DNA from: a virus
Length of the DNA: 64,000 bases
Direction: 5' to 3' (one strand)
Virus record (IMG/VR): IMGVR_UViG_3300045988_135886
Position numbers and translations under genes: made by a program
The notes under the pieces: generated by a model
Told to the model about the DNA's origin: nothing
Seen by the model: the letters and a program-made list of their open reading frames with translations, nothing else
The model's database searches: none
Part shown: piece after piece, positions 1 to 64,000 of the stretch
How positions within the stretch are numbered: position 1 is the first letter of the stretch
Layout of the letters: each line of letters begins with the position of its first letter

Positions 1-1935
1 CCATTCTTTATTAAAGAGCTTCTCTGAAATAATTACTCCATCCTCCTTTGTACCCACAATACATGTATTAAAGTGCTCCATCAAAAATTCTGTACCTCTT
101 TCATCAAGAGCAAAATATCTGTCATGATATCCTTTTTTAGGTACCTTTTTTTCTTCGTCTATTATGTTTTTCAAGAAGAAACTCTCATGTAAAGCATACG
201 CTTTGAAATTCTTGATTCTAATCATTGTTTCCATCTCTTTTGGAAAGATGTCATATTCCAACGCTGAGTTAAACTGTTGCATAGTCAGCTTATCTGTAGG
301 CGTAAATACATTACGAGAAAGAAACTTTTTCATTGTTTCCATGCGATCTGGAGAATCAAGTTCATTGAAACAACCAGCTTTAATTAGAATAATCATTTTA
401 GCAGTACCAATAATCTTAGTGTCTACCATACGTTTACAGAAATCTTCAAATGAACTATAAGGCTGGTGCTCTACAATGGCACGAGCTATATCATCACCTA
501 TTCCACAAAGTCCTTTAAAAGAGAAAATAATACGATTGTTCTTTTCATCTGGGACAAAAGAAAACTTTGCTTCATTGATAAGAGGTCTGTCTACTATGAT
601 TGAACGCTGCTTAAAATTGGCTATTGCTGAAGCTATCTTTCCATACTTAGTCGATTTATTATCTTCTATCTCTTCATTAGCACCAGCATCAACAATAAGG
701 TTAGCTGCATTCCAATAAATCAATGGATAATGATAAGCTAAATTCATTTCTTGTACTGCAATAGTTGAATAAGCAACGATATGAGGGAGACTAAAACTAT
801 ATCCAAGCTGTTTTCTTATAACTTCGTTCCATACATAATCAAGCATATTAATTCGTGTACCTATCTCTAATCCATGCTTATAAAATTTATCATGTGCTTC
901 TTTCTGTAGTTTTTTCTTTTTCTTTGCGATACTTTTACGTAAGTAGTTAGCTTCAGTCATAGTAAAATCTGATATATGTTTATCCATAGATAGTTGCATT
1001 ACTTCTTCCTGCATTGTTGCCATACCATGAACAGATTTCAAATATTTTTCTATAATTCCTATTTCGCTATCATTTAACTGATATTTTTGCTTCATACATT
1101 TGTACCATTCATTGATATTGTTTTTATACCTAACAAAGGTATCAATTGGCTGTTCTTCATCTTCTCCCTGTACCATAAGACGCATAGCAGCATTAGCAGT
1201 ACCCAGTTCAGTTAAAGATCTAGGTTTAATTGTTTGGATAGCTTTAGCTCCTACCTGAGTCTGAAACTGGAATAAGTTTACAATTTCAAGATTCTCTGCC
1301 ATCTTCCACATCTCTTCTGAATCATAATCTAATACATCAGGATGAAGATATTTATTATAGGTATCTCTTAAAGTACCTTGCCATTCAATATATCCATATT
1401 TGGCTAAAAAGTCTAAACATAAATGCATGGCATCTAAGTTTTGAATAGTTAAGTAATCAAATTTAAGTCCACCACAATAAGATGAATTATCCATATCCCA
1501 TTGTGTAACAGGCTGTCCATTTGGGGCCTTCATCATTGCATTGTGTTCTAAGTAAGGAGCATCAAATATGATTACTCCACTGGCATGTATTGATCTGCCA
1601 CAAACTAGGCCCTCTATTGCCATAGCAGTATCCAATAAGCCAGGATATTTCTTACATTCATTTAAAAATTCTGTTGCAGGTTTCACATTATCTTCTTCGT
1701 TACCATATTTCATTTCAGTCAAAGAAGCTGTTTTTCCTCTGGTAACCGGAATCATTCCAGCTAAATATTGTGCTATGTCATTATCTATCCTCATTCCTCT
1801 AGCAGTAGTAAGAATTGCCGATTTACTTCCTTCTGTCTTAAATGTACAAATGTTAAGTACTTTATCATATCCATATCTTTTTCTTGTTGCTTCTATAATC
1901 CTTTGCCTTTTTGAGGCTTCTGTATCAATATCTAC
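1..1935 (-). CDS. dnaE: Replicative DNA polymerase III alpha (DnaE-type), exon 2; partial, C-terminus lies beyond the window start
   Basis: Uninterrupted minus-strand frame from 1935 to 1. It is absent from the ORF track because it has no start or stop in the window. Translation begins VDIDTEASKRQRIIEATRKRYGYDKVLNICTFKTEGSKSAILTTARG. This continues the ...RPEMPD end of ORF 3164..4549 and recreates the MPD-[IV]-DID motif of C-family polymerases. Confidence 0.8.
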
Positions 1936-3187
1936 CGAGATACTTTATGTTTCCATAAAGACTAGACTATATTTTCACCTTCGTCTTTAGCGGTCAGGTG
2001 TTTCATCTTTCAAGTGGTAGCAATCTCCACCTTACTCTCCTTTGAGATAGTCGTTACACATACATCTTGTATAGCACGGTATTACCACAGCTATCTTACG
2101 AAAGACCTTCAGGTTCTCTTAGTCAGCTTATTCGCCTTTGGACAAATGGCTTATAATTGTCATATAAGCAGTCTTAGTTCACTGATACCGTTAGCAGCTT
2201 TCGCTACACCTCTTTGCAATCAGAGTTTATGAAACTTAACACCAAATATTTCTATTCAGCTCGACCCGTTTTAAAATACTCATTTACTATTAATCTATAC
2301 TTCTGATATTTTCTATCCATATAAGTTGTAGCATGTCCATAGAGCCTATAGCACATTTCAATTGTTTGCATTGAACCGCCAATATTAAGTGCATAAATAT
2401 TGTCGTTTCTGTCCCTATATCTTTTGTCTAATTCTAATTTACTTTTTCCAAGATAGTTTTTTAGTCCGGTTAAAAATTCTTTTGTGCCAGTAAAACCAAT
2501 ATAAGCATTAATGACCTTATCATTTTTTATATCAACCGTTATACTTCCATCCCCGTCTAAATATCCACGTATAAAATCATACTTATATTGTTTTGGTACA
2601 ATAGAATCGTCTGGGAAAACAAGTTGTTTGGTCTTTTGCTCAATGCAGCCTTTTTCGATAAGTTGTTGGGCCATATGTTCACTCGCAATCAATACTCTTC
2701 CATAAACAGTATTTTCTTTATAAGAACTATTGGTGGTATATATTTTTATAGGTCCGGTAAAATTAATATCTTCTGTAAAAGCTTCTAATCGTTCCATATC
2801 TTTAATGCTTAAAGCAAGTCCCACTTTTCTGCTGTTGTGTTTTCTTTTGGATACTATATAGCCGTCTGCATATAAGAATCCCAACCAATAAGCTTTATGC
2901 TCGGAATCTATTACATCAAAATAATGTTCATTAGCACTATATTTTAAAGCTTGTTCCCTATCTGTTCTTATGTGTATATTATTTTCTTTTAATTTTTTAG
3001 ACACTGAACCCGGAGAAGTTTTAATTTCTTTTGCTATATTTGCTATTGATTTTTTATTATTGACATATTGTTCAACAATATAATTTATGCACTCTTGAGT
3101 CCATAATATTTTATTGTTAATACGCTCAACCTCCATCTAGCACTCCCTCCTTTCTTTAGATTTTTATGAGTATTTTAAATAAATTGA
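1936..3187 (-). mobile_element. Group I intron (about 1.25 kb) carrying a LAGLIDADG homing-endonuclease ORF, inserted in dnaE
   Basis: The 5' exon ends ...CCA GAT (U before the splice site) at 3188. The exon-1 frame hits a stop 7 codons into the insert. The insert ends with G (1936) directly before in-frame GTA GAT ATT GAT. The non-coding 3' 316 nt is GC-richer. It contains a GTAGC-GAAA-GCTGC tetraloop hairpin (2194-2207) and a GACTAT (2047-2052) / ATAGTC (1965-1970) pairing in an AAAATATAGTC context like the P7/S element of phage group I introns. Confidence 0.7.
2252..3136 (-). CDS. LAGLIDADG homing endonuclease (double-motif) with N-terminal HTH, intron-encoded
   Basis: 294 aa. Two LAGLIDADG motifs (WLGFLYADGYI and FIRGYLDGDGSI). 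Own GGAGG SD and ATG. Lies inside the dnaE insert. Confidence 0.9.
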   Translation of the reverse strand: MEVERINNKILWTQECINYIVEQYVNNKKSIANIAKEIKTSPGSVSKKLKENNIHIRTDREQALKYSANEHYFDVIDSEHKAYWLGFLYADGYIVSKRKHNSRKVGLALSIKDMERLEAFTEDINFTGPIKIYTTNSSYKENTVYGRVLIASEHMAQQLIEKGCIEQKTKQLVFPDDSIVPKQYKYDFIRGYLDGDGSITVDIKNDKVINAYIGFTGTKEFLTGLKNYLGKSKLELDKRYRDRNDNIYALNIGGSMQTIEMCYRLYGHATTYMDRKYQKYRLIVNEYFKTGRAE

Positions 3188-4549
3188 ATCTGGCATCTCT
3201 GGTCTACTGGCATGTAAATGCCTCCACCAAGGGATGTTATATTTTAAAGGATTAATTTGTTGCAAATTTATAAGATATGATATATAAAAAGAAGCAATAG
3301 ATCCTCGTGATGGACCAACTAAAGATCCCCCACCATCTTCTGAGTCATCCCACATCATATTGATAATATCCAATGCTGTAATATAATAAGAAGAAACTCT
3401 ATCATTTAATTTTTCACTGGTTTCCCAAATGGCTCCCAACTCATCATTAATTCTTAACATCATTGATTTTATTTCTTCTTTTGTAAGTGACTCCGAATAT
3501 TGCTTTGTCCACCATCCATCTTCGATAAGATATAATAAATATCTGTCACTCTTTTCCTTTGAGTAGGCAAAATTCTTAATATAAGGACAAAAGTCATAAG
3601 CTGTTTCAAAAGAATGACTCATTGTAAATTCTGGTATTTTAGCTTTAGGTACAATTTGTGTATGATACAAGTCATACTCTTCAACCTTCTCACCAATCTC
3701 CAGAGAACACTTCAATGCATCTTCCACTTCTTCATACCCAAGATAATCCATCCTCTGATGAATTTGCTCATTGGTCATCATCCAAGTTGATTCATAGAAA
3801 TCACCTAACTCTCTTTCTTCATCATCGCGACTGTTAAGATAAGCAGCATGAATTTCTCTATCCTCTTGTTTCAAATAGTGAACATCACAGGCAATAGTAG
3901 CTTTTATTCCTAATTGATGCTTTAATTTTACAATCTCTCGATTCAACTTTATCTGTTCTTCTGACAGCCCCGGTTGCATTTCTAAATAGAAATCTTTACC
4001 AAATAACTGCTGGTTCCAGAGGAGAAAATCCATATAATTTTCTCCTGCCAATAGAGACTTGCCTAATTCTCCTCCTAAACATGCTGTCGTTGAAATCAGA
4101 TGTCCAGGATTAGATTTAACCACATGTTCCAGATCACTTTTCAATGTAGGAACACGTTCCATCCTTCCTGTATAAAAACTGTTATCCCATGCTAATGAAC
4201 TAAGTTCTCTTAACTGCTTATGCCCTATTTCATCTTTAGCCAGAAGAATATAATGATAAAATGGAGAATCACAAGACTTCTTTCCATCTTCTGATATATT
4301 TAATTTGTCAACTAAATATATTTCATTACCAAGTATTCCTTTGAAATCTTCCGGCAGTTCACCGGAAGACTTCATGGATTTAATTGTTTGAATAAATCTC
4401 ACATGACCAGATACAGACTCATGGTCAGTGATAGCAACTCCTGAAAGTCCAAGAGATGCAGCTTGTTTTATTAATTGAGGTACTTTTACGATGCAGTCCA
4501 ACATACGAAGCTGACTAAATTCTGTATGCGCATGTGTCTCTATTCTCAC
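3188..4549 (-). CDS. dnaE: Replicative DNA polymerase III alpha (DnaE-type), exon 1 (PHP domain and start of the polymerase core)
   Basis: MRIETHAHTEFSQL...ITDHESVSGH PHP motifs; ...GPSRGSIASFYISYLINLQQINPLKY...RPEMPD. The track ORF 3164..4549 reads 7 codons into the intron before stopping. Confidence 0.85.
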
Positions 4550-5535
4550 TAGAACACCAACTTTCTCTTAGTTTCTTTCTTTATTTCTTGTCCATAAGGA
4601 TTAAGTACTGCAAATGATTTTTTCTCAGGTGTCCATAAGCTATGATACTGGCATAGACCAGAAAACTTAGGATCAGCATTTGGGGAAGTGCTGTGGAATG
4701 GACACCAGTAGCATAATGGAGTTGGTTTGGGAGGATACTCGCCTTTAATTTCCATTTCATCCATTTCATTTAAGACCTTGTCCAGTTTCTTAATTCCTCT
4801 GTTAAGATAACCTTTGGTACATACACCTTCGTCAGCTCCTTGAATAGCATCTATAAGAATAAAATCATACACATGGTCTGTTGCAGGTTGTCCATATAAG
4901 TGAATACATGCCAGATCATAAATTACATGTTGCATAGGTGTTTTTATATCTGCATCTCTAAACACGGCCTTTGAGGATTTATAGTCAGTAATCCTTAGCT
5001 GTTCTTTTGCATTCTTATCCACTCTATCAATAAAACCATGTATAATAACTCTGTCGTCATATACAAATTCAAATCTCTGTTCTACTGCTACGGGAGTCCA
5101 CTCTTTACTATCAATCCTAGATGGCAATACTTTGTTATAAAAGATATCCATCTTTTCTGAATAGTTCATACCTGACTTACTATCAGCAGTAAAAAACTCA
5201 TCAAAATATTTCTTTTTGAGGTCTTTTATACCGAGAATGTGATTATCCGACTTCTCATCAGTCTCTAAATAGCCCTCTTCTGTAATGCTTTTAAGATAGT
5301 CATAATCTACTGTCTTACCTTCCATTATCATTCTCCCCTTAAGCTCTAATGCCTTATGTAAAATAGAACCAATTTCCATAGGAAGAGACGATTTCTTTGA
5401 AAAGTTTTTGTCTACATATTTTAATTTGTGACTCAGTGGACAGTGATCAAAGTTACTCTCTTTACTGTAGGAGAGATAAGGCAGCCCCTTATCCTCCTCA
5501 GTTACTTGTCGGATTTTCTGACTGATTTCAGTCAA
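4549..5535 (-). CDS. PD-(D/E)XK exonuclease, Cas4/RecB-like with Fe-S cysteines
   Basis: 328 aa. N-terminal Cys (DHCPLSH), GFIDRVD...ITDYKSSK nuclease core, C-terminal CYWCPF...GLC cysteine cluster. Confidence 0.75.
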   Translation of the reverse strand: MTEISQKIRQVTEEDKGLPYLSYSKESNFDHCPLSHKLKYVDKNFSKKSSLPMEIGSILHKALELKGRMIMEGKTVDYDYLKSITEEGYLETDEKSDNHILGIKDLKKKYFDEFFTADSKSGMNYSEKMDIFYNKVLPSRIDSKEWTPVAVEQRFEFVYDDRVIIHGFIDRVDKNAKEQLRITDYKSSKAVFRDADIKTPMQHVIYDLACIHLYGQPATDHVYDFILIDAIQGADEGVCTKGYLNRGIKKLDKVLNEMDEMEIKGEYPPKPTPLCYWCPFHSTSPNADPKFSGLCQYHSLWTPEKKSFAVLNPYGQEIKKETKRKLVF

Positions 5536-5546
5536 TTAATGCCTTT

Positions 5547-6683
5547 CTATACATAATACGTTCCCTCCAACGCGATATCTTCCATAGTTATTTCTACTTT
5601 GTTGTCAAGCAGTTTTAATAATGTTTCTTTGCCTTTATCTGTAGGCGCATCCTTATAATCTAATACCCCATCTTTATCCCATAAGATTGATACTTTACAA
5701 TATGGAATAATCGGACGTATTTTCTTAAACAATTTATTTTTGTACAGCTCACCGTCCCATCCATACGGATCCTTATATTCCTTGTCAAAACCAAGAATTA
5801 ATTCTTCTATCTTCAAATAATCGAGTAGCAATTTGATTTGTTCATCTGAAATTTCACTGCCACATACAGCTAAAGAAAAGTCATCATCACCAAAATACGA
5901 ATGATTTTGCATAACTCCTTTCTCAGACTCAAGTAGTAAACATTTCCTACAAGTCTTAATCTTATTCTGGTTAATATGAATACCATAAAGATTATGTGAT
6001 AACTTGTGGCTTAGAAATTTTCCTTCTATATTAAGAGGTACATATTTTCCAATGTTCTCTACGTCTTCTTCATCGAGATATCTTCCTCTTATACCAATAA
6101 GATTTTGATGTCTATCTCTATGAGGAATAACTATTTGATTTGTATTACCCCAATAAGATATTTCAAATGTAGATAACGTCTCTCTGGAAATATGGTCGTT
6201 TAAAAACACTTCATGAGGAGTATATTCAAACATTTCTAATACATGCTCATCTATAGGTTCACAGTCTATAATGTCTGTAGATTTGTTTTTCCCAAACTTC
6301 TTGAGCCACGACATATCACATATATGTTTTGGTCTCTCAATATGTTCAACAGCTTTCATATCTATTTGATTAGCAATATAAGATACCGCCTGATACCAAG
6401 TATAAGTAATCCCTTGTACTCTTTTAGCTCTGATTACTAATTCAAAAATAGAGAATGATTCGCTACATGAGGTGTAGCAATGAAATGTTCTTCCAGAATA
6501 CTGATCTGTAGGTTCATGATAGTAATAAAGCTTATAACTATCGCCACCATGACAGATTGTTTGAAAGATAAGATTCCCAGATGAGTCTGTTCTATATCCT
6601 TTTGATCCTAAATCGGTAACTATCTTGATTACCTGTTCCTTTGTAAGAGCCTTTAATATTGCATTTTTATCATAGTAAGGCAT
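5547..6683 (-). CDS. DNA primase (DnaG-like zinc finger plus Toprim)
   Basis: 378 aa. CHC2-like finger ICHGGDSYKLYYYH...FHCYTSC followed by acidic Toprim-like motifs (LLLESEKGV, GFDKEY). Adjacent to the helicase. Confidence 0.7.
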   Translation of the reverse strand: MPYYDKNAILKALTKEQVIKIVTDLGSKGYRTDSSGNLIFQTICHGGDSYKLYYYHEPTDQYSGRTFHCYTSCSESFSIFELVIRAKRVQGITYTWYQAVSYIANQIDMKAVEHIERPKHICDMSWLKKFGKNKSTDIIDCEPIDEHVLEMFEYTPHEVFLNDHISRETLSTFEISYWGNTNQIVIPHRDRHQNLIGIRGRYLDEEDVENIGKYVPLNIEGKFLSHKLSHNLYGIHINQNKIKTCRKCLLLESEKGVMQNHSYFGDDDFSLAVCGSEISDEQIKLLLDYLKIEELILGFDKEYKDPYGWDGELYKNKLFKKIRPIIPYCKVSILWDKDGVLDYKDAPTDKGKETLLKLLDNKVEITMEDIALEGTYYV

Positions 6684-6691
6684 CAGTACAC

Positions 6692-8308
6692 CTAAAAATC
6701 AAATGGCATTGATCCCAATAAAGTACTCGTAGCTTCTTGTTGCTCATCATCAGTAATCTGGATATCATCAAGGCTCTCAGAATGTTCCTCAATTACTTTC
6801 TCAATTTGAGCTACAGCCACTTCAGTTTCGATCAGGTTATAATAGTTGTCTGTAATAAATAAATCTTTAGTTCTACCAGTAGAGAGATCAGCATATTGCC
6901 ATAAACGGATTTTTGTCAGTTTTCCTCTTCGTACTTTATATATGTGTCTTACAAGATTGGGTATTGGCACTCCATACATATTGTGCATAAGTTTCTTTAC
7001 ACACTCTAACTCTGCACTTGTTGGCCTCAGTGAAATTTCACCTAAGTCAATTCTATCTGCTAGAGATTTTGCACCTCTTAACATTGTTTCGTCTTTAATC
7101 TGACTATCTTTGTATGTACCATTTAACTGAGTCATTGTTAGAATAAAGATATCCAATTTCATAGCCAAATTCTTAAGAGTGTCCATGAATAAGAACAAAG
7201 TCTGATCTTCTCTCAATTTCATTCCTTTACTCATAGAAGCAACTTCAGCAATTAATTTAGCTGACATATGTATATAATCGAATACGAAATAATGACATCC
7301 TTTTTCTCTCTTATAAGTTTTAATGATATTTGATATATCTTCTATACCAAAATCATTAATAATTTCTATATATAAAGGATAAGTAGCAATATATTCAATA
7401 GCTTTATCTACTCGTTCTTCCTCATCTCCTTCATAGTCTCCATCAAGAATCTTGTTCTCTGGTACTCCGGAAACGTATGCCATAATGATAGTCTGTACTT
7501 CGTCTTCCTCTAACTCAGTAGAGATGAATAGAGATGGTTCCTCACACCCAGTGTAAATCCATTCTTTTTTATCTGTATCATAGAAATAAGGGATTGAAAT
7601 ATTACAGATATCTGCCAATGCAGTCCTTGTCTTTCCTCCACCAGAATCAGCAGAACGAAGATAGACCTTTTTAAGTCTCGCCCCTCTAGCAATAGTAGTC
7701 ATCATAGGGCTCTGTAAAGGTATTCCAAACTCTGGTTCTTCTTTCAATCTTTCTTTCAGTTCTTTCATCCCCTTACCGGCAAGCTGACCCTTTCTCGAAG
7801 AATCCATTCCATAGAGCATTTTTGCTTTCGTAATGAGCAGATCCTCTTCTTCCAGAATCATATCATTTATTGAAGTTGCATCTAATTTAGCTGCTTGCTG
7901 TTCTTGTCTGCTAGGATCAATGATTGTTTGATCATAGATGTTCCTTATGTCTACTCCACATGAATCCCAATATCTTAAAAGACTAAATTTCTTCAAGCGT
8001 TCCAGGTAGTAACTAAAATTTTCCAATTCAGCCAAACGAATGGCATCGTCACAATAATCAATTCCTTGATTATCGTTGAAAATTTTATATTGTTTCTCAT
8101 ATCTTGAAAGAAAACTATCTATAGCAAATGTATCTATAATCTCTACCCCTTGGTTGTAGAGATTATACACACATGAAAATAATATTGCGTAAAATTGTTC
8201 TTCTTCAAAGTCATACTGTGTAAGTGTGTATTCTTCCAAAAGGGAAGGTTTCTTCATAATACATCCTAAACATTGAAGAGTGGCGTGTTTGTCAATTAAC
8301 ATATTCAC
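6692..8308 (-). CDS. dnaB: Replicative DNA helicase, DnaB family
   Basis: 538 aa. DnaB-type N-terminal domain and RecA-like core with Walker A DSGGGKTRT. Confidence 0.85.
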   Translation of the reverse strand: MNMLIDKHATLQCLGCIMKKPSLLEEYTLTQYDFEEEQFYAILFSCVYNLYNQGVEIIDTFAIDSFLSRYEKQYKIFNDNQGIDYCDDAIRLAELENFSYYLERLKKFSLLRYWDSCGVDIRNIYDQTIIDPSRQEQQAAKLDATSINDMILEEEDLLITKAKMLYGMDSSRKGQLAGKGMKELKERLKEEPEFGIPLQSPMMTTIARGARLKKVYLRSADSGGGKTRTALADICNISIPYFYDTDKKEWIYTGCEEPSLFISTELEEDEVQTIIMAYVSGVPENKILDGDYEGDEEERVDKAIEYIATYPLYIEIINDFGIEDISNIIKTYKREKGCHYFVFDYIHMSAKLIAEVASMSKGMKLREDQTLFLFMDTLKNLAMKLDIFILTMTQLNGTYKDSQIKDETMLRGAKSLADRIDLGEISLRPTSAELECVKKLMHNMYGVPIPNLVRHIYKVRRGKLTKIRLWQYADLSTGRTKDLFITDNYYNLIETEVAVAQIEKVIEEHSESLDDIQITDDEQQEATSTLLGSMPFDF

Positions 8309-8898
8309 TCCCCTATTTTGCTTATATCAATCAAATCTACATTTTTCTTTTTAGGCGATACTTTTATATGCTTCTTTTTATAAATCTTATCCAAATCTAC
8401 TTTTGAAGGTTCTATACTGTCTAGCTGTGCATAAAATGCCTGAGCTTGATCATAATACCAAGGAATTAATCCAACAATGTCACTATCTTCATCTTTCCTG
8501 GCTTCTAATCCAACTATAGAAAAACAATATTCTAAAGTCTGTTCCATTCCTTCCCAAGTAAATCCTTCATACATTTTTTTGTATTTATAAGCCATTGCTG
8601 AACTTTTCGCTGTGCATTTACCCTGTATTTGCTCCACTTTACTAAAGAATTTTTCTGCTGCCTGGGCTTCACTTTCTGGAACTGCTTCAGGGATTTCAGG
8701 GAGAGCACTTTGTTTCAGCGCTCTCTCATATTGTTCCCTTTGCTTCTTCGTCAGTTTATCATTGTCAATCTTTTCTTTTTCTTTCTTGATTTTTTTATCA
8801 AGACAAGCTTTATGATAGTATCTGGTTTTTATATGAATAGCTTTCGAAGCAAGTACATTTTTATGACATACCGGGCAAATGTACATTGCCCTTGGCAT
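8305..8898 (-). CDS. Hypothetical zinc-finger protein (possible replication accessory)
   Basis: 197 aa. CPVCHK...YHKAC motif and a Lys/Glu-rich linker. Start and stop overlap the neighbouring genes. Confidence 0.5.
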   Translation of the reverse strand: MPRAMYICPVCHKNVLASKAIHIKTRYYHKACLDKKIKKEKEKIDNDKLTKKQREQYERALKQSALPEIPEAVPESEAQAAEKFFSKVEQIQGKCTAKSSAMAYKYKKMYEGFTWEGMEQTLEYCFSIVGLEARKDEDSDIVGLIPWYYDQAQAFYAQLDSIEPSKVDLDKIYKKKHIKVSPKKKNVDLIDISKIGE

Positions 8899-9896
8899 TA
8901 CGCCACTCCTAATTCAGCACAAGCATCCTTAATGTCTTCGAGAATAATACTCATAGCCTCAGTCTGCTTTTTAGTACACTGAGATACTTTCTTCCCGACA
9001 CCAAGAGTCTGCTCTACAATATCTGTCAATGTTTCCATATGATCTGAGGCAGCTAGTTTACCTCCCCAAAGGGCAATCTCTTCCTGAAGCTGTTCAAAGG
9101 ACATTGTTTCTTTTTCTTCATACATAGACTGCTGCTCATCATAGGATACTGATTTAATACCGTCAGCTTCTTCCTGTTTAGTGATTGCATCAGAAATTGC
9201 TTTCTCTAAATTATCTGCTGTAAACTCTTCAATTTTAGTTACCATGAAATCATATCTTGAACGAGCGAAGAACTTATCTGTCTGTGCAAAATAAGCAGAA
9301 GATTTAATTACATGTCCATCTTCATCTACGCCATTTGGCTCAAGGTAAGCCACTACGTCACAATTATCTACAATTGGTTTAATACAGCGCTTGTCTCCCT
9401 TAGGCTGAATAAAGCCATCTTTTTCGTCTGCATGTGCAACGAATACCACTGTATACCCGGAAGTTACTAATTTCTGAATCTGTTCCCAATAAATACGTTC
9501 ATAAATCTGATAAAGATTTACTTTGCTGTTTTCATTGGCTCCAAGAGAAATGCATCCTCCACCATATGTGTCACATACGAATTTCTGGCAAAACAGAGAG
9601 GAAGCATATACTTCATCAATAACAATAGTGGAATAAATCTCTTTAGCTCTTTCTACTGTTTTAGGATCAGTAAGTTCTTTGATGTACTTAGTGAACATTC
9701 TCCAGTTGTTAATCATTTTATGTTTAACTCCTGCCTGAGCACCTAAACCATTCTCACACATGAAGAACAAAGCATTCTTCATCTTTGCGCAATTATAAGT
9801 TTTTCCCGTATTGTTTGTGCCATAAAGCATAATTACTTTTCCTTCAAGACCATGTGCTACAACGCTTACTTCTGGTTCAAAAATACTATCTGTCAT
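8898..9896 (-). CDS. AAA_24/Sak4-like ATPase
   Basis: 332 aa. Walker A YGTNNTGKT near the N-terminus and Walker B VIDEV. Lies in the replication module. Confidence 0.6.
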   Translation of the reverse strand: MTDSIFEPEVSVVAHGLEGKVIMLYGTNNTGKTYNCAKMKNALFFMCENGLGAQAGVKHKMINNWRMFTKYIKELTDPKTVERAKEIYSTIVIDEVYASSLFCQKFVCDTYGGGCISLGANENSKVNLYQIYERIYWEQIQKLVTSGYTVVFVAHADEKDGFIQPKGDKRCIKPIVDNCDVVAYLEPNGVDEDGHVIKSSAYFAQTDKFFARSRYDFMVTKIEEFTADNLEKAISDAITKQEEADGIKSVSYDEQQSMYEEKETMSFEQLQEEIALWGGKLAASDHMETLTDIVEQTLGVGKKVSQCTKKQTEAMSIILEDIKDACAELGVA

Positions 9897-9926
9897 ATGT
9901 AATCTCCTTTGATTTTACTATTTATA

Positions 9927-9945
9927 TTTTTTACAAACTTGTTTA
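9927..9945 (-). repeat. Copy 1 of the 19-nt motif TAAACAAGTTTGTAAAAAA (minus-strand reading)
   Basis: Identical 19-mer also at 39386-39404 and 39476-39494. Here it sits between the SSB-like stop and the ATPase SD. Confidence 0.7.
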
Positions 9946-9949
9946 TAGA

Positions 9950-10870
9950 TTAAAAATTAGGAAGTTTTGGTCTAGCTTTAGTTGTTGCGGCAGAAGCTGC
10001 TGTCTCTGGCTGTTTAGCTTTTGCTTTCTCTTCCTCTAAGCGAACTTCTCTATCAGTAATTGCCTGAGAAATTGCACCAATGTCATATGGTTCTGGAGTT
10101 GGTGTTTCACTATCCTCGCCGTAAGCATCAGAAGCATTTGTAATAATCATCTCATTTTTATAGATAGTTTTCTTCTCAAATCTTGGTTTACCAATTTTTA
10201 CAGGAATTTCTTTTGTGATTTCTGCACGACTATTTACAATATCACCATAGAACTTAACAGTCTGATTTGGTGTATAATCATCTAAAATTGCTTCTGCAAT
10301 TCCATCTTCTGCTGGAGCAACTAAAGTCATTGGTTCAATTCCTGAATAAGTAGGAACCCATCCTTTTACGATAGCACGACCTGTCTCTTCACCTTTATTC
10401 TCGCCAGATGTATAAAGTTCTGGTGTAATAGAAGCAATTGCCATTTCTACTTCAAACCAAGCACGAGGCTCAAATTTCTCTGGATCTCCATCATAACGAT
10501 TAAAAAACATTGTCTGGTAGGAGACACCTACATGCACCTGTTTGTCTTTTCCGACATAAGAGCGAGGTCTGATCTGACCATTTGTAACAGTTACTCTTGT
10601 AGCTGCATCTTTACCAACTTTAGCAATAGACTGATATTCTCTCATTACAGTTTCAATGCCTGCATAACAGCCATTATCTGTACCGTCATTTTTCTTTTCA
10701 TTCACATATACTCTAAATGTTACGAAATTAATGTCTCCTGTCTGCACTGTAATGTCACCACTAATGACTTTTTTACCATCTCTTACTGATTCTTCCAGTG
10801 TGTTTTCGCTTACAATACCAACTACTTCTACTTTTGTGTCTGCCTGTCTTAAATTTGTTTTTTCACTCAT
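9950..10870 (-). CDS. Putative single-stranded DNA-binding protein (uncertain)
   Basis: 306 aa. Position in the replication module. Acidic/Pro-rich tail ending ...KLPNF, like SSB C-terminal tips. The fold cannot be verified by eye. Confidence 0.4.
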   Translation of the reverse strand: MSEKTNLRQADTKVEVVGIVSENTLEESVRDGKKVISGDITVQTGDINFVTFRVYVNEKKNDGTDNGCYAGIETVMREYQSIAKVGKDAATRVTVTNGQIRPRSYVGKDKQVHVGVSYQTMFFNRYDGDPEKFEPRAWFEVEMAIASITPELYTSGENKGEETGRAIVKGWVPTYSGIEPMTLVAPAEDGIAEAILDDYTPNQTVKFYGDIVNSRAEITKEIPVKIGKPRFEKKTIYKNEMIITNASDAYGEDSETPTPEPYDIGAISQAITDREVRLEEEKAKAKQPETAASAATTKARPKLPNF

Positions 10871-10935
10871 AAATAATGTCTCCTCTTATAAATAATATTG
10901 TTTGGTATATTGATAAGCGTTCATGATTGAACGAC

Positions 10936-11127
10936 TTATTCACTAAATCTCATGCTAACTCTATCTAAATATTCTTCATCTGACAGATTAGCGAATCTAA
11001 TAACTGTATATATGCCTTTGCATTCTGGGCATCTATTATTTTTTCTTTCATTCCATTCAAATACTGAAGCACAACGAGTGCACTGGCATAATGTTGTTCG
11101 TGTTTCCATCTCATGCCTCCTCTTCAA
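10936..11127 (-). CDS. Small zinc-ribbon protein
   Basis: 63 aa with CQCTRC...CPEC. Confidence 0.55.
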   Translation of the reverse strand: MKRRHEMETRTTLCQCTRCASVFEWNERKNNRCPECKGIYTVIRFANLSDEEYLDRVSMRFSE

Positions 11128-11881
11128 AGATGCTTCCGCTAATGCCTAAGGCTTCAGCAAGTAGTGTTTTCAGAGGCTCTGATGGATTCTGATCATTCAA
11201 CCATCCTAAATAACTATCTGGAATTTCAGAGAGTGGTTCTCCCTTATGTTTGCCGAATGGCATAAGATATGTTTCTGGTGTAGGTTTGAATTCTTTCATC
11301 AGTTCATCTACTTCAGTTTCATCAAAAGATACTGTTAAATCTTTTCTTGATGCTAAATAATCTGCTAAGTGAACTATCATCTGACCTTTTGTTTCTGGTA
11401 ATGGCAGCTCATCTTTACTTCTTTTATCTGTGTTCCATTCACCCATATGTGAGGCGCAACAGTTTGCAATATAATCCAATTCTTCATCTGGCAACCATTC
11501 AAATCCTTTATAGGATTTTATTCTCTCAGCTATAAGTAACGGGTGTTTAAAAAGAGTATATTGACTGCCATTACGCCCAAGTTTTTCATCATCATGGTTC
11601 ATAATAGCTGTTCGTAGCATATCTCTTTCTCTTGATGTAAACTGACTCTTGATACAATCAATTGACAGCATATGGTTTAAGAATCTAGTTGCCCCTTTTA
11701 CATGTTTAGCAAGTCCCATAAAACCAACTGTATAATCAGGGTGATACTTGTTAGTACTTGAAGCAGACACTTGCCAGAAATATGTAGGCGCAGTATCTAG
11801 TAATTCAATACAAAATTCCTGAATATCATCATTTTCAAATACTTCTAATTCTTCCTTAAAAAATCTCTCTGCTAATGTCAT
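11111..11881 (-). CDS. HD-domain phosphohydrolase with DUF3820-like C-terminus
   Basis: 256 aa. KYHPD...MNHDDEK...HLADYL motifs, and C-terminal KHKGEPLSEIPDSYLGWL. Confidence 0.55.
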   Translation of the reverse strand: MTLAERFFKEELEVFENDDIQEFCIELLDTAPTYFWQVSASSTNKYHPDYTVGFMGLAKHVKGATRFLNHMLSIDCIKSQFTSRERDMLRTAIMNHDDEKLGRNGSQYTLFKHPLLIAERIKSYKGFEWLPDEELDYIANCCASHMGEWNTDKRSKDELPLPETKGQMIVHLADYLASRKDLTVSFDETEVDELMKEFKPTPETYLMPFGKHKGEPLSEIPDSYLGWLNDQNPSEPLKTLLAEALGISGSIFEEEA

Positions 11882-13167
11882 ACAGTTTCCTCCTCAATAA
11901 TTTCTTGTGCCTCTTCCATATCCGGTGTATCAGAGGAATCTTTTATCAATCCTTCAAGGACCTTGAAAGTGAAATTCTTGTGCTTATAAGCCTTAAAGCT
12001 ACTTCTATTATCAATTCTTACAACTACACCTTCTCTAACATGTGTCACCCCTATTGGATCAGGCCCATCATAATATTTTTCCACACGCTCCATAAGATCT
12101 TCTTTAGTAGTAAACAGGAATTTATCAAATTCAGGTACATGTTTAACTCCTAAACGATCACACCAATTCTTTACTTCTTCCCATGGAATCTCTGTAATAA
12201 CTCCATCTTCATTGGTCATAGTCATTCTATAAACATAAATATCAGAAGTACCAGGAGTACACCCATAAGAGAACACTGTTTCATCACCGTAAAGCTTCTT
12301 AACTTCTTTATCTTTAATTTTAGCGTTGGAACAGGTTCCCATAATGGTCTGCTCTGTACCATCAACCCATCCTACAATTTCATAAAATACTTCCATTCCT
12401 TTTGGCAGTCTGTCAATAAAGTAGTCATGATATTTCTGTCTAAATTTATCATTCCCATAGTAACCGCCTTCAAATACAACTCTTCTTGTTCCAGTAACTA
12501 TTTTCCATTCTTTGATAACAGGAGCCGGTCTACAAAAAAGTTTCTGTAGTAGAGTCTTTTTCTTAGTAGTTACTTCTATTGCATTTGCTGTTCGACCAGA
12601 TGTGCCATGCATTTTCAAAGTAATGTAACAAGTATCTCCTGGTTTAAAGGCATTTAAGTTATATGCTAACTGTTCTGTATCAGCATGTTCTTTAAAATAA
12701 GGAAATTTGTTTTTTAAATTTGGAGTTTTTACTTTCGGACCATTGTTAGATTTTTTATGATTTGATCTTGGAATATATTTTTTACAGATAACTGTCCCAT
12801 TAAGTACAGTAATTTGATCTCCTAAAGATAACTTATTTATATCAGTCCATTTGCTAAGAGATTCTACTGGTAAAACCAATCCTTCTGATTTTTCACCTCG
12901 CAGTCTCATAGCTTTAATGTTTCGTTTTACAGGATCAAGATATCCACCTGTAGTTGTTCCATCTTCATTTTTAATACGCAGCAAATTGTTTTCTTTTGCA
13001 AATTCTTCTCCTAGCTGACCATCAACCGGGAAAAATACAACTTTCTGCCCTTCGTAATAACTTAAATCAACAATAACCGTATTTCCAAAAACGGTACCAA
13101 GCTGGAGCCTATCAGCATTGCTGTGTTTACGAAGTTGCTTAAGCTCAGTAATGTAAGCACAATACAT
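11878..13167 (-). CDS. ATP-dependent RNA ligase, DRB0094/Rnl5-like
   Basis: 429 aa. N-terminal ...HSNADRLQLGTVFGNTVIV OB-like module and the lysine nucleotidyltransferase motif LKMHGTSGR. Confidence 0.65.
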   Translation of the reverse strand: MYCAYITELKQLRKHSNADRLQLGTVFGNTVIVDLSYYEGQKVVFFPVDGQLGEEFAKENNLLRIKNEDGTTTGGYLDPVKRNIKAMRLRGEKSEGLVLPVESLSKWTDINKLSLGDQITVLNGTVICKKYIPRSNHKKSNNGPKVKTPNLKNKFPYFKEHADTEQLAYNLNAFKPGDTCYITLKMHGTSGRTANAIEVTTKKKTLLQKLFCRPAPVIKEWKIVTGTRRVVFEGGYYGNDKFRQKYHDYFIDRLPKGMEVFYEIVGWVDGTEQTIMGTCSNAKIKDKEVKKLYGDETVFSYGCTPGTSDIYVYRMTMTNEDGVITEIPWEEVKNWCDRLGVKHVPEFDKFLFTTKEDLMERVEKYYDGPDPIGVTHVREGVVVRIDNRSSFKAYKHKNFTFKVLEGLIKDSSDTPDMEEAQEIIEEETV

Positions 13168-13322
13168 TAAGTATTGAATACCTCTTTCTCACTCATAATT
13201 CTCTTGCACAGATCAATTACATCTGTGTTGCCTCCTTTTACTTCGTTATATATTTTAGTAACACCATAAAGTTTTCCTATATGGAATCCTTTGTTATATG
13301 TATCAGTAATTTTCTTTTTCAT
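13167..13322 (-). CDS. Small ORF (51 aa), hypothetical
   Basis: Below the track cutoff. MKKKITDTYNKGFHIGKLYG...; its stop overlaps the ligase ATG (TAATG). The SD is weak. Confidence 0.35.
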   Translation of the reverse strand: MKKKITDTYNKGFHIGKLYGVTKIYNEVKGGNTDVIDLCKRIMSEKEVFNT

Positions 13323-13333
13323 CTTTTTTCTAG

Positions 13334-13891
13334 TTATAAACACGTAGCTCCTCCTGTTATTTCTTCTAAAGTTCTAGGAGTATAATTCAGCAGCATTGCT
13401 CCGACATTATACATTTTACATGGTGTATTATATAGATTTTCCATTTCATACTTTGTTCTTTGCATCATATTATTTTCAAAACCTGTATGTACATGTCCAT
13501 ATAAATGATACCAACCATAGTAATGATTCTTAAAACAAGGAATCGGATAATGACAGAGAATAATACTCTCTTTTGGATTAAGGTATAGTTCTTTATAATC
13601 AACTATTTCTACAAACAAATTCTGTAAATCTTTGTTTTTCAGAATCTTATTATCATGATTTCCTTTTATTAAATGAATCCTACCATTTAGCTGGCTATAA
13701 TACTCTAATGTTTTAGTTGATCCATACCAACTAATATCTCCCAAAAGATAAACATCATCATCTAAGCCAACTACTGAATTCCAATTATTTTTAATAGTTT
13801 CATCGTTCTCTTCTATTGTCTTAAATGGTCTAGCATCGAATGCCAATGCATTTGTGTGACCAATATGTAAGTCTGAAATATAATAATTCAT
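13334..13891 (-). CDS. Metallophosphoesterase
   Basis: 185 aa. DLHIGH, GDISW, GNHD, GHVH motif series. Confidence 0.8.
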   Translation of the reverse strand: MNYYISDLHIGHTNALAFDARPFKTIEENDETIKNNWNSVVGLDDDVYLLGDISWYGSTKTLEYYSQLNGRIHLIKGNHDNKILKNKDLQNLFVEIVDYKELYLNPKESIILCHYPIPCFKNHYYGWYHLYGHVHTGFENNMMQRTKYEMENLYNTPCKMYNVGAMLLNYTPRTLEEITGGATCL

Positions 13892-14040
13892 AAACTACTC
13901 ACCACAACACTAAGTATATCAATAACGCCAACAATTAGTAATATTATATAAAATCTTGTTCCATGTATCCCTATTGATGAACAATAAGCTCCTAGAATAC
14001 CCCAGCATAGAATATTCAAAATTGATAAAAATGTTTTCAT
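13888..14040 (-). CDS. Small membrane protein (50 aa)
   Basis: Below the track cutoff. MKTFLSILNILCWGILGAYCSS...IILLIVGVIDILSVVV. ATGA overlap with the next gene. Confidence 0.4.
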   Translation of the reverse strand: MKTFLSILNILCWGILGAYCSSIGIHGTRFYIILLIVGVIDILSVVVSSL

Positions 14041-14258
14041 AGCTCACCTACCCAATCCTCATAAATATTATCTGCATGTGCTTCAATGTCATCATGTAAC
14101 GTCTCTTCTGGATAATCAATAAGAGAATCTATTACATAAGAATCCATAACTAAACTTGATACTTTACTGTCTGACAACTGATATTTTGTTTTTAATGTAT
14201 CTTTCAAGGCTTCAATATAAGTTTTGGCACTTTTCGTAAGTTTTAATGCATCCGTCAT
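14037..14258 (-). CDS. Hypothetical protein
   Basis: 73-aa acidic ORF packed in the operon. Confidence 0.5.
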   Translation of the reverse strand: MTDALKLTKSAKTYIEALKDTLKTKYQLSDSKVSSLVMDSYVIDSLIDYPEETLHDDIEAHADNIYEDWVGEL

Positions 14259-14262
14259 CGTT

Positions 14263-15039
14263 CTACTCCTGTAATTTTCGTGCTGAATAACAAATTTCTT
14301 TATATTTCATGACTGCATCATACACTTCATCTGGAATTATATTTTTATATTGTTTGACGACAATTTCTATAATTTTCTTTTTAGCAATGTTATACGAATT
14401 ACTTGCTTCCTCTTCTGACTCGAAACGTCCCAAATAAATTTTTTCTCCATTAACTCCATTGCAACTTGCTATATATGCTCCAGACTTTATTTTTTGTACT
14501 CCTAAAGCATAATTACCTCTATCATTTTTTCTATCTAGCACAATTGTATTTAATCTATGGGGTAATAACAAACAGGTGTCGGGACTATATATTTTATTTC
14601 CAATAACTTTTATATCTTTGTCCAATTCAAGTGAGTCGTCCTTTGATAAGGCATATTTATGTTCGCTGTACCATTTTGCAAAATTTTGATAATTTTTCCA
14701 TTCGTCGCATACATAGCAATCAATATAATTTTGATTTTTAATATATTTATCGCTATAACATCTTGTTAACATAGATCCCCATTTTGTATATTCTTCTGTA
14801 TGAGAAACACCAACTTTAGTTTTAAAAGGACCATAACCTCTATAACCAACACCTAAATAAGTGGGAATATTATAGTTCATAATATTTCCTTTTTTGAAAT
14901 ATTGATAATAAGTGTGTCTCACAATAATTCCATCTTCGAATTGGATATCAATATCGTGGACATTTTTATATCTAATAATTTGCATCTTTAATCCTTGTTT
15001 ATTAATATTTTCTTCTCCGGTTCGGTCTATTTTTTGCAT
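14263..15039 (-). CDS. AP2-domain DNA-binding protein, like a free-standing homing endonuclease
   Basis: 258 aa. C-terminal GEKIYLGRFESEEEASNSYN AP2-type motif and W..M..RC...VCDEW segment. No HNH or GIY-YIG catalytic motif recognised. Confidence 0.5.
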   Translation of the reverse strand: MQKIDRTGEENINKQGLKMQIIRYKNVHDIDIQFEDGIIVRHTYYQYFKKGNIMNYNIPTYLGVGYRGYGPFKTKVGVSHTEEYTKWGSMLTRCYSDKYIKNQNYIDCYVCDEWKNYQNFAKWYSEHKYALSKDDSLELDKDIKVIGNKIYSPDTCLLLPHRLNTIVLDRKNDRGNYALGVQKIKSGAYIASCNGVNGEKIYLGRFESEEEASNSYNIAKKKIIEIVVKQYKNIIPDEVYDAVMKYKEICYSARKLQE

Positions 15040-15041
15040 AG

Positions 15042-15887
15042 TTAATTCACCCTTATAATCTGTTCATACAAACAAATATCCTTATCAGAAACTGCAAGAT
15101 TTTGATGATAATGTCCAAAAATATTTTTTCTATAATCAACATTGCACCTTACTTCTTCCAGATAATTAGTTAACTTATCCGGTTTATACAATCCATGTGA
15201 TAATAATGCTGCTGTAGAAGAAGCTGTACAATGTGTTAGGATAAAATCTACTTTATTATCATGTTCTGCCAGGTTCTTTATACCTTCATCCATCTCTTCT
15301 TGATTCGGCATTTCTCGCTCCCACCATGAAATGTGATTGATGCGGTACATTTTATCCGGATCATCCCTCCATTCCTTTACTCTTGGATCGTCAATCTCTA
15401 ATACTCCATCTGAAATATCATGACTTGCAGCCCCTCCAAAGGTAAAGAATTTTAAATCGTCTATCTCAAACACCTGTCCTCTCATAAGATGAATTATTGA
15501 TGGTTTAATAAAATGCACCTTACCACCATGCCATTCTTCTACTGGATAAGAATCTAATATGTCGTAATTTTCATGATTACCATCAATAAAGAGTGTTGTG
15601 AAATGCTTCTCTTCAAGCCAATTCAAATACCATCTCTGTTGTGGTGAATCTCTCCATATCCCAAAATCTCCAAGAACAATTACATAATCATCTTTAGTCA
15701 TCTCTCTTTGTTCTGGGAACGAGTCCATATTTAATCTATGGATCCAACCCCCATGTGTATCACCCGTAATCCAAATTATTTCCACCACCTCCAACAATAT
15801 GTAGCGATTGAAAATCCTATAAGAATCATGAAATATGCTATAGGTATCGCAAAAAACATTTTCATAATTGAAATTAGTAAAATACAC
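15042..15887 (-). CDS. Metallophosphoesterase (Ser/Thr-phosphatase-like)
   Basis: ITGDTHGG, VLGDFG, DGNHENYD, GHYH motifs. The first ~35 codons overlap ORF 15776..16018, so the true (probably non-ATG) start is likely near 15780. Confidence 0.75.
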   Translation of the reverse strand: MYFTNFNYENVFCDTYSIFHDSYRIFNRYILLEVVEIIWITGDTHGGWIHRLNMDSFPEQREMTKDDYVIVLGDFGIWRDSPQQRWYLNWLEEKHFTTLFIDGNHENYDILDSYPVEEWHGGKVHFIKPSIIHLMRGQVFEIDDLKFFTFGGAASHDISDGVLEIDDPRVKEWRDDPDKMYRINHISWWEREMPNQEEMDEGIKNLAEHDNKVDFILTHCTASSTAALLSHGLYKPDKLTNYLEEVRCNVDYRKNIFGHYHQNLAVSDKDICLYEQIIRVN

Positions 15888-16018
15888 AGGTCTAATTTTT
15901 TATCCGCAATCATGTTTAATATTCTTACTACTGGCAAAAGCATTAACTTCCAACCACTACATATAGCTCCAATTACTCCACATATAGCAGAAATCCATCC
16001 CATGGTTTGCTTAATCAC
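15776..16018 (-). CDS. Small multi-TM membrane protein
   Basis: 80 aa with hydrophobic segments WISAICGVIGAICSGW and FFAIPIAYFMILIGFSIATY. Confidence 0.5.
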   Translation of the reverse strand: MIKQTMGWISAICGVIGAICSGWKLMLLPVVRILNMIADKKLDLCILLISIMKMFFAIPIAYFMILIGFSIATYCWRWWK

Positions 16019-16380
16019 TTAATTCCTCCTAAACTATCAATCCATTGTTTTACCTTGCCATTATCGTATGTTTTTGTAATCAATACGGCAGACACTGTTT
16101 GCCCTATTCTTCCATGATATTTACGATATGTACTTTCATCACTAAGTGAATATTCAGTTCCGTTATAATTTACCGTAATTTCATATTCAGCATAATCAGT
16201 TCGAAATTGCGGAACATGATTAACCATACCTGTAAAACGGGTTTCTTTAGGTTTATAATATTCATTTACAACTGTGACCTTCACGCTTTCCTCTTTTTTA
16301 TCAATGCATTTAGCGCAACCAGTTAATGTTGAAATACTTATCAATAAAACTCCTAAAATACTTAATACTTTCTTTTTCAT
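16015..16380 (-). CDS. Lipoprotein
   Basis: MKKKVLSILGVLLISISTLTGC signal peptide with lipobox. The ATG at 16380 overlaps the upstream stop (ATGA). SD GGAGAGAG. Confidence 0.7.
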   Translation of the reverse strand: MKKKVLSILGVLLISISTLTGCAKCIDKKEESVKVTVVNEYYKPKETRFTGMVNHVPQFRTDYAEYEITVNYNGTEYSLSDESTYRKYHGRIGQTVSAVLITKTYDNGKVKQWIDSLGGIK

Positions 16381-16550
16381 AAACTCTCTCCTACATTTGT
16401 AGTTAAGGTCCAATCTTTTTGAGTTCCATAAGGATAAGAACCATATGTTATAGTATTATCCTCAGTAGTTTCAGTTCTGGTCGTCTCCTCAATAAGATGA
16501 CCTTCTTTATCATATTTCTTAGTAGTTTCCGTAATCGTAGTTTTTACCAT
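16377..16550 (-). CDS. Hypothetical Thr/Glu-rich protein (57 aa)
   Basis: ATG at 16550 preceded by AAGGAGGAG. The track start at 16583 is a GTG in the leader. Confidence 0.5.
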   Translation of the reverse strand: MVKTTITETTKKYDKEGHLIEETTRTETTEDNTITYGSYPYGTQKDWTLTTNVGESL

Positions 16551-16566
16551 TGTCTCCTCCTTTATA

Positions 16567-16595
16567 TTGACAAACCACCTCACCTAAAGTACAAT
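16567..16595 (+). promoter_or_regulatory. Near-consensus sigma-70-type promoter on the plus strand
   Basis: TTGACA (16567-16572), a 17-nt spacer, then TACAAT (16590-16595). It points into the only sizeable gap of the minus-strand operon. Confidence 0.55.
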
Positions 16596-16691
16596 ACGAT
16601 TGATCCCAGGTCTGTACCGGGTGAGGATCTTCTGAATGGGTAATGTGATATGGGATTGTATCACACATTATTTTTGAAGGAGGTGTTGCCT

Positions 16692-16847
16692 ATGGCAGCA
16701 GATATCATAACTATACTTACTTGCTTTTGGCCGACATTACAATTCGTAGTTGTTAACGTTATCCTCACCCTACGCAGCCACCTCATTATTACTGACGCAA
16801 AATCCCTATATTCGCTGTTTTTTCTACTACCGTCAGTGTTGGTATAG
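16692..16847 (+). CDS. Small hydrophobic peptide (51 aa), the only credible plus-strand gene
   Basis: GAAGGAGGTG SD (16676-16685) 6 nt upstream of the ATG at 16692. MAADIITILTCFWPTLQFVVVNVILTLRSHLIITDAKSLYSLFFLLPSVLV. It has its own promoter and terminator. Confidence 0.5.
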   Translation: MAADIITILTCFWPTLQFVVVNVILTLRSHLIITDAKSLYSLFFLLPSVLV

Positions 16848-16865
16848 CTCCACACCGTTATTTTT
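16836..16865 (+). terminator. Intrinsic terminator candidate for the plus-strand minigene
   Basis: GTGTTGG-TATAGCT-CCACAC hairpin (one bulge) followed by CGTTATTTTT. The stop codon lies in the loop. Confidence 0.45.
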
Positions 16866-16922
16866 AACAGCACTGTAATTACAGCCGGCTCCTATCTCGC
16901 TATACGTTACCCTCATTATTAA

Positions 16923-17894
16923 TTATTTATTTTCAACAGTTGCTACATTGCCTGATGTTAATTCTCCTGCGTCAACAATTGTTGCAGCGTTTCCACCCTG
17001 TACCTTCGGCACATCACCATTCCATTTATCAATTTTCTGTTTCTCAATAAGCTCTGGAGTAAGAGACTCGGCAATTTTCTTATTTGCTTCTGCTTCAGCA
17101 TCCGCTTTAATTCTTGTTGCTTCCGCTTTACCTTCAGCAGTAATCTTCGCCTGTTCAGCCTCAATAGCGGCCTTTTCTTTATCCTGTTCTGCTGCAATAA
17201 GAGCAACTTCTTTATCTTTATCTGCCTGTACCTTTGCAGTCTTAGCTTCAATATTTGCAAGTTCCAGTTCCTGCTGTGCATTTACTTTCTTCTGAATAGC
17301 TGCCTGAGTTTCGTCATCGGTTGAAATCGAAGTAAAGTTTACAGTATCAATGATAATTCCATATGGCTCAAATTTCTTTTTTAAGTATTTGTCAAGTGCT
17401 TCATTCAGTTCCTGGCGTTTATCACCAAATACATCTGTTACCGGATACTTAGCAGTCACTTCCTGTGTCCACGCTTTCATCTTTGGTTTAATGAAAGTAT
17501 TTTTTACACTTTCTCCGGACTGACCTTTAAATTTTGTAAATACATCAGCAACTTGATCCTGATCGAACTTATAAGAGAATTCCAAATCAACAAGAAGCTG
17601 TTTTCCATCAGCAGTAGGTGTCTTAAAACTCTCATCTTTTGGTGAATCACCTTTATCTTCTGAAGTCAGATAAGACTGTTCAATACCAATTGAATACAGT
17701 GATGTTTTTACTGTAGGTGAAATCAAATTCCATCCCTGTGGAAGAGTATCTTTTGAAATTCCACCGTTCATCTTGTATTCTACAGCTACATAACCAGCAG
17801 GAACTCTTACTGTGCACTTTGCTATACAAATTAATCCTGCTGCAATTATTACTGCTAATCCAACCCCACCTAAAAAACCTTTTTTCTTTTTCAT
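16923..17894 (-). CDS. SPFH/band-7 (stomatin/prohibitin-like) membrane protein
   Basis: 323 aa. N-terminal TM anchor, SPFH core (VPAGYVAVEYKMNGG...), Ala/Glu/Lys coiled-coil tail. Confidence 0.8.
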   Translation of the reverse strand: MKKKKGFLGGVGLAVIIAAGLICIAKCTVRVPAGYVAVEYKMNGGISKDTLPQGWNLISPTVKTSLYSIGIEQSYLTSEDKGDSPKDESFKTPTADGKQLLVDLEFSYKFDQDQVADVFTKFKGQSGESVKNTFIKPKMKAWTQEVTAKYPVTDVFGDKRQELNEALDKYLKKKFEPYGIIIDTVNFTSISTDDETQAAIQKKVNAQQELELANIEAKTAKVQADKDKEVALIAAEQDKEKAAIEAEQAKITAEGKAEATRIKADAEAEANKKIAESLTPELIEKQKIDKWNGDVPKVQGGNAATIVDAGELTSGNVATVENK

Positions 17895-18061
17895 TACTCA
17901 TTCCCCTTATCTTTTTCTTTATTTTCTTCTCTATTTATTTCGTCTGTTGCATCTTTCCAAATTCTATACAAGAATCGTCCGAATGGATAAAACAATGCAG
18001 ATAATAGGAACCATAAAATTACTGCTCCAACCAATACTAAAAATACAAATACTGGATTCAT
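17894..18061 (-). CDS. Small TM protein upstream of the SPFH gene
   Basis: MNPVFVFLVLVGAVILWFLLSALFYPF. ATG at 18061 with SD AAGGAGAGAG. Confidence 0.5.
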   Translation of the reverse strand: MNPVFVFLVLVGAVILWFLLSALFYPFGRFLYRIWKDATDEINREENKEKDKGNE

Positions 18062-18071
18062 ACTCTCTCCT

Positions 18072-18356
18072 TTATAATTCAATACCTTCCATAACAGCTC
18101 TAGCTTCTAAGATAGCTAAATAGTTTGCCATAGCATCAATCTGAATATTATAAGTACTTCTTGGACATGTTGGCTCAAAACTAAGAGTTCCATTGTCCCA
18201 TTTAAAAAGCATAGACTGTAAACCTCTGAATCTAAGCATTAACTGATAATACTCAGCTTTAAATCTTTCTTTATAATCTGGGCTAACCATCATTTCTGTT
18301 GTTTCTTTTAATGTTTTTACCATGTTATTTATCTCCTTTATGTTCTTTAATATCAT
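18072..18356 (-). CDS. Hypothetical protein (crAss001_48-like SPDYKERFKAEY motif)
   Basis: 94 aa. SPDYKERFKAEYYQLMLRFRGLQSML resembles a widespread phage family of unknown function. Confidence 0.5.
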   Translation of the reverse strand: MILKNIKEINNMVKTLKETTEMMVSPDYKERFKAEYYQLMLRFRGLQSMLFKWDNGTLSFEPTCPRSTYNIQIDAMANYLAILEARAVMEGIEL

Positions 18357-18474
18357 TTACGAGTGTCCAAGTGAAAAAAGCTACTAGCATTAAACTAAAT
18401 AAATTTTTATAAGTAATAAGATCTACTAATGATATTGCTATAAAAATAGCATATCAAGGATGATAAAAAATTTG

Positions 18475-18921
18475 TTAAACTTCATTTAATTCATCTCTCA
18501 CTCTCATAAGTATCTTCCCAAGCCTATTTTCACCAACTCCATCTACAGTTCCCCAAATAGTGTCTCCCCAAGTATTACCCTCTTCCAAATATTCATCTCC
18601 TGTAGCAAGTAATTTTTCCTTAAGGTCTGGATTCTGAGTGAATTTAGCCAGTACGATTTCATACATTACTTTATCTTTCACTTCTTCCCAATCTGATCTC
18701 AAATCAATCTTTCTACCTGCTGCCTTTGCCTCTGATGGGCTAGCTTGAGAAAATAACTGGAATTTTAGTCTACGATTTTTTGTTTTCTGTGCTTGAAAAG
18801 CTGCTTCATTATTTGTATAGTCCCATCCGTTATAACTTACCGGTGCCATATAAAAGTTACTTAAAAAGTAATAATCTCCAGTAAAACTATTAATCATTCT
18901 TTTTCCTTCCTTAATAATCAC
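18475..18921 (-). CDS. NADAR-family (YbiA/DUF1768) protein, candidate ADP-ribosyl hydrolase
   Basis: 148 aa. GDYYFLSNFY...NNEAAFQAQK...GDTIWG motifs. Confidence 0.75.
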   Translation of the reverse strand: MIIKEGKRMINSFTGDYYFLSNFYMAPVSYNGWDYTNNEAAFQAQKTKNRRLKFQLFSQASPSEAKAAGRKIDLRSDWEEVKDKVMYEIVLAKFTQNPDLKEKLLATGDEYLEEGNTWGDTIWGTVDGVGENRLGKILMRVRDELNEV

Positions 18922-19093
18922 TACAAGTTACTGTCAAACTTACAAATCCATCATTTTGCTCAAAAGATGTAATAAGCTCATCTTTTACCAATTCTTCTAC
19001 TATATCTCTGTCAGTTATTTTTGTTCCAATTAATTCAGGATCAGTCAAGTTGTATTCAGCTTCTACAGTGATCACTCTTTTTGTTGGTATCAA
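18911..19093 (-). CDS. Hypothetical protein (TTG start)
   Basis: 60-aa acidic ORF. Confidence 0.4.
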   Translation of the reverse strand: MIPTKRVITVEAEYNLTDPELIGTKITDRDIVEELVKDELITSFEQNDGFVSLTVTCSDY

Positions 19094-19193
19094 AATTTCT
19101 TTCTCACATGCATCATCAATTGGTTTATTTAATATTCTTTTTCCTCTTTGCGTAATATCACCTCCATATTTTATTTCATTGTTTAACCTCCTT

Positions 19194-19243
19194 AAGTGTA
19201 GGTGAGGAATCGAACCTCACCTTAACCTTTTGTTACTACACTT
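19194..19243 (-). other. tRNA-like minihelix (acceptor stem plus T-arm only)
   Basis: Minus strand: AAGTGTA-G-TAACAAAAGGTTAA-GGTGAGG-TTCGATT-CCTCACC-TACACTT. There is a canonical T-loop but no D or anticodon arm. Confidence 0.35.
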
Positions 19244-19326
19244 ATTTTCTCTTCCCTACAAAGAACCCAACTAAGAAACAGGCTAATAAGCATACCGCAA
19301 ACACGCCTATATTCAACACTATCATT

Positions 19327-20076
19327 TTATTTGCCTTTCTTTGCTTTCAGTTCCTGCAGCTTTTTATCAATTTCATCATCTTTCATTTTCTTATCCAGAC
19401 GCTGTTTCTGTACAGTAGTAGAACTTTCATAAGCGATCCTAGCTCCATCAGCAGCTTCTTTCTGCTTTTTAACTCCGTCACGTACTTTCTCTAACATCTT
19501 TTCCTCTTCGCTGGAACATACTCCTGGCGTTACATTAAAAGCTTTTGATGCCTGAGCAGTCTCCAAAGTTAAAACAGCACTTTCTTTTTCTGCTTTTAAA
19601 TCATTAAGTTGCTGCTGTAATACTTCTACTTTTTCTTTCTGTACATCAGCATTTTCTTTCCATTCTTTTAATGTATTTTTAATAAAATCAATCTTATCAT
19701 TCAGCTCCTGTTGTTCTTTTAAGTAGACTTTTGCCGCTTCGTCATCTCCTCGATCCACACAAGCATTTACATTTACATCTGCTTTCATGGCATCTTTCTT
19801 CAAATGGAACAAATCATCTTCATAATTAGAAATCTTACCAAGCATCTGCTGATATCTTACATTTTCCTGCTGAAGTTCATCTTCTTTCTTCTCAATAGCG
19901 GCATTATAATATGCTTTAGCTCCTTCAGGTGTAGACGCATCTTTCTGAATCGCTTCGTTTGCCGTGCCAGATGCTCTTATCCTTACTCTTTTTCCAATTT
20001 TACTATTAAAAAAGAAACAAAGTCCTACGAGTACTAAAATAACAATTATAATAATTGCTCCAGCTGTAATATTCAT
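19327..20076 (-). CDS. PspA/IM30-family protein with N-terminal TM anchor
   Basis: 249 aa. TM helix IIIIVILVLVGLCFFF, then a long coiled coil that aligns with PspA (DDEAAKVYLKEQQEL..., C-terminal LQELKAKK). Confidence 0.65.
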   Translation of the reverse strand: MNITAGAIIIIVILVLVGLCFFFNSKIGKRVRIRASGTANEAIQKDASTPEGAKAYYNAAIEKKEDELQQENVRYQQMLGKISNYEDDLFHLKKDAMKADVNVNACVDRGDDEAAKVYLKEQQELNDKIDFIKNTLKEWKENADVQKEKVEVLQQQLNDLKAEKESAVLTLETAQASKAFNVTPGVCSSEEEKMLEKVRDGVKKQKEAADGARIAYESSTTVQKQRLDKKMKDDEIDKKLQELKAKKGK

Positions 20077-20714
20077 TAGTCTCTCCCCTCATCAATATCA
20101 AGCCCAAAGTTTTTAAACAGTTCTGTCATACCTCCTACATAACCGGAACCTAATGCCTGGAATTTGAATCCATCTCCGTAACGGTATAATTTACCCATTT
20201 CTACTGCATTCAATTTTTCAAAGTTTTCATTCTCAGACAGATCATATTCATACTTATCACCATCTGGATTGTCGTAATCACAAATTGTCATAATTGCATT
20301 GGAGACCATTCCAAAATTCTGCATACGCTGTAAGGCCCTAAAAATTGTTAAGCAGATAGTAAATTCTGTTTTATCTTTCGGGAAAGTATCAGCATGCACA
20401 ATGAAATATTCGTCATAATGCTTTCCATTGAAAATCATTCCCTGAGAATCATCACCAGTTTTATTGTCTCCTGAATAGTCTACCCAAGGATATGCAGAAC
20501 CATCTTCATAGGTTTTATAGTTTACTAAATCTTCTGGATACACTACTTTACGACTTGAATCTGTTAAAAATCCATTGATATCAAAGTCAATGTCTGCTTC
20601 ACCAGCATAACGGTTCTGATCCCAATTGACTCCAATAAAGAAATTCTTAATGCCTGTACCATCTTCTTTTACCATACTAATTTTCTGATTTTTGCTCATG
20701 TTGATTACTGCCAT
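20076..20714 (-). CDS. terD: TerD-domain stress protein
   Basis: 212 aa. DIDFDINGFL and SGDNKTGDDSQG Ca2+-binding-type motifs. Confidence 0.85.
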   Translation of the reverse strand: MAVINMSKNQKISMVKEDGTGIKNFFIGVNWDQNRYAGEADIDFDINGFLTDSSRKVVYPEDLVNYKTYEDGSAYPWVDYSGDNKTGDDSQGMIFNGKHYDEYFIVHADTFPKDKTEFTICLTIFRALQRMQNFGMVSNAIMTICDYDNPDGDKYEYDLSENENFEKLNAVEMGKLYRYGDGFKFQALGSGYVGGMTELFKNFGLDIDEGRD

Positions 20715-20731
20715 ATTTCTTTATCTCCTTT

Positions 20732-21499
20732 TTATTTATTATTCAGCCAGTCTTTATACTGACGAAGAATCTCTGTATATAACTGTTCATCAGACATTTT
20801 ATTCATGTCTTTTACTGCTGTAAAACCAGTGTTATCATGTTTTCTACCTTTCATATCATCAAGAGATTTTAAATAGTCAAAATCTTCATCTCCAATTCCT
20901 ATGAACTGCACGAAGATGTTGTACTCTGAAAGCTCTTTAATAACTGCATTGGTGGCAAAAGTATCACTGTTCTCACCATCTGTAATAAAAATGATAAATG
21001 CTGGAATCTCACTTGGCTCAATATCTTTATAATATGTAACCATTTCTTTCAATACAGGAGCATAATTAGTACCACCCATATACATATGAGCTTTTTTCAT
21101 AACATTTTTAACATAACTACTATAATTATCAGCGTTAGCAGCTTTTAAGCGCTCTGCTCCATTTGAGAACAGCCAACTCTCAAGTTCTCCATTATCGTCA
21201 AATCTTAGAGCAATAGGCAACAAACGAGAAATGGTTTCCTGTACAGATCCATTATCATACAGCCAATCCATACTTCCTGAATAATCCATTGCAAGAGCTA
21301 CTCTAGCCGTATGTTTTGTCATATCAATCTTGCTTCCCTTAGACATATCAATAAGTACTTTGCCAAGATTTTCATTGTGCTTAGACATATCAATTGTCTG
21401 TAACTTTTCTTCATATACAGGTTGCTGAGTTACAGCAGAAGATAACTCTACTGCTGCTTCCTCATCTTTTTTTCCGAATAATTTTCCCAAAAATCCCAT
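20732..21499 (-). CDS. vWA-domain protein (TerF/TerY-like)
   Basis: 255 aa. MIDAS-type DYSGSM and FITDGENSD motifs. Adjacent to TerD. Confidence 0.7.
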   Translation of the reverse strand: MGFLGKLFGKKDEEAAVELSSAVTQQPVYEEKLQTIDMSKHNENLGKVLIDMSKGSKIDMTKHTARVALAMDYSGSMDWLYDNGSVQETISRLLPIALRFDDNGELESWLFSNGAERLKAANADNYSSYVKNVMKKAHMYMGGTNYAPVLKEMVTYYKDIEPSEIPAFIIFITDGENSDTFATNAVIKELSEYNIFVQFIGIGDEDFDYLKSLDDMKGRKHDNTGFTAVKDMNKMSDEQLYTEILRQYKDWLNNK

Positions 21500-21500
21500 T

Positions 21501-24122
21501 TTAGTTACTTCCTTTCTTACAAATTGCTTTTCTAATCCAATCTACAGGCACAACCATAAATGCTGTCACTAAGACTACAATCCACTGTTTAGCATCCATT
21601 GGAGTTGTCTGTACTAGATTTCCTACAAAGTTACACAAAACTACAGTCATTGCAAAAATACCCAATGCGATATACACAAATAATTTGTTATTTTTAATTC
21701 CTTTGAAAAGATTCATACTATCTGTTCTAATAGTGAATCCATTAAATACTGCCATTAGACACAATAAAGCGAATCTCGCTGTCATAGCCGAAAGTTTTGT
21801 TGTAAACATATTTCCAACTGGACCAAATGTAATTACACCAAATAAAGCAATAAATACAATTGAACTTAATGCAATTCTCCCTTTCGCTCCACGGATAAAT
21901 AATCCGGATCCTTTCATGATAGGCTCTTCATTCATATATTCCTCTTTTGGCGGTTCTCCACCAAAGCTTAATGAGTTAAGTGAATCCATGATGATATTTA
22001 CAATAAGGATCTGAACTGCTGCTAATAGAGCAGAGCCACCAGAAATAATTGGAAATACCATACTTAAGATCAACAACGAAATATTGATAGGTAGCTGGAA
22101 TTCAAGGAACATCATAATGTTATGCATAAATGTTCTACCAAGTTCGACTGCCTTTACCACACTTGCAAAATTATTGTCTGTCAAAACAATATCTGCTGCT
22201 TCTTTTGCTACATCAGATCCGTCTTGCATTCCAAAGCCTACATCTGCTTTCTTTAGTGCAGGAGCATCGTTCACACCGTCTCCGGTCATTGCCACAGACA
22301 TTCCAATTTCTTGCGCTAATGTTACAAGACGAAGCTTCGTATTCGGTGAGCATCTGGAAATTACTCTTAACTGTGGAATAATTTCTTTTACTTTTACATC
22401 TGACATTGCCTCAAACTCATCATTGGTAACTGCTAAGTCTCCAGGCTTATAAATGCCAGCTTCCATAGCAACAGCCTTAGCAGTCTCCATACAGTCACCA
22501 GTAATTTCAATTACCTGAATTCCAGCTTTATGAGCAATTTTTACTGCTTCTGGAACTTCATTCCTAACCGGGTCAACAACTCCAATGACTCCAAGGAGAT
22601 TCATTTCATCGGGGAGACCATCATCAGTTTTATCTGAGATAGTCAATGCAATACATCTCATTGCCTTCTCTGTCAATCCCTTAATATGGCTCTTTAAAGC
22701 TTTTCTTTTTTCTTCTGTCAGCTCAGTTGCAATGCCATCATTATCAAGATAAAATTTACACTTCTCAATTAATTTCTCTGGTGCGCCTTTATAAACAGTA
22801 AAATCATTTGCTCCATTATTTAAAGTAACTGCAGAGAATTTATTTTCACTACTAAATGGAACACGTTTTTTCATGATAGCTTTATTCTGTATTTTTTGTG
22901 CATCTTCAGGAGAAAGCATATCAAGCACTGCTCGATCAATTGAATTGCCACCAGTGATATTCCCATTAGAATCAAACACTGCACTATTATTCATACAAAT
23001 GTTTAAATCAATTAGCTCGTTGAGCGGACTTTCCTTATTAAAAATATCCTGACAGTTACCGTTAATCATAACTGTAGAAGTCATTTCACCTGTTGTGAGA
23101 GTTCCTGTCTTATCCGTACAAATTAAATTAACATATGCCAATTCAGGAATTTTACCAGTATTCTTCGCAAGAATATTGAATTTTTCCATTGTCGATACAT
23201 TCTGTTTAGTTACAAGTTTTACAATGAGTGGCAGACCTTCCGGTACAGCCGCAACAATAATTGTTAATGCATTTGAGATATTCTGTGCTACTTTCTGAAT
23301 ATTTTCAAGAATGTTTCCTGAGAAATACTGACTTAAACTTCCAGCATTTAAGATACCTGTAATTGTCATAATTACAAATGCTAATACTGCCGCAATTGTT
23401 CCCCATTTTGAAATAAAATCACACAAATGATCCAGAGCAATATCAAGAGCTGTCTTAGGAGGCTCTAAAGTCTGCATTTTGACAAGAGTATCACCGTTAA
23501 CTGTATTAACACCAACATCTGTAACAATCATTTTTCCTTCACCAGACATAATAACTGTTCCTGCAAAGAGCGAACACTGATCCGTATATGCAGCAGTAGA
23601 TGTTGTTTTAACATGCTTATAATTAGCACTAGGAATTTTTCTACATTCTTTTGTCTCTCCATTGATAGCGGCATTATTAACAGAAATTTCTCCTTCAACA
23701 ATAAAACCATCTGCAAAAATCTCTTGTCCAGTTCTCAATAAAACTAAATCACCTACTACCAGATCATCTTTATTAATTGTCTGTACGCTTCCATCTCGAA
23801 CAACATCACAATATCTAACTGCCGTTTTTGCTCTTAACTCTGCTGCAGATTTCTGTATTCCTAGACCTGTCTTAACAGCAATTTCAGTAACAATAGCTAA
23901 AACTACTATAATCATTACAGGTTCAGAAAGAGCCATTACTCCCATAGCTCCTAGAACTAACTGGAATAAAGCAATTATTATTAGAATCATAGTAATTGGC
24001 TCAGTTAATGCTTCCTTAGCAAAATGATACCATTTTTTCAATTCAGGTTCCGGAAGCTTATTACTTCCATATGTAGTCCTACTAACCCCTACTTCGCTAC
24101 TTTTTAATCCATTAAAATTCAT
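21501..24122 (-). CDS. P2-type cation (Ca2+)-transporting P-type ATPase
   Basis: 873 aa. CTDKTGTLT, TGDGVNDAPALKKADVG and VPEGLP in the TM4 region. No CPC or N-terminal CxxC heavy-metal motifs. Confidence 0.9.
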   Translation of the reverse strand: MNFNGLKSSEVGVSRTTYGSNKLPEPELKKWYHFAKEALTEPITMILIIIALFQLVLGAMGVMALSEPVMIIVVLAIVTEIAVKTGLGIQKSAAELRAKTAVRYCDVVRDGSVQTINKDDLVVGDLVLLRTGQEIFADGFIVEGEISVNNAAINGETKECRKIPSANYKHVKTTSTAAYTDQCSLFAGTVIMSGEGKMIVTDVGVNTVNGDTLVKMQTLEPPKTALDIALDHLCDFISKWGTIAAVLAFVIMTITGILNAGSLSQYFSGNILENIQKVAQNISNALTIIVAAVPEGLPLIVKLVTKQNVSTMEKFNILAKNTGKIPELAYVNLICTDKTGTLTTGEMTSTVMINGNCQDIFNKESPLNELIDLNICMNNSAVFDSNGNITGGNSIDRAVLDMLSPEDAQKIQNKAIMKKRVPFSSENKFSAVTLNNGANDFTVYKGAPEKLIEKCKFYLDNDGIATELTEEKRKALKSHIKGLTEKAMRCIALTISDKTDDGLPDEMNLLGVIGVVDPVRNEVPEAVKIAHKAGIQVIEITGDCMETAKAVAMEAGIYKPGDLAVTNDEFEAMSDVKVKEIIPQLRVISRCSPNTKLRLVTLAQEIGMSVAMTGDGVNDAPALKKADVGFGMQDGSDVAKEAADIVLTDNNFASVVKAVELGRTFMHNIMMFLEFQLPINISLLILSMVFPIISGGSALLAAVQILIVNIIMDSLNSLSFGGEPPKEEYMNEEPIMKGSGLFIRGAKGRIALSSIVFIALFGVITFGPVGNMFTTKLSAMTARFALLCLMAVFNGFTIRTDSMNLFKGIKNNKLFVYIALGIFAMTVVLCNFVGNLVQTTPMDAKQWIVVLVTAFMVVPVDWIRKAICKKGSN

Positions 24123-24124
24123 TC

Positions 24125-25159
24125 TTAAATCTCTCCTAATACAATTCTTTCATTGACAGACATTACAAACTCTTCTATAGCTTTATAATTTGGTTTATCA
24201 GGCAATGAGGTATTCTTTGAATCATACTCAAGTCTTTTCTCTAACTCGTTTACCATTTCAAAAAATTCTGGGATAGGCTGACTGTTTGCATCCAAATATT
24301 CTCCATTACGTAGAGCCATAAGAAGCTCATGATCATCTTCTCTATATGTAATAATTTTGCCTTTTTCAAGAATATCAAAACACATAAGATACAATCTCAC
24401 TAAATGGCACATATGCTTTCCTAGCTTATTATGTTCTATGGCATGTCTGTTTCTTTTTCCAACTTTAGAGTAATCCTTAACAATATTTTTCATTTCAGCC
24501 CACATCCCCTGATAATCATTCAAAGGATAGTGCTTCAACTGGATATCCATAAATACTTCTGTTTCATAATCTTCCTGAATACCTTTATCTACATAAAGCT
24601 TTATTGCATCTTCTGGAAAATTGAAATACTTTTCAGGGAAAGTATAAAAAGCATTCATAATACTATTAAGAACATGCTGCATTCTTTCTTCTTGCCCTAG
24701 CTTTCTAGCAGCTTTATTATCAAGCCTTCTTAGCTGGCTTGTAGCATAGCCTCCAAAAGAATAGATCGCTTTCTTAGATAAAAACATTTCAGCATTATCA
24801 AGAAGTTCTTGACCAATTGGATGAATATAAAGATAATGTTCCGGCTTCAATCCTATCAGCTCAATTGTGTTTGGGTTGCAGTTTGACAATAGAGTTATCA
24901 ATTTATTAAAAGAATAGATTGTTGTATCTGTTGTTTCTTCCGTTACCTGATCAAAATTATGTGTAGGAATCAGGATTTCTTCTCTTTTATTTAAAGCACA
25001 ACCCCTAATATCCAGATCGGAGCTTTCTGTATCTGTACCATAAGCATGAGACCCACCTAAGCCTAATAGAATTATGTTGCTCCCCAGGTGCTCGTCCGCT
25101 CTTAAGAAATCATAATGTTCACTTTTCAACAACTTCTTGATTTTCTCTATCTTCATCAA
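24125..25159 (-). CDS. Pol-beta superfamily nucleotidyltransferase (RlaP/YcgL-like)
   Basis: 344 aa. GLGGSHAYGTDTESSDLDIRG motif and the helical C-terminal KHMCHLVRLYLM segment. Confidence 0.65.
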   Translation of the reverse strand: MMKIEKIKKLLKSEHYDFLRADEHLGSNIILLGLGGSHAYGTDTESSDLDIRGCALNKREEILIPTHNFDQVTEETTDTTIYSFNKLITLLSNCNPNTIELIGLKPEHYLYIHPIGQELLDNAEMFLSKKAIYSFGGYATSQLRRLDNKAARKLGQEERMQHVLNSIMNAFYTFPEKYFNFPEDAIKLYVDKGIQEDYETEVFMDIQLKHYPLNDYQGMWAEMKNIVKDYSKVGKRNRHAIEHNKLGKHMCHLVRLYLMCFDILEKGKIITYREDDHELLMALRNGEYLDANSQPIPEFFEMVNELEKRLEYDSKNTSLPDKPNYKAIEEFVMSVNERIVLGEI

Positions 25160-25637
25160 TTTCTCCTGTTGAATAATAATAATTTACTATATCGTCTAAG
25201 TTCCTTATCTCTTTTTCTAACTCTGCACACTTTTTCTTGCTATCACATGCCCATAACTGTTTTCGTAGCTTCGTTGCAACCTCAGATACCTTTTCTGCTT
25301 CTTCTGTTTTATCAATGGTTTCTATGACATCAACTTCAATTGGTTCTCCGCAAAATGGACAGAATTTAAGAGGGTAATAATAGTCTTCAGGCCATGTATC
25401 TTCCCAGTCTTGGACTTCTTCGCTTACGTAAAAGAAAATTCCAAAAGTTTCATCAGTTTTATAGTCACAACCATGGCATTCTATAGTTTCACAAGTTCTA
25501 CATAAATAGTTATCAGGATATTCATTAGAAATAACTATCCTAGGATTCTCTTCCAATGCTTTGCAACAGAATTTAGGTTTATAATATTTATAAGATGTGC
25601 TCCTATCTACAATTATTTGCTTTGCTTTTATTTCCAT
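25119..25637 (-). CDS. Cys-rich hypothetical protein
   Basis: 172 aa. CRTCETIECHGCDY and FCPFCGE motifs. Confidence 0.5.
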   Translation of the reverse strand: MEIKAKQIIVDRSTSYKYYKPKFCCKALEENPRIVISNEYPDNYLCRTCETIECHGCDYKTDETFGIFFYVSEEVQDWEDTWPEDYYYPLKFCPFCGEPIEVDVIETIDKTEEAEKVSEVATKLRKQLWACDSKKKCAELEKEIRNLDDIVNYYYSTGEIDEDRENQEVVEK

Positions 25638-25646
25638 GTTTACACC

Positions 25647-26030
25647 TCAGATAATCTGTAAGTTTTCATCACCAATAAGCCATGCAGAATCTAAAATAAA
25701 ATTTTCATATGGATCACCATTGTCATTCCAGAACTCATCCGATCCAACCTCCCAATCGCCCAATGTTCCAGCATTAAAGTTACCGTATAAATAATCTGCC
25801 ACATATTCTAAAAACGCATCTGCAGCCTTATCATAATCTTCTTTTCTTATTAACTCTTCTACATCCGGCTCAAGATCAATCCATTTATGCTGTTCAATCA
25901 AAAAAGATTTAGCGTTGTCTCTTACTTTCAGCAGTGAGTTTTTAATGTCTGTCAATGTTGCATCTTTCTTTTTTGCAATGATATAACTTGAAGACGAACT
26001 ATTAGTAACAAATCCTCTTCTTATTTTCAT
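25647..26030 (-). CDS. NSSSSS-family acidic protein, paralog 1
   Basis: MKIRRGFVTNSSSSSYII N-terminus. The rest is Asp/Glu-rich. Confidence 0.6.
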   Translation of the reverse strand: MKIRRGFVTNSSSSSYIIAKKKDATLTDIKNSLLKVRDNAKSFLIEQHKWIDLEPDVEELIRKEDYDKAADAFLEYVADYLYGNFNAGTLGDWEVGSDEFWNDNGDPYENFILDSAWLIGDENLQII

Positions 26031-26425
26031 TAACCATCTCTCCCTTCTCCTTCAGCAACTTCTATATCAGCAAATCCATTTACTTCCGTAATAGCATCTA
26101 TTGCTTCATTCATAGAGAAATCATAATCATATACAGCATCACCCCATTCATCATAATAAGCATCGTTCCTGTCCTCAATTACGATATATTCTCCATCAGG
26201 GTGCTTTTCTAAAATGTCATCAACTCCATAAATGACCGCTCCGCACCAACTAGCACCAAGCTCACCGGACCAGTTTCTTTCATCATTTACACCAGTGACA
26301 TCTAATACATCAAGATTGAACTGATCAATTATCTTCTGAGCTTTTTCTTTGTCAGCAATCCTTGCAAAGCAAATAATGAAACTGCTAGAGCTTGAATTAG
26401 TAACAAATCCTTTCCGTATTTTCAT
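26030..26425 (-). CDS. NSSSSS-family acidic protein, paralog 2
   Basis: MKIRKGFVTNSSSSSFII N-terminus. Strongly acidic C-terminal half. Confidence 0.6.
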   Translation of the reverse strand: MKIRKGFVTNSSSSSFIICFARIADKEKAQKIIDQFNLDVLDVTGVNDERNWSGELGASWCGAVIYGVDDILEKHPDGEYIVIEDRNDAYYDEWGDAVYDYDFSMNEAIDAITEVNGFADIEVAEGEGRDG

Positions 26426-26437
26426 GAGCCCTCCTTT

Positions 26438-26626
26438 CTAGTGGCTCTCGCCACTAGATTTCTTATTCCACTTAGGTTTATCGACTTTTATTTTATTTAC
26501 ATGTTTAGAGAATGCAAGTGACTTCTTAGACTGCTTCATTCCATGTTTAACCATCCTAGTATGTTTCTTTCCATTTTTATCTACTTTTGTCTCATACTCT
26601 TTGTTCCAGGAATTCTTTGATCTCAT
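26438..26626 (-). CDS. Small highly basic protein
   Basis: 62 aa, Lys-rich. Confidence 0.4.
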   Translation of the reverse strand: MRSKNSWNKEYETKVDKNGKKHTRMVKHGMKQSKKSLAFSKHVNKIKVDKPKWNKKSSGESH

Positions 26627-26627
26627 A

Positions 26628-27776
26628 TTACATGTCCTCCATTGAATAAATTACTCTTTCTAAACTTCTTTTTGATTTGAAACACTTCTTAAGTAAACAC
26701 CACATAATGGCTTTTTCAGTATCATCTTCGTCTTCCCAATCATTTAAGACTACAGAAGTCTGTGTTCCATCTTTGAATCCTACAGTAGTTCTAATTTTCC
26801 CTGTAGCAATATCTTTTGTTCTTCCTACAAATGAAATATCATCTTTAGACAATGTTTTATAAACACGTTTATCAAAATCATCTTTAGATATAATGTATAC
26901 ATCAACGCCTAAAGCCTCTTTAATTTGACGTTCACAGCTCCTAAACTCTTTATCGAGTGCATGCTTATGATTAATAGTTTCTTGAGCCTTCTCTAAAGCT
27001 ACAGCAATATCTTCTGGTGAGCAACAATATGTCATATTATTATCCTCCTTGTAATTGAAATACGGCATTGGTTTCATTTTAAACTTATTTTTTGTATGTA
27101 AACGATCAATCCGTCTTTTAATTTCCGGATCATCGCAAATACCTGTACGAATATATCTATCTAATACTGCATAGGTAAATCCGAAGTTATCTTCATCTGA
27201 TTTACCGCATAACCCATCTGATGGTGTTTTCTCTACATATTTTTTAGGTAATCCTAAGTAATAACCGATTCTTTTTACTTCACTCTTTGTGAACTGTGCC
27301 AATGGAGCAAAGTCTCCTGCTGAGTCACCATATCTAGTGGAGTATCCGATGTAATCCTCACTAAGGTTACATGTATTAACCACTCTTCCATTGTGTGACT
27401 GCGATACCCCGTATAGAGTGGCCATTCTTAGTCTAGGAGCGAGATTAATTAATGTCTGATCTGTTACATTAAATGCAGCATCAATTTGATCAATAATATC
27501 ATCATAAGCTGATCCAATATTAATAGTAAGATAATCAATGTTTAATACATGCTGGCAAATATCATAAGCCACACAAATATCATCCTGTTTATAATTTGGC
27601 ATAATTACTCCAAGAACCTTGTCAGCTCCAATAGCTTCTACACATAACTCAGCAGCCACTAAAGAATCAACACCACCGGAGATACCTACTATAAAATTAC
27701 ATCCTGGGCCGTTCTCTTCTCTCCAATCTCTAATCCACTGAATACAATCATTTGTTGCTTTTTCTACATTAAACAT
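26628..27776 (-). CDS. nadE: NAD+ synthetase (NadE-like PP-loop ATPase) fused to a C-terminal domain of ~130 aa of unknown function
   Basis: 382 aa. GISGGVDSLVAAELC PP-loop. The NadE-like region covers about 250 aa; the remainder (from MTYCCSPEDIAVALE...) has no recognisable motif. Confidence 0.8.
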   Translation of the reverse strand: MFNVEKATNDCIQWIRDWREENGPGCNFIVGISGGVDSLVAAELCVEAIGADKVLGVIMPNYKQDDICVAYDICQHVLNIDYLTINIGSAYDDIIDQIDAAFNVTDQTLINLAPRLRMATLYGVSQSHNGRVVNTCNLSEDYIGYSTRYGDSAGDFAPLAQFTKSEVKRIGYYLGLPKKYVEKTPSDGLCGKSDEDNFGFTYAVLDRYIRTGICDDPEIKRRIDRLHTKNKFKMKPMPYFNYKEDNNMTYCCSPEDIAVALEKAQETINHKHALDKEFRSCERQIKEALGVDVYIISKDDFDKRVYKTLSKDDISFVGRTKDIATGKIRTTVGFKDGTQTSVVLNDWEDEDDTEKAIMWCLLKKCFKSKRSLERVIYSMEDM

Positions 27777-28269
27777 TCTGCTCCTCCAATTTCCACAATT
27801 CTACTTTAAAACTACTTAATTCTTCTTCTATAATCTTATAAACCACTTCCCAGTCTGCTCCTCCTCTTCCGCAGCCTATTTTGTATGGGAGTGCAATGGT
27901 TGTCTTATGAGGCCTGTTATCAGCATCAAACCAATAAACAGGTATTTGTTGTTGAATGAAATTTAATCCTTCTCGAAAAGCTTTAACATCAGTATATTGT
28001 TTCCCATCATATTCGTATTTATCTTGTGCAAATAAGGATAATATTCCTTGATTTTTCCTTCTGATAAAGTATTCGTCATATGTTCCAAGAAGTAATTCTG
28101 GATTAAACTCACGTAATTTACAGACGTTTCTATAATGTATATAAATACCTTCGTCATAATCTCTTAATGCTTTAGCAACTCCAGTATTCATTTTTCCTTG
28201 GCAATTAACTTGATGAATTATATAGTCGGTCTGCGCATCTACAATGTTACCTTCAATAATTTTAATCAT
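27769..28269 (-). CDS. Macro-domain protein (ADP-ribose binding/hydrolase)
   Basis: MIKIIEGNIVDAQTDYIIHQVNCQGKMNTGVAKAL...IGCGRGGADW. The start is moved to the second Met to remove the overlap with the upstream ORF. Confidence 0.75.
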   Translation of the reverse strand: MIKIIEGNIVDAQTDYIIHQVNCQGKMNTGVAKALRDYDEGIYIHYRNVCKLREFNPELLLGTYDEYFIRRKNQGILSLFAQDKYEYDGKQYTDVKAFREGLNFIQQQIPVYWFDADNRPHKTTIALPYKIGCGRGGADWEVVYKIIEEELSSFKVELWKLEEQNV

Positions 28270-28279
28270 AAATCTTTTC

Positions 28280-28687
28280 CTATAAATCCTGAAATGTAAA
28301 CTTCTCGCCACAGGAGCAAATCACTTCTCCAATAGTTCCTATTGATGTTGGTGTAAAGCACCATGTAAGAGAACCGCCTATGCAACCATGTCCCATTGCT
28401 CTCTGTTTAGAAGTTTTCAGACCATGTTTCTCAGCATCATGTTTTAATTCCCACTCTCTGATTTTCTCTTGTTCTTTTTCTGAAATTGGAAATCCTCTAT
28501 ATAAATCGTCTTTTGCTTCTTTTAACTCAGCTTCCATTCTTTGCATTTCAGAATCTTTATAATGCTCATCTTTGAGCTTCTTGTTTTCTTCTTCTAAGTA
28601 TTTAATTCGTTTTTCATAAGTGTCTACTTTATCAACAATCCCCTGACAAAGATCTGAAACTGAATCAGTAAAATATGTACTACTCAT
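28280..28687 (-). CDS. Hypothetical coiled-coil protein with a Cys/His C-terminus
   Basis: 135 aa. GHGCIGG...CSCGEKF. Confidence 0.5.
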   Translation of the reverse strand: MSSTYFTDSVSDLCQGIVDKVDTYEKRIKYLEEENKKLKDEHYKDSEMQRMEAELKEAKDDLYRGFPISEKEQEKIREWELKHDAEKHGLKTSKQRAMGHGCIGGSLTWCFTPTSIGTIGEVICSCGEKFTFQDL

Positions 28688-28704
28688 TTTTTATACCTCC
28701 ATAT

Positions 28705-29178
28705 CTACTCCATAAATGATGAAACATGTACGGTTACAAAATCACTATGTGCACGAATATAATCCAAAGTTTTAACTGTATCTTCTACAATTGCAATCTG
28801 AGATGGCTTAAGTCCGAGCTTTTGTTGCAGCGTTTGAAGCACAGTAAGTTTTTCTGTCTTTTCTAAAGTGAAATAGATATTATCATCTGGCAGATCATAA
28901 TTGTCTTTTATAAAAGCTCTTTTACCAGGAATTTCATTTAAAGGACTCTTTGAACAGGTATATACTTTATTCACGCCTTTATTCTGAATAAACTCCTGCA
29001 TTAATTTGATCGGACGCACATCTTTATACGGATTCTCACCGGAAGCTACAAGTCTGTCCCATTCATCGTCAGTCATACTATGACTTAATTCAGAAAACTC
29101 ATACGGAGCAAGTACTCCATCTACATCCATTACTACAATCACATCATCTTTTAATAAATAATCTGTAATTTTACTCAT
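28705..29178 (-). CDS. HAD-superfamily hydrolase (nucleotidase-like)
   Basis: 157 aa. VVMDVDGVLAP DxDG motif. Confidence 0.55.
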   Translation of the reverse strand: MSKITDYLLKDDVIVVMDVDGVLAPYEFSELSHSMTDDEWDRLVASGENPYKDVRPIKLMQEFIQNKGVNKVYTCSKSPLNEIPGKRAFIKDNYDLPDDNIYFTLEKTEKLTVLQTLQQKLGLKPSQIAIVEDTVKTLDYIRAHSDFVTVHVSSFME

Positions 29179-30646
29179 CTTTGTTTCTTCCGTTTAATCT
29201 GTCTCTGATTTCTTTAAATATTTCTGTATGATATATTTCACCGTCTTTAAATACAGTTTTTAATGCCCCATCATAAACAAAGCTGTCATATCCATCTCTG
29301 CACCTTAATTCTCCATTTTCATCGTAATATACATGACAACATCCTTTATGAGATTTCTTTAAATGGCTTACATCTGTCTTTGGATCTTTGTAAATCATAA
29401 TCGGTTGTCCGTTAACTTCTCCAAATGTAGCTTTCATAGCAATGCCGAACATATCTCTGGTTACAACGACCATACGTCCATCAGGTTCTACAACTGCCGA
29501 GAAACAAAAAGCCCCAACTCCAAATACAATGTTGTTTGCAGCGAATCCTTTCTTCTCAAGTTCTTCCCATACCTTTTTTACATTGTTAAGAGTACAGCCA
29601 TCACCATAGATAATTCCAATATGAGGGTCCAGTACTTTGTAACCTTTGCTATTTACTGATCCTTTAAATGTATTCCAGAGTTTTTCGATAGTCTTAACTG
29701 AAATCTCTACCATATCACCAGAATCCGGACGAACCAAGAGCTTACCATTGTGCTGCATAATTTCTTTTTTGCAAGCTGGAAGAATATTGTCAATCATGTT
29801 CCAGTAATCATATGTATCAGATACCATGCTGAAAGATGCATTCGGATATAATTCTGTAAGTAGTCTTTTCACAAATGTAATTTCGTCTCCGTCCACAGCA
29901 TAATTTGAAGCCATGACCGCATGTTCGGTAGAAATCGCACCAATTCCAATATGACTCACGCTACAGTCATTGAAATAATATTTGTCCAAATAATCAATTG
30001 CCGGGATCGTACTTGTCTTATCAAAGGATAATAGCCAAGCAACGGAGCATCTCTCTGCTTCTTCCATACAGGACATTCCACGCATTCCAAAGTCTGAGCA
30101 GGCCATTTCAGGTCTTAAAATGTCGTCGCAGGTCTTTTTATAGTAGAAATTTGCCAGTTCTCTGTACATATGTCCAATTGTTGCATGAGCACACGGCTTC
30201 CAAAGCTCAACCTGCAGAATACACTCAATCCACTGCACAACCCATGCAAAATCTGGATGTGTATTCGTGATTTCAATGCATGGCACTCCCATAGGCACTA
30301 ATGTACCTTCCGGCAATGCACGGATCTGAATCGGAAGATACCCTAATTCGTGAAGTTTAAGGATTGGAGAAATATCGTAATTTCCTTCTCCTAACTGAAT
30401 GTCCATACTAATTGTATAAAGTTCTTGAACTTCATCAGTGCTTAATTTAAAGAAATCTCTTTTAAAATATGTAATAAGATATTCTTTAATAAAAGCCTGC
30501 AGTCCGAAGAAAACCATATGATCCTGCTCCTTTAACATTGATCTTCTCGGAGTCCAATAAGAGACTAACTTCGTCAATCCTCTCGGAAACATATTGTGGT
30601 GTACTTGTTTGTAAGTATCGCTTAACAGAATTGCTAAGGTATCCAT
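29171..30646 (-). CDS. NAMPT-family phosphoribosyltransferase (nicotinamide PRTase or NARP1 Namat-type)
   Basis: 491 aa. LLSDTYKQVHH, DFGMRG, VRPDSGD, IIYGDG, KDPKTDVSHLKKSHKG motifs. Confidence 0.85.
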   Translation of the reverse strand: MDTLAILLSDTYKQVHHNMFPRGLTKLVSYWTPRRSMLKEQDHMVFFGLQAFIKEYLITYFKRDFFKLSTDEVQELYTISMDIQLGEGNYDISPILKLHELGYLPIQIRALPEGTLVPMGVPCIEITNTHPDFAWVVQWIECILQVELWKPCAHATIGHMYRELANFYYKKTCDDILRPEMACSDFGMRGMSCMEEAERCSVAWLLSFDKTSTIPAIDYLDKYYFNDCSVSHIGIGAISTEHAVMASNYAVDGDEITFVKRLLTELYPNASFSMVSDTYDYWNMIDNILPACKKEIMQHNGKLLVRPDSGDMVEISVKTIEKLWNTFKGSVNSKGYKVLDPHIGIIYGDGCTLNNVKKVWEELEKKGFAANNIVFGVGAFCFSAVVEPDGRMVVVTRDMFGIAMKATFGEVNGQPIMIYKDPKTDVSHLKKSHKGCCHVYYDENGELRCRDGYDSFVYDGALKTVFKDGEIYHTEIFKEIRDRLNGRNKDE

Positions 30647-31035
30647 TATTTTTTATCCTCCTCTTTGTCGTTTACAACTTTGTCAATCTGGTCAGTAATA
30701 TAATCAACTACATCTTTGCCGGTTTTCCCAATCGCTTGTATATTATCTGTAGTTACATTATCTAATACAATCATTGTATACATTGTGTCTTTCGATGGAA
30801 TTACTGTAAAAAGTAAACTACTAATACAAAACCAAATAATCGATTTCTTTAAATACTTTTTGCATTTAATAATTAAATTATCATCTATATTATATCCCAT
30901 AAAACATGAAAACCGAATAATTAACAAAACCACTATTGCACATCCAAGTGAAAACAATACAACACTAAGCAATACATTTAAATTATCAAACAAATTAATC
31001 AAATAAATCAACCAAGGGTTAATAATTGGTTTCAT
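30646..31035 (-). CDS. Membrane protein, hypothetical
   Basis: 129 aa with three hydrophobic helices. Confidence 0.5.
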   Translation of the reverse strand: MKPIINPWLIYLINLFDNLNVLLSVVLFSLGCAIVVLLIIRFSCFMGYNIDDNLIIKCKKYLKKSIIWFCISSLLFTVIPSKDTMYTMIVLDNVTTDNIQAIGKTGKDVVDYITDQIDKVVNDKEEDKK

Positions 31036-31154
31036 AGTTTCTCATCTCCTTTATAATTTTATCAACTTCATATTCTCTTAAAATATCATCCACATCTTCT
31101 GTATGAGAATATCTATTAATGTATCTATATGTAGCAATTTCATAATCCATTGAT

Positions 31155-31361
31155 TCAATCTTCCCATTTGTATGTTTCTGTACAGTAATCTGGTAATTCT
31201 CTTAATGGACATAATTTAGGAATCGTTGAATGTTCTTTCCTTTTTAAAGAATTAATGTATTTATTTAATAATTGGCAATAATATCCATACGTTTCTAATT
31301 CTGAAAATGGGCATTCGTCACATGAATTAGGTTCTTCTATAATCAACATAACTTTACTCAT
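31155..31361 (-). CDS. Small Cys-rich protein
   Basis: 68 aa. CDECPF...C...LCPL. Confidence 0.45.
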   Translation of the reverse strand: MSKVMLIIEEPNSCDECPFSELETYGYYCQLLNKYINSLKRKEHSTIPKLCPLRELPDYCTETYKWED

Positions 31362-31413
31362 TATTGCTTTCTCCTGTAATTTCTCTTAAGCAAATACTTA
31401 TATCATCTAACCT

Positions 31414-32217
31414 TTATCTAAACCTCTCAATCAGTTCAATCTTAGGACTTTCCAGATTTGTCAGAATCGTATCTGTCGTATAAATCTTCTCAATCAATCC
31501 ATTGTTTTTCAAAAGCTCACCGTCATAAATCGTGTTCTCGCAATGAGTTACATAGAGATAAATCTTATTCACTCCTGCTTCTTTTAGTTTCTTAGCACTA
31601 TAATAAAAAGTACCGCCTTTGCTGCAGATATCATCTACAATAAGGATATCTTTACCTGGTAACTGATCAATTTCACCTGATAAATCTAAACCTTTAATCT
31701 CTCCAGTTTCCCAATCTCTATTCTTAATACCAAAAGTATATGGAAGATGTACTGCTGAAGAATATCGCTTCATGGATCCCGCATCCGGATAAAACATCAT
31801 AAGATTATTACTCGCAATCTTCTTAACAGTATCCTCAATCATTCGATTCGGGGATTCTACATGTACTTTATTAAATAATGCGGCAGATACATCAGAATGC
31901 GGATCTAAAACTTCTACTCTTCCAAAATGTAATGAATTAATAGTCTGAGCAAAATATTTTAAAGTAAATAATTCGTTCTCATGTTTAACTCGGTCCATAC
32001 GTGCATCTAGGATATAAGGCATATATAAATTAGGCACTACTCTATGATCCCAACAATATCTAGTAATATATTCAACTGCTGTTAATTCTTCCATTGATTC
32101 AAAGAACCATTCAATATTATCTCTACTCCATCCACCGATGGGTGGGAGATTCTTAAATAAAAATGTCCCATCCGGATATTTATCAAGTTTGATTTCTACA
32201 CCGTTTAATTTAATCAT
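31414..32217 (-). CDS. Ribose-phosphate pyrophosphokinase-like enzyme (Prs fold; candidate NARP1 Adps)
   Basis: 267 aa. YPDAGSMKR and ILIVDDICSKGGT PRPP-synthetase-type motifs. Lies about 0.8 kb from the NAMPT-like gene. Confidence 0.75.
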   Translation of the reverse strand: MIKLNGVEIKLDKYPDGTFLFKNLPPIGGWSRDNIEWFFESMEELTAVEYITRYCWDHRVVPNLYMPYILDARMDRVKHENELFTLKYFAQTINSLHFGRVEVLDPHSDVSAALFNKVHVESPNRMIEDTVKKIASNNLMMFYPDAGSMKRYSSAVHLPYTFGIKNRDWETGEIKGLDLSGEIDQLPGKDILIVDDICSKGGTFYYSAKKLKEAGVNKIYLYVTHCENTIYDGELLKNNGLIEKIYTTDTILTNLESPKIELIERFR

Positions 32218-32572
32218 TCCAAATCTCCTTATAGTTTATTTCTCGCTGATCAATGATGTTATCTCTTGTAAAAACAATCTCAAAATCTGAAATCTGCTTT
32301 GTACCAACTAACTGAAACTCATAAACTTTATATCCAAGTTTCTGAAGTTCAAGAACGTCAGTAAGGCTGAACCAGTGTTTTAATGTTTCCTTTGATGGTG
32401 CTGCTGAGAACCACTGTTTCCCACATTCTCTGTATAATTCACTATCTTCCATTGGCAGGTTTCTACTCAATCCTTCTGAGAGCTGGTCAAATACAGGATT
32501 CCACGTTCCATCAAAGTTTCTCCACAGTCCATGTTTTTCAGCCTGATCTTCTACTCTATATCCGAAAATCAT
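32210..32572 (-). CDS. Hypothetical protein
   Basis: 120 aa with no recognisable motif. Inside the NAD island. Confidence 0.5.
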   Translation of the reverse strand: MIFGYRVEDQAEKHGLWRNFDGTWNPVFDQLSEGLSRNLPMEDSELYRECGKQWFSAAPSKETLKHWFSLTDVLELQKLGYKVYEFQLVGTKQISDFEIVFTRDNIIDQREINYKEIWND

Positions 32573-32648
32573 TTTTTTCTCCTACTACATTAATCCGCAT
32601 CAAATCTTTGTGTTACTTTAACTTGATTAAATTAATCCACCTTATCCT

Positions 32649-33110
32649 TTACTTATGCTCAATATCACAGGTAGTTATTACAGACGGATTATTCAAATGA
32701 TTACCATTGCAGAAATTATTAATAAAATCCACCTGTCTTTGAAAGTAATCAATAGATTCACATAATGAAGTTTTCGCTTCGCTTAATAATCCTGCGACAA
32801 TTGTACTAATCTTAAACAGTTCATTTTCTTCATCATCATATTCAATACCATCTGCATGATTAAATGGACAAATCATCCCCTCATTTCTACATATAATAAA
32901 ATCACCATTCTTTTTATAGATTGAACAAACTAAAATATCATCGTCATAATGTCCATCAAATTCCAAAATCTGCAATGTTTCCACATCATTTTTTGTAACG
33001 ATTTTTGTTGTGATTGTTTCATCACAATCATTATCATATAAATAATTCTGAATATCCTCTAATGTAATTTCTTCTAATTTCTTCATTTCCACAGTATTTT
33101 CTCCTACCAT
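32649..33110 (-). CDS. Hypothetical acidic protein
   Basis: 153 aa. Confidence 0.5.
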   Translation of the reverse strand: MVGENTVEMKKLEEITLEDIQNYLYDNDCDETITTKIVTKNDVETLQILEFDGHYDDDILVCSIYKKNGDFIICRNEGMICPFNHADGIEYDDEENELFKISTIVAGLLSEAKTSLCESIDYFQRQVDFINNFCNGNHLNNPSVITTCDIEHK

Positions 33111-33111
33111 C

Positions 33112-33660
33112 TTATTTCTCTCCTATCACATTAATCTGGCAACTTTTCATCACTTCTAAAGCTGCTTTATGCTTCTCCGGTGAAGTCCCGGCACAGCATG
33201 ACGCATCAACTGTAATTTCTATATCCGGATAATGTGTTTTTAATACTAATGCATTAGTTACTACACAGATATCTGTGCATACACCAATAATTTCAACATC
33301 ATAACAACATATCCAATGGCTTATATTCCATCTATATCCAAAAGTATTTTTAGGATAAATCTTTTCCATTGTTGAAAGTTCAACATTTAATTCTGGAATA
33401 ATTTCATAGCCAGAAGTTCCTACAATACAATGTGACACTGGAAGTTTTTTGCCTTCTGGTGTTTCCAAATAATCATCGTAATGAGTATCAGTTGTAAAAA
33501 TAATCACATCATCTCTTGATCTATATTCTTCCACTTTTTTCACTATATTCGGTACAACTGCCTGAGCTTCCGGTGTACCTAGCGAACCTGTCACAAAATC
33601 ATTCTGAACATCAATAACAATCAAAATTTTCTTTTTATTTTCCACAAGTACTACCTCCAA
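33112..33660 (-). CDS. pncA: Nicotinamidase / isochorismatase-family cysteine hydrolase
   Basis: 182 aa. LIVIDVQNDF, TTDTHYDDYL...PVSHCI, GVCTDICV motifs. Confidence 0.75.
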   Translation of the reverse strand: MEVVLVENKKKILIVIDVQNDFVTGSLGTPEAQAVVPNIVKKVEEYRSRDDVIIFTTDTHYDDYLETPEGKKLPVSHCIVGTSGYEIIPELNVELSTMEKIYPKNTFGYRWNISHWICCYDVEIIGVCTDICVVTNALVLKTHYPDIEITVDASCCAGTSPEKHKAALEVMKSCQINVIGEK

Positions 33661-34234
33661 CAGTCATTCTCCCGAATGGGTACTCTACAACTCTATAGCT
33701 ACAAAGAATCTCCATTTCTTTAACAACGTCTCCTTTACACATCTCTAATAAGACACCAACTTCTTCTGCTACTTTTTTAATTTCAACTTTTTTCTCTTCT
33801 GCTGAACTTAAAGTAATAGTTCTCATTCCTCTGGTATAATCAGAAGTCATATCATAAATATTATTTGGTATTTCAACTTTAAACCCGGCATCTTTTAGAT
33901 CATTCATATGTAAAATTAAATCATGAGTATACTCATCTTCTGCAAGCAATTCCATTAATTTAATTTCAGCTTCCTTATCAATCTTTTCAATACTTCTTTT
34001 CTCCCAAAGTTCTATAATTGACATATCATTTTCCTTTCTTGTAAAATTATCTAGCTCATTTTCTTTAAAATAAAAATCTCCTTCTTCTGATTTTTCGTTG
34101 TAATAACTAGAGATATGTATTCTTATATTGTTAGAATAAACTGTTTTTACAATACCTGTAGCGCCTGTAATATCATATTGTTTATATTTTTTAGGCACTA
34201 TTATTACTTGTACTATATCTCCTACTTGAAACAT
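33635..34234 (-). CDS. Hypothetical protein with KVGD-type N-terminal mini-domain
   Basis: Starts MFQVGDIVQVIIVPKK. The track start at 34297 would run through tRNA-Leu and is rejected. Confidence 0.5.
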   Translation of the reverse strand: MFQVGDIVQVIIVPKKYKQYDITGATGIVKTVYSNNIRIHISSYYNEKSEEGDFYFKENELDNFTRKENDMSIIELWEKRSIEKIDKEAEIKLMELLAEDEYTHDLILHMNDLKDAGFKVEIPNNIYDMTSDYTRGMRTITLSSAEEKKVEIKKVAEEVGVLLEMCKGDVVKEMEILCSYRVVEYPFGRMTVGGSTCGK

Positions 34235-34258
34235 TTTTAACTCCTTTCTATTTATTAA

Positions 34259-34340
34259 TCCACCCAGAGAGACTCGAACTCTCACGCTATTAAGCATTAG
34301 AACCTAAATCTAACGTGTCTGCCAATTCCACCATGGGTGG
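34259..34340 (-). tRNA. tRNA-Leu (anticodon UAG), type II with long variable arm
   Basis: CCACCCA acceptor, TTAGA-TTTAGGT-TCTAA anticodon arm, GCT-TAAT-AGC variable arm, GAGAG-TTCGAGT-CTCTC T-arm, discriminator A. No encoded CCA. Confidence 0.85.
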
Positions 34341-34476
34341 GTACAACTGGCAGCCGAACTGCCAATTGTTAATAATGAAAGCGACTATTATATTTACTTA
34401 TTCACTACTTACCAGCCTTGTACAAACTAAGAGCCAAGTATAATCATGCTCATAAACTTTTACCAAGGATTTGATA

Positions 34477-34574
34477 AATCTTTATTCTTTATGCTTTATT
34501 CTTTAATCTTTAAACTGGGATAAACTTTGAATTTTGAATTTTAAGATTTGAGTTTTAATCTTTGAACTTTACAG
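34477..34574. repeat. Tract with 7-bp periodicity: 5 heptamers (AATCTTT ATTCTTT ATGCTTT ATTCTTT AATCTTT), a 14-nt spacer, then 7 heptamers (TTTGAAT x2, TTTAAGA, TTTGAGT, TTTAATC, TTTGAAC, TTTACAG)
   Basis: Read directly from the sequence. Lies in a 440-bp non-coding gap next to tRNA-Leu. Confidence 0.7.
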
Positions 34575-34782
34575 TACTATGGCTATCTGCCTCATCCAAT
34601 AATATAATATATTAAGCTTACAGGTCCTATACGACCACGTAATCCTAATCCATTTTGTATTTTATACTATTATCTACTGTATAAGTAATGCTGTGGTTTC
34701 TTTATTGTTTTATATATGTCTAACCCAGCTAAAAAGACATATAGATTATAGTTTAAAGTTTTCGATAAGCAGTGAATATATC

Positions 34783-35421
34783 TTAGTATGTAATTTCTAT
34801 TTCTGTCAGAGAATTACTTACTGAAAGTGCCGCATCTACTTCAGCAGTAAACTCTGCAATTTCTGTTTCTAAATCCTCCATTTCTTTAAGAACACCAATT
34901 GGATCAACAAGTTCCATTGTTTGAGCTTCTATATAAGCTTCTCTAGTTTTTGTAAACTCTTCAGTAGAGGTTTTACCTTCTTTACTGCCATAGAGCCCTA
35001 CAACATAATTTTCAGCTTTATCTTCCAATTTACCATTCTCAGTTATGATCTGAGCCATAGCAGCATCATACTGTTTTTTGATTTTCTGTTTTAAAAGTTT
35101 CTTGAAGTCCATTCCATGATTTTTCATTTCAATAGCTTCAGCTACTGTATACTCTTTATCAGCAACAGTGACTTTAGTTACTGCATTTGAAAGAACCACA
35201 GCTCTTTTAATAGCTTCTCTTCTCTTGATTAAATCAGTTGCTTTATCATAAGAAGATTTCATAACTCCTGTGTAAACTTTGATATCCACTCCTTTGACCT
35301 TTGTGTTAGAATGCTTATTTGAGATACAAGCTTCTACACTGTTGATTGCTTTTACGATGCGATCATCTAAGATCTTCAGTTCCGCTAATGCTTTGTGCAC
35401 ATTCATTTTTTCTGTTGTCAT
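34783..35421 (-). CDS. Hypothetical coiled-coil protein (possibly DIP1984/septicolysin-like)
   Basis: 212 aa from the ATG at 35421 with AGGAGG SD. KALAELKILDDRI...TVAEAIEMKNHG...SNSLTEIEI pattern. The track start at 35532 overlaps the tRNA-like element. Confidence 0.45.
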   Translation of the reverse strand: MTTEKMNVHKALAELKILDDRIVKAINSVEACISNKHSNTKVKGVDIKVYTGVMKSSYDKATDLIKRREAIKRAVVLSNAVTKVTVADKEYTVAEAIEMKNHGMDFKKLLKQKIKKQYDAAMAQIITENGKLEDKAENYVVGLYGSKEGKTSTEEFTKTREAYIEAQTMELVDPIGVLKEMEDLETEIAEFTAEVDAALSVSNSLTEIEITY

Positions 35422-35462
35422 AATAAATACCTCCTGAATTTTAAACTTTAATTTAATTGCCT

Positions 35463-35531
35463 GTGATAAGAGTGAACTCGAACCACCGACCTCATTTTTG
35501 CAGTGTGCTCTCCCAACTGAGCTACTTATCA
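35463..35531 (-). tRNA. Aberrant tRNA-like element or pseudogene: intact acceptor, D- and T-arms, but no pairable anticodon stem (CTGCAAA Cys-like loop sequence)
   Basis: TGATAAG-TA-GCTC-AGTTGGGA-GAGC-ACACTGCAAAAATG-AGGTC-GGTGG-TTCGAGT-TCACT-CTTATCA-C. The central segment is 14 nt instead of 18 and has no complementary arms. Confidence 0.4.
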
Positions 35532-35594
35532 CTTTTCATGCATGACCTGTCGTGCTGCAGTCACAACAGGATTATGTGTACTTATTCTTTCTCC

Positions 35595-35921
35595 TTATCC
35601 ATTATAATTCTCTCCGTAGATTGCTATTTCTGGTTTACCATTTTCATCTAATACGTAATATGGTGTAATGCCACTAACGCCACCATAACTGTCTGAACCT
35701 TGTGCTACATATACAATTTTAGTAGTTTTATCATATACAAAATATTGACTAAACATATACCACCCATCACTCGATGCGATTTTTATTTCCTTAAATTCAA
35801 TAAATTGTCCAAATGATTGAACTTTTTTCCCACTGTCATTTATCTCTTTGTCATCACATCCAGTAAACGAAAGTACCAATCCTGCCATCAATAATCCAAC
35901 AGTCAAATTTTTAATTTTCAT
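35595..35921 (-). CDS. Lipoprotein
   Basis: MKIKNLTVGLLMAGLVLSFTGC signal peptide with lipobox. Confidence 0.7.
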   Translation of the reverse strand: MKIKNLTVGLLMAGLVLSFTGCDDKEINDSGKKVQSFGQFIEFKEIKIASSDGWYMFSQYFVYDKTTKIVYVAQGSDSYGGVSGITPYYVLDENGKPEIAIYGENYNG

Positions 35922-36037
35922 TTAACTTCTCGCTTCCTTAAGTAATTCTTTTGAATTTTCATCATCTAATTCAAGTTCTCGCTTGTTTCTTTTTGAAACT
36001 CTACAGCCTATAAAAGTCACTCCTTCGTCAGGAGAAA

Positions 36038-36111
36038 TGGAAACTCTGGGACTCGAACCCAGGACCGACCGGTTATGAGCCGGTTGCTCTAACCAACTGA
36101 GCTAAGTTTCC
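36038..36111 (-). tRNA. tRNA-Met (CAU), elongator type, or Ile2 if lysidinylated
   Basis: GGAAACT acceptor, GCTC/GAGC D-stem, ACCGG-CTCATAA-CCGGT anticodon arm, CTGGG-TTCGAGT-CCCAG T-arm. Confidence 0.85.
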
Positions 36112-36535
36112 ATGTAGTGGGTGTTATAATTACACCCACAATATAGAAATGTAACAATATCTGTAAAAAACTTGCTTATGCAATCGTGTCAGTTACACGA
36201 ACGATCGTCATCACTCTCAAAAGCCCTCCCACATTATTTCTACCTCACTGACTCAATTACTTTTTTTGCTTCATAACTAATCTACACATCTGCTTAACCA
36301 GATCATCCTCCAACTTCCCACTTACAACCTCATTAGCACAAAGCACATCTATATAAATGTTTTGTACATCCAAACCATTGCTACCAATGCACTGTGTTCC
36401 CTTTCTCGAACAGGTTCCAGTTATTAAACCATCCAAATTTTCACTTAAGTTTTATCTATGTTCGCCATGAACATAAGTAGGTATACCTTAGTTCTATTGG
36501 TTACCTCTTTGGCCTTCAGAGCTAACTTAGAACTA

Positions 36536-36607
36536 CGGGGTAGATGGGATTCGAACCCATGAATGCAGCAGTCAAAGTGCTGTGCCTTACCGCTTGGCCA
36601 CTACCCT
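36536..36607 (-). tRNA. tRNA-Gln (UUG)
   Basis: CAGCA-CTTTGAC-TGCTG anticodon arm, ATGGG-TTCGAAT-CCCAT T-arm, A1-C72 mismatch at the top of the acceptor stem. Confidence 0.8.
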
Positions 36608-36644
36608 CTATAGATACCTATGAAGGTATCTATATATAGATTAT

Positions 36645-37745
36645 TTACACTGTATAATGCAATTCTCTACTTTTTGTTCTTACAAAAGTCATATATGCTG
36701 GTTTCATTTCTTTGATGATCTTTTCATCTTCTTCATCATTGTAGTAATTATCATTTTCTAATTTAATATCATTTCCAGATACATAAATGATGCCTTTCTT
36801 ATGATCAAACTCACAATCAAGAACCTTACAAGAAGCATCTACATAAGTTCCTTTAAAGCAGAATTCCGGTTCAATCCTTGCACTCTTATCAAAGAAATCA
36901 ATGGTCAATTTTGTGGTTGCCTCAGAACCATCTTCAAGATGTAGAGTGACTTCATATATAATACTGTTTAAATTAATAATATTTAGATCTTTGATTGCTA
37001 TCTCAAAAGGCTCCCCAAAATTCAACTCGAATGCGATTGCTCTTAAACAATCATAGTTTAAATCTACTTTGTGAGCAAAAGAAATTACTTTTTCAATTTC
37101 GCTGTAATACTGTTTATCCAACTTGTCTTCTAAGTATTCTGTAATTTCAACATCTGACGGATACTCAAATCTAAAATGATAGTGAAATCTTCCAGGTCTG
37201 TTTACTAAATAACTATTTAACGAGTTGAGGTCATTACAAGTAATCACAAACATTTTCTTCCCTTGAGACAATCCATCAAACAATGTAAGCATTTCTGTTT
37301 GAGGATCTGCCATGCCATCAGCAGCTTTAATACTACCAAATGTTTTATCAAATTCATCGAACAACACCATTACTTCCTGTTCAATTTCTTCAATAAAGCT
37401 TGCAATTCCAGGAATATACGTGTCTACAATGATAACTGGTAAACCAACTTTTGTTGCTTCCACAGCCAATGTCTTTGCAAACAATGATTTGCCGATTCCT
37501 TTATTGCCTGACAGGATAACGCCAAGGTTCTTTTCTGCTTTTGGGAAAGCTTTAAGAACTTTTTCAACCTTACTCATATGTACTCCGTAGGTTTTTTCTT
37601 TGATTTCTATGTCTGCATATTTTTCTAAAAAGAAACCAGAATTCTTTTGAAACCTCACGACATAATTCTGAGCCGGAAGCTTGTCGAAAGTTTCTAATGA
37701 ATCGTCGTAAGTTCTAAATGTGTTTCCTACCTTAATAATTCTCAT
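36645..37745 (-). CDS. Classical AAA+ ATPase with a C-terminal domain of unknown function
   Basis: 366 aa. Walker A GNKGIGKS, Walker B VLFDEFD, NRPGRFHYHF second region of homology. Confidence 0.8.
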   Translation of the reverse strand: MRIIKVGNTFRTYDDSLETFDKLPAQNYVVRFQKNSGFFLEKYADIEIKEKTYGVHMSKVEKVLKAFPKAEKNLGVILSGNKGIGKSLFAKTLAVEATKVGLPVIIVDTYIPGIASFIEEIEQEVMVLFDEFDKTFGSIKAADGMADPQTEMLTLFDGLSQGKKMFVITCNDLNSLNSYLVNRPGRFHYHFRFEYPSDVEITEYLEDKLDKQYYSEIEKVISFAHKVDLNYDCLRAIAFELNFGEPFEIAIKDLNIINLNSIIYEVTLHLEDGSEATTKLTIDFFDKSARIEPEFCFKGTYVDASCKVLDCEFDHKKGIIYVSGNDIKLENDNYYNDEEDEKIIKEMKPAYMTFVRTKSRELHYTV

Positions 37746-37785
37746 TTTTCATTCTCCTGTTTTATATCATTGTTTATATCGAAAA

Positions 37786-38691
37786 TCAATGCCCTTTAAC
37801 ATCTGCTTCATGTAATAGCATCACATCTGAAAACATCTGTTTTCCAATTAAATACTTATCTTTATTCTTTGCCTTGTTTGATTGTGACCATGATAAATAG
37901 GGATGCATATGATAATAAATCAAATTTGCTGTATAAAAAGCATCATATATATCTTTTCCTGTAAGTGCACCGGAAAAATCAAAACATGTTAAACATTCAT
38001 AAGCTCCAACACAATGATGCTGATAATAGTGACAGTAATCATCCTCTTCACCTTTTCCATTAATTCTTGATTTAGTGAAAAGCTTTCCAATATCATGGAG
38101 ACAGGCCGCCACCCATAAATTTTTTTCTTCTCTAGGTACTCCTTCTGAAACCTTTTTCAAATGTTTATAAAGAGTAAGAGAATGATGTGGATTCTCTTGA
38201 TCGAAGTCACGAGCCATATCTATTAATTCTTTTATATCTTTATGATCATCTTGTACAACTCTAATTTCATTGAACCCTTCATGGTACATTGGTGGAGAAA
38301 ATACTTTCCTCATTCTTGTAATCACTTCGTCTGGAACTGAATTTTCCCTTTTTGAGTTGTCCTTTAAACATTTTTCATACGTTTTCAAAAACATAATACA
38401 TGTTTTATAAACATGTTTAGGAACTCCTTTTAAAAAATGCACTCTTCTTTTCTTTACCAAATTAGTAGCATCATAAATAACCGAATGCATTTTCAAATCT
38501 TCCAGTATTCTACGATGCAGTTCTTCAAATACTTTACTGTTGTCTGCGTCATCATAATTATCTCCATACATTTCTTCTCTGAGTTTATCAGAAGAGTGCA
38601 CTATATAATCAGGATGAGTTTCTGAATACTCTTTAGCCCATGTACTTTTACCGGAAGCAGGTAAACCTACCAGCATAATTAATTCATTCAT
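37786..38691 (-). CDS. Polynucleotide-kinase-like P-loop domain fused to an HD phosphoesterase (Pnk-HD end-healing enzyme candidate)
   Basis: MNELIMLVGLPASGKSTWAKEY Walker A; C-terminal AACLHDIGK HD motif. The ATG at 38691 has a GAGGAG SD and a TAATG overlap with the upstream gene. Confidence 0.65.
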   Translation of the reverse strand: MNELIMLVGLPASGKSTWAKEYSETHPDYIVHSSDKLREEMYGDNYDDADNSKVFEELHRRILEDLKMHSVIYDATNLVKKRRVHFLKGVPKHVYKTCIMFLKTYEKCLKDNSKRENSVPDEVITRMRKVFSPPMYHEGFNEIRVVQDDHKDIKELIDMARDFDQENPHHSLTLYKHLKKVSEGVPREEKNLWVAACLHDIGKLFTKSRINGKGEEDDYCHYYQHHCVGAYECLTCFDFSGALTGKDIYDAFYTANLIYYHMHPYLSWSQSNKAKNKDKYLIGKQMFSDVMLLHEADVKGH

Positions 38692-39326
38692 TATGTAATC
38701 TCCTCTATTTCTTTGCAAATCTTCTCTGCTATTTCTTTAGATATGTACTTCTGATTAAAAAACTCTTGTCCAATATCTGATCTAATTCGATATTTTTGAT
38801 TATCTAAATTAGGCCTCCCTTCCCCGTTTACAATTTGAGGTAATGAAGCTGTCTGAAGATAATCTATATAATATAGATCTTCTTTTATACTTCTTCGTTT
38901 CTCTCTAATTGCTTTTTTTATTTTATAGGCCCAATATCCAGAAGTAACATTCAGTTTATTAAATTCTATATAGTGATCAAGATCCTGAGATATAAGCTCC
39001 AGTTCCTTTAGCTGTTTTTCTAAAGGTTTTCTATTACCTAATATTTCTTTAATAGGCAATATGCTGTCATCTATTTTCTTTTTATAATCACCAATCTCTA
39101 CAAGAGATTTATTCTGCTGTACAAAACCAACTCTCTCATCAACTGATGTTACTTTCCAAGGGGCGTATATGCTTAAATTTTTAGGAATTGTTGATATCCT
39201 GTTTAAAGCTTTCGGTACATTGTCAAACTTCTGAGCAGATTTTAAATCCACCACATGAGGAGGACTTCCATGTTTAAACACCAAATAATTTCCAGGATAT
39301 TTTTCACTTTCTAAAACATATCTCAT
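38691..39326 (-). CDS. Hypothetical protein downstream of the tandem strong promoters
   Basis: 211 aa with no recognisable motif. Confidence 0.5.
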   Translation of the reverse strand: MRYVLESEKYPGNYLVFKHGSPPHVVDLKSAQKFDNVPKALNRISTIPKNLSIYAPWKVTSVDERVGFVQQNKSLVEIGDYKKKIDDSILPIKEILGNRKPLEKQLKELELISQDLDHYIEFNKLNVTSGYWAYKIKKAIREKRRSIKEDLYYIDYLQTASLPQIVNGEGRPNLDNQKYRIRSDIGQEFFNQKYISKEIAEKICKEIEEIT

Positions 39327-39352
39327 TTTCCTCTTCCTTTTGTGATATATGT

Positions 39353-39381
39353 ATTATAACATACTCCGTATTCTGTGTCAA
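39353..39381 (-). promoter_or_regulatory. Consensus sigma-70-type promoter P1
   Basis: Minus strand: TTGACA (39376-39381), 17 nt, TATAAT (39353-39358), about 27 nt upstream of the ATG at 39326. Confidence 0.7.
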
Positions 39382-39385
39382 CAAG

Positions 39386-39404
39386 TTTTTTACAAACTTG
39401 TTTA
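39386..39404 (-). repeat. Copy 2 of the 19-nt motif TAAACAAGTTTGTAAAAAA, directly upstream of the P1 -35
   Basis: Identical 19-mer. Together with the flanking CAAG it forms an ACAAGTTT/AAACTTGT inverted repeat. Confidence 0.7.
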
Positions 39405-39442
39405 TTGCTTGAAACTGTTCTCCTTTCTCTTAACTTGCTCTA

Positions 39443-39471
39443 AGTATACCATAGTCATTCTACCTTGTCAA
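39443..39471 (-). promoter_or_regulatory. Sigma-70-type promoter P2
   Basis: TTGACA (39466-39471), 17 nt, TATACT (39443-39448). The -35 overlaps the last ligA codons. Confidence 0.6.
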
Positions 39472-41505
39472 CACTTTTTTTACAAACTTGTTTAAAAATT
39501 CTTTTTCTGAAATTATCGGGATACCAAGCTGCATAGCTTTCACATTCTTGCTACTCTTTGACAATGTATCATTATTAATAAGGTAGTTAGTTTTTTTAGT
39601 TACTGATCCTGTGACTTTACCTCCAAGAGACTCTATTTTCTCTACTAGAGCTGCTCTATTGGCAAACTCGGTGAGTGTCCCAGTAATACAGAATATTGCC
39701 CCATTCAAAACATCTTTTACCGTCTCCTGAGAAATTTCTTCAAACTGGAATTCCGCAGCAAGCTCAGTTATGTATCTTTGATTTTCTTCAAAATAATTTT
39801 TCAAAGAAGAAGCTTTCGCAAAACCAAAGTCTTCCAAACATGTAAAATCATACTGAGAATCCATATCTTTAATAAAGCTATCAAAAGCTGTTTTTAACCC
39901 TTTTTCTCTTGCTCTCTTCTCTTCAACAATGTTTAGCTGCTTACTAACACTTCGACCGATTAAAGGTATGGACAGCCCATAAAGGAATTTAGGCAGAGTT
40001 GTCTTGCGGCATTTTTCTATTGATTCCAGGATTTTATCAACCTTTTTTGCTCCTAGCCCTTGTAATGTCACTAACATTCCCCGGCAGTCTTTTAGATAAA
40101 ATAAGTCTAAAGGCCCTTTAATAAATTCTTTCTCTATTAATAGACTCAGAGTAGATTTAGAAAGCCCTGTAATATCATGTGCTTCTTTGCTTACAAAAGT
40201 ACATAATTCACCAAGAAGTTTCCCTTTACATTCAAGGTTCATGCACTGAAGCTCTTCTGTCTCATTTTCACCTGTAATTTTTACATGACCACCACAAATA
40301 GGGCACTTGTCAGGCACAGTAAACAATTTATCACTGTTTCTGGTCAGATTCTCTGCAATCTGCGGAATGATCATATTTGCTTTATATACAGTGATCGTAT
40401 CTCCTACTGACAGTTCATAACTTTTGAAAATACTCACATTATGTAAGCTAGCTCTTTCAACAATAGTATCATCTATTTCAACCGGATCAAAAACTGCCAC
40501 AGGTGTCAACTGTCCAGTCTTTCCCATGCTCCATTCCACATCTCTAATTACTGTTTCAAACTTATCATCTGCAAATTTATATGCCAATTGTGATCGAACA
40601 TGATGTGATGTGTTTCCTAAGCTTTCACTATAATCAATATCATCATATGAAAATACGATTCCATCAATAGGAACATCTTTTTCTCTTGCGGTTTTTCTAA
40701 GTTCTTTAATATTCTCTTCAATATTATCAACTTTTACCCAAGGGACCACTTCAAATCCTAACAGATCTAATATCTGTAATCTTTTCATGAAACTATTTCC
40801 ATCTATTCCACGAACGGCCTTCCAAGCAATGAACTTGATTTTTCTTTCTTTTGTAACGGAGTTATCAAGCTGTCTAACAGAGCCAGCAGTTAAATTTCTG
40901 ATATTCTTAATACCATTATCTTTAATATATTTTTCTAATTCTTCACCAAAAAGTCCCTTTCTTTCTCCATCTTTTTTCAGATCAATATCTTTTAGCTCTT
41001 TAAGATAAGTATAATGATGGATTTCCATGACAGCTTCTCCATCAACTACTACTTCATCTTTATAAGGAATTTCCTTTGGAAGATTTACAAAACTGTTTGC
41101 TGTATGTAAAACATTCTCTCCGATGATTCCATTCCCTCTAGTTTCTGCAGCAACCAATTTACCATCTATATATTTTACTGAAATAGTAAGCCCATCCATT
41201 TTTAGCATGGCTAATCCTGGCAAACCATTCATAAAACTTTCAACTTCATTTATATCCTTTGTTTTGTCTAAGGACAACATTGGATGATCATGTTCGACTT
41301 TTTCTAACTCACTAACTGTTTCTGAGCCAACATTGATAGTGGGACTGTTGGCTAAAATAATACCTGTAACTTTCTCAAGTTCTTTAAGTCGATCATATTT
41401 TTTATCATATTCATAATCAGAAATTAGAGAAGTATCTTCCATATAATACGCATGAGCATATATATTTAATTCTTCCACTAATTCACGCATTTCTTTTAAA
41501 AGCAC
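39460..41505 (-). CDS. ligA: NAD+-dependent DNA ligase
   Basis: 681 aa. Ia domain (SDYEYDKKYDRLKELE), adenylation motif LKMDGLTISVKY, C4 zinc finger CPICGG...C..C, C-terminal BRCT. Confidence 0.9.
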   Translation of the reverse strand: MLLKEMRELVEELNIYAHAYYMEDTSLISDYEYDKKYDRLKELEKVTGIILANSPTINVGSETVSELEKVEHDHPMLSLDKTKDINEVESFMNGLPGLAMLKMDGLTISVKYIDGKLVAAETRGNGIIGENVLHTANSFVNLPKEIPYKDEVVVDGEAVMEIHHYTYLKELKDIDLKKDGERKGLFGEELEKYIKDNGIKNIRNLTAGSVRQLDNSVTKERKIKFIAWKAVRGIDGNSFMKRLQILDLLGFEVVPWVKVDNIEENIKELRKTAREKDVPIDGIVFSYDDIDYSESLGNTSHHVRSQLAYKFADDKFETVIRDVEWSMGKTGQLTPVAVFDPVEIDDTIVERASLHNVSIFKSYELSVGDTITVYKANMIIPQIAENLTRNSDKLFTVPDKCPICGGHVKITGENETEELQCMNLECKGKLLGELCTFVSKEAHDITGLSKSTLSLLIEKEFIKGPLDLFYLKDCRGMLVTLQGLGAKKVDKILESIEKCRKTTLPKFLYGLSIPLIGRSVSKQLNIVEEKRAREKGLKTAFDSFIKDMDSQYDFTCLEDFGFAKASSLKNYFEENQRYITELAAEFQFEEISQETVKDVLNGAIFCITGTLTEFANRAALVEKIESLGGKVTGSVTKKTNYLINNDTLSKSSKNVKAMQLGIPIISEKEFLNKFVKKVLTR
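39476..39494 (-). repeat. Copy 3 of the 19-nt motif, directly upstream of the P2 -35 (inside the ligA 3' end)
   Basis: Identical 19-mer. It also encodes ...LNKFVKK of LigA. Confidence 0.7.
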
Positions 41506-41762
41506 TCTTCTTCCTCCATTTTATACAATATAACATAATCTTTACCATGAACAAATTTTTCCCCTTCTCCAACTGGAACCTCTTCATAAAGCTTCGGCTC
41601 CAGTCTTATGTAGGAATCTCCGGTTTCTACTCTTACAACATCTCCCTCTTCATATATATTTTCAATTACAAAGTTCATCCACCCCATTTCCATGCCATTT
41701 ATGTGACAAATTAATCCAATTCTCTCCTCAGTTCCAAAACATTCATAAAGTCTCTCTAACAC
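41496..41762 (-). CDS. Hypothetical protein (GTG start)
   Basis: 88 aa. GGAGGG SD 6 nt upstream of the GTG. Confidence 0.5.
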   Translation of the reverse strand: MLERLYECFGTEERIGLICHINGMEMGWMNFVIENIYEEGDVVRVETGDSYIRLEPKLYEEVPVGEGEKFVHGKDYVILYKMEEEECF

Positions 41763-41808
41763 TGCAATCCCTCCAATGTTCGAACGCTTGTTCGCTTATT
41801 ATGTTTAA

Positions 41809-41837
41809 ATATTACCACACACAGCAAATTAAGTCAA
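41809..41837 (-). promoter_or_regulatory. Sigma-70-type promoter with extended -10
   Basis: TTGACT (41832-41837), 17 nt, TGgTAATAT (-10 at 41809-41814). Flanked by the CCACACA/TGTGTGG inverted repeat and a CGAAC-aagc-GTTCG palindrome in the leader. Confidence 0.55.
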
Positions 41838-41857
41838 TCTATGTGTGGTATTATCTA

Positions 41858-42769
41858 TTATAAATAACTATAAAATTTATTTTTAAGAGTTCCTTTGCCA
41901 TAAGAACTTATATTATAATTTGAACTAACCATTTCAACATACTGGCTTTCAAAGATATCTTCCTTAGAAACATTATATTTCTTCATTATTTCTCTAAACT
42001 GCTCTACAATTCCGGCTGTATAGAGTCGAGGAATAGTCAGATACGGAATATTAAGCTCTTTTCTAAGCGCAATTAACCTATTTGTCAGTCTTAGATTTAA
42101 AGCTTCTAATGAATCACTACGTGTATTATTCCTGGAGTTAACAATATTCCCCTTCATACTTAATAAAGAAGCAGTTCCAGTAAAAGATATATACTCCTCC
42201 TCTTGTGAACTAACTTTAGCCAAGTCTACCAGCGTCTCTGACAAAGTTTTTTCCTCTCCGTTTTCGAAAGTAAGGATATTACCATTCAACTTACTTATTT
42301 TAGCTCTTAAAAGCTCACCGGGGGCTTCTGTTCTTACTCCTTCAAACAAAGCCAGAATTAAAAATTTATCAGAATAGTTTCTAATTTTAGAAATATCCTT
42401 TAAAACCTGTTCTCTGCTGGGACACACCGCTCTCTCCTTATTAAGATATTTCTGTAGACTTTCAATTTCCATATTTATTTCATCATAGTGATTTATGTTG
42501 TCTATAGATATGTTGCAGGAACAACACCAGTCAGCATATTTCCGTAAAACACTTATATTTTTCCTTAAGGCATTTATTGATGAGGCTGCAAATGTAGACA
42601 ACAATTTATCTATTTCAGAAAAAGTAAAATCACATAAGTCCTTGTTAAGTAAGTCCTCATAGTCTTCCGTTTTGTTAAAAAGAGCTTTCGCACTTTGTGG
42701 AGTTTGTCCGAGATCTTCTACTACATGTCGCAGATATTCTTTCTTCCGTTCTTCATTATACATAATCAC
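41858..42769 (-). CDS. Tyrosine-recombinase-like protein, apparently degenerate
   Basis: 303 aa. SAM-like N-terminal domain and a box-I-like GVRTEAPGELLRAKISKL. The position of the HxxR box reads TIPRLYTAG, and no clear catalytic Tyr context is present. Confidence 0.4.
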   Translation of the reverse strand: MIMYNEERKKEYLRHVVEDLGQTPQSAKALFNKTEDYEDLLNKDLCDFTFSEIDKLLSTFAASSINALRKNISVLRKYADWCCSCNISIDNINHYDEINMEIESLQKYLNKERAVCPSREQVLKDISKIRNYSDKFLILALFEGVRTEAPGELLRAKISKLNGNILTFENGEEKTLSETLVDLAKVSSQEEEYISFTGTASLLSMKGNIVNSRNNTRSDSLEALNLRLTNRLIALRKELNIPYLTIPRLYTAGIVEQFREIMKKYNVSKEDIFESQYVEMVSSNYNISSYGKGTLKNKFYSYL

Positions 42770-43974
42770 ACCTCCTCAAATAAAGCTTTTATTTTATTTA
42801 CTTTCATGTTTGTAACACTATTAATAATCGGCACATCTTTTCCTAATGCACTTTCTATTTTTTCTGCACATTCATATGCATCCTTTGAGATAGATGAACC
42901 ATATAACACTACTGGCATAGTGGTGTCATCAAATACAACATCTGGATTATTCTCTTGAACTATCTTCAAAATATTTATGATAAATACCGCAGTTTTGATA
43001 CACTGACTCCGGTTCATATTTTTAGTTTTAAGAATAAACTCCAATAATGAAAACAAAGTAGCTCTGTCTATTTCTCCTCTATGTGCTCTTTCAATTTTAC
43101 CTCTTACTGGACTATCCAATGTGTTGTTTAGTTTGTCAATAATTATATTAGTAGGAGACGACTTATCCATAGAAGCTAAGTAACTTTTAGAAATCTTATT
43201 TCTCTTATCTTCCTGCTCAATATACTGACATGCTTTGTCTTCTGTAAAATTCATGATATTCAGAATAAAATTAAACTGAAAATCAGGATTCTTAATTTTC
43301 GTGTTTATTGCAGCTCTAAACCGGTGAAAACCATCAATGATATCAAATTTACCAGAATTAAGTATCAATTCTGATCCAACAATATCAAAATCTACCTCTG
43401 GATCATCAACATTGAGATTAAGAGTTAAAGCATTAGGTACAAATTCTCCCTTGCTCATTAAACCTTCAATAGCTTTTACTGATGAAGAAACTATATCAAT
43501 TGTATATGATACATCTTGTCCTCTACGTCTCTGTTTAAGTTGACGCTGAGTCCTTGGATTGTATATTATAAGCTGGTTATCATAAAACTCTTTTAGTAAA
43601 TCAATACTTATTTTTGTCACCCATTGATCTTCAGCTATCTCTATCACTGGACTTATTCTTATTGGATAAATATTTGTTTTTAAATAATCTGCCTTTAGGC
43701 TCGAAAATCTTACTATTTCCTTATCAGAAAAATATGTTTTCATTTCCATATTTGTCCTAAAAACATTATTAAACGCATCAATAAGCCAATACATTTCATT
43801 GTCTGGAATTTCATCTTTGCTTTTTGCTCCAATGATATACTGCATATATTCAATATCTGAATATTCATATTTTTTCATAAGAAATTTTTGTACTTCTCTC
43901 TTGTAATATGAATTTTTCTGGATTTGAGAAAAATACTTATCCAGTATCTCATACAGGTTTTCACTTCTTAACAT
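42766..43974 (-). CDS. ParB/Srx-superfamily protein with DGxHR motif (DndB/DGQHR-like)
   Basis: 402 aa. FDIIDGFHRFRAAI motif. Confidence 0.55.
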   Translation of the reverse strand: MLRSENLYEILDKYFSQIQKNSYYKREVQKFLMKKYEYSDIEYMQYIIGAKSKDEIPDNEMYWLIDAFNNVFRTNMEMKTYFSDKEIVRFSSLKADYLKTNIYPIRISPVIEIAEDQWVTKISIDLLKEFYDNQLIIYNPRTQRQLKQRRRGQDVSYTIDIVSSSVKAIEGLMSKGEFVPNALTLNLNVDDPEVDFDIVGSELILNSGKFDIIDGFHRFRAAINTKIKNPDFQFNFILNIMNFTEDKACQYIEQEDKRNKISKSYLASMDKSSPTNIIIDKLNNTLDSPVRGKIERAHRGEIDRATLFSLLEFILKTKNMNRSQCIKTAVFIINILKIVQENNPDVVFDDTTMPVVLYGSSISKDAYECAEKIESALGKDVPIINSVTNMKVNKIKALFEEV

Positions 43975-43994
43975 TTTGCAACCTCCTTTCTTGT

Positions 43995-44023
43995 ATTATA
44001 TCATTGTTTAGAACTTATTTCAA
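43995..44023 (-). promoter_or_regulatory. Sigma-70-type promoter with extended -10, ahead of the ParB-like gene
   Basis: TTGAAA (44018-44023), 17 nt, TGaTATAAT (-10 at 43995-44000). Overlaps the integrase stop. Confidence 0.55.
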
Positions 44024-45022
44024 TAAACTATTTACATATTTAGCAGCTTCAGCATTAATAGGCTTTCGAACGATGTATCTTTGTGTCGTGTCAGGTCGAG
44101 AATGATTCATTAATTGCTGTACATATGCAATGTCTCCTGTCTGATCATATAATAATGTAGCAAAAGTACTTCTAAATTTATGAGGAGTAATATGTTTTTC
44201 AAAATCTGCGGTATATGCCTTAACTAAATCTCTCACTGATTTGTCAGTGATTCTTGTTCGTCTGTTAGAAATAAAAAGAGCATTACAATCTCTTTTATTC
44301 AAAAGTTCTGCACGTTTTATTACCCAATTTCTTAAAATATCCATACTATCATCATCAAGTTCACATTCATAAGTGTTTCTGCGCTTATCAGTAACCCTAA
44401 TAATCTTCTGATCCCAGAATATGTCTTCCATATTAAGTTCTGTAAGCGCAGTAACACGAATACCAGTTACCATAAGAAGAGTAAATATAGCAAGGTTTCT
44501 TTCCTTCCATGCTTCTCTTCTTGCGTTGGCCCTTTTTGTACCAATAGAATTATCATTTATTCTTTCAACAACTTTTTTCAACTCTGCAGCTGTCATTGCA
44601 ACCTGTTTAAGCGGATCTTTTACAGAAACTCTTTTTATGCCACAATCAAAAGGGTTCTCTGAAATCATTTTCCTACTTAACAAATAATCAGCAAATGATT
44701 TTAATGCCGTATAAGTAGTTGCTTTAGCACTATCTGAACTGTATCCTCCATCTCTTCCTCTTAAACAAGAGAGATAAGAGTTTACATTGTCAATAGTCAT
44801 CGCTCCATTACAATCTTCTATTGACTCTATAAACCCGTTTTCTTTCAAATAGTTCATAAACCTAACAGCCGTCATAGTATAATTTTGCGCAGTAAGATAT
44901 TCGCATGAATTGAATAGACCATTATAATAACCAGTGAAATATTGTGGCTTATCCCTAAGCAATGCTCTCATCTTGCTTTCTGATTTATATTTATGTTCTT
45001 CTCTTCCTTTCATGCAATTCAC
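44015..45022 (-). CDS. Tyrosine recombinase/integrase (XerC/D-phage integrase family)
   Basis: 335 aa. TGIRVTALTEL (Arg I), HKFRSTFATLLY (HxxR), LMNHSRPDTTQRYI (His...Tyr). Confidence 0.85.
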   Translation of the reverse strand: MNCMKGREEHKYKSESKMRALLRDKPQYFTGYYNGLFNSCEYLTAQNYTMTAVRFMNYLKENGFIESIEDCNGAMTIDNVNSYLSCLRGRDGGYSSDSAKATTYTALKSFADYLLSRKMISENPFDCGIKRVSVKDPLKQVAMTAAELKKVVERINDNSIGTKRANARREAWKERNLAIFTLLMVTGIRVTALTELNMEDIFWDQKIIRVTDKRRNTYECELDDDSMDILRNWVIKRAELLNKRDCNALFISNRRTRITDKSVRDLVKAYTADFEKHITPHKFRSTFATLLYDQTGDIAYVQQLMNHSRPDTTQRYIVRKPINAEAAKYVNSLLK

Positions 45023-45023
45023 C

Positions 45024-45740
45024 TCACCATCTAAATTTGTGGTCTAATCCACTTCCACTAATTCCATGTTTATTTCTTTGTTCAAGGATTTCTTTTCTTA
45101 CTTTTTCATGCTTTGAATGAAAATAAGCTGCTGCTACCGCCCACATTGTTATCAGTAGACTCAAACCAGAAAGTCCAGCCATTAACAGTACAAATGATAT
45201 TATTCCTAATATAACTATAGTCTTTGCATCAGACTCGTCCCAAACATCTACATGCTTTGCTGCCTTGGAATCAGGATCACTTGTTTCTCCCCATGTCCAT
45301 GGATTCGGCAAAGGTATTGGCTCATAGTCATCTCTCACTACAGCAATAGGGAATGGATAAGCTTCTTCCATTTCAAAATCTAATGAGTCTACTTCTACTC
45401 GGACAGTACAATTGGGATGATAGTTCCAAACCTTATTCCCAGTTCTTACTACTTGAAAAGTTCCTTGCTGACCGGGCCTCAGTGCTTTTTCTGTCAGCTC
45501 AACTTCTTCATGTATAGGATATAGATTGAACCCGTATTTTTCATCCCAATTGTTTTTATTGTCTTCAGTAACTTTGAGCAATAATAAACCTGTATTTTGT
45601 TTTGCGTCTGTCATTTGTACCGGAGGCCATTTAGCATATTCATGCGCACTTTCATAAATTTCTTCCAATGTTTTGCCAGGTACTCTATATGTCCAACCTG
45701 GCTTCATATCTCTTACTTTAACTTTCTTTCCCAAATTCAC
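45024..45740 (-). CDS. Hypothetical protein with C-terminal TM helices
   Basis: 238 aa. IVILGIISFVLLMAGLSGLSLLITMWAVAAAYF. Confidence 0.5.
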   Translation of the reverse strand: MNLGKKVKVRDMKPGWTYRVPGKTLEEIYESAHEYAKWPPVQMTDAKQNTGLLLLKVTEDNKNNWDEKYGFNLYPIHEEVELTEKALRPGQQGTFQVVRTGNKVWNYHPNCTVRVEVDSLDFEMEEAYPFPIAVVRDDYEPIPLPNPWTWGETSDPDSKAAKHVDVWDESDAKTIVILGIISFVLLMAGLSGLSLLITMWAVAAAYFHSKHEKVRKEILEQRNKHGISGSGLDHKFRW

Positions 45741-45788
45741 CTTACCTTTCCTTAGTACAAAAAGATGGTTATTTACAGTTTATAGTAT

Positions 45789-45992
45789 TTATGTAGTTTT
45801 TTCAATAGGTCTCCATCCTACAACACACTTATCTGTCCAATTTCTCCATTCATAATTTCCATATTTTCCTTTAACCATTATATCTTTTCTTATAGCTCCA
45901 TCTTTTAAAAGAATTTCTACTTCCTTATACAGTTCAGGAAAGTCTCCCCATTCTGTGTGCCAACTCGTATTTTTACCTTCTCTACCTTTCAA
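45789..45992 (-). CDS. Hypothetical protein
   Basis: 67 aa, Trp-rich. Confidence 0.45.
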   Translation of the reverse strand: MKGREGKNTSWHTEWGDFPELYKEVEILLKDGAIRKDIMVKGKYGNYEWRNWTDKCVVGWRPIEKTT

Positions 45993-46005
45993 TTCTATTT
46001 AGCAT

Positions 46006-46221
46006 TTATTTCTTATAGGGCTCACTGTTATATTTCCATGCTGTTATTTCTACTCTAACTTCATCGTCGGTTAACGACCAATACCAATCTCCATCATTTC
46101 TATACGCAAATGCATCACAATAAGGCTCATGATCGTTATATCCAATATATGTTACTTGTACATCTTCCATATCATCTGGTAATAAACCAGTACTAATGGG
46201 AGTCCAACTATTATTTTTCAT
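46006..46221 (-). CDS. DUF551-like phage protein
   Basis: 71 aa. WTPISTGLLPDDMEDVQV...DGDWYW pattern. Confidence 0.45.
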   Translation of the reverse strand: MKNNSWTPISTGLLPDDMEDVQVTYIGYNDHEPYCDAFAYRNDGDWYWSLTDDEVRVEITAWKYNSEPYKK

Positions 46222-46230
46222 ATTATTCTC

Positions 46231-46419
46231 CTATGTAACTAACCCAAACTCTTTAATAAGTCTCTGCACAACCATCCGGTTACATTTCTTATAAGCAATA
46301 GACAATGTTTTCTTTACACCTTCTTTCTTATAAATTGAATGTCCACCAGTACAATGATCTAGTTCCCAGCCATTCTTTAGAATGATTCTCTCAACTTCTC
46401 TTCTGTTATAAGTTTTCAT
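46231..46419 (-). CDS. hicA: HicA-family toxin (mRNA interferase)
   Basis: 62 aa. ILKNGWELDHCTGGHSIYKK...LIKEFGL matches the HicA dsRBD-like pattern with the catalytic His. Confidence 0.65.
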   Translation of the reverse strand: MKTYNRREVERIILKNGWELDHCTGGHSIYKKEGVKKTLSIAYKKCNRMVVQRLIKEFGLVT

Positions 46420-46517
46420 ATTTCACCTTCTTTCATTTAAATATCCATTCAATAATAACTCTTGCTATAACTCCTATTAAAAAATACTGCAATTTTATCC
46501 CCTTATTTTTATTTGTA

Positions 46518-47327
46518 TTATAAGAAATATCCAACTGTTTTATCCTTTGGCTTTCCCCAAATAGATTCGTACAGATACTCTACCGTACTAGGTGCAATTC
46601 CATGATAGTTACACAATTCTTTAAATACTTCATATTTTGGTCTGGCATCAATATCTTCAATTACTTCTCCTAATGAAGTTTCGGCATAGTTGGTGGCGCA
46701 CCCATACATCGGAAGCGGCTCATATATGCTCTTCAATTCTTTATAGACTTCATCACTATATTTATGAATATCATCATTTAACCCAGCAGAATCTGATTTA
46801 TCAAGTTCCTTTTCTTTATCTCCTATAATTTCGCTTGCCTTGAACTGAATAACATTGCACATATGCCACTGATAATCATCGTCAACACACGAATCAAACG
46901 AATTAACTTCAAATACATCATCGTCAGTTATGTCAATATTAAAATCATTAGCCATTTTAGCTGCTGAATCTAACATATGATTTTTACATTCTTCCAAAGT
47001 GCCAATCTTCTCTACATAGAATCCAACACCTTCGTAAGCATGATGATAAATACAAAGATAATCTCCATCTTTTATTTCAATTTCATGAATAGTGTTAACA
47101 TAGAATTCTCCATCTCCGTATGAATAATCAATTCGCATGATCTGGTCGTCGGATCCGTCTACATTTTTATATTCAAGCTCACTTATTACTTCTTCTCGGC
47201 TTTCCTCTGTAATACTGACTAAGTTGTCTATAACCCATTTATGAGCCGCAAAAGCAGCTTCAAAAAAGTAAAAATATGGTTCTCTATAATGTTCACTATC
47301 CAATGTACATAGTAAATATATCTTCAT
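46518..47327 (-). CDS. Hypothetical acidic protein
   Basis: 269 aa. Confidence 0.5.
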   Translation of the reverse strand: MKIYLLCTLDSEHYREPYFYFFEAAFAAHKWVIDNLVSITEESREEVISELEYKNVDGSDDQIMRIDYSYGDGEFYVNTIHEIEIKDGDYLCIYHHAYEGVGFYVEKIGTLEECKNHMLDSAAKMANDFNIDITDDDVFEVNSFDSCVDDDYQWHMCNVIQFKASEIIGDKEKELDKSDSAGLNDDIHKYSDEVYKELKSIYEPLPMYGCATNYAETSLGEVIEDIDARPKYEVFKELCNYHGIAPSTVEYLYESIWGKPKDKTVGYFL

Positions 47328-47330
47328 TTT

Positions 47331-47915
47331 TCACCTCCACTGTTTCCTTCTTTTACTTTGCATCTTCCAACCAGACACTTTGGATTCTTTCTCATAATCC
47401 CATGGATTTATTTTTCTTTTTGGTTTTATAGGCTTGAGAGTAATACCATATTCATTTCTTATTTCTACAATCTCTTCTGGTGTAATACTTTTACGCTGAT
47501 CCGGCACTGTTGAAGCCCAATGAATATTCCATCCATGATGTTTATGATATGTACGATAGTATTTCTTTTTATATTTCTTAGTAAGCTGATGAAAGTCTCG
47601 TACATTACCATAATCATCCATGATCAAATATCTGTGATATTCGTGTGGGTAATACATAAAATCCCAATCGTTATCCGTTCTAACATATTCACTATCAAAA
47701 TAGTTGAATGAATGGTAAAAATTAATACTTCTTGTGCTGTATGGGAACTTCAACTTAAAGTATGTATACAGCTCTTTAGTCCCCTCTACATATCCTACAT
47801 ATTCCCATGGAAGCCATTTATATATGCTATAGTCGCAATGCCATTCTGTACGCTTTGTACGCTGCATATAAATATGGTATTCTCTCATAACTACCCTCCT
47901 ATCAGCCCCTCTCAA
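47331..47915 (-). CDS. Hypothetical basic Tyr/Trp/His-rich protein
   Basis: 194 aa. Confidence 0.5.
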   Translation of the reverse strand: MRGADRRVVMREYHIYMQRTKRTEWHCDYSIYKWLPWEYVGYVEGTKELYTYFKLKFPYSTRSINFYHSFNYFDSEYVRTDNDWDFMYYPHEYHRYLIMDDYGNVRDFHQLTKKYKKKYYRTYHKHHGWNIHWASTVPDQRKSITPEEIVEIRNEYGITLKPIKPKRKINPWDYEKESKVSGWKMQSKRRKQWR

Positions 47916-47933
47916 GAAGAGAGAGGCTATTTT

Positions 47934-48875
47934 TTATATGGCACAAAGAAATCTATGAGTATCTTTTTCATACTTATATATTTTCCTTGTGAGGAAATCT
48001 TCTTTAGGTGTCGCCTCTTCCAACGTATCCTGTAAGATTATTGATAAGTCTACCGCATCAACAGCATCTGCTTTATGTACCATTACCTCATGTACACTGG
48101 TAAACACTAAATACAAATCTGAATCCAGTACATCAGCAAAGCGTTCAGCCACACCGGGATAAAATATAGCTACCGCACCGTTTGTTTTCTTTGCTGTAGT
48201 TAGACAATTTCCAATAAGATCTTGGCTAATTGCTTCTTCTGTACCAGGACTCATAAACTCTTCTCCTTCATATTCCGGATTAAAGAGCATCTGATCCCAT
48301 CTGTAAATTCTCGGTGGATACATACGTTCTGTGTTTCTTAATGCTTCTTCCAGAATATTGTCTTCACTTAAGGTCAAACCATCTTCCTTCCATTTCTCTA
48401 CTACAGATTTAAAAATCTTAGTGCTCATAATGTTTCCATCACATTCAGACACCTTCATATATAATACCTGAGCAATATCACCTATTCTTTTATAAACAGC
48501 ATTACTCAATTCTTTAGAATTATCATCATAATTAAGCAGCCTTATAAAAAGAGAGCCTTTAACAGTTTCATAGTTCCAAATTTTCTTTGTTTTTTCATAA
48601 GAATTTTGTCCTTGTAACTGTCTAATGTCTCTTACAGTACTATCAAGAATAGTGTCAAATGATGCTCCATTTAAGAATTCTCTAAAAAGCTCTTTTGTAT
48701 GTATTCCACAGATCTCATAGGCATCATCATGCTCTGCAAACTTCACCAGCAGTCTGTCTCCTGTCGGAGAAAATCTATCTCCATCTTTTGAAAATTCTAT
48801 ATTCTCAATAGGAATATTGATAGCTGCACTTATTTTATTTTTAAGTTCTTCCACAAACATTTCATAGTTCATCAT
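47934..48875 (-). CDS. Hypothetical protein (possibly DUF5688-like)
   Basis: 313 aa. The N-terminal MNYEMFVEELKNKI pattern resembles proteins of Firmicutes mobile elements; this is a weak call. Confidence 0.4.
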   Translation of the reverse strand: MMNYEMFVEELKNKISAAINIPIENIEFSKDGDRFSPTGDRLLVKFAEHDDAYEICGIHTKELFREFLNGASFDTILDSTVRDIRQLQGQNSYEKTKKIWNYETVKGSLFIRLLNYDDNSKELSNAVYKRIGDIAQVLYMKVSECDGNIMSTKIFKSVVEKWKEDGLTLSEDNILEEALRNTERMYPPRIYRWDQMLFNPEYEGEEFMSPGTEEAISQDLIGNCLTTAKKTNGAVAIFYPGVAERFADVLDSDLYLVFTSVHEVMVHKADAVDAVDLSIILQDTLEEATPKEDFLTRKIYKYEKDTHRFLCAI

Positions 48876-48893
48876 AACTAATCCCTCTCTTTC

Positions 48894-49652
48894 TTAACCC
48901 ATATGGTTACATGAATATTCCGACATTTCGCTTAACTTTTTAACTATAAAATCTGGTATATAGCCACATTCTGAACAAATACAAATCTTTCCTAAGATAT
49001 ACAAACATGCTTGATCTCTTGGAATTTCTTTTCCCATAAACTGTTGTTTAGTTTCTTGGCATTCCTCTTTATAACAGTATTCATTATCTGGACAGCTATC
49101 GCAGTCATACTTTATATTTTCAATCCAGGGGAAATACCAATCTAATATATCTGACTCAATTCCGTTGCCATTGTCTCCTGAGCATTCTATCATTTGTGTG
49201 CTGAAATCAAGAGGAACATACGGATCATTGCAGGAAAAGTCTCTTATATAAAAAGGTGCATGAACTCCAATTTCCATTCTAGGAATCCAAAAATTGACAT
49301 AGTCTTTGTATGTTTCACAGTTGATCCAATCAATTACTCCCGGTAATTCTTCATAATGGTCAAGGCCAAACATCAATCTCAACTGAGTGTCAGCAATTTT
49401 TGTACAGTCCCACGATTTCTTTGAGTGTAAATATTTACCTCTTTTTTCAGTAATAACTTCAAACACATCAGGATAATATTCTTCTACATAGCTATACATT
49501 TCAGAGCAAGATTTATAATATTGTTTATAAAATTCTTTTATTTCTTGATATACCGAATCAATAGTTACTGTGTTGTCGTTTGCTTTACCAATAATAAAAC
49601 TTGAAGAACTACTATTGGTTACAAACCCGTTACGAATCTTCAATGGTATCAC
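48894..49652 (-). CDS. NSSSSS-family protein, paralog 3, with a Cys-rich C-terminal extension
   Basis: IRNGFVTNSSSSSFII N-terminus. 252 aa. C-terminal CDSCPDNEYC...CICSECG. Confidence 0.6.
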   Translation of the reverse strand: MIPLKIRNGFVTNSSSSSFIIGKANDNTVTIDSVYQEIKEFYKQYYKSCSEMYSYVEEYYPDVFEVITEKRGKYLHSKKSWDCTKIADTQLRLMFGLDHYEELPGVIDWINCETYKDYVNFWIPRMEIGVHAPFYIRDFSCNDPYVPLDFSTQMIECSGDNGNGIESDILDWYFPWIENIKYDCDSCPDNEYCYKEECQETKQQFMGKEIPRDQACLYILGKICICSECGYIPDFIVKKLSEMSEYSCNHMG

Positions 49653-50196
49653 CTCTTCCTATATCATATGCTCTTTTACAGTACTTCCAATCATTACATA
49701 ATGATCCATCCATTTTCTTATAGCAACCTTTACACAGGTATTCTCTATTTTCTATGATTTTATTGAATCGCTCATAGTTTGCATAGAATTCTTTCCGGTA
49801 GGTTCCATCTTCATCTTCAATAGTGCCTATATAGCCACCATCTGCTTCATCAAGAATGTCTGAATTAAAATATGGATACAGAAAGTCATAAATATCTTGC
49901 CCTAAGTCATCACCTAGGTACATGTATCCTTTCATACAGAAGCTGGCAGTCAAGAACCACACTCCCTCTGAAAATTCTAATGTGTAAGTCGGATATAAAG
50001 CTCTATAATGATTCATCCATTTAGACTCTTTTAATTCTCTATGCTGTAACAGTGGTTTTATATCTCTATCACAGCTCCGCTCGCTTGCAAGTACAGATAA
50101 ATCATGTAACAGTTCATCTGGAAGATTCCTCTTTAATGCAAAAATCAGCCTTCCCTCATAATAATTCCCCATTTTTCCACATCCTTTCGAACACAT
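49630..50196 (-). CDS. Hypothetical protein
   Basis: 188 aa. The start is possibly the ATG at 50172. Confidence 0.5.
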   Translation of the reverse strand: MCSKGCGKMGNYYEGRLIFALKRNLPDELLHDLSVLASERSCDRDIKPLLQHRELKESKWMNHYRALYPTYTLEFSEGVWFLTASFCMKGYMYLGDDLGQDIYDFLYPYFNSDILDEADGGYIGTIEDEDGTYRKEFYANYERFNKIIENREYLCKGCYKKMDGSLCNDWKYCKRAYDIGRGDTIEDS

Positions 50197-50485
50197 AAAT
50201 AGAATTCTCTGTTTCTACTGTTACCTCAGTTACTTTTACTGTAATATGTATCACATGGCTTGTATATAACACCATTCCTTTAAGAGAGGTTCCGTCAGTG
50301 TCGCATACGTAGTTAATAATCATAGGAGCATCTCCAATAATTTTAGTTACATCAAGATCTACAATTCGTCCAATTCTCAAAGGATACCTCCCATCAGTTC
50401 TTTTGGTTCCTCTTACGCCGCAACTACCAGAATGTAGTATTTCTTTTATTTTATATTGTGTGTCCTTTTTGCGTAGTGTTTTCAT
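50156..50485 (-). CDS. Hypothetical protein
   Basis: 109 aa. Confidence 0.5.
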   Translation of the reverse strand: MKTLRKKDTQYKIKEILHSGSCGVRGTKRTDGRYPLRIGRIVDLDVTKIIGDAPMIINYVCDTDGTSLKGMVLYTSHVIHITVKVTEVTVETENSIYVFERMWKNGELL

Positions 50486-50494
50486 ATAGTCTCC

Positions 50495-50953
50495 TTAATG
50501 ATGACTAATAGCAGCAAGACAACAATTCATATTCGGTGCAACATGATGTTCAAGGGTTGAATACCTAAGACCATCCTCGTCTGAATAATTAATCTCTACA
50601 AATACAGAGTACCCTTGCATATCTTCCTCTAACTCAGACACCCTATCTGTTATTGCTTTATTGAGCTTATTCTGAAACTCTTTCGTTTCTCGTATTTCGA
50701 ACTTCTTATCATAAGGTACATCAAGTCTATACTCTAAATCCCAGAGAGTATCATAATAAATTTCTTTTGAATACCCTTCCAAAGCTTCATCTTTAGTCAA
50801 TTTTGTAGCTCTCATTACATCTTCCAGGACCTCATCAAAATATTCTTTGAGATCCTCTGCTTCCAATTCTTTTTTGATATTTTCTTCACTTGTAAAACCA
50901 AGAATGAAACTACTGCTGCTGCTATTAGTTACGAATCCTTTTCTAATTTTCAT
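50495..50953 (-). CDS. NSSSSS-family acidic protein, paralog 4
   Basis: MKIRKGFVTNSSSSSFIL. ATGA overlap with paralog 5. Confidence 0.6.
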   Translation of the reverse strand: MKIRKGFVTNSSSSSFILGFTSEENIKKELEAEDLKEYFDEVLEDVMRATKLTKDEALEGYSKEIYYDTLWDLEYRLDVPYDKKFEIRETKEFQNKLNKAITDRVSELEEDMQGYSVFVEINYSDEDGLRYSTLEHHVAPNMNCCLAAISHH

Positions 50954-51222
50954 GACCAATCCTCCCATTCAACAATATCTCTGTTAATACCAATTAGCCT
51001 TAGAAACTTGTTCATATCTCCATTGTCCATACATGTGAAGCCTCTAATTCCAAAATTTGTTTCATCAATATCCCACAAATCGTCGAAATCATTCATTCCA
51101 ACTTCTTTTGCAGCCTCAAAATAATTTTTAATCTTCTCAATCTGTTCATCTGTTAAATCACTTCTAGCAATAGCAAAACTGGATGAGGAACTATTGGTTA
51201 CAAAGCCTATTCTTAATTTCAT
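50950..51222 (-). CDS. NSSSSS-family acidic protein, paralog 5
   Basis: MKLRIGFVTNSSSSSFAI. 90 aa. Confidence 0.6.
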   Translation of the reverse strand: MKLRIGFVTNSSSSSFAIARSDLTDEQIEKIKNYFEAAKEVGMNDFDDLWDIDETNFGIRGFTCMDNGDMNKFLRLIGINRDIVEWEDWS

Positions 51223-51638
51223 ACGTCCTCCTCTATAATTCTGTAATTGCGTTCTTGTGCATAAGTTTTTGTATGAGCATTACATGTAGCACAAACATAG
51301 ACTTCTTTATTCATTCCATTAAAATTTATCTGGCTAAAACCTCTCGCTTTCGCTTCGGCTTCAAAATTATTCTGTGCTTTTATGGCTACATATTCTTTGA
51401 TATAAGTATCTATACACACCAGATAATACTCTTTAGGCTCTTCTGAAACTTCTTCATACATGGCACTAAGTTCATCAGTATCAAAATCTATTGTTCTACT
51501 CTCTGGATCACAATGGATGTAACCTTTCTTTTTTCCTTCAAAATGAACAATGCCATCCTGAGGCAACCGCTGCAGAGCTTCAATCATCTCTGCAACAGTT
51601 GTTCCTTCACACCTCACTCTCTTGTTAATGTCTAACAT
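51219..51638 (-). CDS. Hypothetical protein
   Basis: 139 aa. Confidence 0.5.
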   Translation of the reverse strand: MLDINKRVRCEGTTVAEMIEALQRLPQDGIVHFEGKKKGYIHCDPESRTIDFDTDELSAMYEEVSEEPKEYYLVCIDTYIKEYVAIKAQNNFEAEAKARGFSQINFNGMNKEVYVCATCNAHTKTYAQERNYRIIEEDV

Positions 51639-51649
51639 AAGACTCCTCC

Positions 51650-51916
51650 TTACTCCGTCACTTTAATGACGTAGATTTTATTTCCGCGTTTAGCATATTT
51701 GATAACTTCTTTTTCACCTTCTTCATTGAGTCTCTTGCAGCAATTCATTACTGCAGAAGCTCTTCTTTTAGCTTCAGCCTCATCATCGTACTCAAAGCAC
51801 ATGTTGGCTCTACTTGTTTTCATAAACTCAACAATAGCTCTTCCCTCTTCTGAAGTAACAAGACCTCTTCTGTTTGCTCCTAACTCCTCAACCTGTACAT
51901 CATAGCTCATTTTCAT
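51650..51916 (-). CDS. Hypothetical protein
   Basis: 88 aa. Confidence 0.5.
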   Translation of the reverse strand: MKMSYDVQVEELGANRRGLVTSEEGRAIVEFMKTSRANMCFEYDDEAEAKRRASAVMNCCKRLNEEGEKEVIKYAKRGNKIYVIKVTE

Positions 51917-51920
51917 AATT

Positions 51921-52142
51921 TTAGTTCTCCTTTTCTTGTTTATTTAAAATTAATAATTTTAACGAATTCAGCGGCACCATAAAACATCTATTGACAGGAT
52001 TAACATTCTCCATTACTGGATAGTAGACATGCACCCAATCATTTATTTGTTTTTCTCCAGTTAATGTAAAAATTCTATTTTCCCATCCTGGAGTAAAAGT
52101 GTTTTTCATAATAACTTGCAAACCTTTTTTATTCGGAATCAT
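51921..52142 (-). CDS. Hypothetical protein
   Basis: 73 aa from the ATG at 52142 (TAAtATG junction with the upstream gene). The track start at 52205 overlaps the upstream ORF. Confidence 0.45.
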   Translation of the reverse strand: MIPNKKGLQVIMKNTFTPGWENRIFTLTGEKQINDWVHVYYPVMENVNPVNRCFMVPLNSLKLLILNKQEKEN

Positions 52143-52143
52143 A

Positions 52144-52953
52144 TTATAAACCCGTTTGCTTTCCAACAAAGTTAATTGGTTTACCAGTAACTTTGTTAAT
52201 GCCATGTCCTACTACTTCTAAAACATAATCTTCCCAGTAGTCACCTTTTTTCCAGTAGTCGGTATCTTCTTCATAGTAGCCCTCAATGTGCTTAACGACA
52301 AATTCTACAGTTCCTTTGAAATCTTTAATCCAAGTAACCGTCCATTTATTTTTTAAATGATCTTTATAATATGGATTATATTTCAGGACTTCATCTAATA
52401 AAAATACTGACACTAAACCAGCATCTGCACAAAACTCACCAATAGCTTCTTTTGTATCACTGTCAAAAGTAGTACAACTCCAATCTCCATAGAGAGTATC
52501 TCTTGTCATATAGTGAGTTATTCCAAGTGCTTCCATATTCTCTCCGTAGGCACATGTTGCCCAATCATCATCTTCTTTCATGATATAACAAGGATCTGTG
52601 ATAATAATATCTCCATCAAATTCCATTGGCTCTCCATCTAAATATGCATCAATCCAATTTTTCTTGGTGTATTTATAAAACAACTCTTCAATTCCTGTAA
52701 GTTCTGATAATTCTTTATATTCTTCATAAGTTTTTGTAGAATCATCCACATATTTCATAATAAGTACCATGTTTAATTCTTGTATTGCAGTAGTATAACA
52801 AGGAGATTCGAGACAATCCATGATTTTCTCAAATTCCTTATCATCTAAATGCAGCTTGTTCCTAAGTATTTTTTCAATCTCAGGCCGGACACTTTCACAT
52901 TCTTTTGTTTTCTGTTCTAACCAAGCTTTATCCATTCTTCTTTCCTCCTTCAA
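52144..52953 (-). CDS. Hypothetical protein
   Basis: 269 aa. Confidence 0.5.
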   Translation of the reverse strand: MKEERRMDKAWLEQKTKECESVRPEIEKILRNKLHLDDKEFEKIMDCLESPCYTTAIQELNMVLIMKYVDDSTKTYEEYKELSELTGIEELFYKYTKKNWIDAYLDGEPMEFDGDIIITDPCYIMKEDDDWATCAYGENMEALGITHYMTRDTLYGDWSCTTFDSDTKEAIGEFCADAGLVSVFLLDEVLKYNPYYKDHLKNKWTVTWIKDFKGTVEFVVKHIEGYYEEDTDYWKKGDYWEDYVLEVVGHGINKVTGKPINFVGKQTGL

Positions 52954-53369
52954 TTTGGTTCATCATAGCTGAGTCCTGCACTTTCCACATATTCATTTAA
53001 TGCTAAAAACATATCTTCTTCCAACTCTTCTTTCCATCTGTTACTCCACCAATCCACATCTGCTCCAGTCCCAATATATTCAATAGGCTCCCAATCATTC
53101 TCCGTTTTTAAACAAGTAAAATATTCAATAGTCGGTTTATATGTTGGTATTTCGTTAAACATTCCGAGAACAGAAATGTTTACTTCAATATCAACATACC
53201 CTATCTCTAACACAGCTTCACCTATGAGAGGACCATTATCGAGATCAATTTCTAAATGCTCTTCTCTTATATTCCTTATTAGAAATTGGATTCCGTTGAG
53301 TCTAAAACAGTAATCTGAACGCTGTTTAGCTTCTTCAAATGTCATATCAACACCTCGAATATAGTTCAA
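52950..53369 (-). CDS. Hypothetical protein
   Basis: 139 aa. Confidence 0.5.
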   Translation of the reverse strand: MNYIRGVDMTFEEAKQRSDYCFRLNGIQFLIRNIREEHLEIDLDNGPLIGEAVLEIGYVDIEVNISVLGMFNEIPTYKPTIEYFTCLKTENDWEPIEYIGTGADVDWWSNRWKEELEEDMFLALNEYVESAGLSYDEPN

Positions 53370-53793
53370 TTTCTATATGAATATACTTACCCATGTTTCC
53401 TTCTAAGATTTTTAACAGATCATGACCACCACATTTGAATTCTTCTTCAGTCCAAAGATATCCAGTATAATCACTATACCTATGATAATATTCAGACTCA
53501 GTGATTCCTTCCATTGATACAATCTTTGTCTCATCAATGTGATCCATATCAATAGGTGTATCTCCTGTAAGCATTTGAATACTTGCATATCTGTCAAGCC
53601 ACCCGCATCGACTTTCCATTTCTTTTGAAAAAGCAAATCCATTATTAGATACAACAATTTCTTCACCAGAAAATCTTTTTACTTTCTGAATATTTTGTAT
53701 TCCAATAATGCTATCAGCAACATCTCCTGTGTTTACCCACCCTACTTTTCCATTGAGAATGATAGTATCCTCTAATTTATACCCTTCTTTCAT
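53347..53793 (-). CDS. Hypothetical protein
   Basis: 148 aa. Confidence 0.5.
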   Translation of the reverse strand: MKEGYKLEDTIILNGKVGWVNTGDVADSIIGIQNIQKVKRFSGEEIVVSNNGFAFSKEMESRCGWLDRYASIQMLTGDTPIDMDHIDETKIVSMEGITESEYYHRYSDYTGYLWTEEEFKCGGHDLLKILEGNMGKYIHIEIELYSRC

Positions 53794-54025
53794 GTCTATA
53801 ATTCTCCTTTCTTTTCTCTATAGTATTCCTCAAATTGTGTTCTCCATATATAATAGAGTAATACTTCAAAGCTTCTAATAATGGAACCGGATTTCCATCT
53901 AAGAAATATCCATAACCATTACCGCATTTGTGTTGAGGATTTATAAAACTTATTTGACAGATACTGCAGTACGGAGACTTACAACAGAATTCTCTTAACT
54001 TGAAATATATTTCATATCTATCCAT
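53777..54025 (-). CDS. Small Cys-rich protein with an LRNTIEKRKE-type tail
   Basis: 82 aa. CCKSPYCSIC...HKC. Confidence 0.45.
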   Translation of the reverse strand: MDRYEIYFKLREFCCKSPYCSICQISFINPQHKCGNGYGYFLDGNPVPLLEALKYYSIIYGEHNLRNTIEKRKENYRHERRV

Positions 54026-54308
54026 GTCTTCTCCTATAAATTAATGTGCTTAAAGGAAGTTCTAACATCTGGCTATTCCAACAATATCTTGCTTCTTTTA
54101 TATGATAAAGCTTATCTTCATGCCTATAGAATGTATCATGTATCGTAATTTTTTGATCACACAATTTTTTCATTTGCTTATTAAAACCGCAGATGACATT
54201 CGGCATTCCACTAGAGTTATTAGAACCATATTCTTCCATTAAACGAGCAAACGATTTTACTTTATATTGCCCGCCAAGTTTAAGAAATTTAAGTTTATCT
54301 GTATTCAT
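54018..54308 (-). CDS. KVGD-type mini-protein, family A paralog 5
   Basis: GGQYKVKSFARLMEEYG...MKKLCDQKITI...CWNSQML...LSTLIYRRRHG. Confidence 0.55.
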   Translation of the reverse strand: MNTDKLKFLKLGGQYKVKSFARLMEEYGSNNSSGMPNVICGFNKQMKKLCDQKITIHDTFYRHEDKLYHIKEARYCWNSQMLELPLSTLIYRRRHG

Positions 54309-54603
54309 TGTTCATCCTCTCATATAGTTTTCTAAACTTTACAAAATCTTCTTGTTTACCTCCATTGTCAGGATGAGCTTTAATCATTGCATAGTGAATA
54401 GCTTCTTTTATGTCTGGTGTAGTGGGCTTTGGTGTATCAGATTTCATTAATAGCTTTGTATAATCTTGACATATGCTGGAATAACTTAAACGTTGGATCT
54501 TGTACTTTATTTTTAGTTCTTCCACTTCCATTTTCAACTTTATAATTTTGCTTATACAACAAAACAAAACTATTAATATTATTATAAACGCTGGTGTTAG
54601 CAT
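54295..54603 (-). CDS. Membrane-anchored J-domain-like protein
   Basis: MLTPAFIIILIVLFCCI TM helix; C-terminal IKAHPDNGGKQEDFVKFRKLYERM with the HPD tripeptide. The ATG at 54603 has a GGAGAAAG SD. The track start at 54666 overlaps the upstream gene. Confidence 0.55.
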   Translation of the reverse strand: MLTPAFIIILIVLFCCISKIIKLKMEVEELKIKYKIQRLSYSSICQDYTKLLMKSDTPKPTTPDIKEAIHYAMIKAHPDNGGKQEDFVKFRKLYERMNNEYR

Positions 54604-55661
54604 AAATCTTTCTCCTCTTTTGTGCACAAGACAATTTCTCTTGTGATCGGACATCCACCTAGACAATCACACTGACGGCTACAATCTCTACAAGAATTCC
54701 TGAAATGGCTTCTGAAATCATCGAACACATCTGAATCCCATGCTTCCTGAATAGTGTGTTCATTAAGATCAACTGCCCACTTAAGTTCCTGATTGTCAAA
54801 GCTACATGGCAGCATTTTCATATCTGACGTAATGTAACCAGAAAATCTTGCTCCTTCACACGGTTCCAGAGTAGAATTTAAAATCTCTTCTGTAAAATTC
54901 AACAGTCCAGGCACAGAACATGAATCAAATCCAATCTGAAATTTATAATCATGTTTATCAATCAAAGAGAAAAATTCTTTGACTCTTTCATCATCAGGAG
55001 ACAATACATTTGCCTGAGTTCCTAAACCTACTGGCTTATGCAACAAGAAAATTACTGCATTGATACCATCAGGAAAATCTTCCTGCTGCAAATGTTCAAT
55101 AGCTTCATCAATAGAATTCCGTCCAAGGACATAATGAATATTGGTAGTAACTCCTGCAGATACTAACATATCAATCGCTTTCTGTGTATATTCACTTCTA
55201 TACCAAGAAATAGCTACGGCTCCGCAATATTCTTTACATAAGGAAACAATTTTTTCATTGAATCCTAAACCGGAACTTGTAAAGTTTGGCACAATCCCTT
55301 GTGAACAACAATACTTAAGGATTTCTTCAAAATCTTCATGCTGGTCTACATCTCCTCTGCCGCCAAGAGCAAACTGAAATGTTTTCCCTTTACATTCATC
55401 TACTATTCTCTTGAAATTTTCAAGGGACATATTAGGCTCCTGTGTGTGTAATCCATTCTGATAACACTGAACTCCTGACTGAATACACAAACCAGATGCC
55501 CCATGAACACAATGTCCCATAACACCAATATCTAACAAAGCAGGAAAATTTCTCATAAATGGTTCCTTTCCTGTTGTCAAATCATCAGACCGGATATAGA
55601 ATCCTGTCTCCGGATTAAATGTTTCTACAAAATTGTTTTTCTTGTCGTAATATTTATACAT
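54597..55661 (-). CDS. Radical-SAM-like enzyme with a C-terminal SPASM motif and an atypical N-terminal Cys triad
   Basis: 354 aa. C-terminal C-RD-C-SRQCD-C-LGG-C matches CX2CX5CX3C. GGRGDV resembles the GGEP SAM-binding motif. The N-terminal cysteines are spaced C-x7-C-x6-C (GHCVHGASGLCIQSGVQCY), not CxxxCxxC. Confidence 0.6.
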   Translation of the reverse strand: MYKYYDKKNNFVETFNPETGFYIRSDDLTTGKEPFMRNFPALLDIGVMGHCVHGASGLCIQSGVQCYQNGLHTQEPNMSLENFKRIVDECKGKTFQFALGGRGDVDQHEDFEEILKYCCSQGIVPNFTSSGLGFNEKIVSLCKEYCGAVAISWYRSEYTQKAIDMLVSAGVTTNIHYVLGRNSIDEAIEHLQQEDFPDGINAVIFLLHKPVGLGTQANVLSPDDERVKEFFSLIDKHDYKFQIGFDSCSVPGLLNFTEEILNSTLEPCEGARFSGYITSDMKMLPCSFDNQELKWAVDLNEHTIQEAWDSDVFDDFRSHFRNSCRDCSRQCDCLGGCPITREIVLCTKEEKDLC

Positions 55662-55956
55662 GAGTTTTTCTCCTTTGAATTATTTGTGCCAATAAACCGG
55701 CAGATGTAAGCATTTCTTCATCCCAGTAATAATGTTTTATTTCATCATTTAATTCCTTATTATTAGTTTCTAAATCGTAAGTAACACGAAAAATACCAGA
55801 TCTTACATTCTTAATTGTAAAAATCATCCCACAAAACCAATTCATTTCTCTAGTAAATGATGATGGTGTCTTTATGCTACCGCAAGAATTAAGTCCATAT
55901 TCTTTTTCCATTTGTTCCCAAGATTTAACTCTTACTTTCTGTCCTACTTTATACAT
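55654..55956 (-). CDS. KVGD-type mini-protein, family A paralog 4
   Basis: MYKVGQKVRVKSWEQMEKEYG...MNWFCGMIFTI...YWDEEML...LLAQIIQRRK. Confidence 0.55.
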   Translation of the reverse strand: MYKVGQKVRVKSWEQMEKEYGLNSCGSIKTPSSFTREMNWFCGMIFTIKNVRSGIFRVTYDLETNNKELNDEIKHYYWDEEMLTSAGLLAQIIQRRKTHV

Positions 55957-56231
55957 TCCTGTCTCCTTGTGATTAACATTGATAAGTCTCCTTTTTCAAA
56001 CATCTCACTTGTAAAAGTCCACGGAATTGCAGTCATTGTATAATAATAGGTATTACCAAGATTTTTTATAGTATCTATTCGTAATTTTTTCCCACAATAT
56101 TTCTTCATTTCTCCCACAAAACTGCAATAATTGTTACATCGAATAACACCATAATAATTAACACCAAATTCTTTAACCATATCATTCCATTGTCGAATCT
56201 GGACAATGTCTCCTACTTTGTATCGCTTCAT
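55944..56231 (-). CDS. KVGD-type mini-protein, family A paralog 3
   Basis: MKRYKVGDIVQIRQWNDMVKEFG...MKKYCGKKLRI...LSMLITRRQ. Confidence 0.55.
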   Translation of the reverse strand: MKRYKVGDIVQIRQWNDMVKEFGVNYYGVIRCNNYCSFVGEMKKYCGKKLRIDTIKNLGNTYYYTMTAIPWTFTSEMFEKGDLSMLITRRQECIK

Positions 56232-56475
56232 ATAAATCTCCTAATGGTGTGATCATGTCTGTAGACCACATATATCTACCGTTATCTTCTTCGATTCTAA
56301 AAACATTGTCGTATATAAAATATGAAACAGTTATAGTAGTTCCACAAAATCTACACATGTCTTTAACAAAAAATGCCAAACATGGTATATATATTTCATC
56401 CCCAGTTTGAGCGGTTCCAAACTCTCTTTCCATATCATCCCAAGAACGAACTTTATACTTTTGTCCTACTTTCAT
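56182..56475 (-). CDS. KVGD-type mini-protein, family A paralog 2
   Basis: MKVGQKYKVRSWDDMEREFG...MCRFCGTTITV...LYEAIQSRR. 50-nt overlap with the next gene. Confidence 0.55.
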   Translation of the reverse strand: MKVGQKYKVRSWDDMEREFGTAQTGDEIYIPCLAFFVKDMCRFCGTTITVSYFIYDNVFRIEEDNGRYMWSTDMITPLGDLYEAIQSRRHCPDSTME

Positions 56476-56746
56476 TTCTCACCTCAATCATTCTTTTCAA
56501 GCCAGGTACGACCAACATATTCTCAGTAAACAAAAATTGCTCTGAAGTGTTTATACTTTTTCCTTGGTATACTCCTTCATAAAGAGGATCTTTTCTAATT
56601 ATACGTATCTTATTTCCACATAAAACCTTCATCCTAGATAAAAATAATATGTCTCCAAAATCTAAGGCTCCACGAAAACCACCATTAGAAGCTTTTTTAA
56701 GCTCCTCCCAAGTTTTTAAATAATATGTTTTCCCTATTTTTAGCAT
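56453..56746 (-). CDS. KVGD-type mini-protein, family A paralog 1
   Basis: MLKIGKTYYLKTWEELKK...MKVLCGNKIRI...LKRMIEVRNE. Confidence 0.5.
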   Translation of the reverse strand: MLKIGKTYYLKTWEELKKASNGGFRGALDFGDILFLSRMKVLCGNKIRIIRKDPLYEGVYQGKSINTSEQFLFTENMLVVPGLKRMIEVRNESRTKV

Positions 56747-56751
56747 AGTCT

Positions 56752-57828
56752 TTACCCAACCATCATGACATCAACTGCATTCTTAAATTTTCTCAGCATT
56801 TCCGGATTAGAAGAAATGATTTTCTTTCTTCTTGCTCCTACTTTGCCATGTTTGTTAATATAACGAACTTCTAAATTATGCCAATTGATCGGACTCATTT
56901 CTCCCATCTTTTTATATACTTTTCTGTATGTAACCATTCCTCCGTTGCTCTTATCTCCATATTTTTCTACGAGAGGAGCAATAATAGAATCTGTTGCATC
57001 CTGATTACAGATTGATTTATATTTTTCATAGAGATCTCCTAACGCAGCACTGAAGATAGATCTCAAAGTATCATTGGCATAGACAACATCATAAGTACTA
57101 AATTTACTTACTGGATTACACTTTTCTTTGTAATCTTTCACTTCCTGATCCCAACAGATACCGTAATTTTTATTCATATACTTATATACAGTTTTCATTA
57201 CAGAGCCACGATCAGAAAATTTGTCACAAGTGGTAAGAGCATCAATCATCTGGTACATATCATTTTTCCATTTTTTACCTGGATCCTCTACTTTCTTTAC
57301 TGGAAGAGGTGTCGTAACAGCTTTCTCTTGAACCATCATAGAAGCTAAACGCCCCATATCTTCAAAGATTTTATCTACTTTTCTTTCTAGTACTTCAATT
57401 TTGTCATTAAAATCCGGAAGCTGTAACTGAATAACATTTGGATTATTAACTTTTTTCTCAAGGAAAGCTGCTGCCAGTACATCTTTTGCCTTGAGTTGAT
57501 ATGCTACAAGTTTTTCTGCTATTCCCGGCATTTCTTTTTTCATAGTTGGAGTAATTGAGATTTTAGCCAACCATAATGGCAGATAGTCTAACTGTAAGCA
57601 CATAACATTCTGATTCCCGCCATTGGTAAGGAGGGTAAAATTTTGTACCCCCTTTGAAATTACTGAATCCGTCTGCATTTTTCTTCTTTCATATTTAATC
57701 CGGTTATCATCTAAACCGATAGCTTCACATACCCAACGAGCACCAACCCAAATATTTCCATCAGGATCCTGTGCTGCTTTAAGAATATCTCCGTTAAACT
57801 CTACTTCTTTTGCTATTAATTTATCCAT
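56752..57828 (-). CDS. Bro-N/antirepressor-like DNA-binding protein
   Basis: 358 aa. The N-terminal VEFNGDILKAAQDPDGNIWVGARWVCEAIGL matches the Bro-N pattern. Confidence 0.6.
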   Translation of the reverse strand: MDKLIAKEVEFNGDILKAAQDPDGNIWVGARWVCEAIGLDDNRIKYERRKMQTDSVISKGVQNFTLLTNGGNQNVMCLQLDYLPLWLAKISITPTMKKEMPGIAEKLVAYQLKAKDVLAAAFLEKKVNNPNVIQLQLPDFNDKIEVLERKVDKIFEDMGRLASMMVQEKAVTTPLPVKKVEDPGKKWKNDMYQMIDALTTCDKFSDRGSVMKTVYKYMNKNYGICWDQEVKDYKEKCNPVSKFSTYDVVYANDTLRSIFSAALGDLYEKYKSICNQDATDSIIAPLVEKYGDKSNGGMVTYRKVYKKMGEMSPINWHNLEVRYINKHGKVGARRKKIISSNPEMLRKFKNAVDVMMVG

Positions 57829-57896
57829 AATGATTTCTTCTCCATTAATATAAATTTGTTAGTGGTCCATTCTGTACAACTATTGATTTTCCTATT

Positions 57897-58388
57897 TTAG
57901 CCGTTAGATTTTCCATCATCTCTTACTTCCAGGTTCTTTAAATCTTCAATACTCCAGGGTTCTTCATCTTCCCATTTGATGAAGTCAAATATATTACCAT
58001 ACATATCTCTTGATACATAAAAACAATTACTATTATCAGTTATCCAAGATTCTTTCATAGAATTACGTCTTGGTTTATTATAGTAAATATAAAGATTATT
58101 ATTGATATTATCTCTTGCAATATATTTACAATTAGGCAGAAGGGCATCAAGGAAGTTCTTTTCTCTTAATGTAATTGTATGTTTTTTCTCTACATATTCT
58201 GATTCAGCCCATCGCATAAGTGCTTCATCATCACAATGACTTCCATAATCATCGGTTTTATAAAATAAACATTGTCCACATTTAATATCGTCACAACAAA
58301 CAACTTTATTATCTTTTGTTACTGCAATTATATTACCTTTACAAGCAATATCTAAAATTTCTTTAGCAAATTTTTCTCTATTTTTCAT
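57897..58388 (-). CDS. Hypothetical protein
   Basis: 163 aa. CCDDIKCGQC motif. Confidence 0.5.
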   Translation of the reverse strand: MKNREKFAKEILDIACKGNIIAVTKDNKVVCCDDIKCGQCLFYKTDDYGSHCDDEALMRWAESEYVEKKHTITLREKNFLDALLPNCKYIARDNINNNLYIYYNKPRRNSMKESWITDNSNCFYVSRDMYGNIFDFIKWEDEEPWSIEDLKNLEVRDDGKSNG

Positions 58389-58397
58389 AAAATCACC

Positions 58398-58811
58398 TCA
58401 ATAAAAAATTTCTTTAACTCTTCCCCAAAACATAATTGAATTATCAATATCTATGCCCCATTGTTCCTCATGTGAAGAACATGTGCTCTCATACTCATAC
58501 ACCGGGAAACCAACTGTAACATCTTCTACCTCAATAACTTTTCCTACTGATGTAGGCCCTTTATCTTCCTGATGGTAGTAAACTATTCCAGTGAGGAATT
58601 CTATTACTGTTTCTTTATACTTTGGATTGCACCAGACATATACCCTATTTCCTGAATCATTCTCTATTCTCCAGATAACATCTTTGTACTCTCTTGCGTT
58701 GTTGCATAGTCTTAGCCATGCCATAGCATAACTTTCTGTTGTAGGTGCTGTAAAATCGGCTGTAATCATTACAGCCTTTTTCCGCTCAATAGATAATTTC
58801 TCTTTTAACAT
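58398..58811 (-). CDS. Hypothetical protein
   Basis: Starts MLKEKLSIERKK at 58811. The track start at 58871 overlaps the upstream ORF. Confidence 0.45.
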   Translation of the reverse strand: MLKEKLSIERKKAVMITADFTAPTTESYAMAWLRLCNNAREYKDVIWRIENDSGNRVYVWCNPKYKETVIEFLTGIVYYHQEDKGPTSVGKVIEVEDVTVGFPVYEYESTCSSHEEQWGIDIDNSIMFWGRVKEIFY

Positions 58812-59080
58812 AGTTGTCCCTCTTTTCTTTTCAATATCATATTTCTTAATGCACCAACTATTTCTTTGCACTGGTAATCACGATTATAAAAATAAGCGGA
58901 AGAATTATAATATACTTTACACTCTTCATTAAAGCGTAATCTTGTTGGGAAATCACAAAATATATTGGTTAAAGCAGTTCCATCCGCCCATGTGTAACCT
59001 TGCTTTTTAGCTTCTTTGATTAACGCTATATATTCTGCTTTATTATTCACCAAAACAGTGCACTTTTTTAAATTTATCAT
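58805..59080 (-). CDS. Mini-protein family C, paralog 2
   Basis: MINLKKCTVLVNNKAEYIALIKEAKKQGYTWADG...FPTRLRF...LRNMILKRKEG. Confidence 0.55.
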   Translation of the reverse strand: MINLKKCTVLVNNKAEYIALIKEAKKQGYTWADGTALTNIFCDFPTRLRFNEECKVYYNSSAYFYNRDYQCKEIVGALRNMILKRKEGQLC

Positions 59081-59351
59081 TAGCCATTTCCTTTCTAATC
59101 ATTATGAGCCTTCGCACTCCTTCAATTAAAACCATGCATTTAGGATAATCTCGTGCACGTCTTCCACGAATAGAACCATAATATGTATAATAATTTTCTC
59201 TAAATTCTAGCCTCGTTGGAAACCTGCAGAAAACTTTATTTAAAGAATCCCCAGATGCCCATGTAAATCCTTGCTTCATAGCAATTTTAGTTATAGCCGA
59301 ATATTCTTTTATATTGTTGACCAATACAGTAGAATCTCTAAGATCAATCAT
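59043..59351 (-). CDS. Mini-protein family C, paralog 1
   Basis: MIDLRDSTVLVNNIKEYSAITKIAMKQGFTWASG...FPTRLEF...VRRLIMIRKEM. Confidence 0.55.
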   Translation of the reverse strand: MIDLRDSTVLVNNIKEYSAITKIAMKQGFTWASGDSLNKVFCRFPTRLEFRENYYTYYGSIRGRRARDYPKCMVLIEGVRRLIMIRKEMANDKFKKVHCFGE

Positions 59352-59484
59352 TTCCACCCCCAACCTTTCCAGACGAGCATTTTCTTCAAATTTTTACATT
59401 TGATGAAGCTTGGTGTATACTCTTTTGTCTCTTCACAATAGCCGAACCATCTGCCTGATATATCTTGATGAAGTTCATATATTT

Positions 59485-59763
59485 TCATGAGGTCGCCTCC
59501 CTTGTCATTACTAAATATCTCAAACTATTTGCCGGAAGTAACATTGCATTGTTAAAATACCATGATACTTCTTCATCATCTATTGATAAGAAATATTCAT
59601 CTAATACAAGATCTGTAATTTTAGTTACTACACAAATTTTTCCACAAAGTTTATACATGTGGCTGTTAAAAAATAATCTTCCCATTGAATTTTCATAATG
59701 GTAATACCACCCGCTAACTAAATTTTTTCTAATCACTACTCTGTCTCCGACTTTATATCTCAT
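59485..59763 (-). CDS. KVGD-type mini-protein, family B paralog 6
   Basis: MRYKVGDRVVIRKNL...MYKLCGKICVV...SWYFNNAML...LRYLVMTRE. Confidence 0.55.
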   Translation of the reverse strand: MRYKVGDRVVIRKNLVSGWYYHYENSMGRLFFNSHMYKLCGKICVVTKITDLVLDEYFLSIDDEEVSWYFNNAMLLPANSLRYLVMTREATS

Positions 59764-59986
59764 GATTTTCCTTTCTAATTTCTACAAGTCTACTTAAATT
59801 TCCTACTGGAATAAGTGATGATCTGTACCAGTATCCTTCTGGAGTACCAGATAGATAGTAACCTGTATAACTTATTCTATTGATTCTATAAACTTTTCCG
59901 AGATACTTCACCCCTATCTCATGAACTGCTAGGTTACGTTTTACACGAACCCAATCTCCAACTTTTAATTCTTTTTTCTCTTGCAT
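59753..59986 (-). CDS. KVGD-type mini-protein, family B paralog 5
   Basis: MQEKKELKVGDWVRVKRNL. ATG at 59986 with AGGGGGA SD. Confidence 0.55.
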   Translation of the reverse strand: MQEKKELKVGDWVRVKRNLAVHEIGVKYLGKVYRINRISYTGYYLSGTPEGYWYRSSLIPVGNLSRLVEIRKENHEI

Positions 59987-60258
59987 ATAAGTCCCCCTAA
60001 ACACTGAACAGGTTCTAACATTATGTCACTGAAAACCCACTCGCATGTTTCATCTCCTAGTGCTAGTCTATAGTTAACATAGCCAGGATAAAATGATGAA
60101 ACTTTATCTATGATTTTATATGCATGGCCACAGAATTTTTGCATGGCAATGTTAAAAAACAAATATTCATTATCACTACCATCATAATAATATCTTGTAT
60201 TACCTTTCAAATTACTTCTAACTCTTACTATGTCTCCTATTTTATATTTCTCTTGCAT
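59965..60258 (-). CDS. KVGD-type mini-protein, family B paralog 4
   Basis: MQEKYKIGDIVRVRSNL...MQKFCGHAYKI...EWVFSDIML...LGGLICKRKK. Confidence 0.55.
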   Translation of the reverse strand: MQEKYKIGDIVRVRSNLKGNTRYYYDGSDNEYLFFNIAMQKFCGHAYKIIDKVSSFYPGYVNYRLALGDETCEWVFSDIMLEPVQCLGGLICKRKKN

Positions 60259-60518
60259 ATCAAGCTCCTTAACCCATCAACAAGTATCAACATTGCATCG
60301 TTGAACACCCACTTAGATTCCTCTTCTCCTAGAGATAAACTATAAGTTTCACACCCATAATCATCTAAAGATGCTACTATCTCGTACTCCTCTCCACGGA
60401 ATTTTTCCATTGCTGAAGCAAAATATAACTTTCTGCGTGCCGGATTCGAATAAGGATATTCTAACCCACCAACTAAATCTGTCCGGACCATGACTCTATC
60501 TCCAACTTTATATTTCAT
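60237..60518 (-). CDS. KVGD-type mini-protein, family B paralog 3
   Basis: MKYKVGDRVMVRTDL...MEKFRGEEYEI...KWVFNDAML...LRSLICKRN. Confidence 0.55.
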   Translation of the reverse strand: MKYKVGDRVMVRTDLVGGLEYPYSNPARRKLYFASAMEKFRGEEYEIVASLDDYGCETYSLSLGEEESKWVFNDAMLILVDGLRSLICKRNIK

Positions 60519-60753
60519 GTTTCCTCCTCTTATCAATTAGTACAGTTAGTCCTTTGTAAGGAATGAATTCCTCTGCTGGAAACCAATAATCACTAGCTTC
60601 TTCTAACTCATAAGCTTTTCTTTCAAAAGTTTTAGAAGTTAGTTCTATAATTGATTTTATGGTACATATATTTCCTAATAAATAATTTATATCTACGCCC
60701 CATAGAATACGAGGAGTATTAGATCTAAAAATTACTTTATCTCCTCTCTTCAT
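60508..60753 (-). CDS. KVGD-type mini-protein, family B paralog 2
   Basis: MKRGDKVIFRSN...LTVLIDKRRK. Confidence 0.5.
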   Translation of the reverse strand: MKRGDKVIFRSNTPRILWGVDINYLLGNICTIKSIIELTSKTFERKAYELEEASDYWFPAEEFIPYKGLTVLIDKRRKHEI

Positions 60754-60979
60754 ATTGCCTTCTTTCATGGATAGCTAAAAATAAAGTACCTTCTGCAGGA
60801 ATAAACATATCCAACTTAAAAATATATCCTGATTCTTTAACACAACAATAAGCCTCAAAACCTCTAGGGTTATTTATGGATATTATAGTCATAATTTTTC
60901 CTTTAACTTCTTCCACAGGAATACACCATATGCATCCATGCAATCTAGGATCAACTATTACTTTATCTCCAACTTTCAT
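60737..60979 (-). CDS. KVGD-type mini-protein, family B paralog 1
   Basis: MKVGDKVIVDPRL. ATG at 60979 with GGAGGAATAAG upstream. Confidence 0.5.
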   Translation of the reverse strand: MKVGDKVIVDPRLHGCIWCIPVEEVKGKIMTIISINNPRGFEAYCCVKESGYIFKLDMFIPAEGTLFLAIHERRQYEERR

Positions 60980-60980
60980 C

Positions 60981-61136
60981 TTATTCCTCCAATATAAAAT
61001 CAAGTACTTCTACAATACCCATACCTGATATATCTAATAGTTTCATTTCCTTTGAAGCATACTGTACAATACAAATCCCGTCCTTGATTGTGCAGCTTAT
61101 TATGCTTCTCTTTTTTAATAACTTATCTAATTCCAT
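60981..61136 (-). CDS. Small ORF (51 aa), hypothetical
   Basis: Below the track cutoff. AAGGAGC SD. MELDKLLKKRSIISCTIKDGICIVQYASKEMKLLDISGMGIVEVLDFILEE. Its stop lies 1 nt before the next ATG. Confidence 0.4.
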   Translation of the reverse strand: MELDKLLKKRSIISCTIKDGICIVQYASKEMKLLDISGMGIVEVLDFILEE

Positions 61137-61152
61137 AATAGCTCCTTGATAA

Positions 61153-61181
61153 TTCTCTTGGGGAGTCGAACCCCAAGAGAA
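61153..61181 (-). terminator. Strong hairpin with a T-loop-like loop, downstream of gene 61198..61722
   Basis: TTCTCTTGGGG-TTCGACT-CCCCAAGAGAA: 11-bp stem followed by TTATC (weak U-tract). Confidence 0.45.
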
Positions 61182-61197
61182 CTGTTTATTTTATTGT

Positions 61198-61722
61198 TTA
61201 CTCAGCATCTGGAAGATAGAACTTTTTGATTCTATCCTCTCCTACAGCTTCGACAGCAGCCATTGCTACCTCATGAGAGCTGAAGTAAATACCATCTGTA
61301 ATTTTTCTTCTGCTCCATGTGGAATCAACTTTCTCTGTCTCTCTGTTCCAGCAGAGTTTGTATTTTCTCTGAGAGTGATCATCCCAATCAATCTCATCGT
61401 TGTGATCAATAGCGAAGCGTTTAAGCTCTGCTACAATCATCAGATACTCAGCAGCTGCGTCTCTCTCTTCCTCAGTCTTGAAGCAGTTACCTACTGCAAG
61501 TCTCATTACATCTTTCTGGTTCTCTGCTGTGAATACTCCACCGTCTTTCTTTCCTGTACCCCACAGATAGAAGTACTGCTCACCTTCTGTTGGCTCCCAA
61601 TGTTTCTGTACTGTCTCTGGTGCATCAACCATTCCCTGAAGTGCTCCGATGAGTTCTTTAAGCTCGTCCTGTCCAAGTGCTGCCATAATTTTTGTAATAA
61701 TAGTTGTGTTCATCATAATCAT
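61198..61722 (-). CDS. Hypothetical protein, moron-like (visibly GC-richer than its surroundings)
   Basis: 174-aa ORF. The antisense 172-aa plus-strand ORF is a Cys/Leu/Phe-rich shadow. Flanked by its own upstream repeats and a downstream hairpin. Confidence 0.6.
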   Translation of the reverse strand: MIMMNTTIITKIMAALGQDELKELIGALQGMVDAPETVQKHWEPTEGEQYFYLWGTGKKDGGVFTAENQKDVMRLAVGNCFKTEEERDAAAEYLMIVAELKRFAIDHNDEIDWDDHSQRKYKLCWNRETEKVDSTWSRRKITDGIYFSSHEVAMAAVEAVGEDRIKKFYLPDAE

Positions 61723-61777
61723 AATCTCCTATTCTTGTTTGAAATTTGTTTTTTGTTGTTTGTTTTAATCTTTACCC

Positions 61778-61815
61778 ATATTCAGTTGTAATTTTTCTAT
61801 ATTCAGTTGTAATTT
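61778..61815 (-). repeat. Two 17-nt direct repeats (plus strand ATATTCAGTTGTAATTT) spaced 21 bp start to start; operator-like
   Basis: 61778-61794 and 61799-61815, in the 155-bp gap upstream of gene 61198..61722. Confidence 0.6.
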
Positions 61816-61820
61816 ATATG

Positions 61821-61845
61821 AAAACCTCTTAGTGGGCTAGAGGTC
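61821..61845 (-). terminator. Intrinsic terminator candidate after the peptidase gene
   Basis: Minus strand: GACCTCTAG-CCCA-CTAAGAGGT (imperfect stem) followed by TTTT. Confidence 0.4.
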
Positions 61846-61876
61846 AATCATATACTTTGGCATAAACATTCCTCCT

Positions 61877-62848
61877 TTACTGTGATTTTATATCAATAAT
61901 GTCACAAGCAGAATAATACTGATAATGACTTAAAGCCATACCAATTGCTTCCATTTCATTTATTGCGAGGATTTCACAACAGATTTCATTTCCGCTGTAA
62001 GTCTGAAGATAAATATGGAAGAATTTCTTTGCCTTCTCCTCTTTCGAGAATATATAAGTACAATCATCTGTATAAGCTGTTGTGTAATCAGTGCTAATAG
62101 GTGATGCTTCTTCATCATAAGCTCTCCACCAGTTTCCATAACCACCATAGGCAGCTTCAATGTACTCAAATGGTTCCTCGCATGGTAAAGCAAGAATCTT
62201 TTTCGCTTCTTCAATTGTAGAAAGTAATGCTTCTACATTGATTGTTTCTCTTGTAGTGTGTTCGTCGAAATAACCAGAAGATAAATTGACTGCTGCTACA
62301 CCGAGTGCCGGAGCAATTGTTGATATATCACTCACAGAACCCCATGCTGTTTTGAAATAACCAGTAGATTCAATGAATTTTTCAAATTCTTGATTATCAC
62401 AAGAGTAGAATACACAGTCATTGGTCCCTCTTCTATCAATTTCAATGATATAATTTATATCATTGTTTACTATATAGTCACTTACAGCAAACTTCTCAGC
62501 TCCTACGCACCCTTTCTCTTCATCCTCTGTAAACAATACAGAACAATGATACTCTTTAATAATTTGCAGAATAGCGTAGATGCCACACCGGTCGTCTCCC
62601 CCAATCCCTTGAGGAGAAGACATGATTGCTCCAGTGTATTTGATTTTCTGGACACATTCTTCATGTACTGTATCCATATGAGCAACTAAGAGCACTGGGA
62701 AAGTTCCCTTAGCATAGAGGAATCCATCCTCCGATTTAGGTTCATAACCTGCTGTTTCTAACTTAGCTTCCAGGTGACTCTTTAAAGTCATCTGTTTCAT
62801 TCTCAAAATCTCTTCTAATTCTGTAATTTTATATTTATTTTTACTCAT
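61877..62848 (-). CDS. Clan MH zinc metallopeptidase (M20/M28/M42-like) with a C-terminal extension
   Basis: VLLVAHMDTVH, GGDDRCG, FTEDEEKGCVGA, SSGYFDEHTTRE metal-ligand series. The ATG at 62848 (MSKNKYKI) has a GGAGACCGGAG upstream. Confidence 0.6.
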   Translation of the reverse strand: MSKNKYKITELEEILRMKQMTLKSHLEAKLETAGYEPKSEDGFLYAKGTFPVLLVAHMDTVHEECVQKIKYTGAIMSSPQGIGGDDRCGIYAILQIIKEYHCSVLFTEDEEKGCVGAEKFAVSDYIVNNDINYIIEIDRRGTNDCVFYSCDNQEFEKFIESTGYFKTAWGSVSDISTIAPALGVAAVNLSSGYFDEHTTRETINVEALLSTIEEAKKILALPCEEPFEYIEAAYGGYGNWWRAYDEEASPISTDYTTAYTDDCTYIFSKEEKAKKFFHIYLQTYSGNEICCEILAINEMEAIGMALSHYQYYSACDIIDIKSQ

Positions 62849-63992
62849 CTCCGGTCTCCTTTTCTTTGCAGTCTGGACAAAGCCCTTTGTCACCATCTTC
62901 AATTACATAGAGGCTTCCACACTCTTTACATTCTTTAACTTCTTCGTTAAGGAAATAGTCATCCTCGCTTTCAACATATGTATAATTTGTTCTTAAGCAG
63001 TGATCACATACATACTCATCGGTTGATTCCACCCATGTGACATCATCGTTTCTACATAAATCATCACAACAATCACATGTTGTGAAATTTTCATCCCTGC
63101 AGTCATTACAGATATGCATATTTAATTCATCATAATAGTTGATATAACTATTGGGCACTCTTTCATCACAGCAATCGCAATAAATAGAGCAATTACAGCA
63201 ATACCAACTTCCGTCGATAAGGTACATCTCATCTTCGTCATAACGATCACCGCAATCACAACATCTATGAGATCCACTGTCACCATAGTTATCATGACAA
63301 TCCTCACAAAGAAGAGTGCTTTCCATATCATGCCAATCCCCACATTTTACACAGTAGATATCATGTCCAACTGTCATATGCCTATTATCTACTCTTCCCT
63401 TGGGAATCATTTTGACAATCTTACTTACTGAGCACTCACTCTGGCACTCATAATCTCTGTAGTGGGTACCTTCAGAATTAATAACTGAGCAACAAGCAGA
63501 GGTGCCGCCTTTCTTTCTCCAAAGGTTAGGAGCCACCAAACAATCAGCGATGATTTTCTGAAGCTGTGCTCTAATTGGAGTATACAGTGAGTTTTTGCCA
63601 TCGTTACATTGAGGGTAGAGTCTTCCCTGTACAAGGATTCCATCTTTATAATGGAATAACTGACGGATGATTTTCGGCTCGAACTCTAAGTCATTTCCGT
63701 CGTACTCTTTATCTACCTGATAGTAAACCATTGTAGTTCCATCAAGGAGATAACTCATAGTTCCGGAACAGTGACAACCTGAGAACCCATTAGGATTGTT
63801 TTTATCAAGTGTGTGGCAAGAAGACCAGCTGTTTCCATTGGAGGACAATAGATAATCAACTGGATTAACTGACAGGATAGTGTGCCGAACAACGTCAAGA
63901 GGATTGATTGCATCTGAATATTTGGCATACCTCTTTTCAAAATCTGAATAGGTATTAGAAGTAATACCTATAAGTGTACAGATTTTCTTCAC
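62841..63992 (-). CDS. Cys-rich protein with roughly ten CxxC pairs in the C-terminal half
   Basis: 383 aa. CVKC, CEDC, CCDC, CCNC, CDCC, CNDC, CDHC, CKEC, CPDC. Confidence 0.55.
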   Translation of the reverse strand: MKKICTLIGITSNTYSDFEKRYAKYSDAINPLDVVRHTILSVNPVDYLLSSNGNSWSSCHTLDKNNPNGFSGCHCSGTMSYLLDGTTMVYYQVDKEYDGNDLEFEPKIIRQLFHYKDGILVQGRLYPQCNDGKNSLYTPIRAQLQKIIADCLVAPNLWRKKGGTSACCSVINSEGTHYRDYECQSECSVSKIVKMIPKGRVDNRHMTVGHDIYCVKCGDWHDMESTLLCEDCHDNYGDSGSHRCCDCGDRYDEDEMYLIDGSWYCCNCSIYCDCCDERVPNSYINYYDELNMHICNDCRDENFTTCDCCDDLCRNDDVTWVESTDEYVCDHCLRTNYTYVESEDDYFLNEEVKECKECGSLYVIEDGDKGLCPDCKEKETGDE

Positions 63993-64000
63993 TGCTCTTG

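Follow-up and report, generated by a model that had tools for sequence, protein, structure and literature searches.

The window analyzed here is a 64,000-nt stretch of viral DNA, and all of the open reading frames described below are present in it at the coordinates given, on the minus strand. In the direction of transcription, the run begins with an RlaP-type nucleotidyltransferase (24125..25159; Pfam RlaP, 3.3e-16) and continues with an 873-aa P-type ATPase (21501..24122; Pfam E1-E2_ATPase, Cation_ATPase_N, Cation_ATPase_C and Hydrolase), a 255-aa TerF-type vWA protein (20732..21499; vWA-TerF-like, 1.4e-59), a 212-aa TerD-domain protein (20076..20714; TerD, 2.1e-34), a 249-aa transmembrane (TM)-anchored protein of the PspA/Vipp1 type within the ESCRT-III superfamily (19327..20076), recognised by profile, phmmer and Foldseek comparisons, and a single-helix membrane peptide of 27 aa (19242..19325). 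Further along lie a 60-aa ORF (18911-19093), a NADAR gene (18475-18921; 1.5e-29), a crAss001_48-like gene (18072-18356; 2.8e-17), a 62-aa TM protein without a Pfam or PHROG match (17894-18082) and its partner, an SPFH/Band-7 protein (16923-17894; Band_7, 1.7e-23). Pfam profile searches bore out the SPFH, crAss001_48, NADAR, TerD, vWA, ATPase and RlaP calls of an earlier note on this DNA.

The upper part of the run is densely packed. RlaP and the ATPase are separated by 2 nt, the ATPase and the vWA gene by 1 nt, and the vWA and TerD genes by 17 nt, while the TerD stop codon and the PspA start codon overlap as TAATG. On this minus strand, the TerD stop codon ends, and the PspA start codon begins, at base 20076; the earlier description of this base as the PspA stop and the TerD start has the two the wrong way round. 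The gene of the 27-aa peptide, which was absent from the earlier annotation, starts 2 nt past the PspA stop codon, and a gap of 233 nt lies between PspA and the group formed by the 60-aa ORF, NADAR and crAss001_48. Promoter and terminator scans gave nothing above chance, and the operon structure is therefore based on spacing and synteny only.

Across loci seeded independently by the ATPase, the vWA protein and PspA, the same-strand order of ATPase, vWA and/or one to three TerDs, and TM-PspA was kept in every locus with enough flank (149/149). This order is found in three cassette architectures and holds down to 46% identity for the ATPase and 30% for PspA. In lineage A, to which the window belongs, the vWA gene is the second core gene and TerD the third; other lineages have three TerD paralogues instead of, or in addition to, the vWA gene. 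These results show that four to five genes form a conserved operon in these phages, comprising the pump, a vWA protein and/or one to three TerDs, TM-PspA and often the 27-aa peptide. Thus, the idea of one membrane/Ca2+ unit survives for the ATPase-vWA/TerD-TM-PspA core, but not for the nine-gene block in which it had been framed: on checking adjacency in related phages, this core was co-conserved, and the other genes came and went or changed place.

The outer genes behave differently from this core. SPFH and its 62-aa partner occur within the flanks of 28/166 loci; the pair moves as one indel, and is present or absent even among near-identical phages. SPFH-NfeD operons pair SPFH with an NfeD-family membrane protein, a family to which the Pfam and PHROG searches did not link the 62-aa partner. 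NADAR, crAss001_48 and the 60-aa ORF stand beside the cassette only in its closest relatives (~30/158 loci), as neighbours with no link to the unit. RlaP is found directly upstream of the ATPase in just 41/149 loci and elsewhere or not at all in the others, and it is a better fit to the surrounding RNA-repair genes than to a membrane unit. It is highly improbable that the nine genes form a single membrane-integrity block in which SPFH and PspA act together as in Bacillus subtilis pspA-ydjGHI. A functional link between PspA and the SPFH protein YdjI is established for that system (PMC8581546, PMC11237479), and several lineages again have SPFH genes no more than 10 kb away. However, although an SPFH gene also lies near the phage PspA, the two are not co-conserved: the SPFH pair is missing in roughly one in three near-identical genomes and in the majority of divergent ones, takes other positions in more distant relatives, and is separated from PspA by three unrelated genes and two intergenic gaps. 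Synteny largely refutes this block.

The cassette is located in the early/replication and repair region of a phage of ~140 kb, whose host is likely a member of the gut Lachnospiraceae (Blautia / "Ruminococcus"). Phage contigs of Bacillota carrying the fused operon measure ~90-250 kb. Nearby repair and counter-defence genes encode NAD synthase, NAMPT, a DarG-like macrodomain protein, NADAR, RNA ligase, a Pnkp-like protein and RlaP, and relatives additionally carry PARG and a CCA-adding enzyme near the cassette. The element is very abundant, with one PspA variant indexed in 1,644 assembly blocks and another 90% cluster comprising 1,251 members. Damaged cassettes were also found, one with an IS110 element between the ATPase and vWA genes (L162) and one with a split ATPase (L161), and more distant relatives anchored on NadE showed no cassette within 10 kb. 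The cassette is therefore accessory and not essential. Searched with PADLOC models including TerY-P, the SPFH, PspA, TerD, vWA, ATPase and RlaP proteins gave no match at E <= 0.01; the neighbouring NADAR matched the candidate model PDC-M42C, the only such match.

The best PDB matches of the ATPase are all Ca2+ pumps, led by ACA8 (9e-104) and followed by LMCA1, SPCA1 and PMCA1/2, and the alignments to ACA8 and LMCA1 span the full length. The protein has the expected catalytic features, i.e. the DKTGT phosphorylation site, the TGDGVNDAP hinge, the E1-E2/HAD domains and about ten TM helices. It passes the NCBIfam equivalog model TIGR01517 for PMCA-type Ca2+ ATPases marginally (508.3 bits, cut-off 507.05) and scores far below the cut-offs of the PMR1-type and SERCA-type models. 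Its AVPEGLPL, FQLPINIS and VNIIMDSL segments align with AVPEGLPL, FQLTVNVA and VNLIMDTL of ACA8, placing the ion-site residues at the PEGLP Glu (TM4), the FQLxxN Asn (TM5) and the VNxxMD Asn and Asp (TM6). After PMCA and LMCA1, we take this pattern to represent a single Ca2+ site. Across 22 representative ATPase clusters, which reach down to 46% identity, no variation was seen in DKTGT, GDGVND, AVPEGLP or the TM6 string VNIIMDS. By sequence, the ATPase is a PMCA-type (P2B-like) Ca2+ exporter, with transport predicted, and the earlier call of a PEGLP-type Ca2+ pump is corroborated by this single-site signature and the TIGR01517 score just above the cut-off.

The TerD protein of the window scores 119 bits against the Pfam TerD model (gathering score 25.3) and can be aligned along its entire length with Klebsiella TerD (2KXT, 8.5e-23, residues 4-206), a protein that binds Ca2+ (PMC8123226). 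It does contain the GDNKTGDD string highlighted earlier, but within a Ca2+-binding loop that has an insertion of 8-9 residues compared to canonical TerD, which marks it as a specialised subtype. This loop reads GDNKTG-DDSQGMIFNGKHYDE, and the insertion is conserved across lineage A. The canonical 13-residue motif GDN(R/L)TG(E/A)GDGDDE is thus not found in the window TerD; in lineage B, all three TerDs have retained it in the form GDNxTGxGxGDDE. Because the insertion falls within the canonical Ca2+-binding loop, Ca2+ binding by the window TerD is uncertain.

The vWA protein reaches 202 bits against PF10138 (vWA-TerF-like; cut-off 29.4), with further Pfam matches to Copine (6.7e-11) and VWA (2.5e-8), and no solved structure related to it by sequence was found. 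MIDAS-type strings (DYSGS, GGT and TDG) were seen in the translation by inspection; together with the vWA-TerF-like match, they agree with its previous description as a MIDAS-bearing vWA protein. Its N-terminal motif MG[FL][FL]xK[LI]FGKK is conserved in 19/19 representative vWA clusters.

For PspA, the Pfam evidence falls below the usual threshold: the window protein scores 29.0 bits against PF04012 and its relatives 25.7-31.3, under the gathering score of 33.9. Four independent lines of evidence nevertheless favour the PspA/IM30 assignment made earlier. The Pfam alignment is collinear and covers 196/220 profile positions, and with a profile of the family the top four PDB matches are Vipp1/PspA (E = 1e-4), the remainder being coiled-coil noise. 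A library-wide phmmer search recovers the canonical PspAs P0183 (3.5e-10; itself 115 bits to PF04012) and P0266. Foldseek ranks Vipp1/PspA structures in the first 15 places and lists CdvB and Asgard ESCRT-III after them. The AF2 model is moderately confident overall (pLDDT 72.5) and exceeds 90 in the hairpin (residues 50-180), which superposes on Escherichia coli PspA at 1.6 A over 116 columns.

The N-terminal TM helix, already pointed out as unusual, is real and kept in 26/26 PspA clusters (85% identity). While the ESCRT-III-like fold is shared with B. subtilis and classical PspA, the amphipathic helix alpha0 is replaced by a hydrophobic TM helix in every family member, and no PspB/C/F or Lia genes were found in the cassette neighbourhood. 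Because positive residues follow the TM helix, the sequence suggests that the PspA domain is cytoplasmic. The TM-PspA family is small, with 154 clusters among 1.84 billion in the library, and this PspA type was found in only 8 loci among 185,579 species genomes. A vWA or TerD gene lies upstream of PspA in all of the 7/7 loci among these with enough sequence, 6 of which also have the ATPase.

The 27-aa membrane peptide has the sequence MIVLNIGVFAVCLLACFLVGFFVGKRK. It was detected in 13/26 PspA clusters, representing both lineages, and in 89/166 loci, always at -3 to +4 nt from the PspA stop codon and nowhere else. Entropy in its gene is concentrated at the third codon position (30.3, compared to 18.0 at position 1 and 12.0 at position 2), and 43% of the codon differences are synonymous. 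The gene is a conserved, often-present member of the operon.

A chromosomal Ter locus of the likely Blautia / 'Ruminococcus' hosts has the order MarR - PRTase_2/TRSP - StiP/PELOTA - C-C lyase - YceG - TelA - TerDx3 - P2-type ATPase. As in the phage unit, TerD paralogues adjoin a P2-type ATPase, here of ~875 aa, and the PEGLP, FQLxxN and NxxMD ion-site motifs are common to both pumps. This host linkage of three TerDs to a P2-type ATPase had been missed in the first reading of the DNA. The lineage-B phage TerDs share 52-62% identity with the three host paralogues, whereas the host and phage pumps are only 33% identical, with the same motifs, an identity too low to show direct descent of the pump. 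Compared to the host locus, the phage unit lacks TelA, YceG, the regulator and the nucleoside-signal enzymes, runs in the opposite gene order so that the pump comes first, and adds the TM-anchored PspA and the micropeptide. In lineage A, moreover, a vWA protein and the loop-insertion TerD take the place of the three TerDs. With YceG-TelA-TerDx3-P2-ATPase at the end of the host locus, the phage unit has the appearance of a shortened Ter effector arm to which a phage-specific, membrane-anchored PspA has been added. Among the components of a full Ter system that were looked for (TelA, YceG, TerC and the PRTase/StiP/C-C-lyase module), none is in the cassette, which has TerD and the TerF-type vWA only; it therefore resembles part of a Ter system and is not a complete one.

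Such an abridged Ter system could serve superinfection exclusion or inter-phage competition by blocking entry or growth of competing phages, a reading that we consider possible but rather unlikely. Phage inhibition and colicin resistance are both phenotypes associated with Ter operons (PMC8123226). In jumbo phages, abbreviated Ter operons carry TerD and a TerF-type vWA with a proposed action at the membrane, and Iyer et al. suggested such a role for them, with TelA and the TerF vWA as sub-membrane barriers (PMC7824862). Those operons, however, contain TerC and TelA, and that paper has 0 occurrences of a P-type pump or PspA (PMC7824862). A resident state is made plausible by two tyrosine-recombinase (integrase-like) genes and an anti-repressor gene (Ant) in the window. 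Yet the phage-inhibition phenotype was reported for the full enterobacterial ter operon, of which TerC, TerB and TerZ are absent here, PADLOC gave no match, and exclusion leaves the invariance of the Ca2+ pump and PspA unexplained.

The recombinase and anti-repressor genes would equally suit a lysogenic-conversion or host-fitness module, i.e. a second Ter effector arm, carried by a temperate or episomal phage, that escapes the host regulator and helps the carrier bacterium to withstand envelope stresses of the gut such as bile, bacteriocins, high Ca2+ or metals. In line with this, the homologous host locus stands under a MarR-type regulator, and the cassette was found in assemblies of cultured isolates (for example, in Ruminococcus sp. 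AM36-2AA on a scaffold of 499 kb, and in a protein record from Blautia faecis). But we regard this role as very doubtful, as the cassette lies among same-strand replication, NAD-salvage and RNA-repair genes and not at a prophage end, where morons usually reside.

The explanation that we consider best, with an even chance of being correct, is that the operon acts as an autonomous, Ca2+-responsive effector arm for membrane protection. In this model, the pump would hold cytosolic Ca2+ low, and TerD and vWA, binding divalent cations beneath the membrane, would report or buffer Ca2+ entry upon a breach. The permanently anchored PspA polymer could then stabilise or seal the damaged bilayer, and the micropeptide may adjust either the pump or the anchoring of PspA. 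For the phage, the benefit would be an infected (or lysogenic) cell that stays energised despite membrane damage, be it from injection, superinfecting phages, bacteriocins or membrane-perforating abortive-infection effectors. Such protection would parallel the neighbouring genes for NAD+ restoration, ADP-ribosylation reversal and RNA repair. No link of the cassette to a specific host effector was found, and the roles suggested earlier, countering abortive infection or setting the time of lysis, are hypothetical.

In eukaryotic plasma-membrane repair, Ca2+ sensors (ALG-2, annexins and copines) act first, followed by ESCRT-III, and PMCA clears the Ca2+. The phage operon resembles this set in its predicted Ca2+-binding proteins, its copine-like vWA, its ESCRT-III-superfamily polymer and its PMCA-type pump; between TerD and ALG-2 or annexins, however, there is no homology. 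By this analogy, the operon might be a minimal, self-contained Ca2+-triggered membrane-repair machine directed against membrane-perforating abortive-infection effectors, in which Ca2+ entering through a lesion would be sensed by TerD and vWA, these would nucleate polymerisation of the pre-anchored PspA at the wound, and the pump, perhaps tuned by the 27-aa peptide, would reset Ca2+. This version is tentative and fairly unlikely; if true, it would be the equivalent, in viruses and bacteria, of the eukaryotic wound response and give TerD a concrete job. The role of TerD and Ter has been obscure for decades despite phage-, colicin- and tellurite-resistance phenotypes, and a Ter system pared down to TerD and a Ca2+ pump and joined to TM-PspA points to Ca2+ handling at the stressed membrane as its core. 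At ~5 kb and with its high abundance, the cassette is tractable for testing a link between TerD, Ca2+ and ESCRT-III, and it adds a possible membrane-repair arm to the phage functions encoded alongside. Even if it provided only generic Ca2+ housekeeping, the annotation would be useful for a common gut phage group.

Parts of the combination have been published, which qualifies the earlier statement that it was undescribed. Jug (jumbo gut) phages of Bacteroides, which are unrelated to the present phages, encode a Ca2+ P-type ATPase, several TerDs and a pspA-like gene beside terD, transcribed in vivo, and the same paper lists Ca2+ P-type ATPases in further huge phages as well as four smaller ones (Sci Adv 2026, PMC12880540). 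This independent recurrence, like that of TM-PspA in a more distant branch paired with ABC transporters, counts in favour of the membrane-protecting effector arm. In Jug phages, the pump and a small gene upstream of it (77-91 aa) make up one operon and terD-pspA another (PMC12880540); in the present phages, pump, TerD and PspA are fused in one conserved operon. Together with the jumbo-phage Ter operons cited above, this leaves the fused ATPase-TerD-PspA operon as the part of which no description was found.

These comparisons also bear on a quite unlikely alternative to the membrane-protecting effector arm, in which the pump is the active part and lowers cytosolic Ca2+ for replication, with PspA, the micropeptide and TerD aiding insertion, tolerance or regulation of a foreign transporter expressed at a high level. 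In other systems, small peptides with a single helix act as regulators of P-type ATPases, and both branches of the TM-PspA family occur beside a primary transporter, which is a P-type pump in the present cassette and an ABC system in the distant branch. The Jug-phage pump is highly transcribed, and Ca2+ remodelling was proposed as its role (PMC12880540). On the other hand, this pump lies outside the terD-pspA operon and therefore does not need PspA, and the retention of as many as three TerD copies seems to go beyond a chaperone role. PspA-transporter links were also noted by Ravi et al., including a PspA homologue with a TM segment in an operon with an ABC transporter and an SBP-OmpA protein, which, unlike the phage cassette, has no Ca2+ pump and neither TerD nor vWA (PMC11237479). 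The distant TM-PspA branch (21-25% identity) shares this ABC-transporter context, also in phage-like NAD-salvage neighbourhoods, as in one such relative, and a 185-aa partner without a recognised fold stands there in the place of TerD/vWA.

Between 14 and 28 kb, all genes of the window lie on the minus strand; its G+C content is ~34% and its GC skew steadily negative throughout. Profile searches upheld the domain calls of the earlier note for the Band_7/SPFH (16923-17894, 1.7e-23), crAss001_48 (18072-18356, 2.8e-17), NADAR (18475-18921, 1.5e-29), TerD (20076-20714, 2.1e-34), TerF-type vWA (vWA-TerF-like, 20732-21499, 1.4e-59; also Copine, 6.7e-11) and RlaP (24125-25159, 3.3e-16) proteins, as well as for the P-type ATPase (21501-24122) with its Cation_ATPase_N and Cation_ATPase_C domains, all encoded on the minus strand. 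All of these proteins are also included in phage protein families (PHROGs). The genes are transcribed in the order RlaP, ATPase, vWA, TerD and PspA, with gaps of 2, 1 and 17 nt from RlaP to TerD and a TAATG overlap at the TerD/PspA junction. This confirms the earlier observation, except that the shared base 20076, read there as PspA stop and TerD start, ends TerD and starts PspA. Scans for promoter-like (37 sites versus 39.9 expected) and terminator-like sequences (5 sites versus 3.4 expected) were not informative.

The conservation of this arrangement was assessed by tblastn, in which the window proteins were compared with 158 IMG/VR loci and another 15 loci, and then by an architecture census in which linkage of ATPase, TerD and PspA was scored in the 149 loci with enough upstream sequence (distinct contigs are fewer than loci, as some were matched in two scans). 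In all 149, the ATPase is accompanied by one or more TerDs and by PspA with order and strand unchanged, either as ATPase-vWA-TerD-PspA (102 loci, with RlaP directly upstream in 41), as ATPase-TerDx3-PspA (42 loci, the three TerD paralogues being confirmed by Pfam) or as ATPase-vWA-TerDx3-PspA (5 loci). The linkage persists down to 46% ATPase and 30% PspA identity, with 26 PspA clusters at 85% identity, and, since ATPase, vWA protein and PspA each served as independent seeds for the loci, it is not a retrieval artefact.

SPFH was found within the flanks in only 28 of 166 loci, and in near-identical phages, with the NAD synthase gene taken as anchor, it was present together with its 62-aa partner in ~9 and missing in ~5. 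NADAR, crAss001_48 and the 60-aa ORF lie beside the cassette in the closest relatives only, and RlaP is frequently near it, yet on either side. This synteny largely excludes the single nine-gene block from SPFH to RlaP (16923-25159) that had been proposed, a reading we now consider extremely unlikely. What stands of the earlier interpretation is a co-conserved membrane/Ca2+ core, redrawn around five genes that encode the ATPase, the vWA protein, TerD, a TM-anchored PspA and a 27-aa peptide.

In one relative (L162, 7008-8174), the ATPase and vWA genes are separated by an inserted IS110-family transposase, and in another (L161, 5758-8279) the ATPase is broken into two ORFs; the cassette is therefore open to disruption in nature. 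More distant relatives have no cassette near the NAD synthase gene. One contig of 250,027 bp (IMGVR_UViG_3300029402_000234, covering loci L010 and L023) carries two cassettes ~190 kb apart, whose ATPases are 98% and 71% identical to that of the window; the contig probably reflects either chimeric assembly from two related phages or a co-integrate.

The fifth gene, missed in the earlier note, is a 27-codon ORF (MIVLNIGVFAVCLLACFLVGFFVGKRK; 19325-19242, minus strand) located 2 nt past the PspA stop codon. A peptide of the pattern MIVLNIGVF...GF..GKRK directly adjoins the PspA stop codon in 13 of the 26 PspA clusters, among them the lineage with a PspA of only 33-36% identity, and it is present in 89 of 166 loci, where it occurs at no other place. 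Its codons vary mostly in the third position (entropy 30.3 versus 18.0 and 12.0), and 43% of the codon differences are synonymous. The peptide gene is a real, facultative member of the unit. In the 233-nt gap beyond it, a minus-strand hairpin at 19200-19223 (AAGGTGAGG-TTCGATT-CCTCACCT) includes the tRNA T-arm-like GGTTCGATTCC; ARAGORN called no tRNA at this hairpin, which may be left over from a tRNA or serve as a site of recombination or processing.

The best solved relatives of the pump are all Ca2+ pumps (ACA8, LMCA1, SPCA1 and PMCA). Its TM4 (AVPEGLPL), TM5 (FQLPINIS) and TM6 (VNIIMDSL) strings fit the PMCA pattern and are, together with DKTGT and GDGVND, invariant over 22 clusters, and the pump narrowly passes the curated PMCA-type equivalog cut-off. 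The TerD of the window aligns over its full length with Klebsiella TerD. In the vWA-bearing lineage, the Ca2+-binding loop of TerD contains a conserved insertion of 8-9 residues; the triple-TerD lineage has kept the canonical Ca2+-binding motif. The vWA protein shows a MIDAS-type DYSGS, T, D pattern, and its residues 1-11 (MG[FL][FL]xK[LI]FGKK) are strictly conserved in 19/19 clusters. This N-terminus (MGFLGKLFGKK) was considered as an amphipathic membrane-targeting helix comparable to PspA alpha0 or the MinD targeting sequence, which a helical hydrophobic-moment test did not support, its muH of 0.20 being equalled or exceeded in 1448 of 2000 shuffles.

The PspA protein (19327-20076, minus strand) scored 29 bits against Pfam, below the cut-off of 33.9 bits, with an alignment spanning positions 24-219 of the 220-position profile. 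A profile of its family ranked Vipp1/PspA top in the PDB. The AF2 model, built on a shallow alignment of 15 sequences, combines a TM helix (residues 3-25) with a confidently modelled helical hairpin, and its top 15 Foldseek matches were Vipp1/PspA, followed by archaeal ESCRT-III. Common to all PspA-like members are the TM helix, a GKR...R.SGT linker and a DAxTPEGAKxYYN motif. Among 1.84 billion representative proteins, only 154 related clusters were retrieved, canonical PspAs among them, and a scan of 185,579 species genomes detected this TM-anchored PspA in only eight places, with cassette genes upstream at every one of those that had enough sequence.

More distant members of the TM-PspA family (21-25% identity) adjoin ABC transporters, in one case with phage-like NAD-salvage surroundings. 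Based on these relatives and on the operon type of ABC transporter and TM-PspA noted by Ravi et al. (PMC11237479), a membrane-anchored PspA beside a primary transporter is a recurring design. A role in plain Ca2+ manipulation, with PspA acting as a helper of the transporter, appears quite unlikely for the unit described here. The phage-like NAD-salvage contig (L178, 3585-7915) encodes an ABC permease, an ABC ATPase, a 185-aa protein, TM-PspA and an SBP-OmpA protein, and exemplifies a second kind of "transporter plus anchored PspA" unit. The idea that the 185-aa protein is a TerD in disguise was dropped, as neither the PDB nor Pfam holds a relative and the sequence seems unrelated.

MT836648 and MT840059, both labelled "Bacteriophage sp.", were first taken for independent phage examples. 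The former (MT836648.1, "UNVERIFIED: Bacteriophage sp.", our locus L203) is a Blautia-type bacterial chromosome with MetRS, MoaC, TatD and capsule genes. Its Ter locus is complete and has at its end YceG-TelA-TerDx3 and the beginning of a P-type ATPase. The same locus is extremely common in Blautia and "Ruminococcus" chromosomes, in the order MarR, PRTase_2/TRSP, StiP/PELOTA, C-C lyase, YceG, TelA, three TerDs and an 878-aa P2-ATPase. Host and phage pumps are 33% identical and share the same ion-site motifs, and the three TerDs of the triple-TerD phage lineage match the three host paralogues at 52-62% identity. In contrast to the host locus, the phage unit has no regulator, signal-synthesis enzymes, TelA or YceG, whereas the TM-anchored PspA is its own and no part of the host Ter locus. 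Because of the shared ion-site motifs and the TerD identity, the phage unit is best read as the host Ter system stripped down to its membrane-proximal effector end. An extra 288-aa host TerD, which adjoins AIM24, was rejected as the source of the loop-insertion TerD, being just 23% identical.

Beyond the gene content, order, conservation, motif integrity, fold and host parallel documented here, Ca2+-linked membrane protection is the likeliest candidate role of the unit, at odds that we put at about even. The pump would export Ca2+, divalent cations beneath the membrane would be bound by the TerD and vWA proteins, stabilisation or repair of the bilayer may fall to the anchored PspA, and the 27-aa peptide might modulate one membrane partner. 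The altered TerD loop, the two broken cassettes, the absence near the NAD synthase gene in more distant relatives and the missing PADLOC match count against a strong functional claim. Superinfection exclusion, the role suggested by Iyer et al. for Ter subsets in jumbo phages (PMC7824862), could likewise be assigned to the unit, but PADLOC matched no cassette protein to any known defence model, and we consider this assignment unlikely.

Among gut phages, Ca2+-translocating P-type ATPases have been reported (2025-2026) from Jug phages, from 81 further huge phages and from four of smaller size, and each Jug genome harbours three terD genes, one of them in an operon with a pspA-like gene (PMC12880540). 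The Jug pump lies in a different operon from terD-pspA, with a small upstream gene (PMC12880540), whereas pump, TerD and PspA are fused in the unit of the window. A large PSP survey mentions neither TerD, vWA and P-type ATPases nor viruses (PMC11237479), and a fused pump-TerD-PspA operon was described nowhere in the literature searched. The earlier suggestion of a combination undescribed as a phage unit holds, within that literature, for this fused operon, but phage Ca2+ pumps and a terD-pspA operon were, separately, already in PMC12880540. The unit is a variation on Ter systems, Psp systems and phage Ca2+ pumps and not a categorically new system; its value lies in a compact, abundant and testable link of TerD, Ca2+ and an ESCRT-III-type membrane protein.

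The cassette adjoins an NAD+/ADP-ribose cluster (26628-30646 plus the NADAR gene at 18475-18921), to which relatives add PncA, CinA and PARG. In the window, it comprises NAMPT (29171-30646), an NAD synthase with a C-terminal extension of ~150 aa (26628-27776) and a DarG-like macrodomain (27769-28311); the latter label is tentative, as the NCBIfam match is sub-threshold and Pfam gave nothing for this ORF, first guessed to be "Macro". The cluster looks like a counter-defence and repair region. By association, the neighbours (NAD+ salvage, NADAR, the DarG-like macrodomain, RNA ligase, a Pnkp-like gene and RlaP, with PARG and a CCA-adding enzyme in relatives) support a theme of restoring what defence systems break.

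The window further encodes replication proteins (DNA polymerase, exonuclease, primase, DnaB and Sak4), an RNA ligase, the Pnkp-like gene, an NAD-dependent ligase and three tRNAs. Two tyrosine-recombinase genes and an Ant anti-repressor gene (41858-42769, 44015-45022 and 56752-57828) in a phage of ~140 kb, along with copies in cultured-isolate assemblies, suggest a temperate or episomal lifestyle. The recombinase and Ant genes would also fit a contribution of the unit to lysogen fitness, which we regard as improbable. Clues point to Lachnospiraceae as host, because one PspA relative is annotated in a Blautia faecis record and genome matches include a 499-kb scaffold of the isolate Ruminococcus sp. 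AM36-2AA. Megablast with the 8.3-kb block gave no nucleotide match among GenBank phages, and tblastn against cultured phages yielded weak matches. One of these phages, Bacillus phage YungSlug with two TerD genes, was dismissed, as its "ATPase domain protein" and "membrane protein" match neither the pump nor PspA. Two adjacent ORFs (25647-26030 and 26030-26425) without a Pfam match are paralogues sharing the N-terminus MKIR(R/K)GFVTNSSSSS(Y/F)II.

IMG/VR contains many relatives on contigs of 90-250 kb. The closest contig (L184, IMGVR_UViG_3300045988_145867) has ATPase, vWA and TerD proteins 100% identical to those of the window, with NadE and PspA at 95-96% and the 60-aa ORF at 77%; phages of this type are mosaic at the gene scale.

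Follow-up and report, generated by a model that had tools for sequence, protein, structure and literature searches.

A conserved N-terminal tag on divergent phage and bacterial proteins is encoded next to a radical-SAM/SPASM enzyme

A large phage of gut Clostridia carries five genes whose products begin with almost the same sixteen residues and beyond these have no recognizable homology. What is such an N-terminus for? An earlier reading of the DNA, made from its letters alone (the original prediction), had described the five open reading frames (ORFs) and suggested that a β-strand followed by a Ser loop forms a phosphate- or nucleotide-binding motif, or a nucleophile motif. The window, by which we mean the whole 64-kb stretch of DNA analyzed, also encodes DNA polymerase III alpha, a DnaB-like helicase, an NAD-dependent ligase, an RNA ligase and a P22 antirepressor domain. 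Orthologs are found on contigs of 100-250 kb, one of which is labelled Blautia wexlerae by its source.

Five paralogs with a common N-terminus

A six-frame regular-expression scan of the 64 kb detected the motif five times, in exactly the minus-strand ORFs that had been predicted and nowhere else:

W1, 25647..26030, minus strand: 127 aa, begins MKIRRGFVTNSSSSSY
W2, 26030..26425, minus strand: 131 aa, begins MKIRKGFVTNSSSSSF
W3, 48894..49643, minus strand: 249 aa, counted from a TTG start
W4, 50495..50953, minus strand: 152 aa, end ...AISHH
W5, 50950..51222, minus strand: 90 aa

All five proteins start at residue 1 with M-K-[IL]-R-x-G-F-V-T-N-S-S-S-S-S-[FY], and a GGAG/GAGG Shine-Dalgarno-like site lies 6-10 nt 5' of every start. 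The start of W4 is the ATG at 50953, not 50968. That of W3 is most likely the TTG at 49643 rather than the GTG at 49652, judging from the ribosome-binding site there and the fit to the family. Within the tandem pairs, the stop codon of W2 overlaps the start codon of W1 (TAATG, at 26030) and that of W5 overlaps the start of W4 (ATGA, 50950-50953), which suggests translational coupling. The W1/W2 pair had been placed upstream of an NAD island; read along the coding (minus) strand, the NAD synthase gene (26628-27776) in fact comes first and the pair follows downstream.

The motif is conserved at the level of protein, as had been argued from the different Ser codons used in each copy. These codons do differ between the five paralogs, whose first 54 nt are identical at just 35-42 of 54 positions in pairwise comparisons, and a set of 256 distinct family genes draws on both the AGY and the TCN box at every one of the five Ser codons. 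This codon diversity indicates selection on the protein, and rules out a DNA repeat or a low-complexity artefact.

The remainder of each protein, here called the body, is as acidic and as divergent as originally described: Asp and Glu make up 18-26% of the residues, versus 15% in other ORFs of the window, the pI values are 4.1-4.7, and hhalign gives probabilities of <2% between the five subfamilies to which BLAST of the bodies assigns the paralogs. W1 (94% identical to its ortholog P0119) belongs to a subfamily of ~126-aa proteins in whose C-termini an 'NFK' motif is common. W3 has a Cys-rich body with 14 Cys, ends in ...SEYSCNHMG and represents the 'NHMG' subfamily of ~250 aa. The subfamily of W5 has the signature 'LTxEQIEKIKNH...MDNFDM..FL..IGV', and W4 falls in the SHH-end subfamily, the commonest body among the distinct motif proteins collected. 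Several of these subfamilies are marked by conserved extreme C-termini, namely ...G-x-G-R-[DN]-G (W2), ...SCNHMG (W3) and ...[IF]SHH (W4). A homolog of W2 with 49% identity is found in a tandem array discussed below (L049).

Extent and structure of the tag family

As the original prediction had proposed, a profile search was seeded with the first 40 residues. The resulting N-terminal profile of 39 positions matched ~16,663 representative clusters (50% identity) at E<=1e-3, 68 of them at E<=1e-10. The 149 best representatives have lengths of 33-288 aa, and the motif starts at residue 1 in 134 of them. K2, R4, F7, V8, [T/S]9, N10, S11-S15 and [F/Y]16 are invariant or nearly so across these 149; position 6 is less strict, with D, S or E instead of G in 29 of 159 motif windows. 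The family consensus is M-K-[IVL]-[RK]-x-[GD]-F-V-[TS]-N-S-S-S-[ST]-[ST]-[FY], an N-terminal tag of 16 residues.

The distinct members collected range from about 60 to 493 aa (median 140), and at other loci the same tag heads BspA-type LRR proteins and tandem BRCT proteins. With deeper alignments, most body subfamilies still showed no mutual homology in hhalign. The exceptions lie within the SHH-end group and between a 124-aa bacterial type and a 143-aa type; deep homology between bodies was undetected outside these two cases. By these comparisons the family is defined by its N-terminal tag alone, carried on many bodies between which homology is undetectable, most of them small and acidic. It is not confined to phages, being present in bacteria and on plasmids as well.

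The original prediction could assign the motif to no known family, and curated databases bear this out: Pfam, NCBIfam and PADLOC returned no family for the paralogs, and the sole match was PHROG 7397, annotated 'unknown function'. All five paralogs match this PHROG (E=6e-6 to 1e-2; W4, E=6e-6; W1, E=6e-5), mainly over profile positions 1-30, with extension to position 55 for W4 and 91 for W3. PHROG 7397 carries no functional annotation and spans part of the diversity of the tag family only. In PADLOC v2, tag proteins had no match except for a marginal one of a 124-aa bacterial protein (locus L168; PDC-M01B, E=0.001). PDB sequence searches with W3 and with the W5 subfamily profile gave nothing below E=0.8. 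A search of phage databases had also been proposed; among the cultured phages of INPHARED, DNA and protein searches brought up no sequence related to W4 or to the window region. The few Pfam matches among the 149 representatives (GATase_3, Ribosomal_L18p and others) are each confined to a single member and suggestive of chimeric assemblies; otherwise these representatives, too, had no real match in Pfam, NCBIfam or PADLOC.

Structure prediction, suggested at the outset for all five paralogs, produced a confident model for one subfamily only, that of W5; the model of W3, computed from a shallow alignment, has a pLDDT of 34 and is unusable. The AlphaFold model of W5 (75 diverse homologs; pLDDT 82.8, pTM 0.72) predicts a small, ferredoxin-like body with the order β-α-α-β-β-α-β. 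Residues 13-19 (SSSFAIA) form strand 1 of the model, SSSF-x-I-x being the only part of the tag within the fold, and residues 1-11 (MKLRIGFVTNS) have pLDDT <50 and lie outside it. Foldseek searches of the model against the PDB and BFVD gave generic ferredoxin-like similarity with no match at E<=1e-3. The model suggests that the tag is an exposed and accessible N-terminal tail.

A radical-SAM/SPASM enzyme as genomic partner

The original prediction missed a near-obligate partner of the radical-SAM/SPASM type encoded in the same window, as well as the very large size of the family and its extent beyond phages. The partner is:

Radical-SAM/SPASM enzyme, 54597..55661, minus strand: 354 aa; conserved genomic partner of the tag family

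Its gene lies 3.4 kb upstream of W3, W4 and W5, and ~28 kb from W1 and W2. The enzyme has an expanded cluster motif, C51-x7-C59-x6-C66, whose three Cys are kept in 124-126 of 126 homologs; the canonical C-x3-C-x2-C is found in a divergent clade (L055) and in Agrobacterium homologs. The GGRGD motif is conserved. The C-terminal region matches Pfam SPASM (E=1.5e-5), and its eight Cys (248, 268, 286, 324, 327, 333, 337 and 346) are kept in at least 124 of the 126 homologs. Both sets of Cys that define the radical-SAM/SPASM superfamily, those of the cluster and those of the SPASM region, are thus present, and from its sequence the enzyme looks functional.

The enzyme reaches no named SPASM family. 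Its weak yet consistent NCBIfam matches (W-cofactor maturase, MftC, NirJ2, PqqE, GeoRSP, StsB and anSME) all lie far below threshold, the best scoring 32 bits against a cut-off of 380. Among PDB sequences its profile retrieves SkfB, BtrN, PqqE and anSME, and the match to anSME is marginal in both searches (E=0.06 in NCBIfam, 0.03 in the PDB). With clusters drawn at 90% identity, the enzyme has more than 5,000 matches, which carry generic names only, and the pVip models of PADLOC v2 are matched through the generic radical-SAM core only. Among the cultured phages of INPHARED, its only relatives are those of the T4-like phages RB16, RB43 and Miro, with 28% identity, and the genes neighboring the RB16 relative lack the tag. 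Inspection of the sequence and alignment revealed no recognizable RiPP recognition element, with ~45 residues preceding the cluster motif.

We analyzed the neighborhoods of enzyme homologs in viral contigs and bacterial genomes. Of 154 such loci, 141 have tag genes next to the enzyme gene and in the same orientation: 47/51 from IMG/VR, 73/80 from species-representative bacterial genomes and 21/23 from the divergent clade. The IMG/VR set derives from 251 enzyme relatives, of which the 51 loci outside the window's own phage group were counted. The 47 positive loci have 1-8 tag ORFs, all on the enzyme's strand, beginning <=2.4 kb downstream of the enzyme in 43 and just upstream of it in 4; three of the four tag-less loci have <500 bp of downstream sequence. 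In bacteria, the best 80 of 414 relatives were taken, and the strict motif accounts for 66 of the 73 positive loci and variants for the other 7, among them NSSSVS, NSSSYS, NSSSSN and NSSDSS. Viral loci of the divergent clade, which has the canonical cluster motif, have the tag gene 31-409 nt downstream, and SHH-end proteins such as W4 are the usual single partner of this clade. An enzyme gene with no visible tag gene despite adequate sequence was seen at L134, L188, L198 and L216.

The search was also run from the side of the tag: when all ORFs of the window were compared with 16 diverse viral tag loci, an enzyme gene was adjacent in 10 (37-98% identity), usually directly upstream, and of the window's other genes only an RNA ligase and a kinase-like ORF recurred, in two loci. 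Four of the tag loci (L050, L052, L053 and L056) have no enzyme gene within the fetched flanks. The two partners also co-vary, with the C-x7-C-x6-C clade pairing with R at tag position 4 and the C-x3-C-x2-C clade with K4.

Layout differs between phages and bacteria. In phages, the enzyme gene is typically followed by an array of 1-8 tag genes, with eight consecutive ones in L049. In bacteria (Lachnospiraceae, Oscillospiraceae, Erysipelotrichaceae, Selenomonadaceae and Anaerolineaceae), typically one ~124-aa tag gene ends at the start codon of the enzyme gene. Across 33 bacterial loci, the enzyme and tag genes alone are conserved, plus a ~109-aa upstream ORF in 14 (XRE-like in L168, the one locus read); the module has neither a conserved protease nor a conserved exporter. 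The variable flanks around two conserved genes indicate a self-contained bacterial cassette. Plasmid pAt2 of Agrobacterium tumefaciens encodes a 131-aa protein beginning MKIKLDFVSNSSSTSF; only 4 nt separate its gene from the one that follows downstream, labelled "radical SAM protein", whose product is of the canonical radical-SAM/SPASM type. The neighbors of this pair include a SMEK-domain gene and an integrase.

Together, the tag family and one radical-SAM/SPASM enzyme clade make up a conserved gene module. A literature search on the motif string and on phage SPASM systems returned nothing relevant; we found no published description of the tag-enzyme pair, and it is absent from the annotation of Pfam, NCBIfam, PADLOC and PHROG. 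This genomic partnership suggests an enzyme-plus-tagged-protein system that has not been described before. Gene adjacency alone does not tell which partner acts on which.

Role of the tag

We infer, with moderate confidence, that the radical-SAM/SPASM maturase encoded alongside both recognizes the tag and reacts at it, with one enzyme maturing many proteins; the chemistry and biological role set out here are inferred along with it. The flexible N-terminal tail bearing the tag would thread into the active site of the enzyme and be modified there post-translationally, and a single enzyme would in this way mature a whole set of dissimilar proteins. One candidate chemistry is the oxidation of Ser to an aldehyde, comparable to the formylglycine which anSME makes by oxidizing Ser. 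The other is hydrogen abstraction at the C-β of Ser, Thr or Asn, leading to an aromatic-to-C-β cross-link: SPASM enzymes form cross-links from Phe C4 to the C-β of Ser or Asn in (i, i+2) arrangement (PMC11002830), and F7-V8-[T/S]9 of the tag fits the Phe(i)-x-Ser(i+2) pattern of triceptides. The variable bodies, acidic here and LRR or BRCT elsewhere, would steer the modified head to different targets, which for the phage are probably host proteins, early in infection. A role in anti-defence or host takeover is plausible, given the location in the early region, the acidity of the bodies and the fusions to LRR and BRCT domains. The bodies may constitute the diversifying set of inhibitors or DNA mimics that the original prediction had in mind.

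Several observations count against the tag being a substrate: the distance of W1 and W2 from the enzyme gene, the tag loci that have no enzyme, the enzyme loci that have no tag, and the lack of a recognizable RiPP recognition element. The near-invariance of 13 tag residues likewise exceeds the needs of most known maturase recognition sites.

A broader and more tentative possibility is that the module is a new protein-tagging system, in which the SPASM enzyme would cap a portable 16-residue tag with a cross-link or a reactive aldehyde, large phages would mature whole arrays of proteins, and bacteria would keep a mobile cassette with one substrate. The phage arrays would then consist of diversified acidic, LRR or BRCT proteins aimed at host factors or defences.

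A SPASM enzyme encoded next to a motif-bearing target is a known logic, and the present pair is one that annotation has left uncovered. Peptide maturases with several precursors, such as the triceptide 3-CyFEs MscB and XncB, as well as SkfB, PqqE and MftC, have the radical-SAM core and Cys-rich SPASM region in common with the enzyme studied here. They are similarly encoded beside genes with a short common motif, with several putative substrates per enzyme. Unlike in those systems, the putative substrates here are folded proteins rather than short peptides, the constant extreme N-terminus is the likely reaction site and not a leader before a variable core, there is no recognizable RiPP recognition element and no conserved protease or exporter, and the cluster motif is the expanded C-x7-C-x6-C. 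As is the case with classical RiPP precursors, tag genes lie next to the putative modifying enzyme (141/154 enzyme loci) and have a conserved putative recognition sequence in common. However, they do not encode short leader-core peptides accompanied by a protease or exporter, but folded bodies with a median length of 140 aa, and the lack of a conserved protease or exporter argues against a classical RiPP pathway.

The sulfatase maturases anSME and AtsB offer another parallel. They too are minimal radical-SAM plus SPASM enzymes, about 350-370 aa long and devoid of a recognition domain. Their substrates are full-length proteins, in which they modify a Ser or Cys within a short motif, and one maturase serves several proteins. 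Unlike their substrates, the tag proteins lack the C/S-x-P/A-x-R motif and have no sulfatase Pfam match, their tag being F-V-T-N-S-S-S-S-S-F. What sets the present module apart from known systems is the combination of a constant tag at the extreme N-terminus, folded proteins, tandem arrays in phages and no protease or exporter.

If the tag is indeed a substrate, the family would be among the largest uncharacterized substrate families of radical-SAM/SPASM enzymes, as it counts ~10^4 clusters at 50% identity. Unusually, the enzyme would act on folded proteins through a constant N-terminal tag and not on short peptides. Through the tag, hundreds of early genes of large gut phages that lack annotation, and that may serve host takeover or anti-defence, would become accessible as one class. 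The module could further yield new enzyme chemistry and a genetically encodable tag-enzyme pair with which proteins could be modified site-specifically.

The same gene linkage would be expected if the tag were a docking handle that binds the enzyme unmodified, with each body bringing a different target. F-box proteins follow such a logic when they present substrates to a shared ligase. The many tag proteins per enzyme in phage arrays and the co-variation of tag position 4 with the enzyme clade would fit an adaptor, and LRR and BRCT bodies are classical protein-binding modules. We nevertheless regard an adaptor role as unlikely: five invariant Ser between invariant aromatics resemble a reaction site more than a docking peptide, a single small partner of 124 aa is enough in bacteria, and those SPASM enzymes that have been characterized take the product of a neighboring gene, a peptide or a protein, as their substrate (PMC11002830).

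A second alternative is that the tag is a sorting or fate signal, sending unrelated proteins to the capsid, to secretion or to regulated proteolysis, and that the enzyme is linked for some other reason. Its position exactly at residue 1 of unrelated bodies, the phage arrays of diversified small acidic proteins and the low-confidence modelled tail, consistent with flexibility, all agree with such a signal. There is a precedent in the internal proteins of phage T4, which are also diversified, unrelated small phage proteins with a short N-terminal sequence in common, the capsid-targeting sequence. Some of these T4 proteins have anti-restriction roles. Unlike for the T4 proteins, no linkage of tag genes to head or protease genes was seen, and the tag also occurs with the radical-SAM gene in bacterial chromosomes and plasmids. 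A sorting signal leaves the near-obligate enzyme linkage unexplained, as well as the stand-alone tag-enzyme cassettes of bacterial chromosomes and the Agrobacterium plasmid, near which no capsid or secretion genes are conserved, and neither a cleavage-site pattern nor a signal-peptide-like hydrophobic core is evident in the tag. We consider such a signal very improbable.

The original proposal, here taken as a loop that is catalytic by itself or binds phosphate or nucleotide and sits in one fold common to all members but highly diverged, is most improbable: the invariant K2, R4 and Ser run could bind an anion and the conserved extreme C-termini (SHH, NHMG, GRNG) might complete a site, but searches of Pfam, NCBIfam and PDB sequences brought up no relative, the enzyme linkage is left unexplained, the bodies, LRR and BRCT included, have no detectable homology to each other and offer no detectable shared active-site scaffold, and the position of W5 residues 1-11 outside the confident fold, together with the generic Foldseek similarity, leaves such a loop unsupported. 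A P-loop or other phosphate-binding loop family was rejected on the same grounds of no family match, a tail outside the fold and no significant structural neighbor. A glycyl-radical site, to whose RVxG[FY] motif the segment R-x-G-F bears a resemblance, was rejected as well: G6 is replaced in 29/159 motif windows, and the tag is paired with a SPASM enzyme and not with a PflA-type activase.

Genes flanking the tag paralogs, and NAD-related genes

The tag paralogs W1, W2 and W3 have the following neighbours in the window, including an island of NAD-related genes; the more distant gene for an NAD-dependent DNA ligase is listed with them:

25119-25637, minus strand, Cys-rich 172-aa ORF immediately downstream of W1
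26438-26626, minus strand, basic, very lysine-rich 62-aa ORF between W2 and the NAD synthase gene
26628-30646, minus strand, NAD-related island
26628-27776, minus strand, NAD synthase fused to an extra C-terminal region of about 140 aa
29171-30646, minus strand, NAMPT-like phosphoribosyltransferase, part of the island
39460-41505, NAD-dependent DNA ligase
47934-48875, minus strand, DUF5688 protein (E=7e-47) directly downstream of W3

The 172-aa ORF returned no match in a Pfam scan. It has an acidic tail and several Cys pairs (CC, CxxC), which could make up zinc-ribbon-like sites. Within the island, several ORFs without annotation separate the NAD synthase and NAMPT-like phosphoribosyltransferase genes.

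RNA ligase, nucleotidyltransferase and ATPase/NTPase genes

The window also encodes an RNA ligase, a nucleotidyltransferase, an NTPase and a cation-transporting ATPase:

11878-13167, minus strand, RNA ligase
21501-24122, minus strand, P-type cation-transporting ATPase, 873 aa (E1-E2 ATPase, Cation_ATPase_N/C and HAD domains)
24125-25159, minus strand, RlaP-like nucleotidyltransferase of the RNA-repair DNA polymerase beta family
36645-37745, minus strand, phage-encoded AAA/nSTAND3-like NTPase, 366 aa

The P-type ATPase gene is unusual cargo in a window that otherwise resembles a large phage genome. At L049, a viral locus with eight consecutive tag genes, a homolog of the window RNA ligase (49% identity) is encoded just 3′ of the tag array. 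A homolog of the window ORF 37786-38718 is likewise found just 3′ of the array. An ORF of about 272 aa also occurs there. This co-location may represent shared synteny.

Relatives of the enzyme in phages and bacteria

The T4-like phages RB16, RB43, Miro, Miller and Lw1 carry a radical-SAM protein with 28% identity to the window enzyme, the radical-SAM/SPASM protein that is the genomic partner of the tag family. These relatives, about 170 records in all, display the cluster motif C-x7-C-x2-C. In Escherichia phage RB16 (L140, HM134276.1), where the radical-SAM gene occupies 90403-91557, the NSSSSS tag is absent from the genes downstream of it.

In a Hungatella MAG (L164, 9986-11851), the enzyme and a following 262-aa tag protein read as one 621-aa ORF, and in its sister MAG (L167) the enzyme (9986-11065) and tag (11062-11850) are two genes with a 4-nt overlap; the 621-aa ORF reflects a natural fusion, or else a frameshift error. 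A proteobacterial copy of the bacterial cassette, in which one tag gene is followed by the enzyme gene, is present on Agrobacterium tumefaciens pAt2 (L221, NZ_CP048524.1 24051-35040). It adjoins one gene for a SMEK-domain protein and another for a site-specific integrase, neighbours that could point to a mobile setting or a conflict island.

Follow-up and report, generated by a model that had tools for sequence, protein, structure and literature searches.

What does a dense group of NAD+ and ADP-ribose (ADPR) genes in a phage genome do together? The question is raised by the window, a stretch of 64,000 nucleotides from the IMG/VR virus record IMGVR_UViG_3300045988_135886. Eleven open reading frames, all on the minus strand, fill positions 26628-33660 of the window (Table 1). 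A first-pass annotation had listed these genes and their motifs and had proposed a NARP1-type core, combined either with a hybrid pathway or with ORFs of no known family supplying missing steps. We recovered every ORF at its coordinates and every motif in the translations. The clustering is far beyond chance, with the gene set recurring in > 140 independent viral and ~ 50 bacterial loci. The gut-phage cluster looks like an undescribed variant of the system that rebuilds NAD+ from ADPR, apparently rewired from nicotinamide to nicotinic acid. The literature searched contained no published description of this variant.

Table 1. Predicted genes and gene parts of the island, in window coordinates.
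Predicted product	Coordinates	Strand	Basis or occurrence
NadE C-terminal extension, 137 aa	26628..27041	-	16 loci only, all window-clade NadE genes
NadE, NH3-dependent NAD synthetase domain	27042..27776	-	Pfam NAD_synthase E 1.5e-47; TIGR00552 nadE E 7.8e-48
Macro-domain protein, NARP1-associated (Adpp / Poa1p-like) family	27769..28269	-	phrog_335 'phosphatase' E 2.7e-35
ORF, 135 aa, coiled coil and Cys/His-rich C-terminus	28280..28687	-	48-99% identity, within the window's clade only
Capless (C0) HAD phosphatase, 157 aa	28705..29178	-	HAD motifs and AF2 model
Namat homologue, 491 aa, remodelled pyridine pocket; proposed nicotinate ADP-ribose transferase	29171..30646	-	closest solved structures are Namat
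Predicted membrane protein, 129 aa, phrog_3878	30646..31035	-	PHROG E 6e-17
Cys-rich small ORF, 68 aa, variable	31155..31361	-	2/66 close relatives (L003, L036)
Adps homologue, predicted ADP-ribose pyrophosphokinase, Prs-like, 267 aa	31414..32217	-	phrog_619 E 7.7e-67
ORF, 120 aa, phrog_23161, variable	32210..32572	-	PHROG E 7e-15; sporadic in close relatives
ORF, 153 aa, not a conserved pathway part	32649..33110	-	minority of L001-L066
PncA-type nicotinamidase, 182 aa	33112..33660	-	Pfam Isochorismatase E 1.2e-25

Core enzymes of the island

The Prs-like protein matched the Pribosyl_synth family and contained the motifs YPDAGS and IVDDICSKGGT. Compared with Adps of canonical NARP1 loci it scored 180 bits; the highest-scoring solved Prs gave 53 bits. 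In the alignment to ICP1 Adps, with residue numbering verified on locus L383, Y14 (F18 in ICP1), R73 (R87), H107 (H121), D145 (D161), K165 (K185), F204 (F221) and Y206 (F223) were retained together with the DDIC PP-loop, and F92 was Lys. The residues described as Adps-specific, namely K185, the DDIC loop, the F221/F223 lid and F18/R87 (PMC13586617), were thus retained. The NAMPT-like protein (motifs DFGMRG, RPDSGD and KDPKTD..KKSHKG in its translation) matched the NAPRTase and NAMPT_N families and phrog_448 (E 3.5e-161). Among solved structures it scored 372 bits against SpβL1 Namat (9w5x/9w5w) and 311 bits against 9ke8, versus ~ 190 for human NAMPT. The NARP1-type core was therefore upheld, and the two proteins fell in the Adps and Namat clades, not with Prs or NadV.

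The isochorismatase-like protein carried the motifs VIDVQNDF and GVCTDICV, and its nearest solved structure was the P. horikoshii pyrazinamidase/nicotinamidase (1ilw, E 2e-13). Of 196 unique homologues encoded at related loci, 195-196 retained the catalytic D17/K104/C132 and the metal ligands D58/H60/H77. In NadE, the NAD_synthase match spanned residues 10-233 of 382, and the window protein had no glutaminase domain. Its PP-loop SGGxDS (SGGVDS in the window) was invariant in 179 homologues, except for one substitution at one Gly. With active sites essentially invariant, both PncA and NadE look functional. The NadE gene had been called a fusion; the C-terminal extension is real, but its family was not detectable, with no Pfam match even at E 10. 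The NAD-dependent ligase LigA was also confirmed, at 39463-41520.

The pyridine pocket and adenine clamp of the Namat homologue

In SpβL1 Namat the amide of nicotinamide is bound by D215, the equivalent of D219 in human NAMPT. In the window protein the catalytic, ribose and phosphate residues were retained, but the pyridine pocket was remodelled, a new point and a difference from NARP1. K210, S212 and S239 occupy the positions of G213, D215 and A242 in SpβL1 Namat (G217, D219 and A244 in human NAMPT), i.e. G213K, D215S and A242S. We compared 147 Namat cluster representatives, 48 non-Asp and 99 Asp-type. Position 215 was Ala or Ser in 47/48 non-Asp representatives and Asp in 97/99 Asp-type ones; position 242 was Ser in 47/48 and Ala in 98/99, respectively, and position 213 was Lys or Asn in 37/48 and Gly in 97/99. 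F189, R192, R306, D308, G360, D361, G390, T398, R399 and D400 were conserved throughout the set. In human NAMPT, D219S is listed as switching substrate affinity, while G217R and A244M block an inhibitor of the nicotinamide site (PMC4919578, table 2).

The adenine clamp was largely kept in the non-Asp group, where F392 was aromatic in 45/48 representatives and R40 was present in 39/48; the Clostridium non-Asp Namat had both the canonical clamp GIGSYTYQYNTRD and R40. Unlike in NARP1, the clamp motif GSXφXφXφTRD of the window protein was split by a 10-aa insertion that removes Y396, and R40 was Met, which we counted against a route through nicotinate adenine dinucleotide (NaAD). The AF2 model of the window transferase (pLDDT 66) was too poor for pocket inspection.

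Distribution of the gene set

The viral comparison set comprised 207 non-duplicate loci, 143 with a non-Asp pocket and 64 of the Asp/Glu type. Nicotinamidase and NadE were both present in 139 of the 143, and neither occurred in any of the 64. Among bacterial genome loci, 47/49 with a non-Asp pocket had PncA and Adps, and PncA or NadE was found in 0/15 Asp loci. This near-perfect association follows phylogeny, which we counted against the pathway proposed below: in the NJ tree the non-Asp forms made one contiguous cluster, and statistically the association represents one event or a few rather than 140. The hybrid pathway of the first-pass annotation was supported and could be specified: PncA and NadE are the obligate companions of Namat homologues that form a subfamily with a remodelled nicotinamide-amide pocket.

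Besides being widespread among phages, the gene set occurs in Clostridium chromosomes. About 50 Clostridium-group loci carried adps-pncA-namat(Ala), mostly with nadE, beside NrtR, and the operon lay among housekeeping genes adjoining NrtR in 52 loci. The effector of NrtR is ADPR. Linkage was kept across different orders (PncA-Adps-Namat-NadE; Adps-Namat-macro-NadE-PncA; adps-pncA-namat-nadE with nrtR on either flank), and some operons were compact, with intergenic distances of 14, -4 and 17 nt. C. acetobutylicum has nrtR-pncA-pncB-nadD-nadE at an analogous place (PMC2330246), so adps and namat replace pncB and nadD between the same flanking enzymes.

Accessory phosphatases and variable ORFs

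The macro protein, with motifs NCQGKMNTGVAKAL and IGCGRGGADW, was embedded in many operons of the non-Asp type. The most likely start of its gene is the Met at 28269 (MIKIIEGN, common to all relatives) rather than the GTG at 28311. NARP1-AP has been described as NARP1 plus the macro-domain ADPR-1''-phosphate phosphatase Adpp (bioRxiv 10.64898/2026.01.28.702374). The island likewise contains a Poa1p-like macro protein, homologous to those adjoining both canonical and non-Asp NARP1 genes. Unlike in NARP1-AP, it is at least as similar to DarG-type and BT1257-type macro domains as to Poa1p; a profile of NARP1-linked macro proteins matched BT1257 at 3e-26, DarG at 3e-17 and the yeast Poa1p ADPR-1''-phosphatase (6lfu/6lfq) at 4.5e-16 to 7e-15. 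The protein probably feeds the pathway by converting ADPR-1''-phosphate to ADPR, as in NARP1-AP. Sister genomes have the macro gene near Tpt1, with one ORF between the two, so the predicted source of ADPR-1''-phosphate may be RNA repair and not aRES defence.

For the HAD protein, the sequence-only match was weak (TIGR01509, E 6.6e-6). The predicted identity was nevertheless confirmed by the motifs DVDG, S76, K86/K110 and E132-D133, all four invariant in a 31-sequence alignment, and by an AF2 model (pLDDT 92.7) whose best Foldseek matches were the capless HAD phosphatases MDP-1 (2wm8/1u7p) and KdsC. In P0002 and P0012 (646 aa), the domain and the Namat variant form one in-frame fusion protein; P0012 stands for 2406 member sequences. 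The phosphatase, often fused to the transferase, may act on some phosphorylated intermediate or by-product.

The 120-, 153- and 135-aa ORFs and the NadE extension are unlikely to fill gaps in the pathway, as had been suggested: they are sporadic or restricted to the window's clade, and the PncA-Adps-Namat-NadE operons of relatives are compact, without space for additional genes. The 153-aa ORF had no Pfam or PHROG match, the 135-aa ORF had no significant family in either, and the 68-aa ORF showed only a faint match to a zinc-binding domain. Most close relatives also encode the membrane protein, at 39-76% identity, upstream of their Namat gene.

Proposed pathway and alternatives

We give somewhat better than even chances to the island encoding a deamidated four-enzyme NARP1 variant that runs via nicotinate, with accessory phosphatases. 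PncA would convert nicotinamide from NAD+ cleavage to nicotinate, and Adps would form ADPR-PP from ADPR and ATP. The Namat homologue, lacking the amide-binding Asp, would join nicotinate and ADPR-PP directly into NaAD, which NadE would convert to NAD+ with ATP and ammonia. Adps and the Namat variant would thus stand in for PncB and NadD of the Preiss-Handler route. We know of no enzyme that makes NaAD from nicotinate and ADPR-PP. The likely roles would be to counter NAD+-depleting defences and to sustain NAD+ for LigA. The proposed route would cost one ATP more than NARP1 with no evident gain for the phage, which we counted against it.

The main rival, to which we assign a lesser though appreciable probability, is a PRPP-based Preiss-Handler route. 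The transferase would be a nicotinate phosphoribosyltransferase making NaMN from nicotinate and PRPP supplied by the Prs-like enzyme or the host; host NadD or a phage NMNAT would adenylylate NaMN, and NadE would finish. It owes its rank to sister genomes with 100% identical Namat, whose larger island adds Tpt1, a SLOG protein and a NadM-type NMNAT. These enlarged islands were not in the first-pass annotation, nor were the Asp-to-Ser change and the function that the literature assigns to NARP1-associated macro proteins. That annotation had found no NMNAT and regarded one elsewhere in the genome, together with clustering of the NAMPT-like protein with canonical NadV, as evidence against a NARP1-type core; the window indeed had neither motif nor homologue, but the sister genomes have the enzyme. 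The NMNAT (GRFQTFHKGH) adjoined NadE in 24/76 window-clade loci and also occurred in 5/102 other non-Asp loci, which again counts against NaAD. The degraded clamp of the window protein also fits PRPP use, as Namat enzymes retain some PRPP activity and double clamp mutants of SpβL1 Namat lost ADPR-PP use and retained that of PRPP (PMC12774641). However, the Prs-like protein belongs to the Adps clade with its specific residues, and the SpβL1 Adps yielded no PRPP-forming product. NMNAT was absent from 149/178 non-Asp viral loci; no Clostridium genome locus was among those returned by a jackhmmer NMNAT search, and of the 80 loci listed from the 97 found, none was on a contig with the same island type as the window. 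The Clostridium forms and most phage forms keep the adenine-binding F392 and R40, and the operon is linked to a macro protein predicted to yield ADPR and to the ADPR-sensing NrtR.

An ordinary nicotinamide-dependent NARP1-AP seems improbable to us. PncA and NadE would then be independent add-ons, raising host Preiss-Handler flux or clearing excess nicotinamide, and the pocket changes would not affect specificity. The core enzymes are NARP1 homologues, the macro protein fits the NARP1-AP pattern, and Ser or Ala need not end nicotinamide use, the human D219S being listed only as switching affinity. Yet the contrast in PncA and NadE between non-Asp and Asp/Glu loci and the joint change of three pocket positions would go unexplained, and a Namat that depends on nicotinamide would lose its substrate to the nicotinamidase of its own operon. 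Least probable by far is an NMN synthetase role for NadE, like that of the Francisella enzyme, with nicotinate passing through NaMN to NMN and an NMNAT of the host or the phage making NAD+. The Francisella enzyme 3fiu was the best solved relative of NadE (121 bits) and some sister genomes have NMNAT, but the score was tied with the conventional archaeal-type NAD synthetase of P. horikoshii (2e18, 120 bits), and M. jannaschii has a short NadE that lacks NMN synthetase activity (PMC3376133). Moreover, most loci lack NMNAT, and deamidation followed by mononucleotide re-amidation gains nothing over Nampt.

Relation to known systems

NARP1 consists of Adps and Namat (Osterman et al. 2024, bioRxiv 10.1101/2024.02.11.579819; Namat structure PMC12774641; Adps structure PMC13586617). 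The island shares with it a phage-encoded Adps-clade pyrophosphokinase near a Namat-clade transferase, both with conserved catalytic cores, and presumably the input ADPR and output NAD+. It differs in the obligate nicotinamidase and NAD synthetase, and in a proposed NaAD intermediate and four enzymatic steps instead of two. NARP2 (Nampt and NMNAT, KVP40 type) and NARP3 (PnuC and NadR; PMC13464706) also restore NAD+ from phage genes. Unlike these, the island has a transferase outside the PRPP-preferring Nampt clade and no NMNAT, NadR or PnuC in the window; a NadM-type NMNAT is added in only some sister genomes. Chromosomal Adps/Namat-type pairs, some under NrtR, are known from gamma-proteobacterial prs-nadV-nrtR operons (PMC2330246) and Paenibacillus foliorum NARP1 (PMC12774641), which as described lack pncA and nadE; the Asp-type bacterial loci with Adps examined here likewise had no PncA or NadE. 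Like a Preiss-Handler salvage operon, the island has PncA first, NadE last and predicted deamidated chemistry throughout, with NrtR in Clostridium. Unlike that operon, it has the Adps and Namat-like pair instead of PncB and NadD, so the ribose-adenylate part would derive from ADPR rather than from PRPP and ATP.

Organisation of the island

The genes called in the window lie on the minus strand, in AT-rich sequence (GC ~33%). From its higher to its lower coordinate, the island encodes a PncA-like protein, two unknown ORFs, the Prs-like protein, a small Cys-rich ORF, a membrane protein, the NAMPT-like transferase, a HAD protein, an unknown ORF, a macro protein, and NadE with a 137-aa C-terminal extension; several neighbouring ORFs overlap by 1-8 nt. 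All the motifs quoted in the first-pass annotation were present in these ORFs, and Pfam, PHROG and NCBIfam confirmed membership of the NadE, NAMPT, Prs and isochorismatase families. The HAD call was borne out by conserved HAD motifs, a confident model (pLDDT 92.7) and matches to capless-HAD folds.

The island sits among phage genes for replication and repair, including a split DNA polymerase, primase, DnaB, RNA ligase, a Pnkp-like kinase-HD protein, NAD-dependent LigA and an integrase. Megablast gave no nucleotide match to the island among GenBank phages, and at the protein level identity above 50% was found only in one unannotated faecal contig, MT835544.1. The promoter and terminator scan returned the same counts as shuffled sequence and carries no information on transcription.

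PncA has the Asp-Lys-Cys triad (D17/K104/C132, with K104 identified as the catalytic Lys by family alignment) and the metal site (D58/H60/H77), kept in 195-196 of 196 homologues. NadE scored 162.9 bits against TIGR00552 (cut-off 63.65), and its PP-loop SGGxDS was invariant in 179 homologues except for one substitution at one Gly. Among solved structures it scored equally well with the Francisella NMN synthetase (3fiu) and P. horikoshii NADS (2e18), a tie that favours neither NaAD nor NaMN as its substrate, and its C-terminal extension showed no match to nitrilase, i.e. no glutaminase domain. PncA and NadE are shared with the Preiss-Handler pathway, whose canonical PncB and NadD had been called unrecognisable here. 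We likewise did not find them in the window: NAPRTase equivalog models reached 15-25 bits against cut-offs of 297-503, and there was no NadD-like protein. The earlier suggestion that the unknown ORFs or the NadE C-terminal domain supply the absent steps was rejected as unlikely because these regions are lineage-specific, with no conservation beyond the window's clade; they gave zero Pfam matches even at E 10.

The Adps homologue

The Prs-like protein scored 180 bits against Adps of canonical NARP1 loci (the Adps genes adjoining canonical Namat) vs 53 bits against the best solved Prs, which places it with the Adps clade and not with Prs. The reference for residue comparison was ICP1 Adps, for which a structure has been published (PMC13586617) and 16 of 16 published residue numbers agree with the sequence. 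The window protein keeps the equivalents of the catalytic Lys185 (K165), His121 and Asp161, the PP-loop start DDIC, and the aromatic lid F221 and F223; its PP-loop region reads DDICSKGGTFYY. The Adps loop (DDIC...F.F) is remodelled and differs from the DD[MI][IV]DT[GA]GT[LI] of Prs. C215 is kept in 256/286 homologues and F221 in 239/286; solved Prs enzymes have I/V and I/L, respectively, at these positions. Two of the three ADPR-adenine contacts (F18', R87, F92) are kept, as Y14 and R73. The third, F92, is Lys in the window protein, and this position varies among canonical Adps too (F 23, C 13, I 10).

The Namat homologue: pocket and clamp

Among solved structures, the NAMPT-like protein matched SpβL1 Namat (9w5x/9w5w) with 372 bits, 9ke8 with 311, and human NAMPT with ~190, and is by score nearer Namat than Nampt. 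It keeps the equivalents of F189, R192, R306, D308, G360, D361, T398, R399 and D400, so the catalytic core is intact. Judged by the scores and residues of this protein and of the Prs-like protein, the core of the island is NARP1-like, as the first-pass annotation had favoured. However, alignment to SpβL1 Namat puts Ser212 in place of D215, which H-bonds the nicotinamide amide.

We compared the pocket across 147 cluster representatives at 50% identity, drawn from a scan of 1.8 billion proteins; roughly a third of these nearest Namat representatives are of the non-Asp type. Three pocket positions were altered jointly, and the ribose-binding, phosphate-binding and catalytic residues were all conserved.

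Pocket residues of the two transferase types (SpβL1 Namat numbering)
Position	Human NAMPT	Asp-type	Non-Asp type
D215	D219	D 97/99	A/S 47/48
A242	A244	A 98/99	S 47/48
G213	G217	G 97/99	K/N 37/48

For the human positions, a table in a review gives D219S as a substrate-affinity switch, and G217R and A244M as blocking the binding of the nicotinamide-site inhibitor (PMC4919578). The changes thus rebuild the portion of the Namat-variant pocket that reads the pyridine C3 substituent.

The adenine-selectivity clamp (canonical SCH motif GSXφXφXφTRD, together with SCL Arg40) is also altered. The window motif reads GVGAFCFSAVVEPDGRMVVVTRD, with a 10-aa insertion, the position-3 aromatic kept and position 7 lost, and Arg40 is replaced by Met37. 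The AF2 model of this protein was poor (pLDDT 66, and < 50 in the pocket and clamp) and was set aside for side-chain geometry. In phage non-Asp transferases (viral loci L148-L227, e.g. L169 and L218-L221), the clamp-helix insertion spans 9 to ~40 residues and varies by lineage, which suggests a rapidly evolving surface element. Three Namat homologues (P0179, P0189 and P0224) carry ~280-aa insertions exactly within the clamp motif, between GS[FY] and TYQxxTRD, with intein-like ends (initial Cys; terminal His-Asn followed by Thr).

Linkage of pocket type with PncA and NadE

The fetched viral loci numbered 66 for relatives of the window protein, 80 for those of SpβL1 Namat and 160 for those of more distant non-Asp forms. 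Six-frame ORFs were searched with iterated profiles, and the count covered non-duplicate loci having 4 kb or more of flank on each side. NadE and PncA occurred together in 139 of 143 non-Asp loci, the other 4 having one of the two and none having neither; all 64 Asp/Glu loci had neither. Fisher's test, computed ignoring the relatedness of the loci, gave p ~3e-49. Since the non-Asp transferases form one contiguous cluster in the NJ tree, few independent events lie behind the association, and its weight rests not on this p value but on linkage across divergence, the variety of gene orders, compact operons and intact active sites. The linkage holds down to ~40-45% transferase identity and through several orders, namely PncA-Adps-Namat-NadE, Adps-Namat-macro-NadE-PncA and the arrangement in the window, which is spread over 7 kb. 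In some compact operons the genes are separated by 14, -4 and 17 nt, leaving no space for others.

The Clostridium counterpart

The earliest-branching non-Asp transferases, with a clamp of standard length, are encoded on the chromosomes of ~50 Clostridium-group species and were absent from the viral contigs searched, where no non-Asp transferase with a standard clamp closer than 50% was found. They keep the canonical adenine clamp (GIGSYTYQYNTRD, R40). The C. intestinale order is Adps, PncA, Namat(Ala), NadE, NrtR, with ThiI, ferredoxin and TetR genes beyond one end and a pseudouridine synthase gene beyond the other. An adps-pncA-namat(Ala)-nadE operon with housekeeping flanks was seen in the Clostridium locus L308 and ~50 other genome loci (L306-L382) from many Clostridium species. 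NrtR adjoins the operon in 52 genome loci, upstream or downstream depending on the locus. Among genome loci having 3 kb or more of flank on each side, PncA and Adps accompanied the non-Asp transferase in 47/49, and NadE too in 30/49; PncA or NadE was found in 0/15 Asp-type loci.

Bacterial NARP1 has been described only as a two-gene, Asp-type module (PMC12774641). ADP-ribose is the effector of NrtR, and the C. acetobutylicum gene order is nrtR-pncA-pncB-nadD-nadE (PMC2330246). Set against this order, the simplest reading of the Clostridium operon is that Adps and the Namat variant take the places of PncB and NadD, with the first and last enzymes unchanged; nicotinate would then be turned into NaAD by this pair.

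Macro and HAD phosphatase genes

Poa1p is the ADPR-1''-phosphate phosphatase of yeast, and DarG and TARG1 represent related macro clades with glycohydrolase activity. The macro gene of the window lies 0.9 kb from the Namat gene, and its product is homologous to macro proteins adjoining both canonical and non-Asp NARP1 genes. The family profile matches Poa1p (6lfu/6lfq) at E 4.5e-16 to 7e-15, and the DarG and BT1257 macro domains no less strongly, so that its sequence is compatible with either activity. In a 2026 preprint (bioRxiv 10.64898/2026.01.28.702374), a macro protein of this kind, Adpp, was shown to turn ADPR-1''-phosphate into ADPR and to extend NARP1 to counter the aRES defence. As a Poa1p-like protein in a NARP1 gene neighbourhood, the window macro protein fits this NARP1-AP arrangement, as far as profile and position indicate. 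RyR-domain proteins are another NARP1 accessory.

In many relatives, the HAD phosphatase is fused in frame to the non-Asp transferase (cluster representatives P0002 and P0012, 646 aa), and one such fusion cluster holds 2406 member sequences. P0060 instead joins the non-Asp transferase to another HAD-like domain, which has a VDYDDTL motif.

Proposed route and the PRPP-based alternative

We lean cautiously towards the view that the island is a new, widespread, deamidated variant of NARP1 running through nicotinate and NaAD. It would consist of PncA, Adps, a nicotinate:ADPR-PP transferase making NaAD, and NadE; the transferase step would be an enzymatic reaction never reported before. Our full-text literature search found no description of a NARP1 variant with PncA, NadE, nicotinate or NaAD. 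With NARP1 the window shares the Adps clade, Lys185 and the PP loop, and the Namat-type catalytic core, but it differs in Asp215, in the interrupted clamp motif and in R40. Because it lacks two defining features of Namat, the amide-binding Asp and an intact clamp motif, the predicted system is classed as related to NARP1 and not as a member of it. It differs from NARP2 in having no phage-encoded NMN adenylyltransferase in the window; NARP3 was rejected, since it consists of PnuC and NadR.

The alternative is that the enzymes follow a PRPP/NaMN route instead of forming NaAD directly, above all in the window's subclade, where Met replaces the clamp Arg40. It also draws on the sister genomes. The annotation had found no NMNAT signature, and this stands for the 64-kb window, whose ORFs have neither an HxGH-type motif nor a homologue (jackhmmer) of the sister-locus enzyme; for contigs with the window's island type, no NMNAT locus was found among the 80 listed of 97. 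It does not extend to the sister genomes. A profile search detected a NadM-type NMNAT (GRFQTFHKGH; Pfam CTP_transf_like) immediately after NadE in 24/76 loci of the window's clade, 5/102 other non-Asp loci and 2/90 Asp-type loci, and this finding lowered our confidence in the direct NaAD route. One of the sister genomes is L002, whose transferase is 100% identical to that of the window. The sister genomes have a larger island type, with five additions: an adenylosuccinate-synthetase-like gene, Tpt1/KptA, a SLOG (YspA-like) protein, a short NadE and the NadM-type NMNAT. Tpt1/KptA, an RNA 2'-phosphotransferase, consumes NAD+ and gives a product that leads to ADPR-1''-phosphate, which ties the macro protein to RNA repair.

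On the fuller form of the deamidated reading we are evenly poised. It holds that this is a fourth NAD+ reconstitution route with a new reaction, which would serve Clostridium as NrtR-controlled housekeeping recycling of ADP-ribose and nicotinamide. Large gut phages would have acquired the operon and then elaborated it with clamp insertions and macro and HAD phosphatases, some genomes further adding Tpt1, SLOG and NMNAT modules.

Implications

If the transferase does use nicotinate and ADPR-PP, NaAD would be made directly from ADP-ribose by a new reaction, and the NAD+ cycle would be closed in a new manner that bypasses PncB and NadD alike. NadD is regarded as an essential drug target. 'NARP1' matches in phage and bacterial genomes would then comprise two biochemically distinct pathways, told apart by the G213/D215/A242 signature (SpβL1 numbering) in combination with pncA and nadE. 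A function would also be assigned to the Clostridium adps-pncA-namat-nadE-nrtR operon; we know of no pathway assigned to ADP-ribose recycling in Clostridium-group bacteria. The deamidated route would further predict which abundant human-gut phages withstand NAD+-depleting defences, and it raises the question of whether using nicotinate escapes what limits NARP1, be it host countermeasures or the loss of nicotinamide.

Other features of the window

Coordinates of the island, related loci and further window features
Feature	Position	Details
NAD+ island	26628-33660	minus strand
Larger island of L002	L002:5108-16095	
Clostridium operon of L308	L308:8639-13129	
DNA polymerase region	1-4567	gene split (1-1944, 3167-4567)
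LAGLIDADG homing-endonuclease-like ORF	2255-3136	between the polymerase parts
Membrane-associated gene run	16926-24122	unusual in phage
SPFH/Band 7	16926-17897	in membrane run
PspA/IM30-like	19330-20088	in membrane run
vWA TerF-like	20735-21541	in membrane run
P-type cation ATPase	21501-24122	in membrane run; 873 aa
RNA-repair-type gene set	11881-13188, 15045-15899, 24125-25159, 37789-38736	RNA ligase, metallophosphatase, RlaP-family nucleotidyltransferase, Pnkp-resembling kinase (AAA_33) + HD protein
Two adjacent paralogous ORFs	25647-26425	127 and 131 aa
MrpR-like core-binding-domain protein	41861-42775	
Tyrosine integrase	44018-45043	

Both paralogous ORFs start with MKIR[RK]GFVTNSSSSS and have no family match. 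Despite the integrase, the genome otherwise looks like that of a large lytic-type phage.
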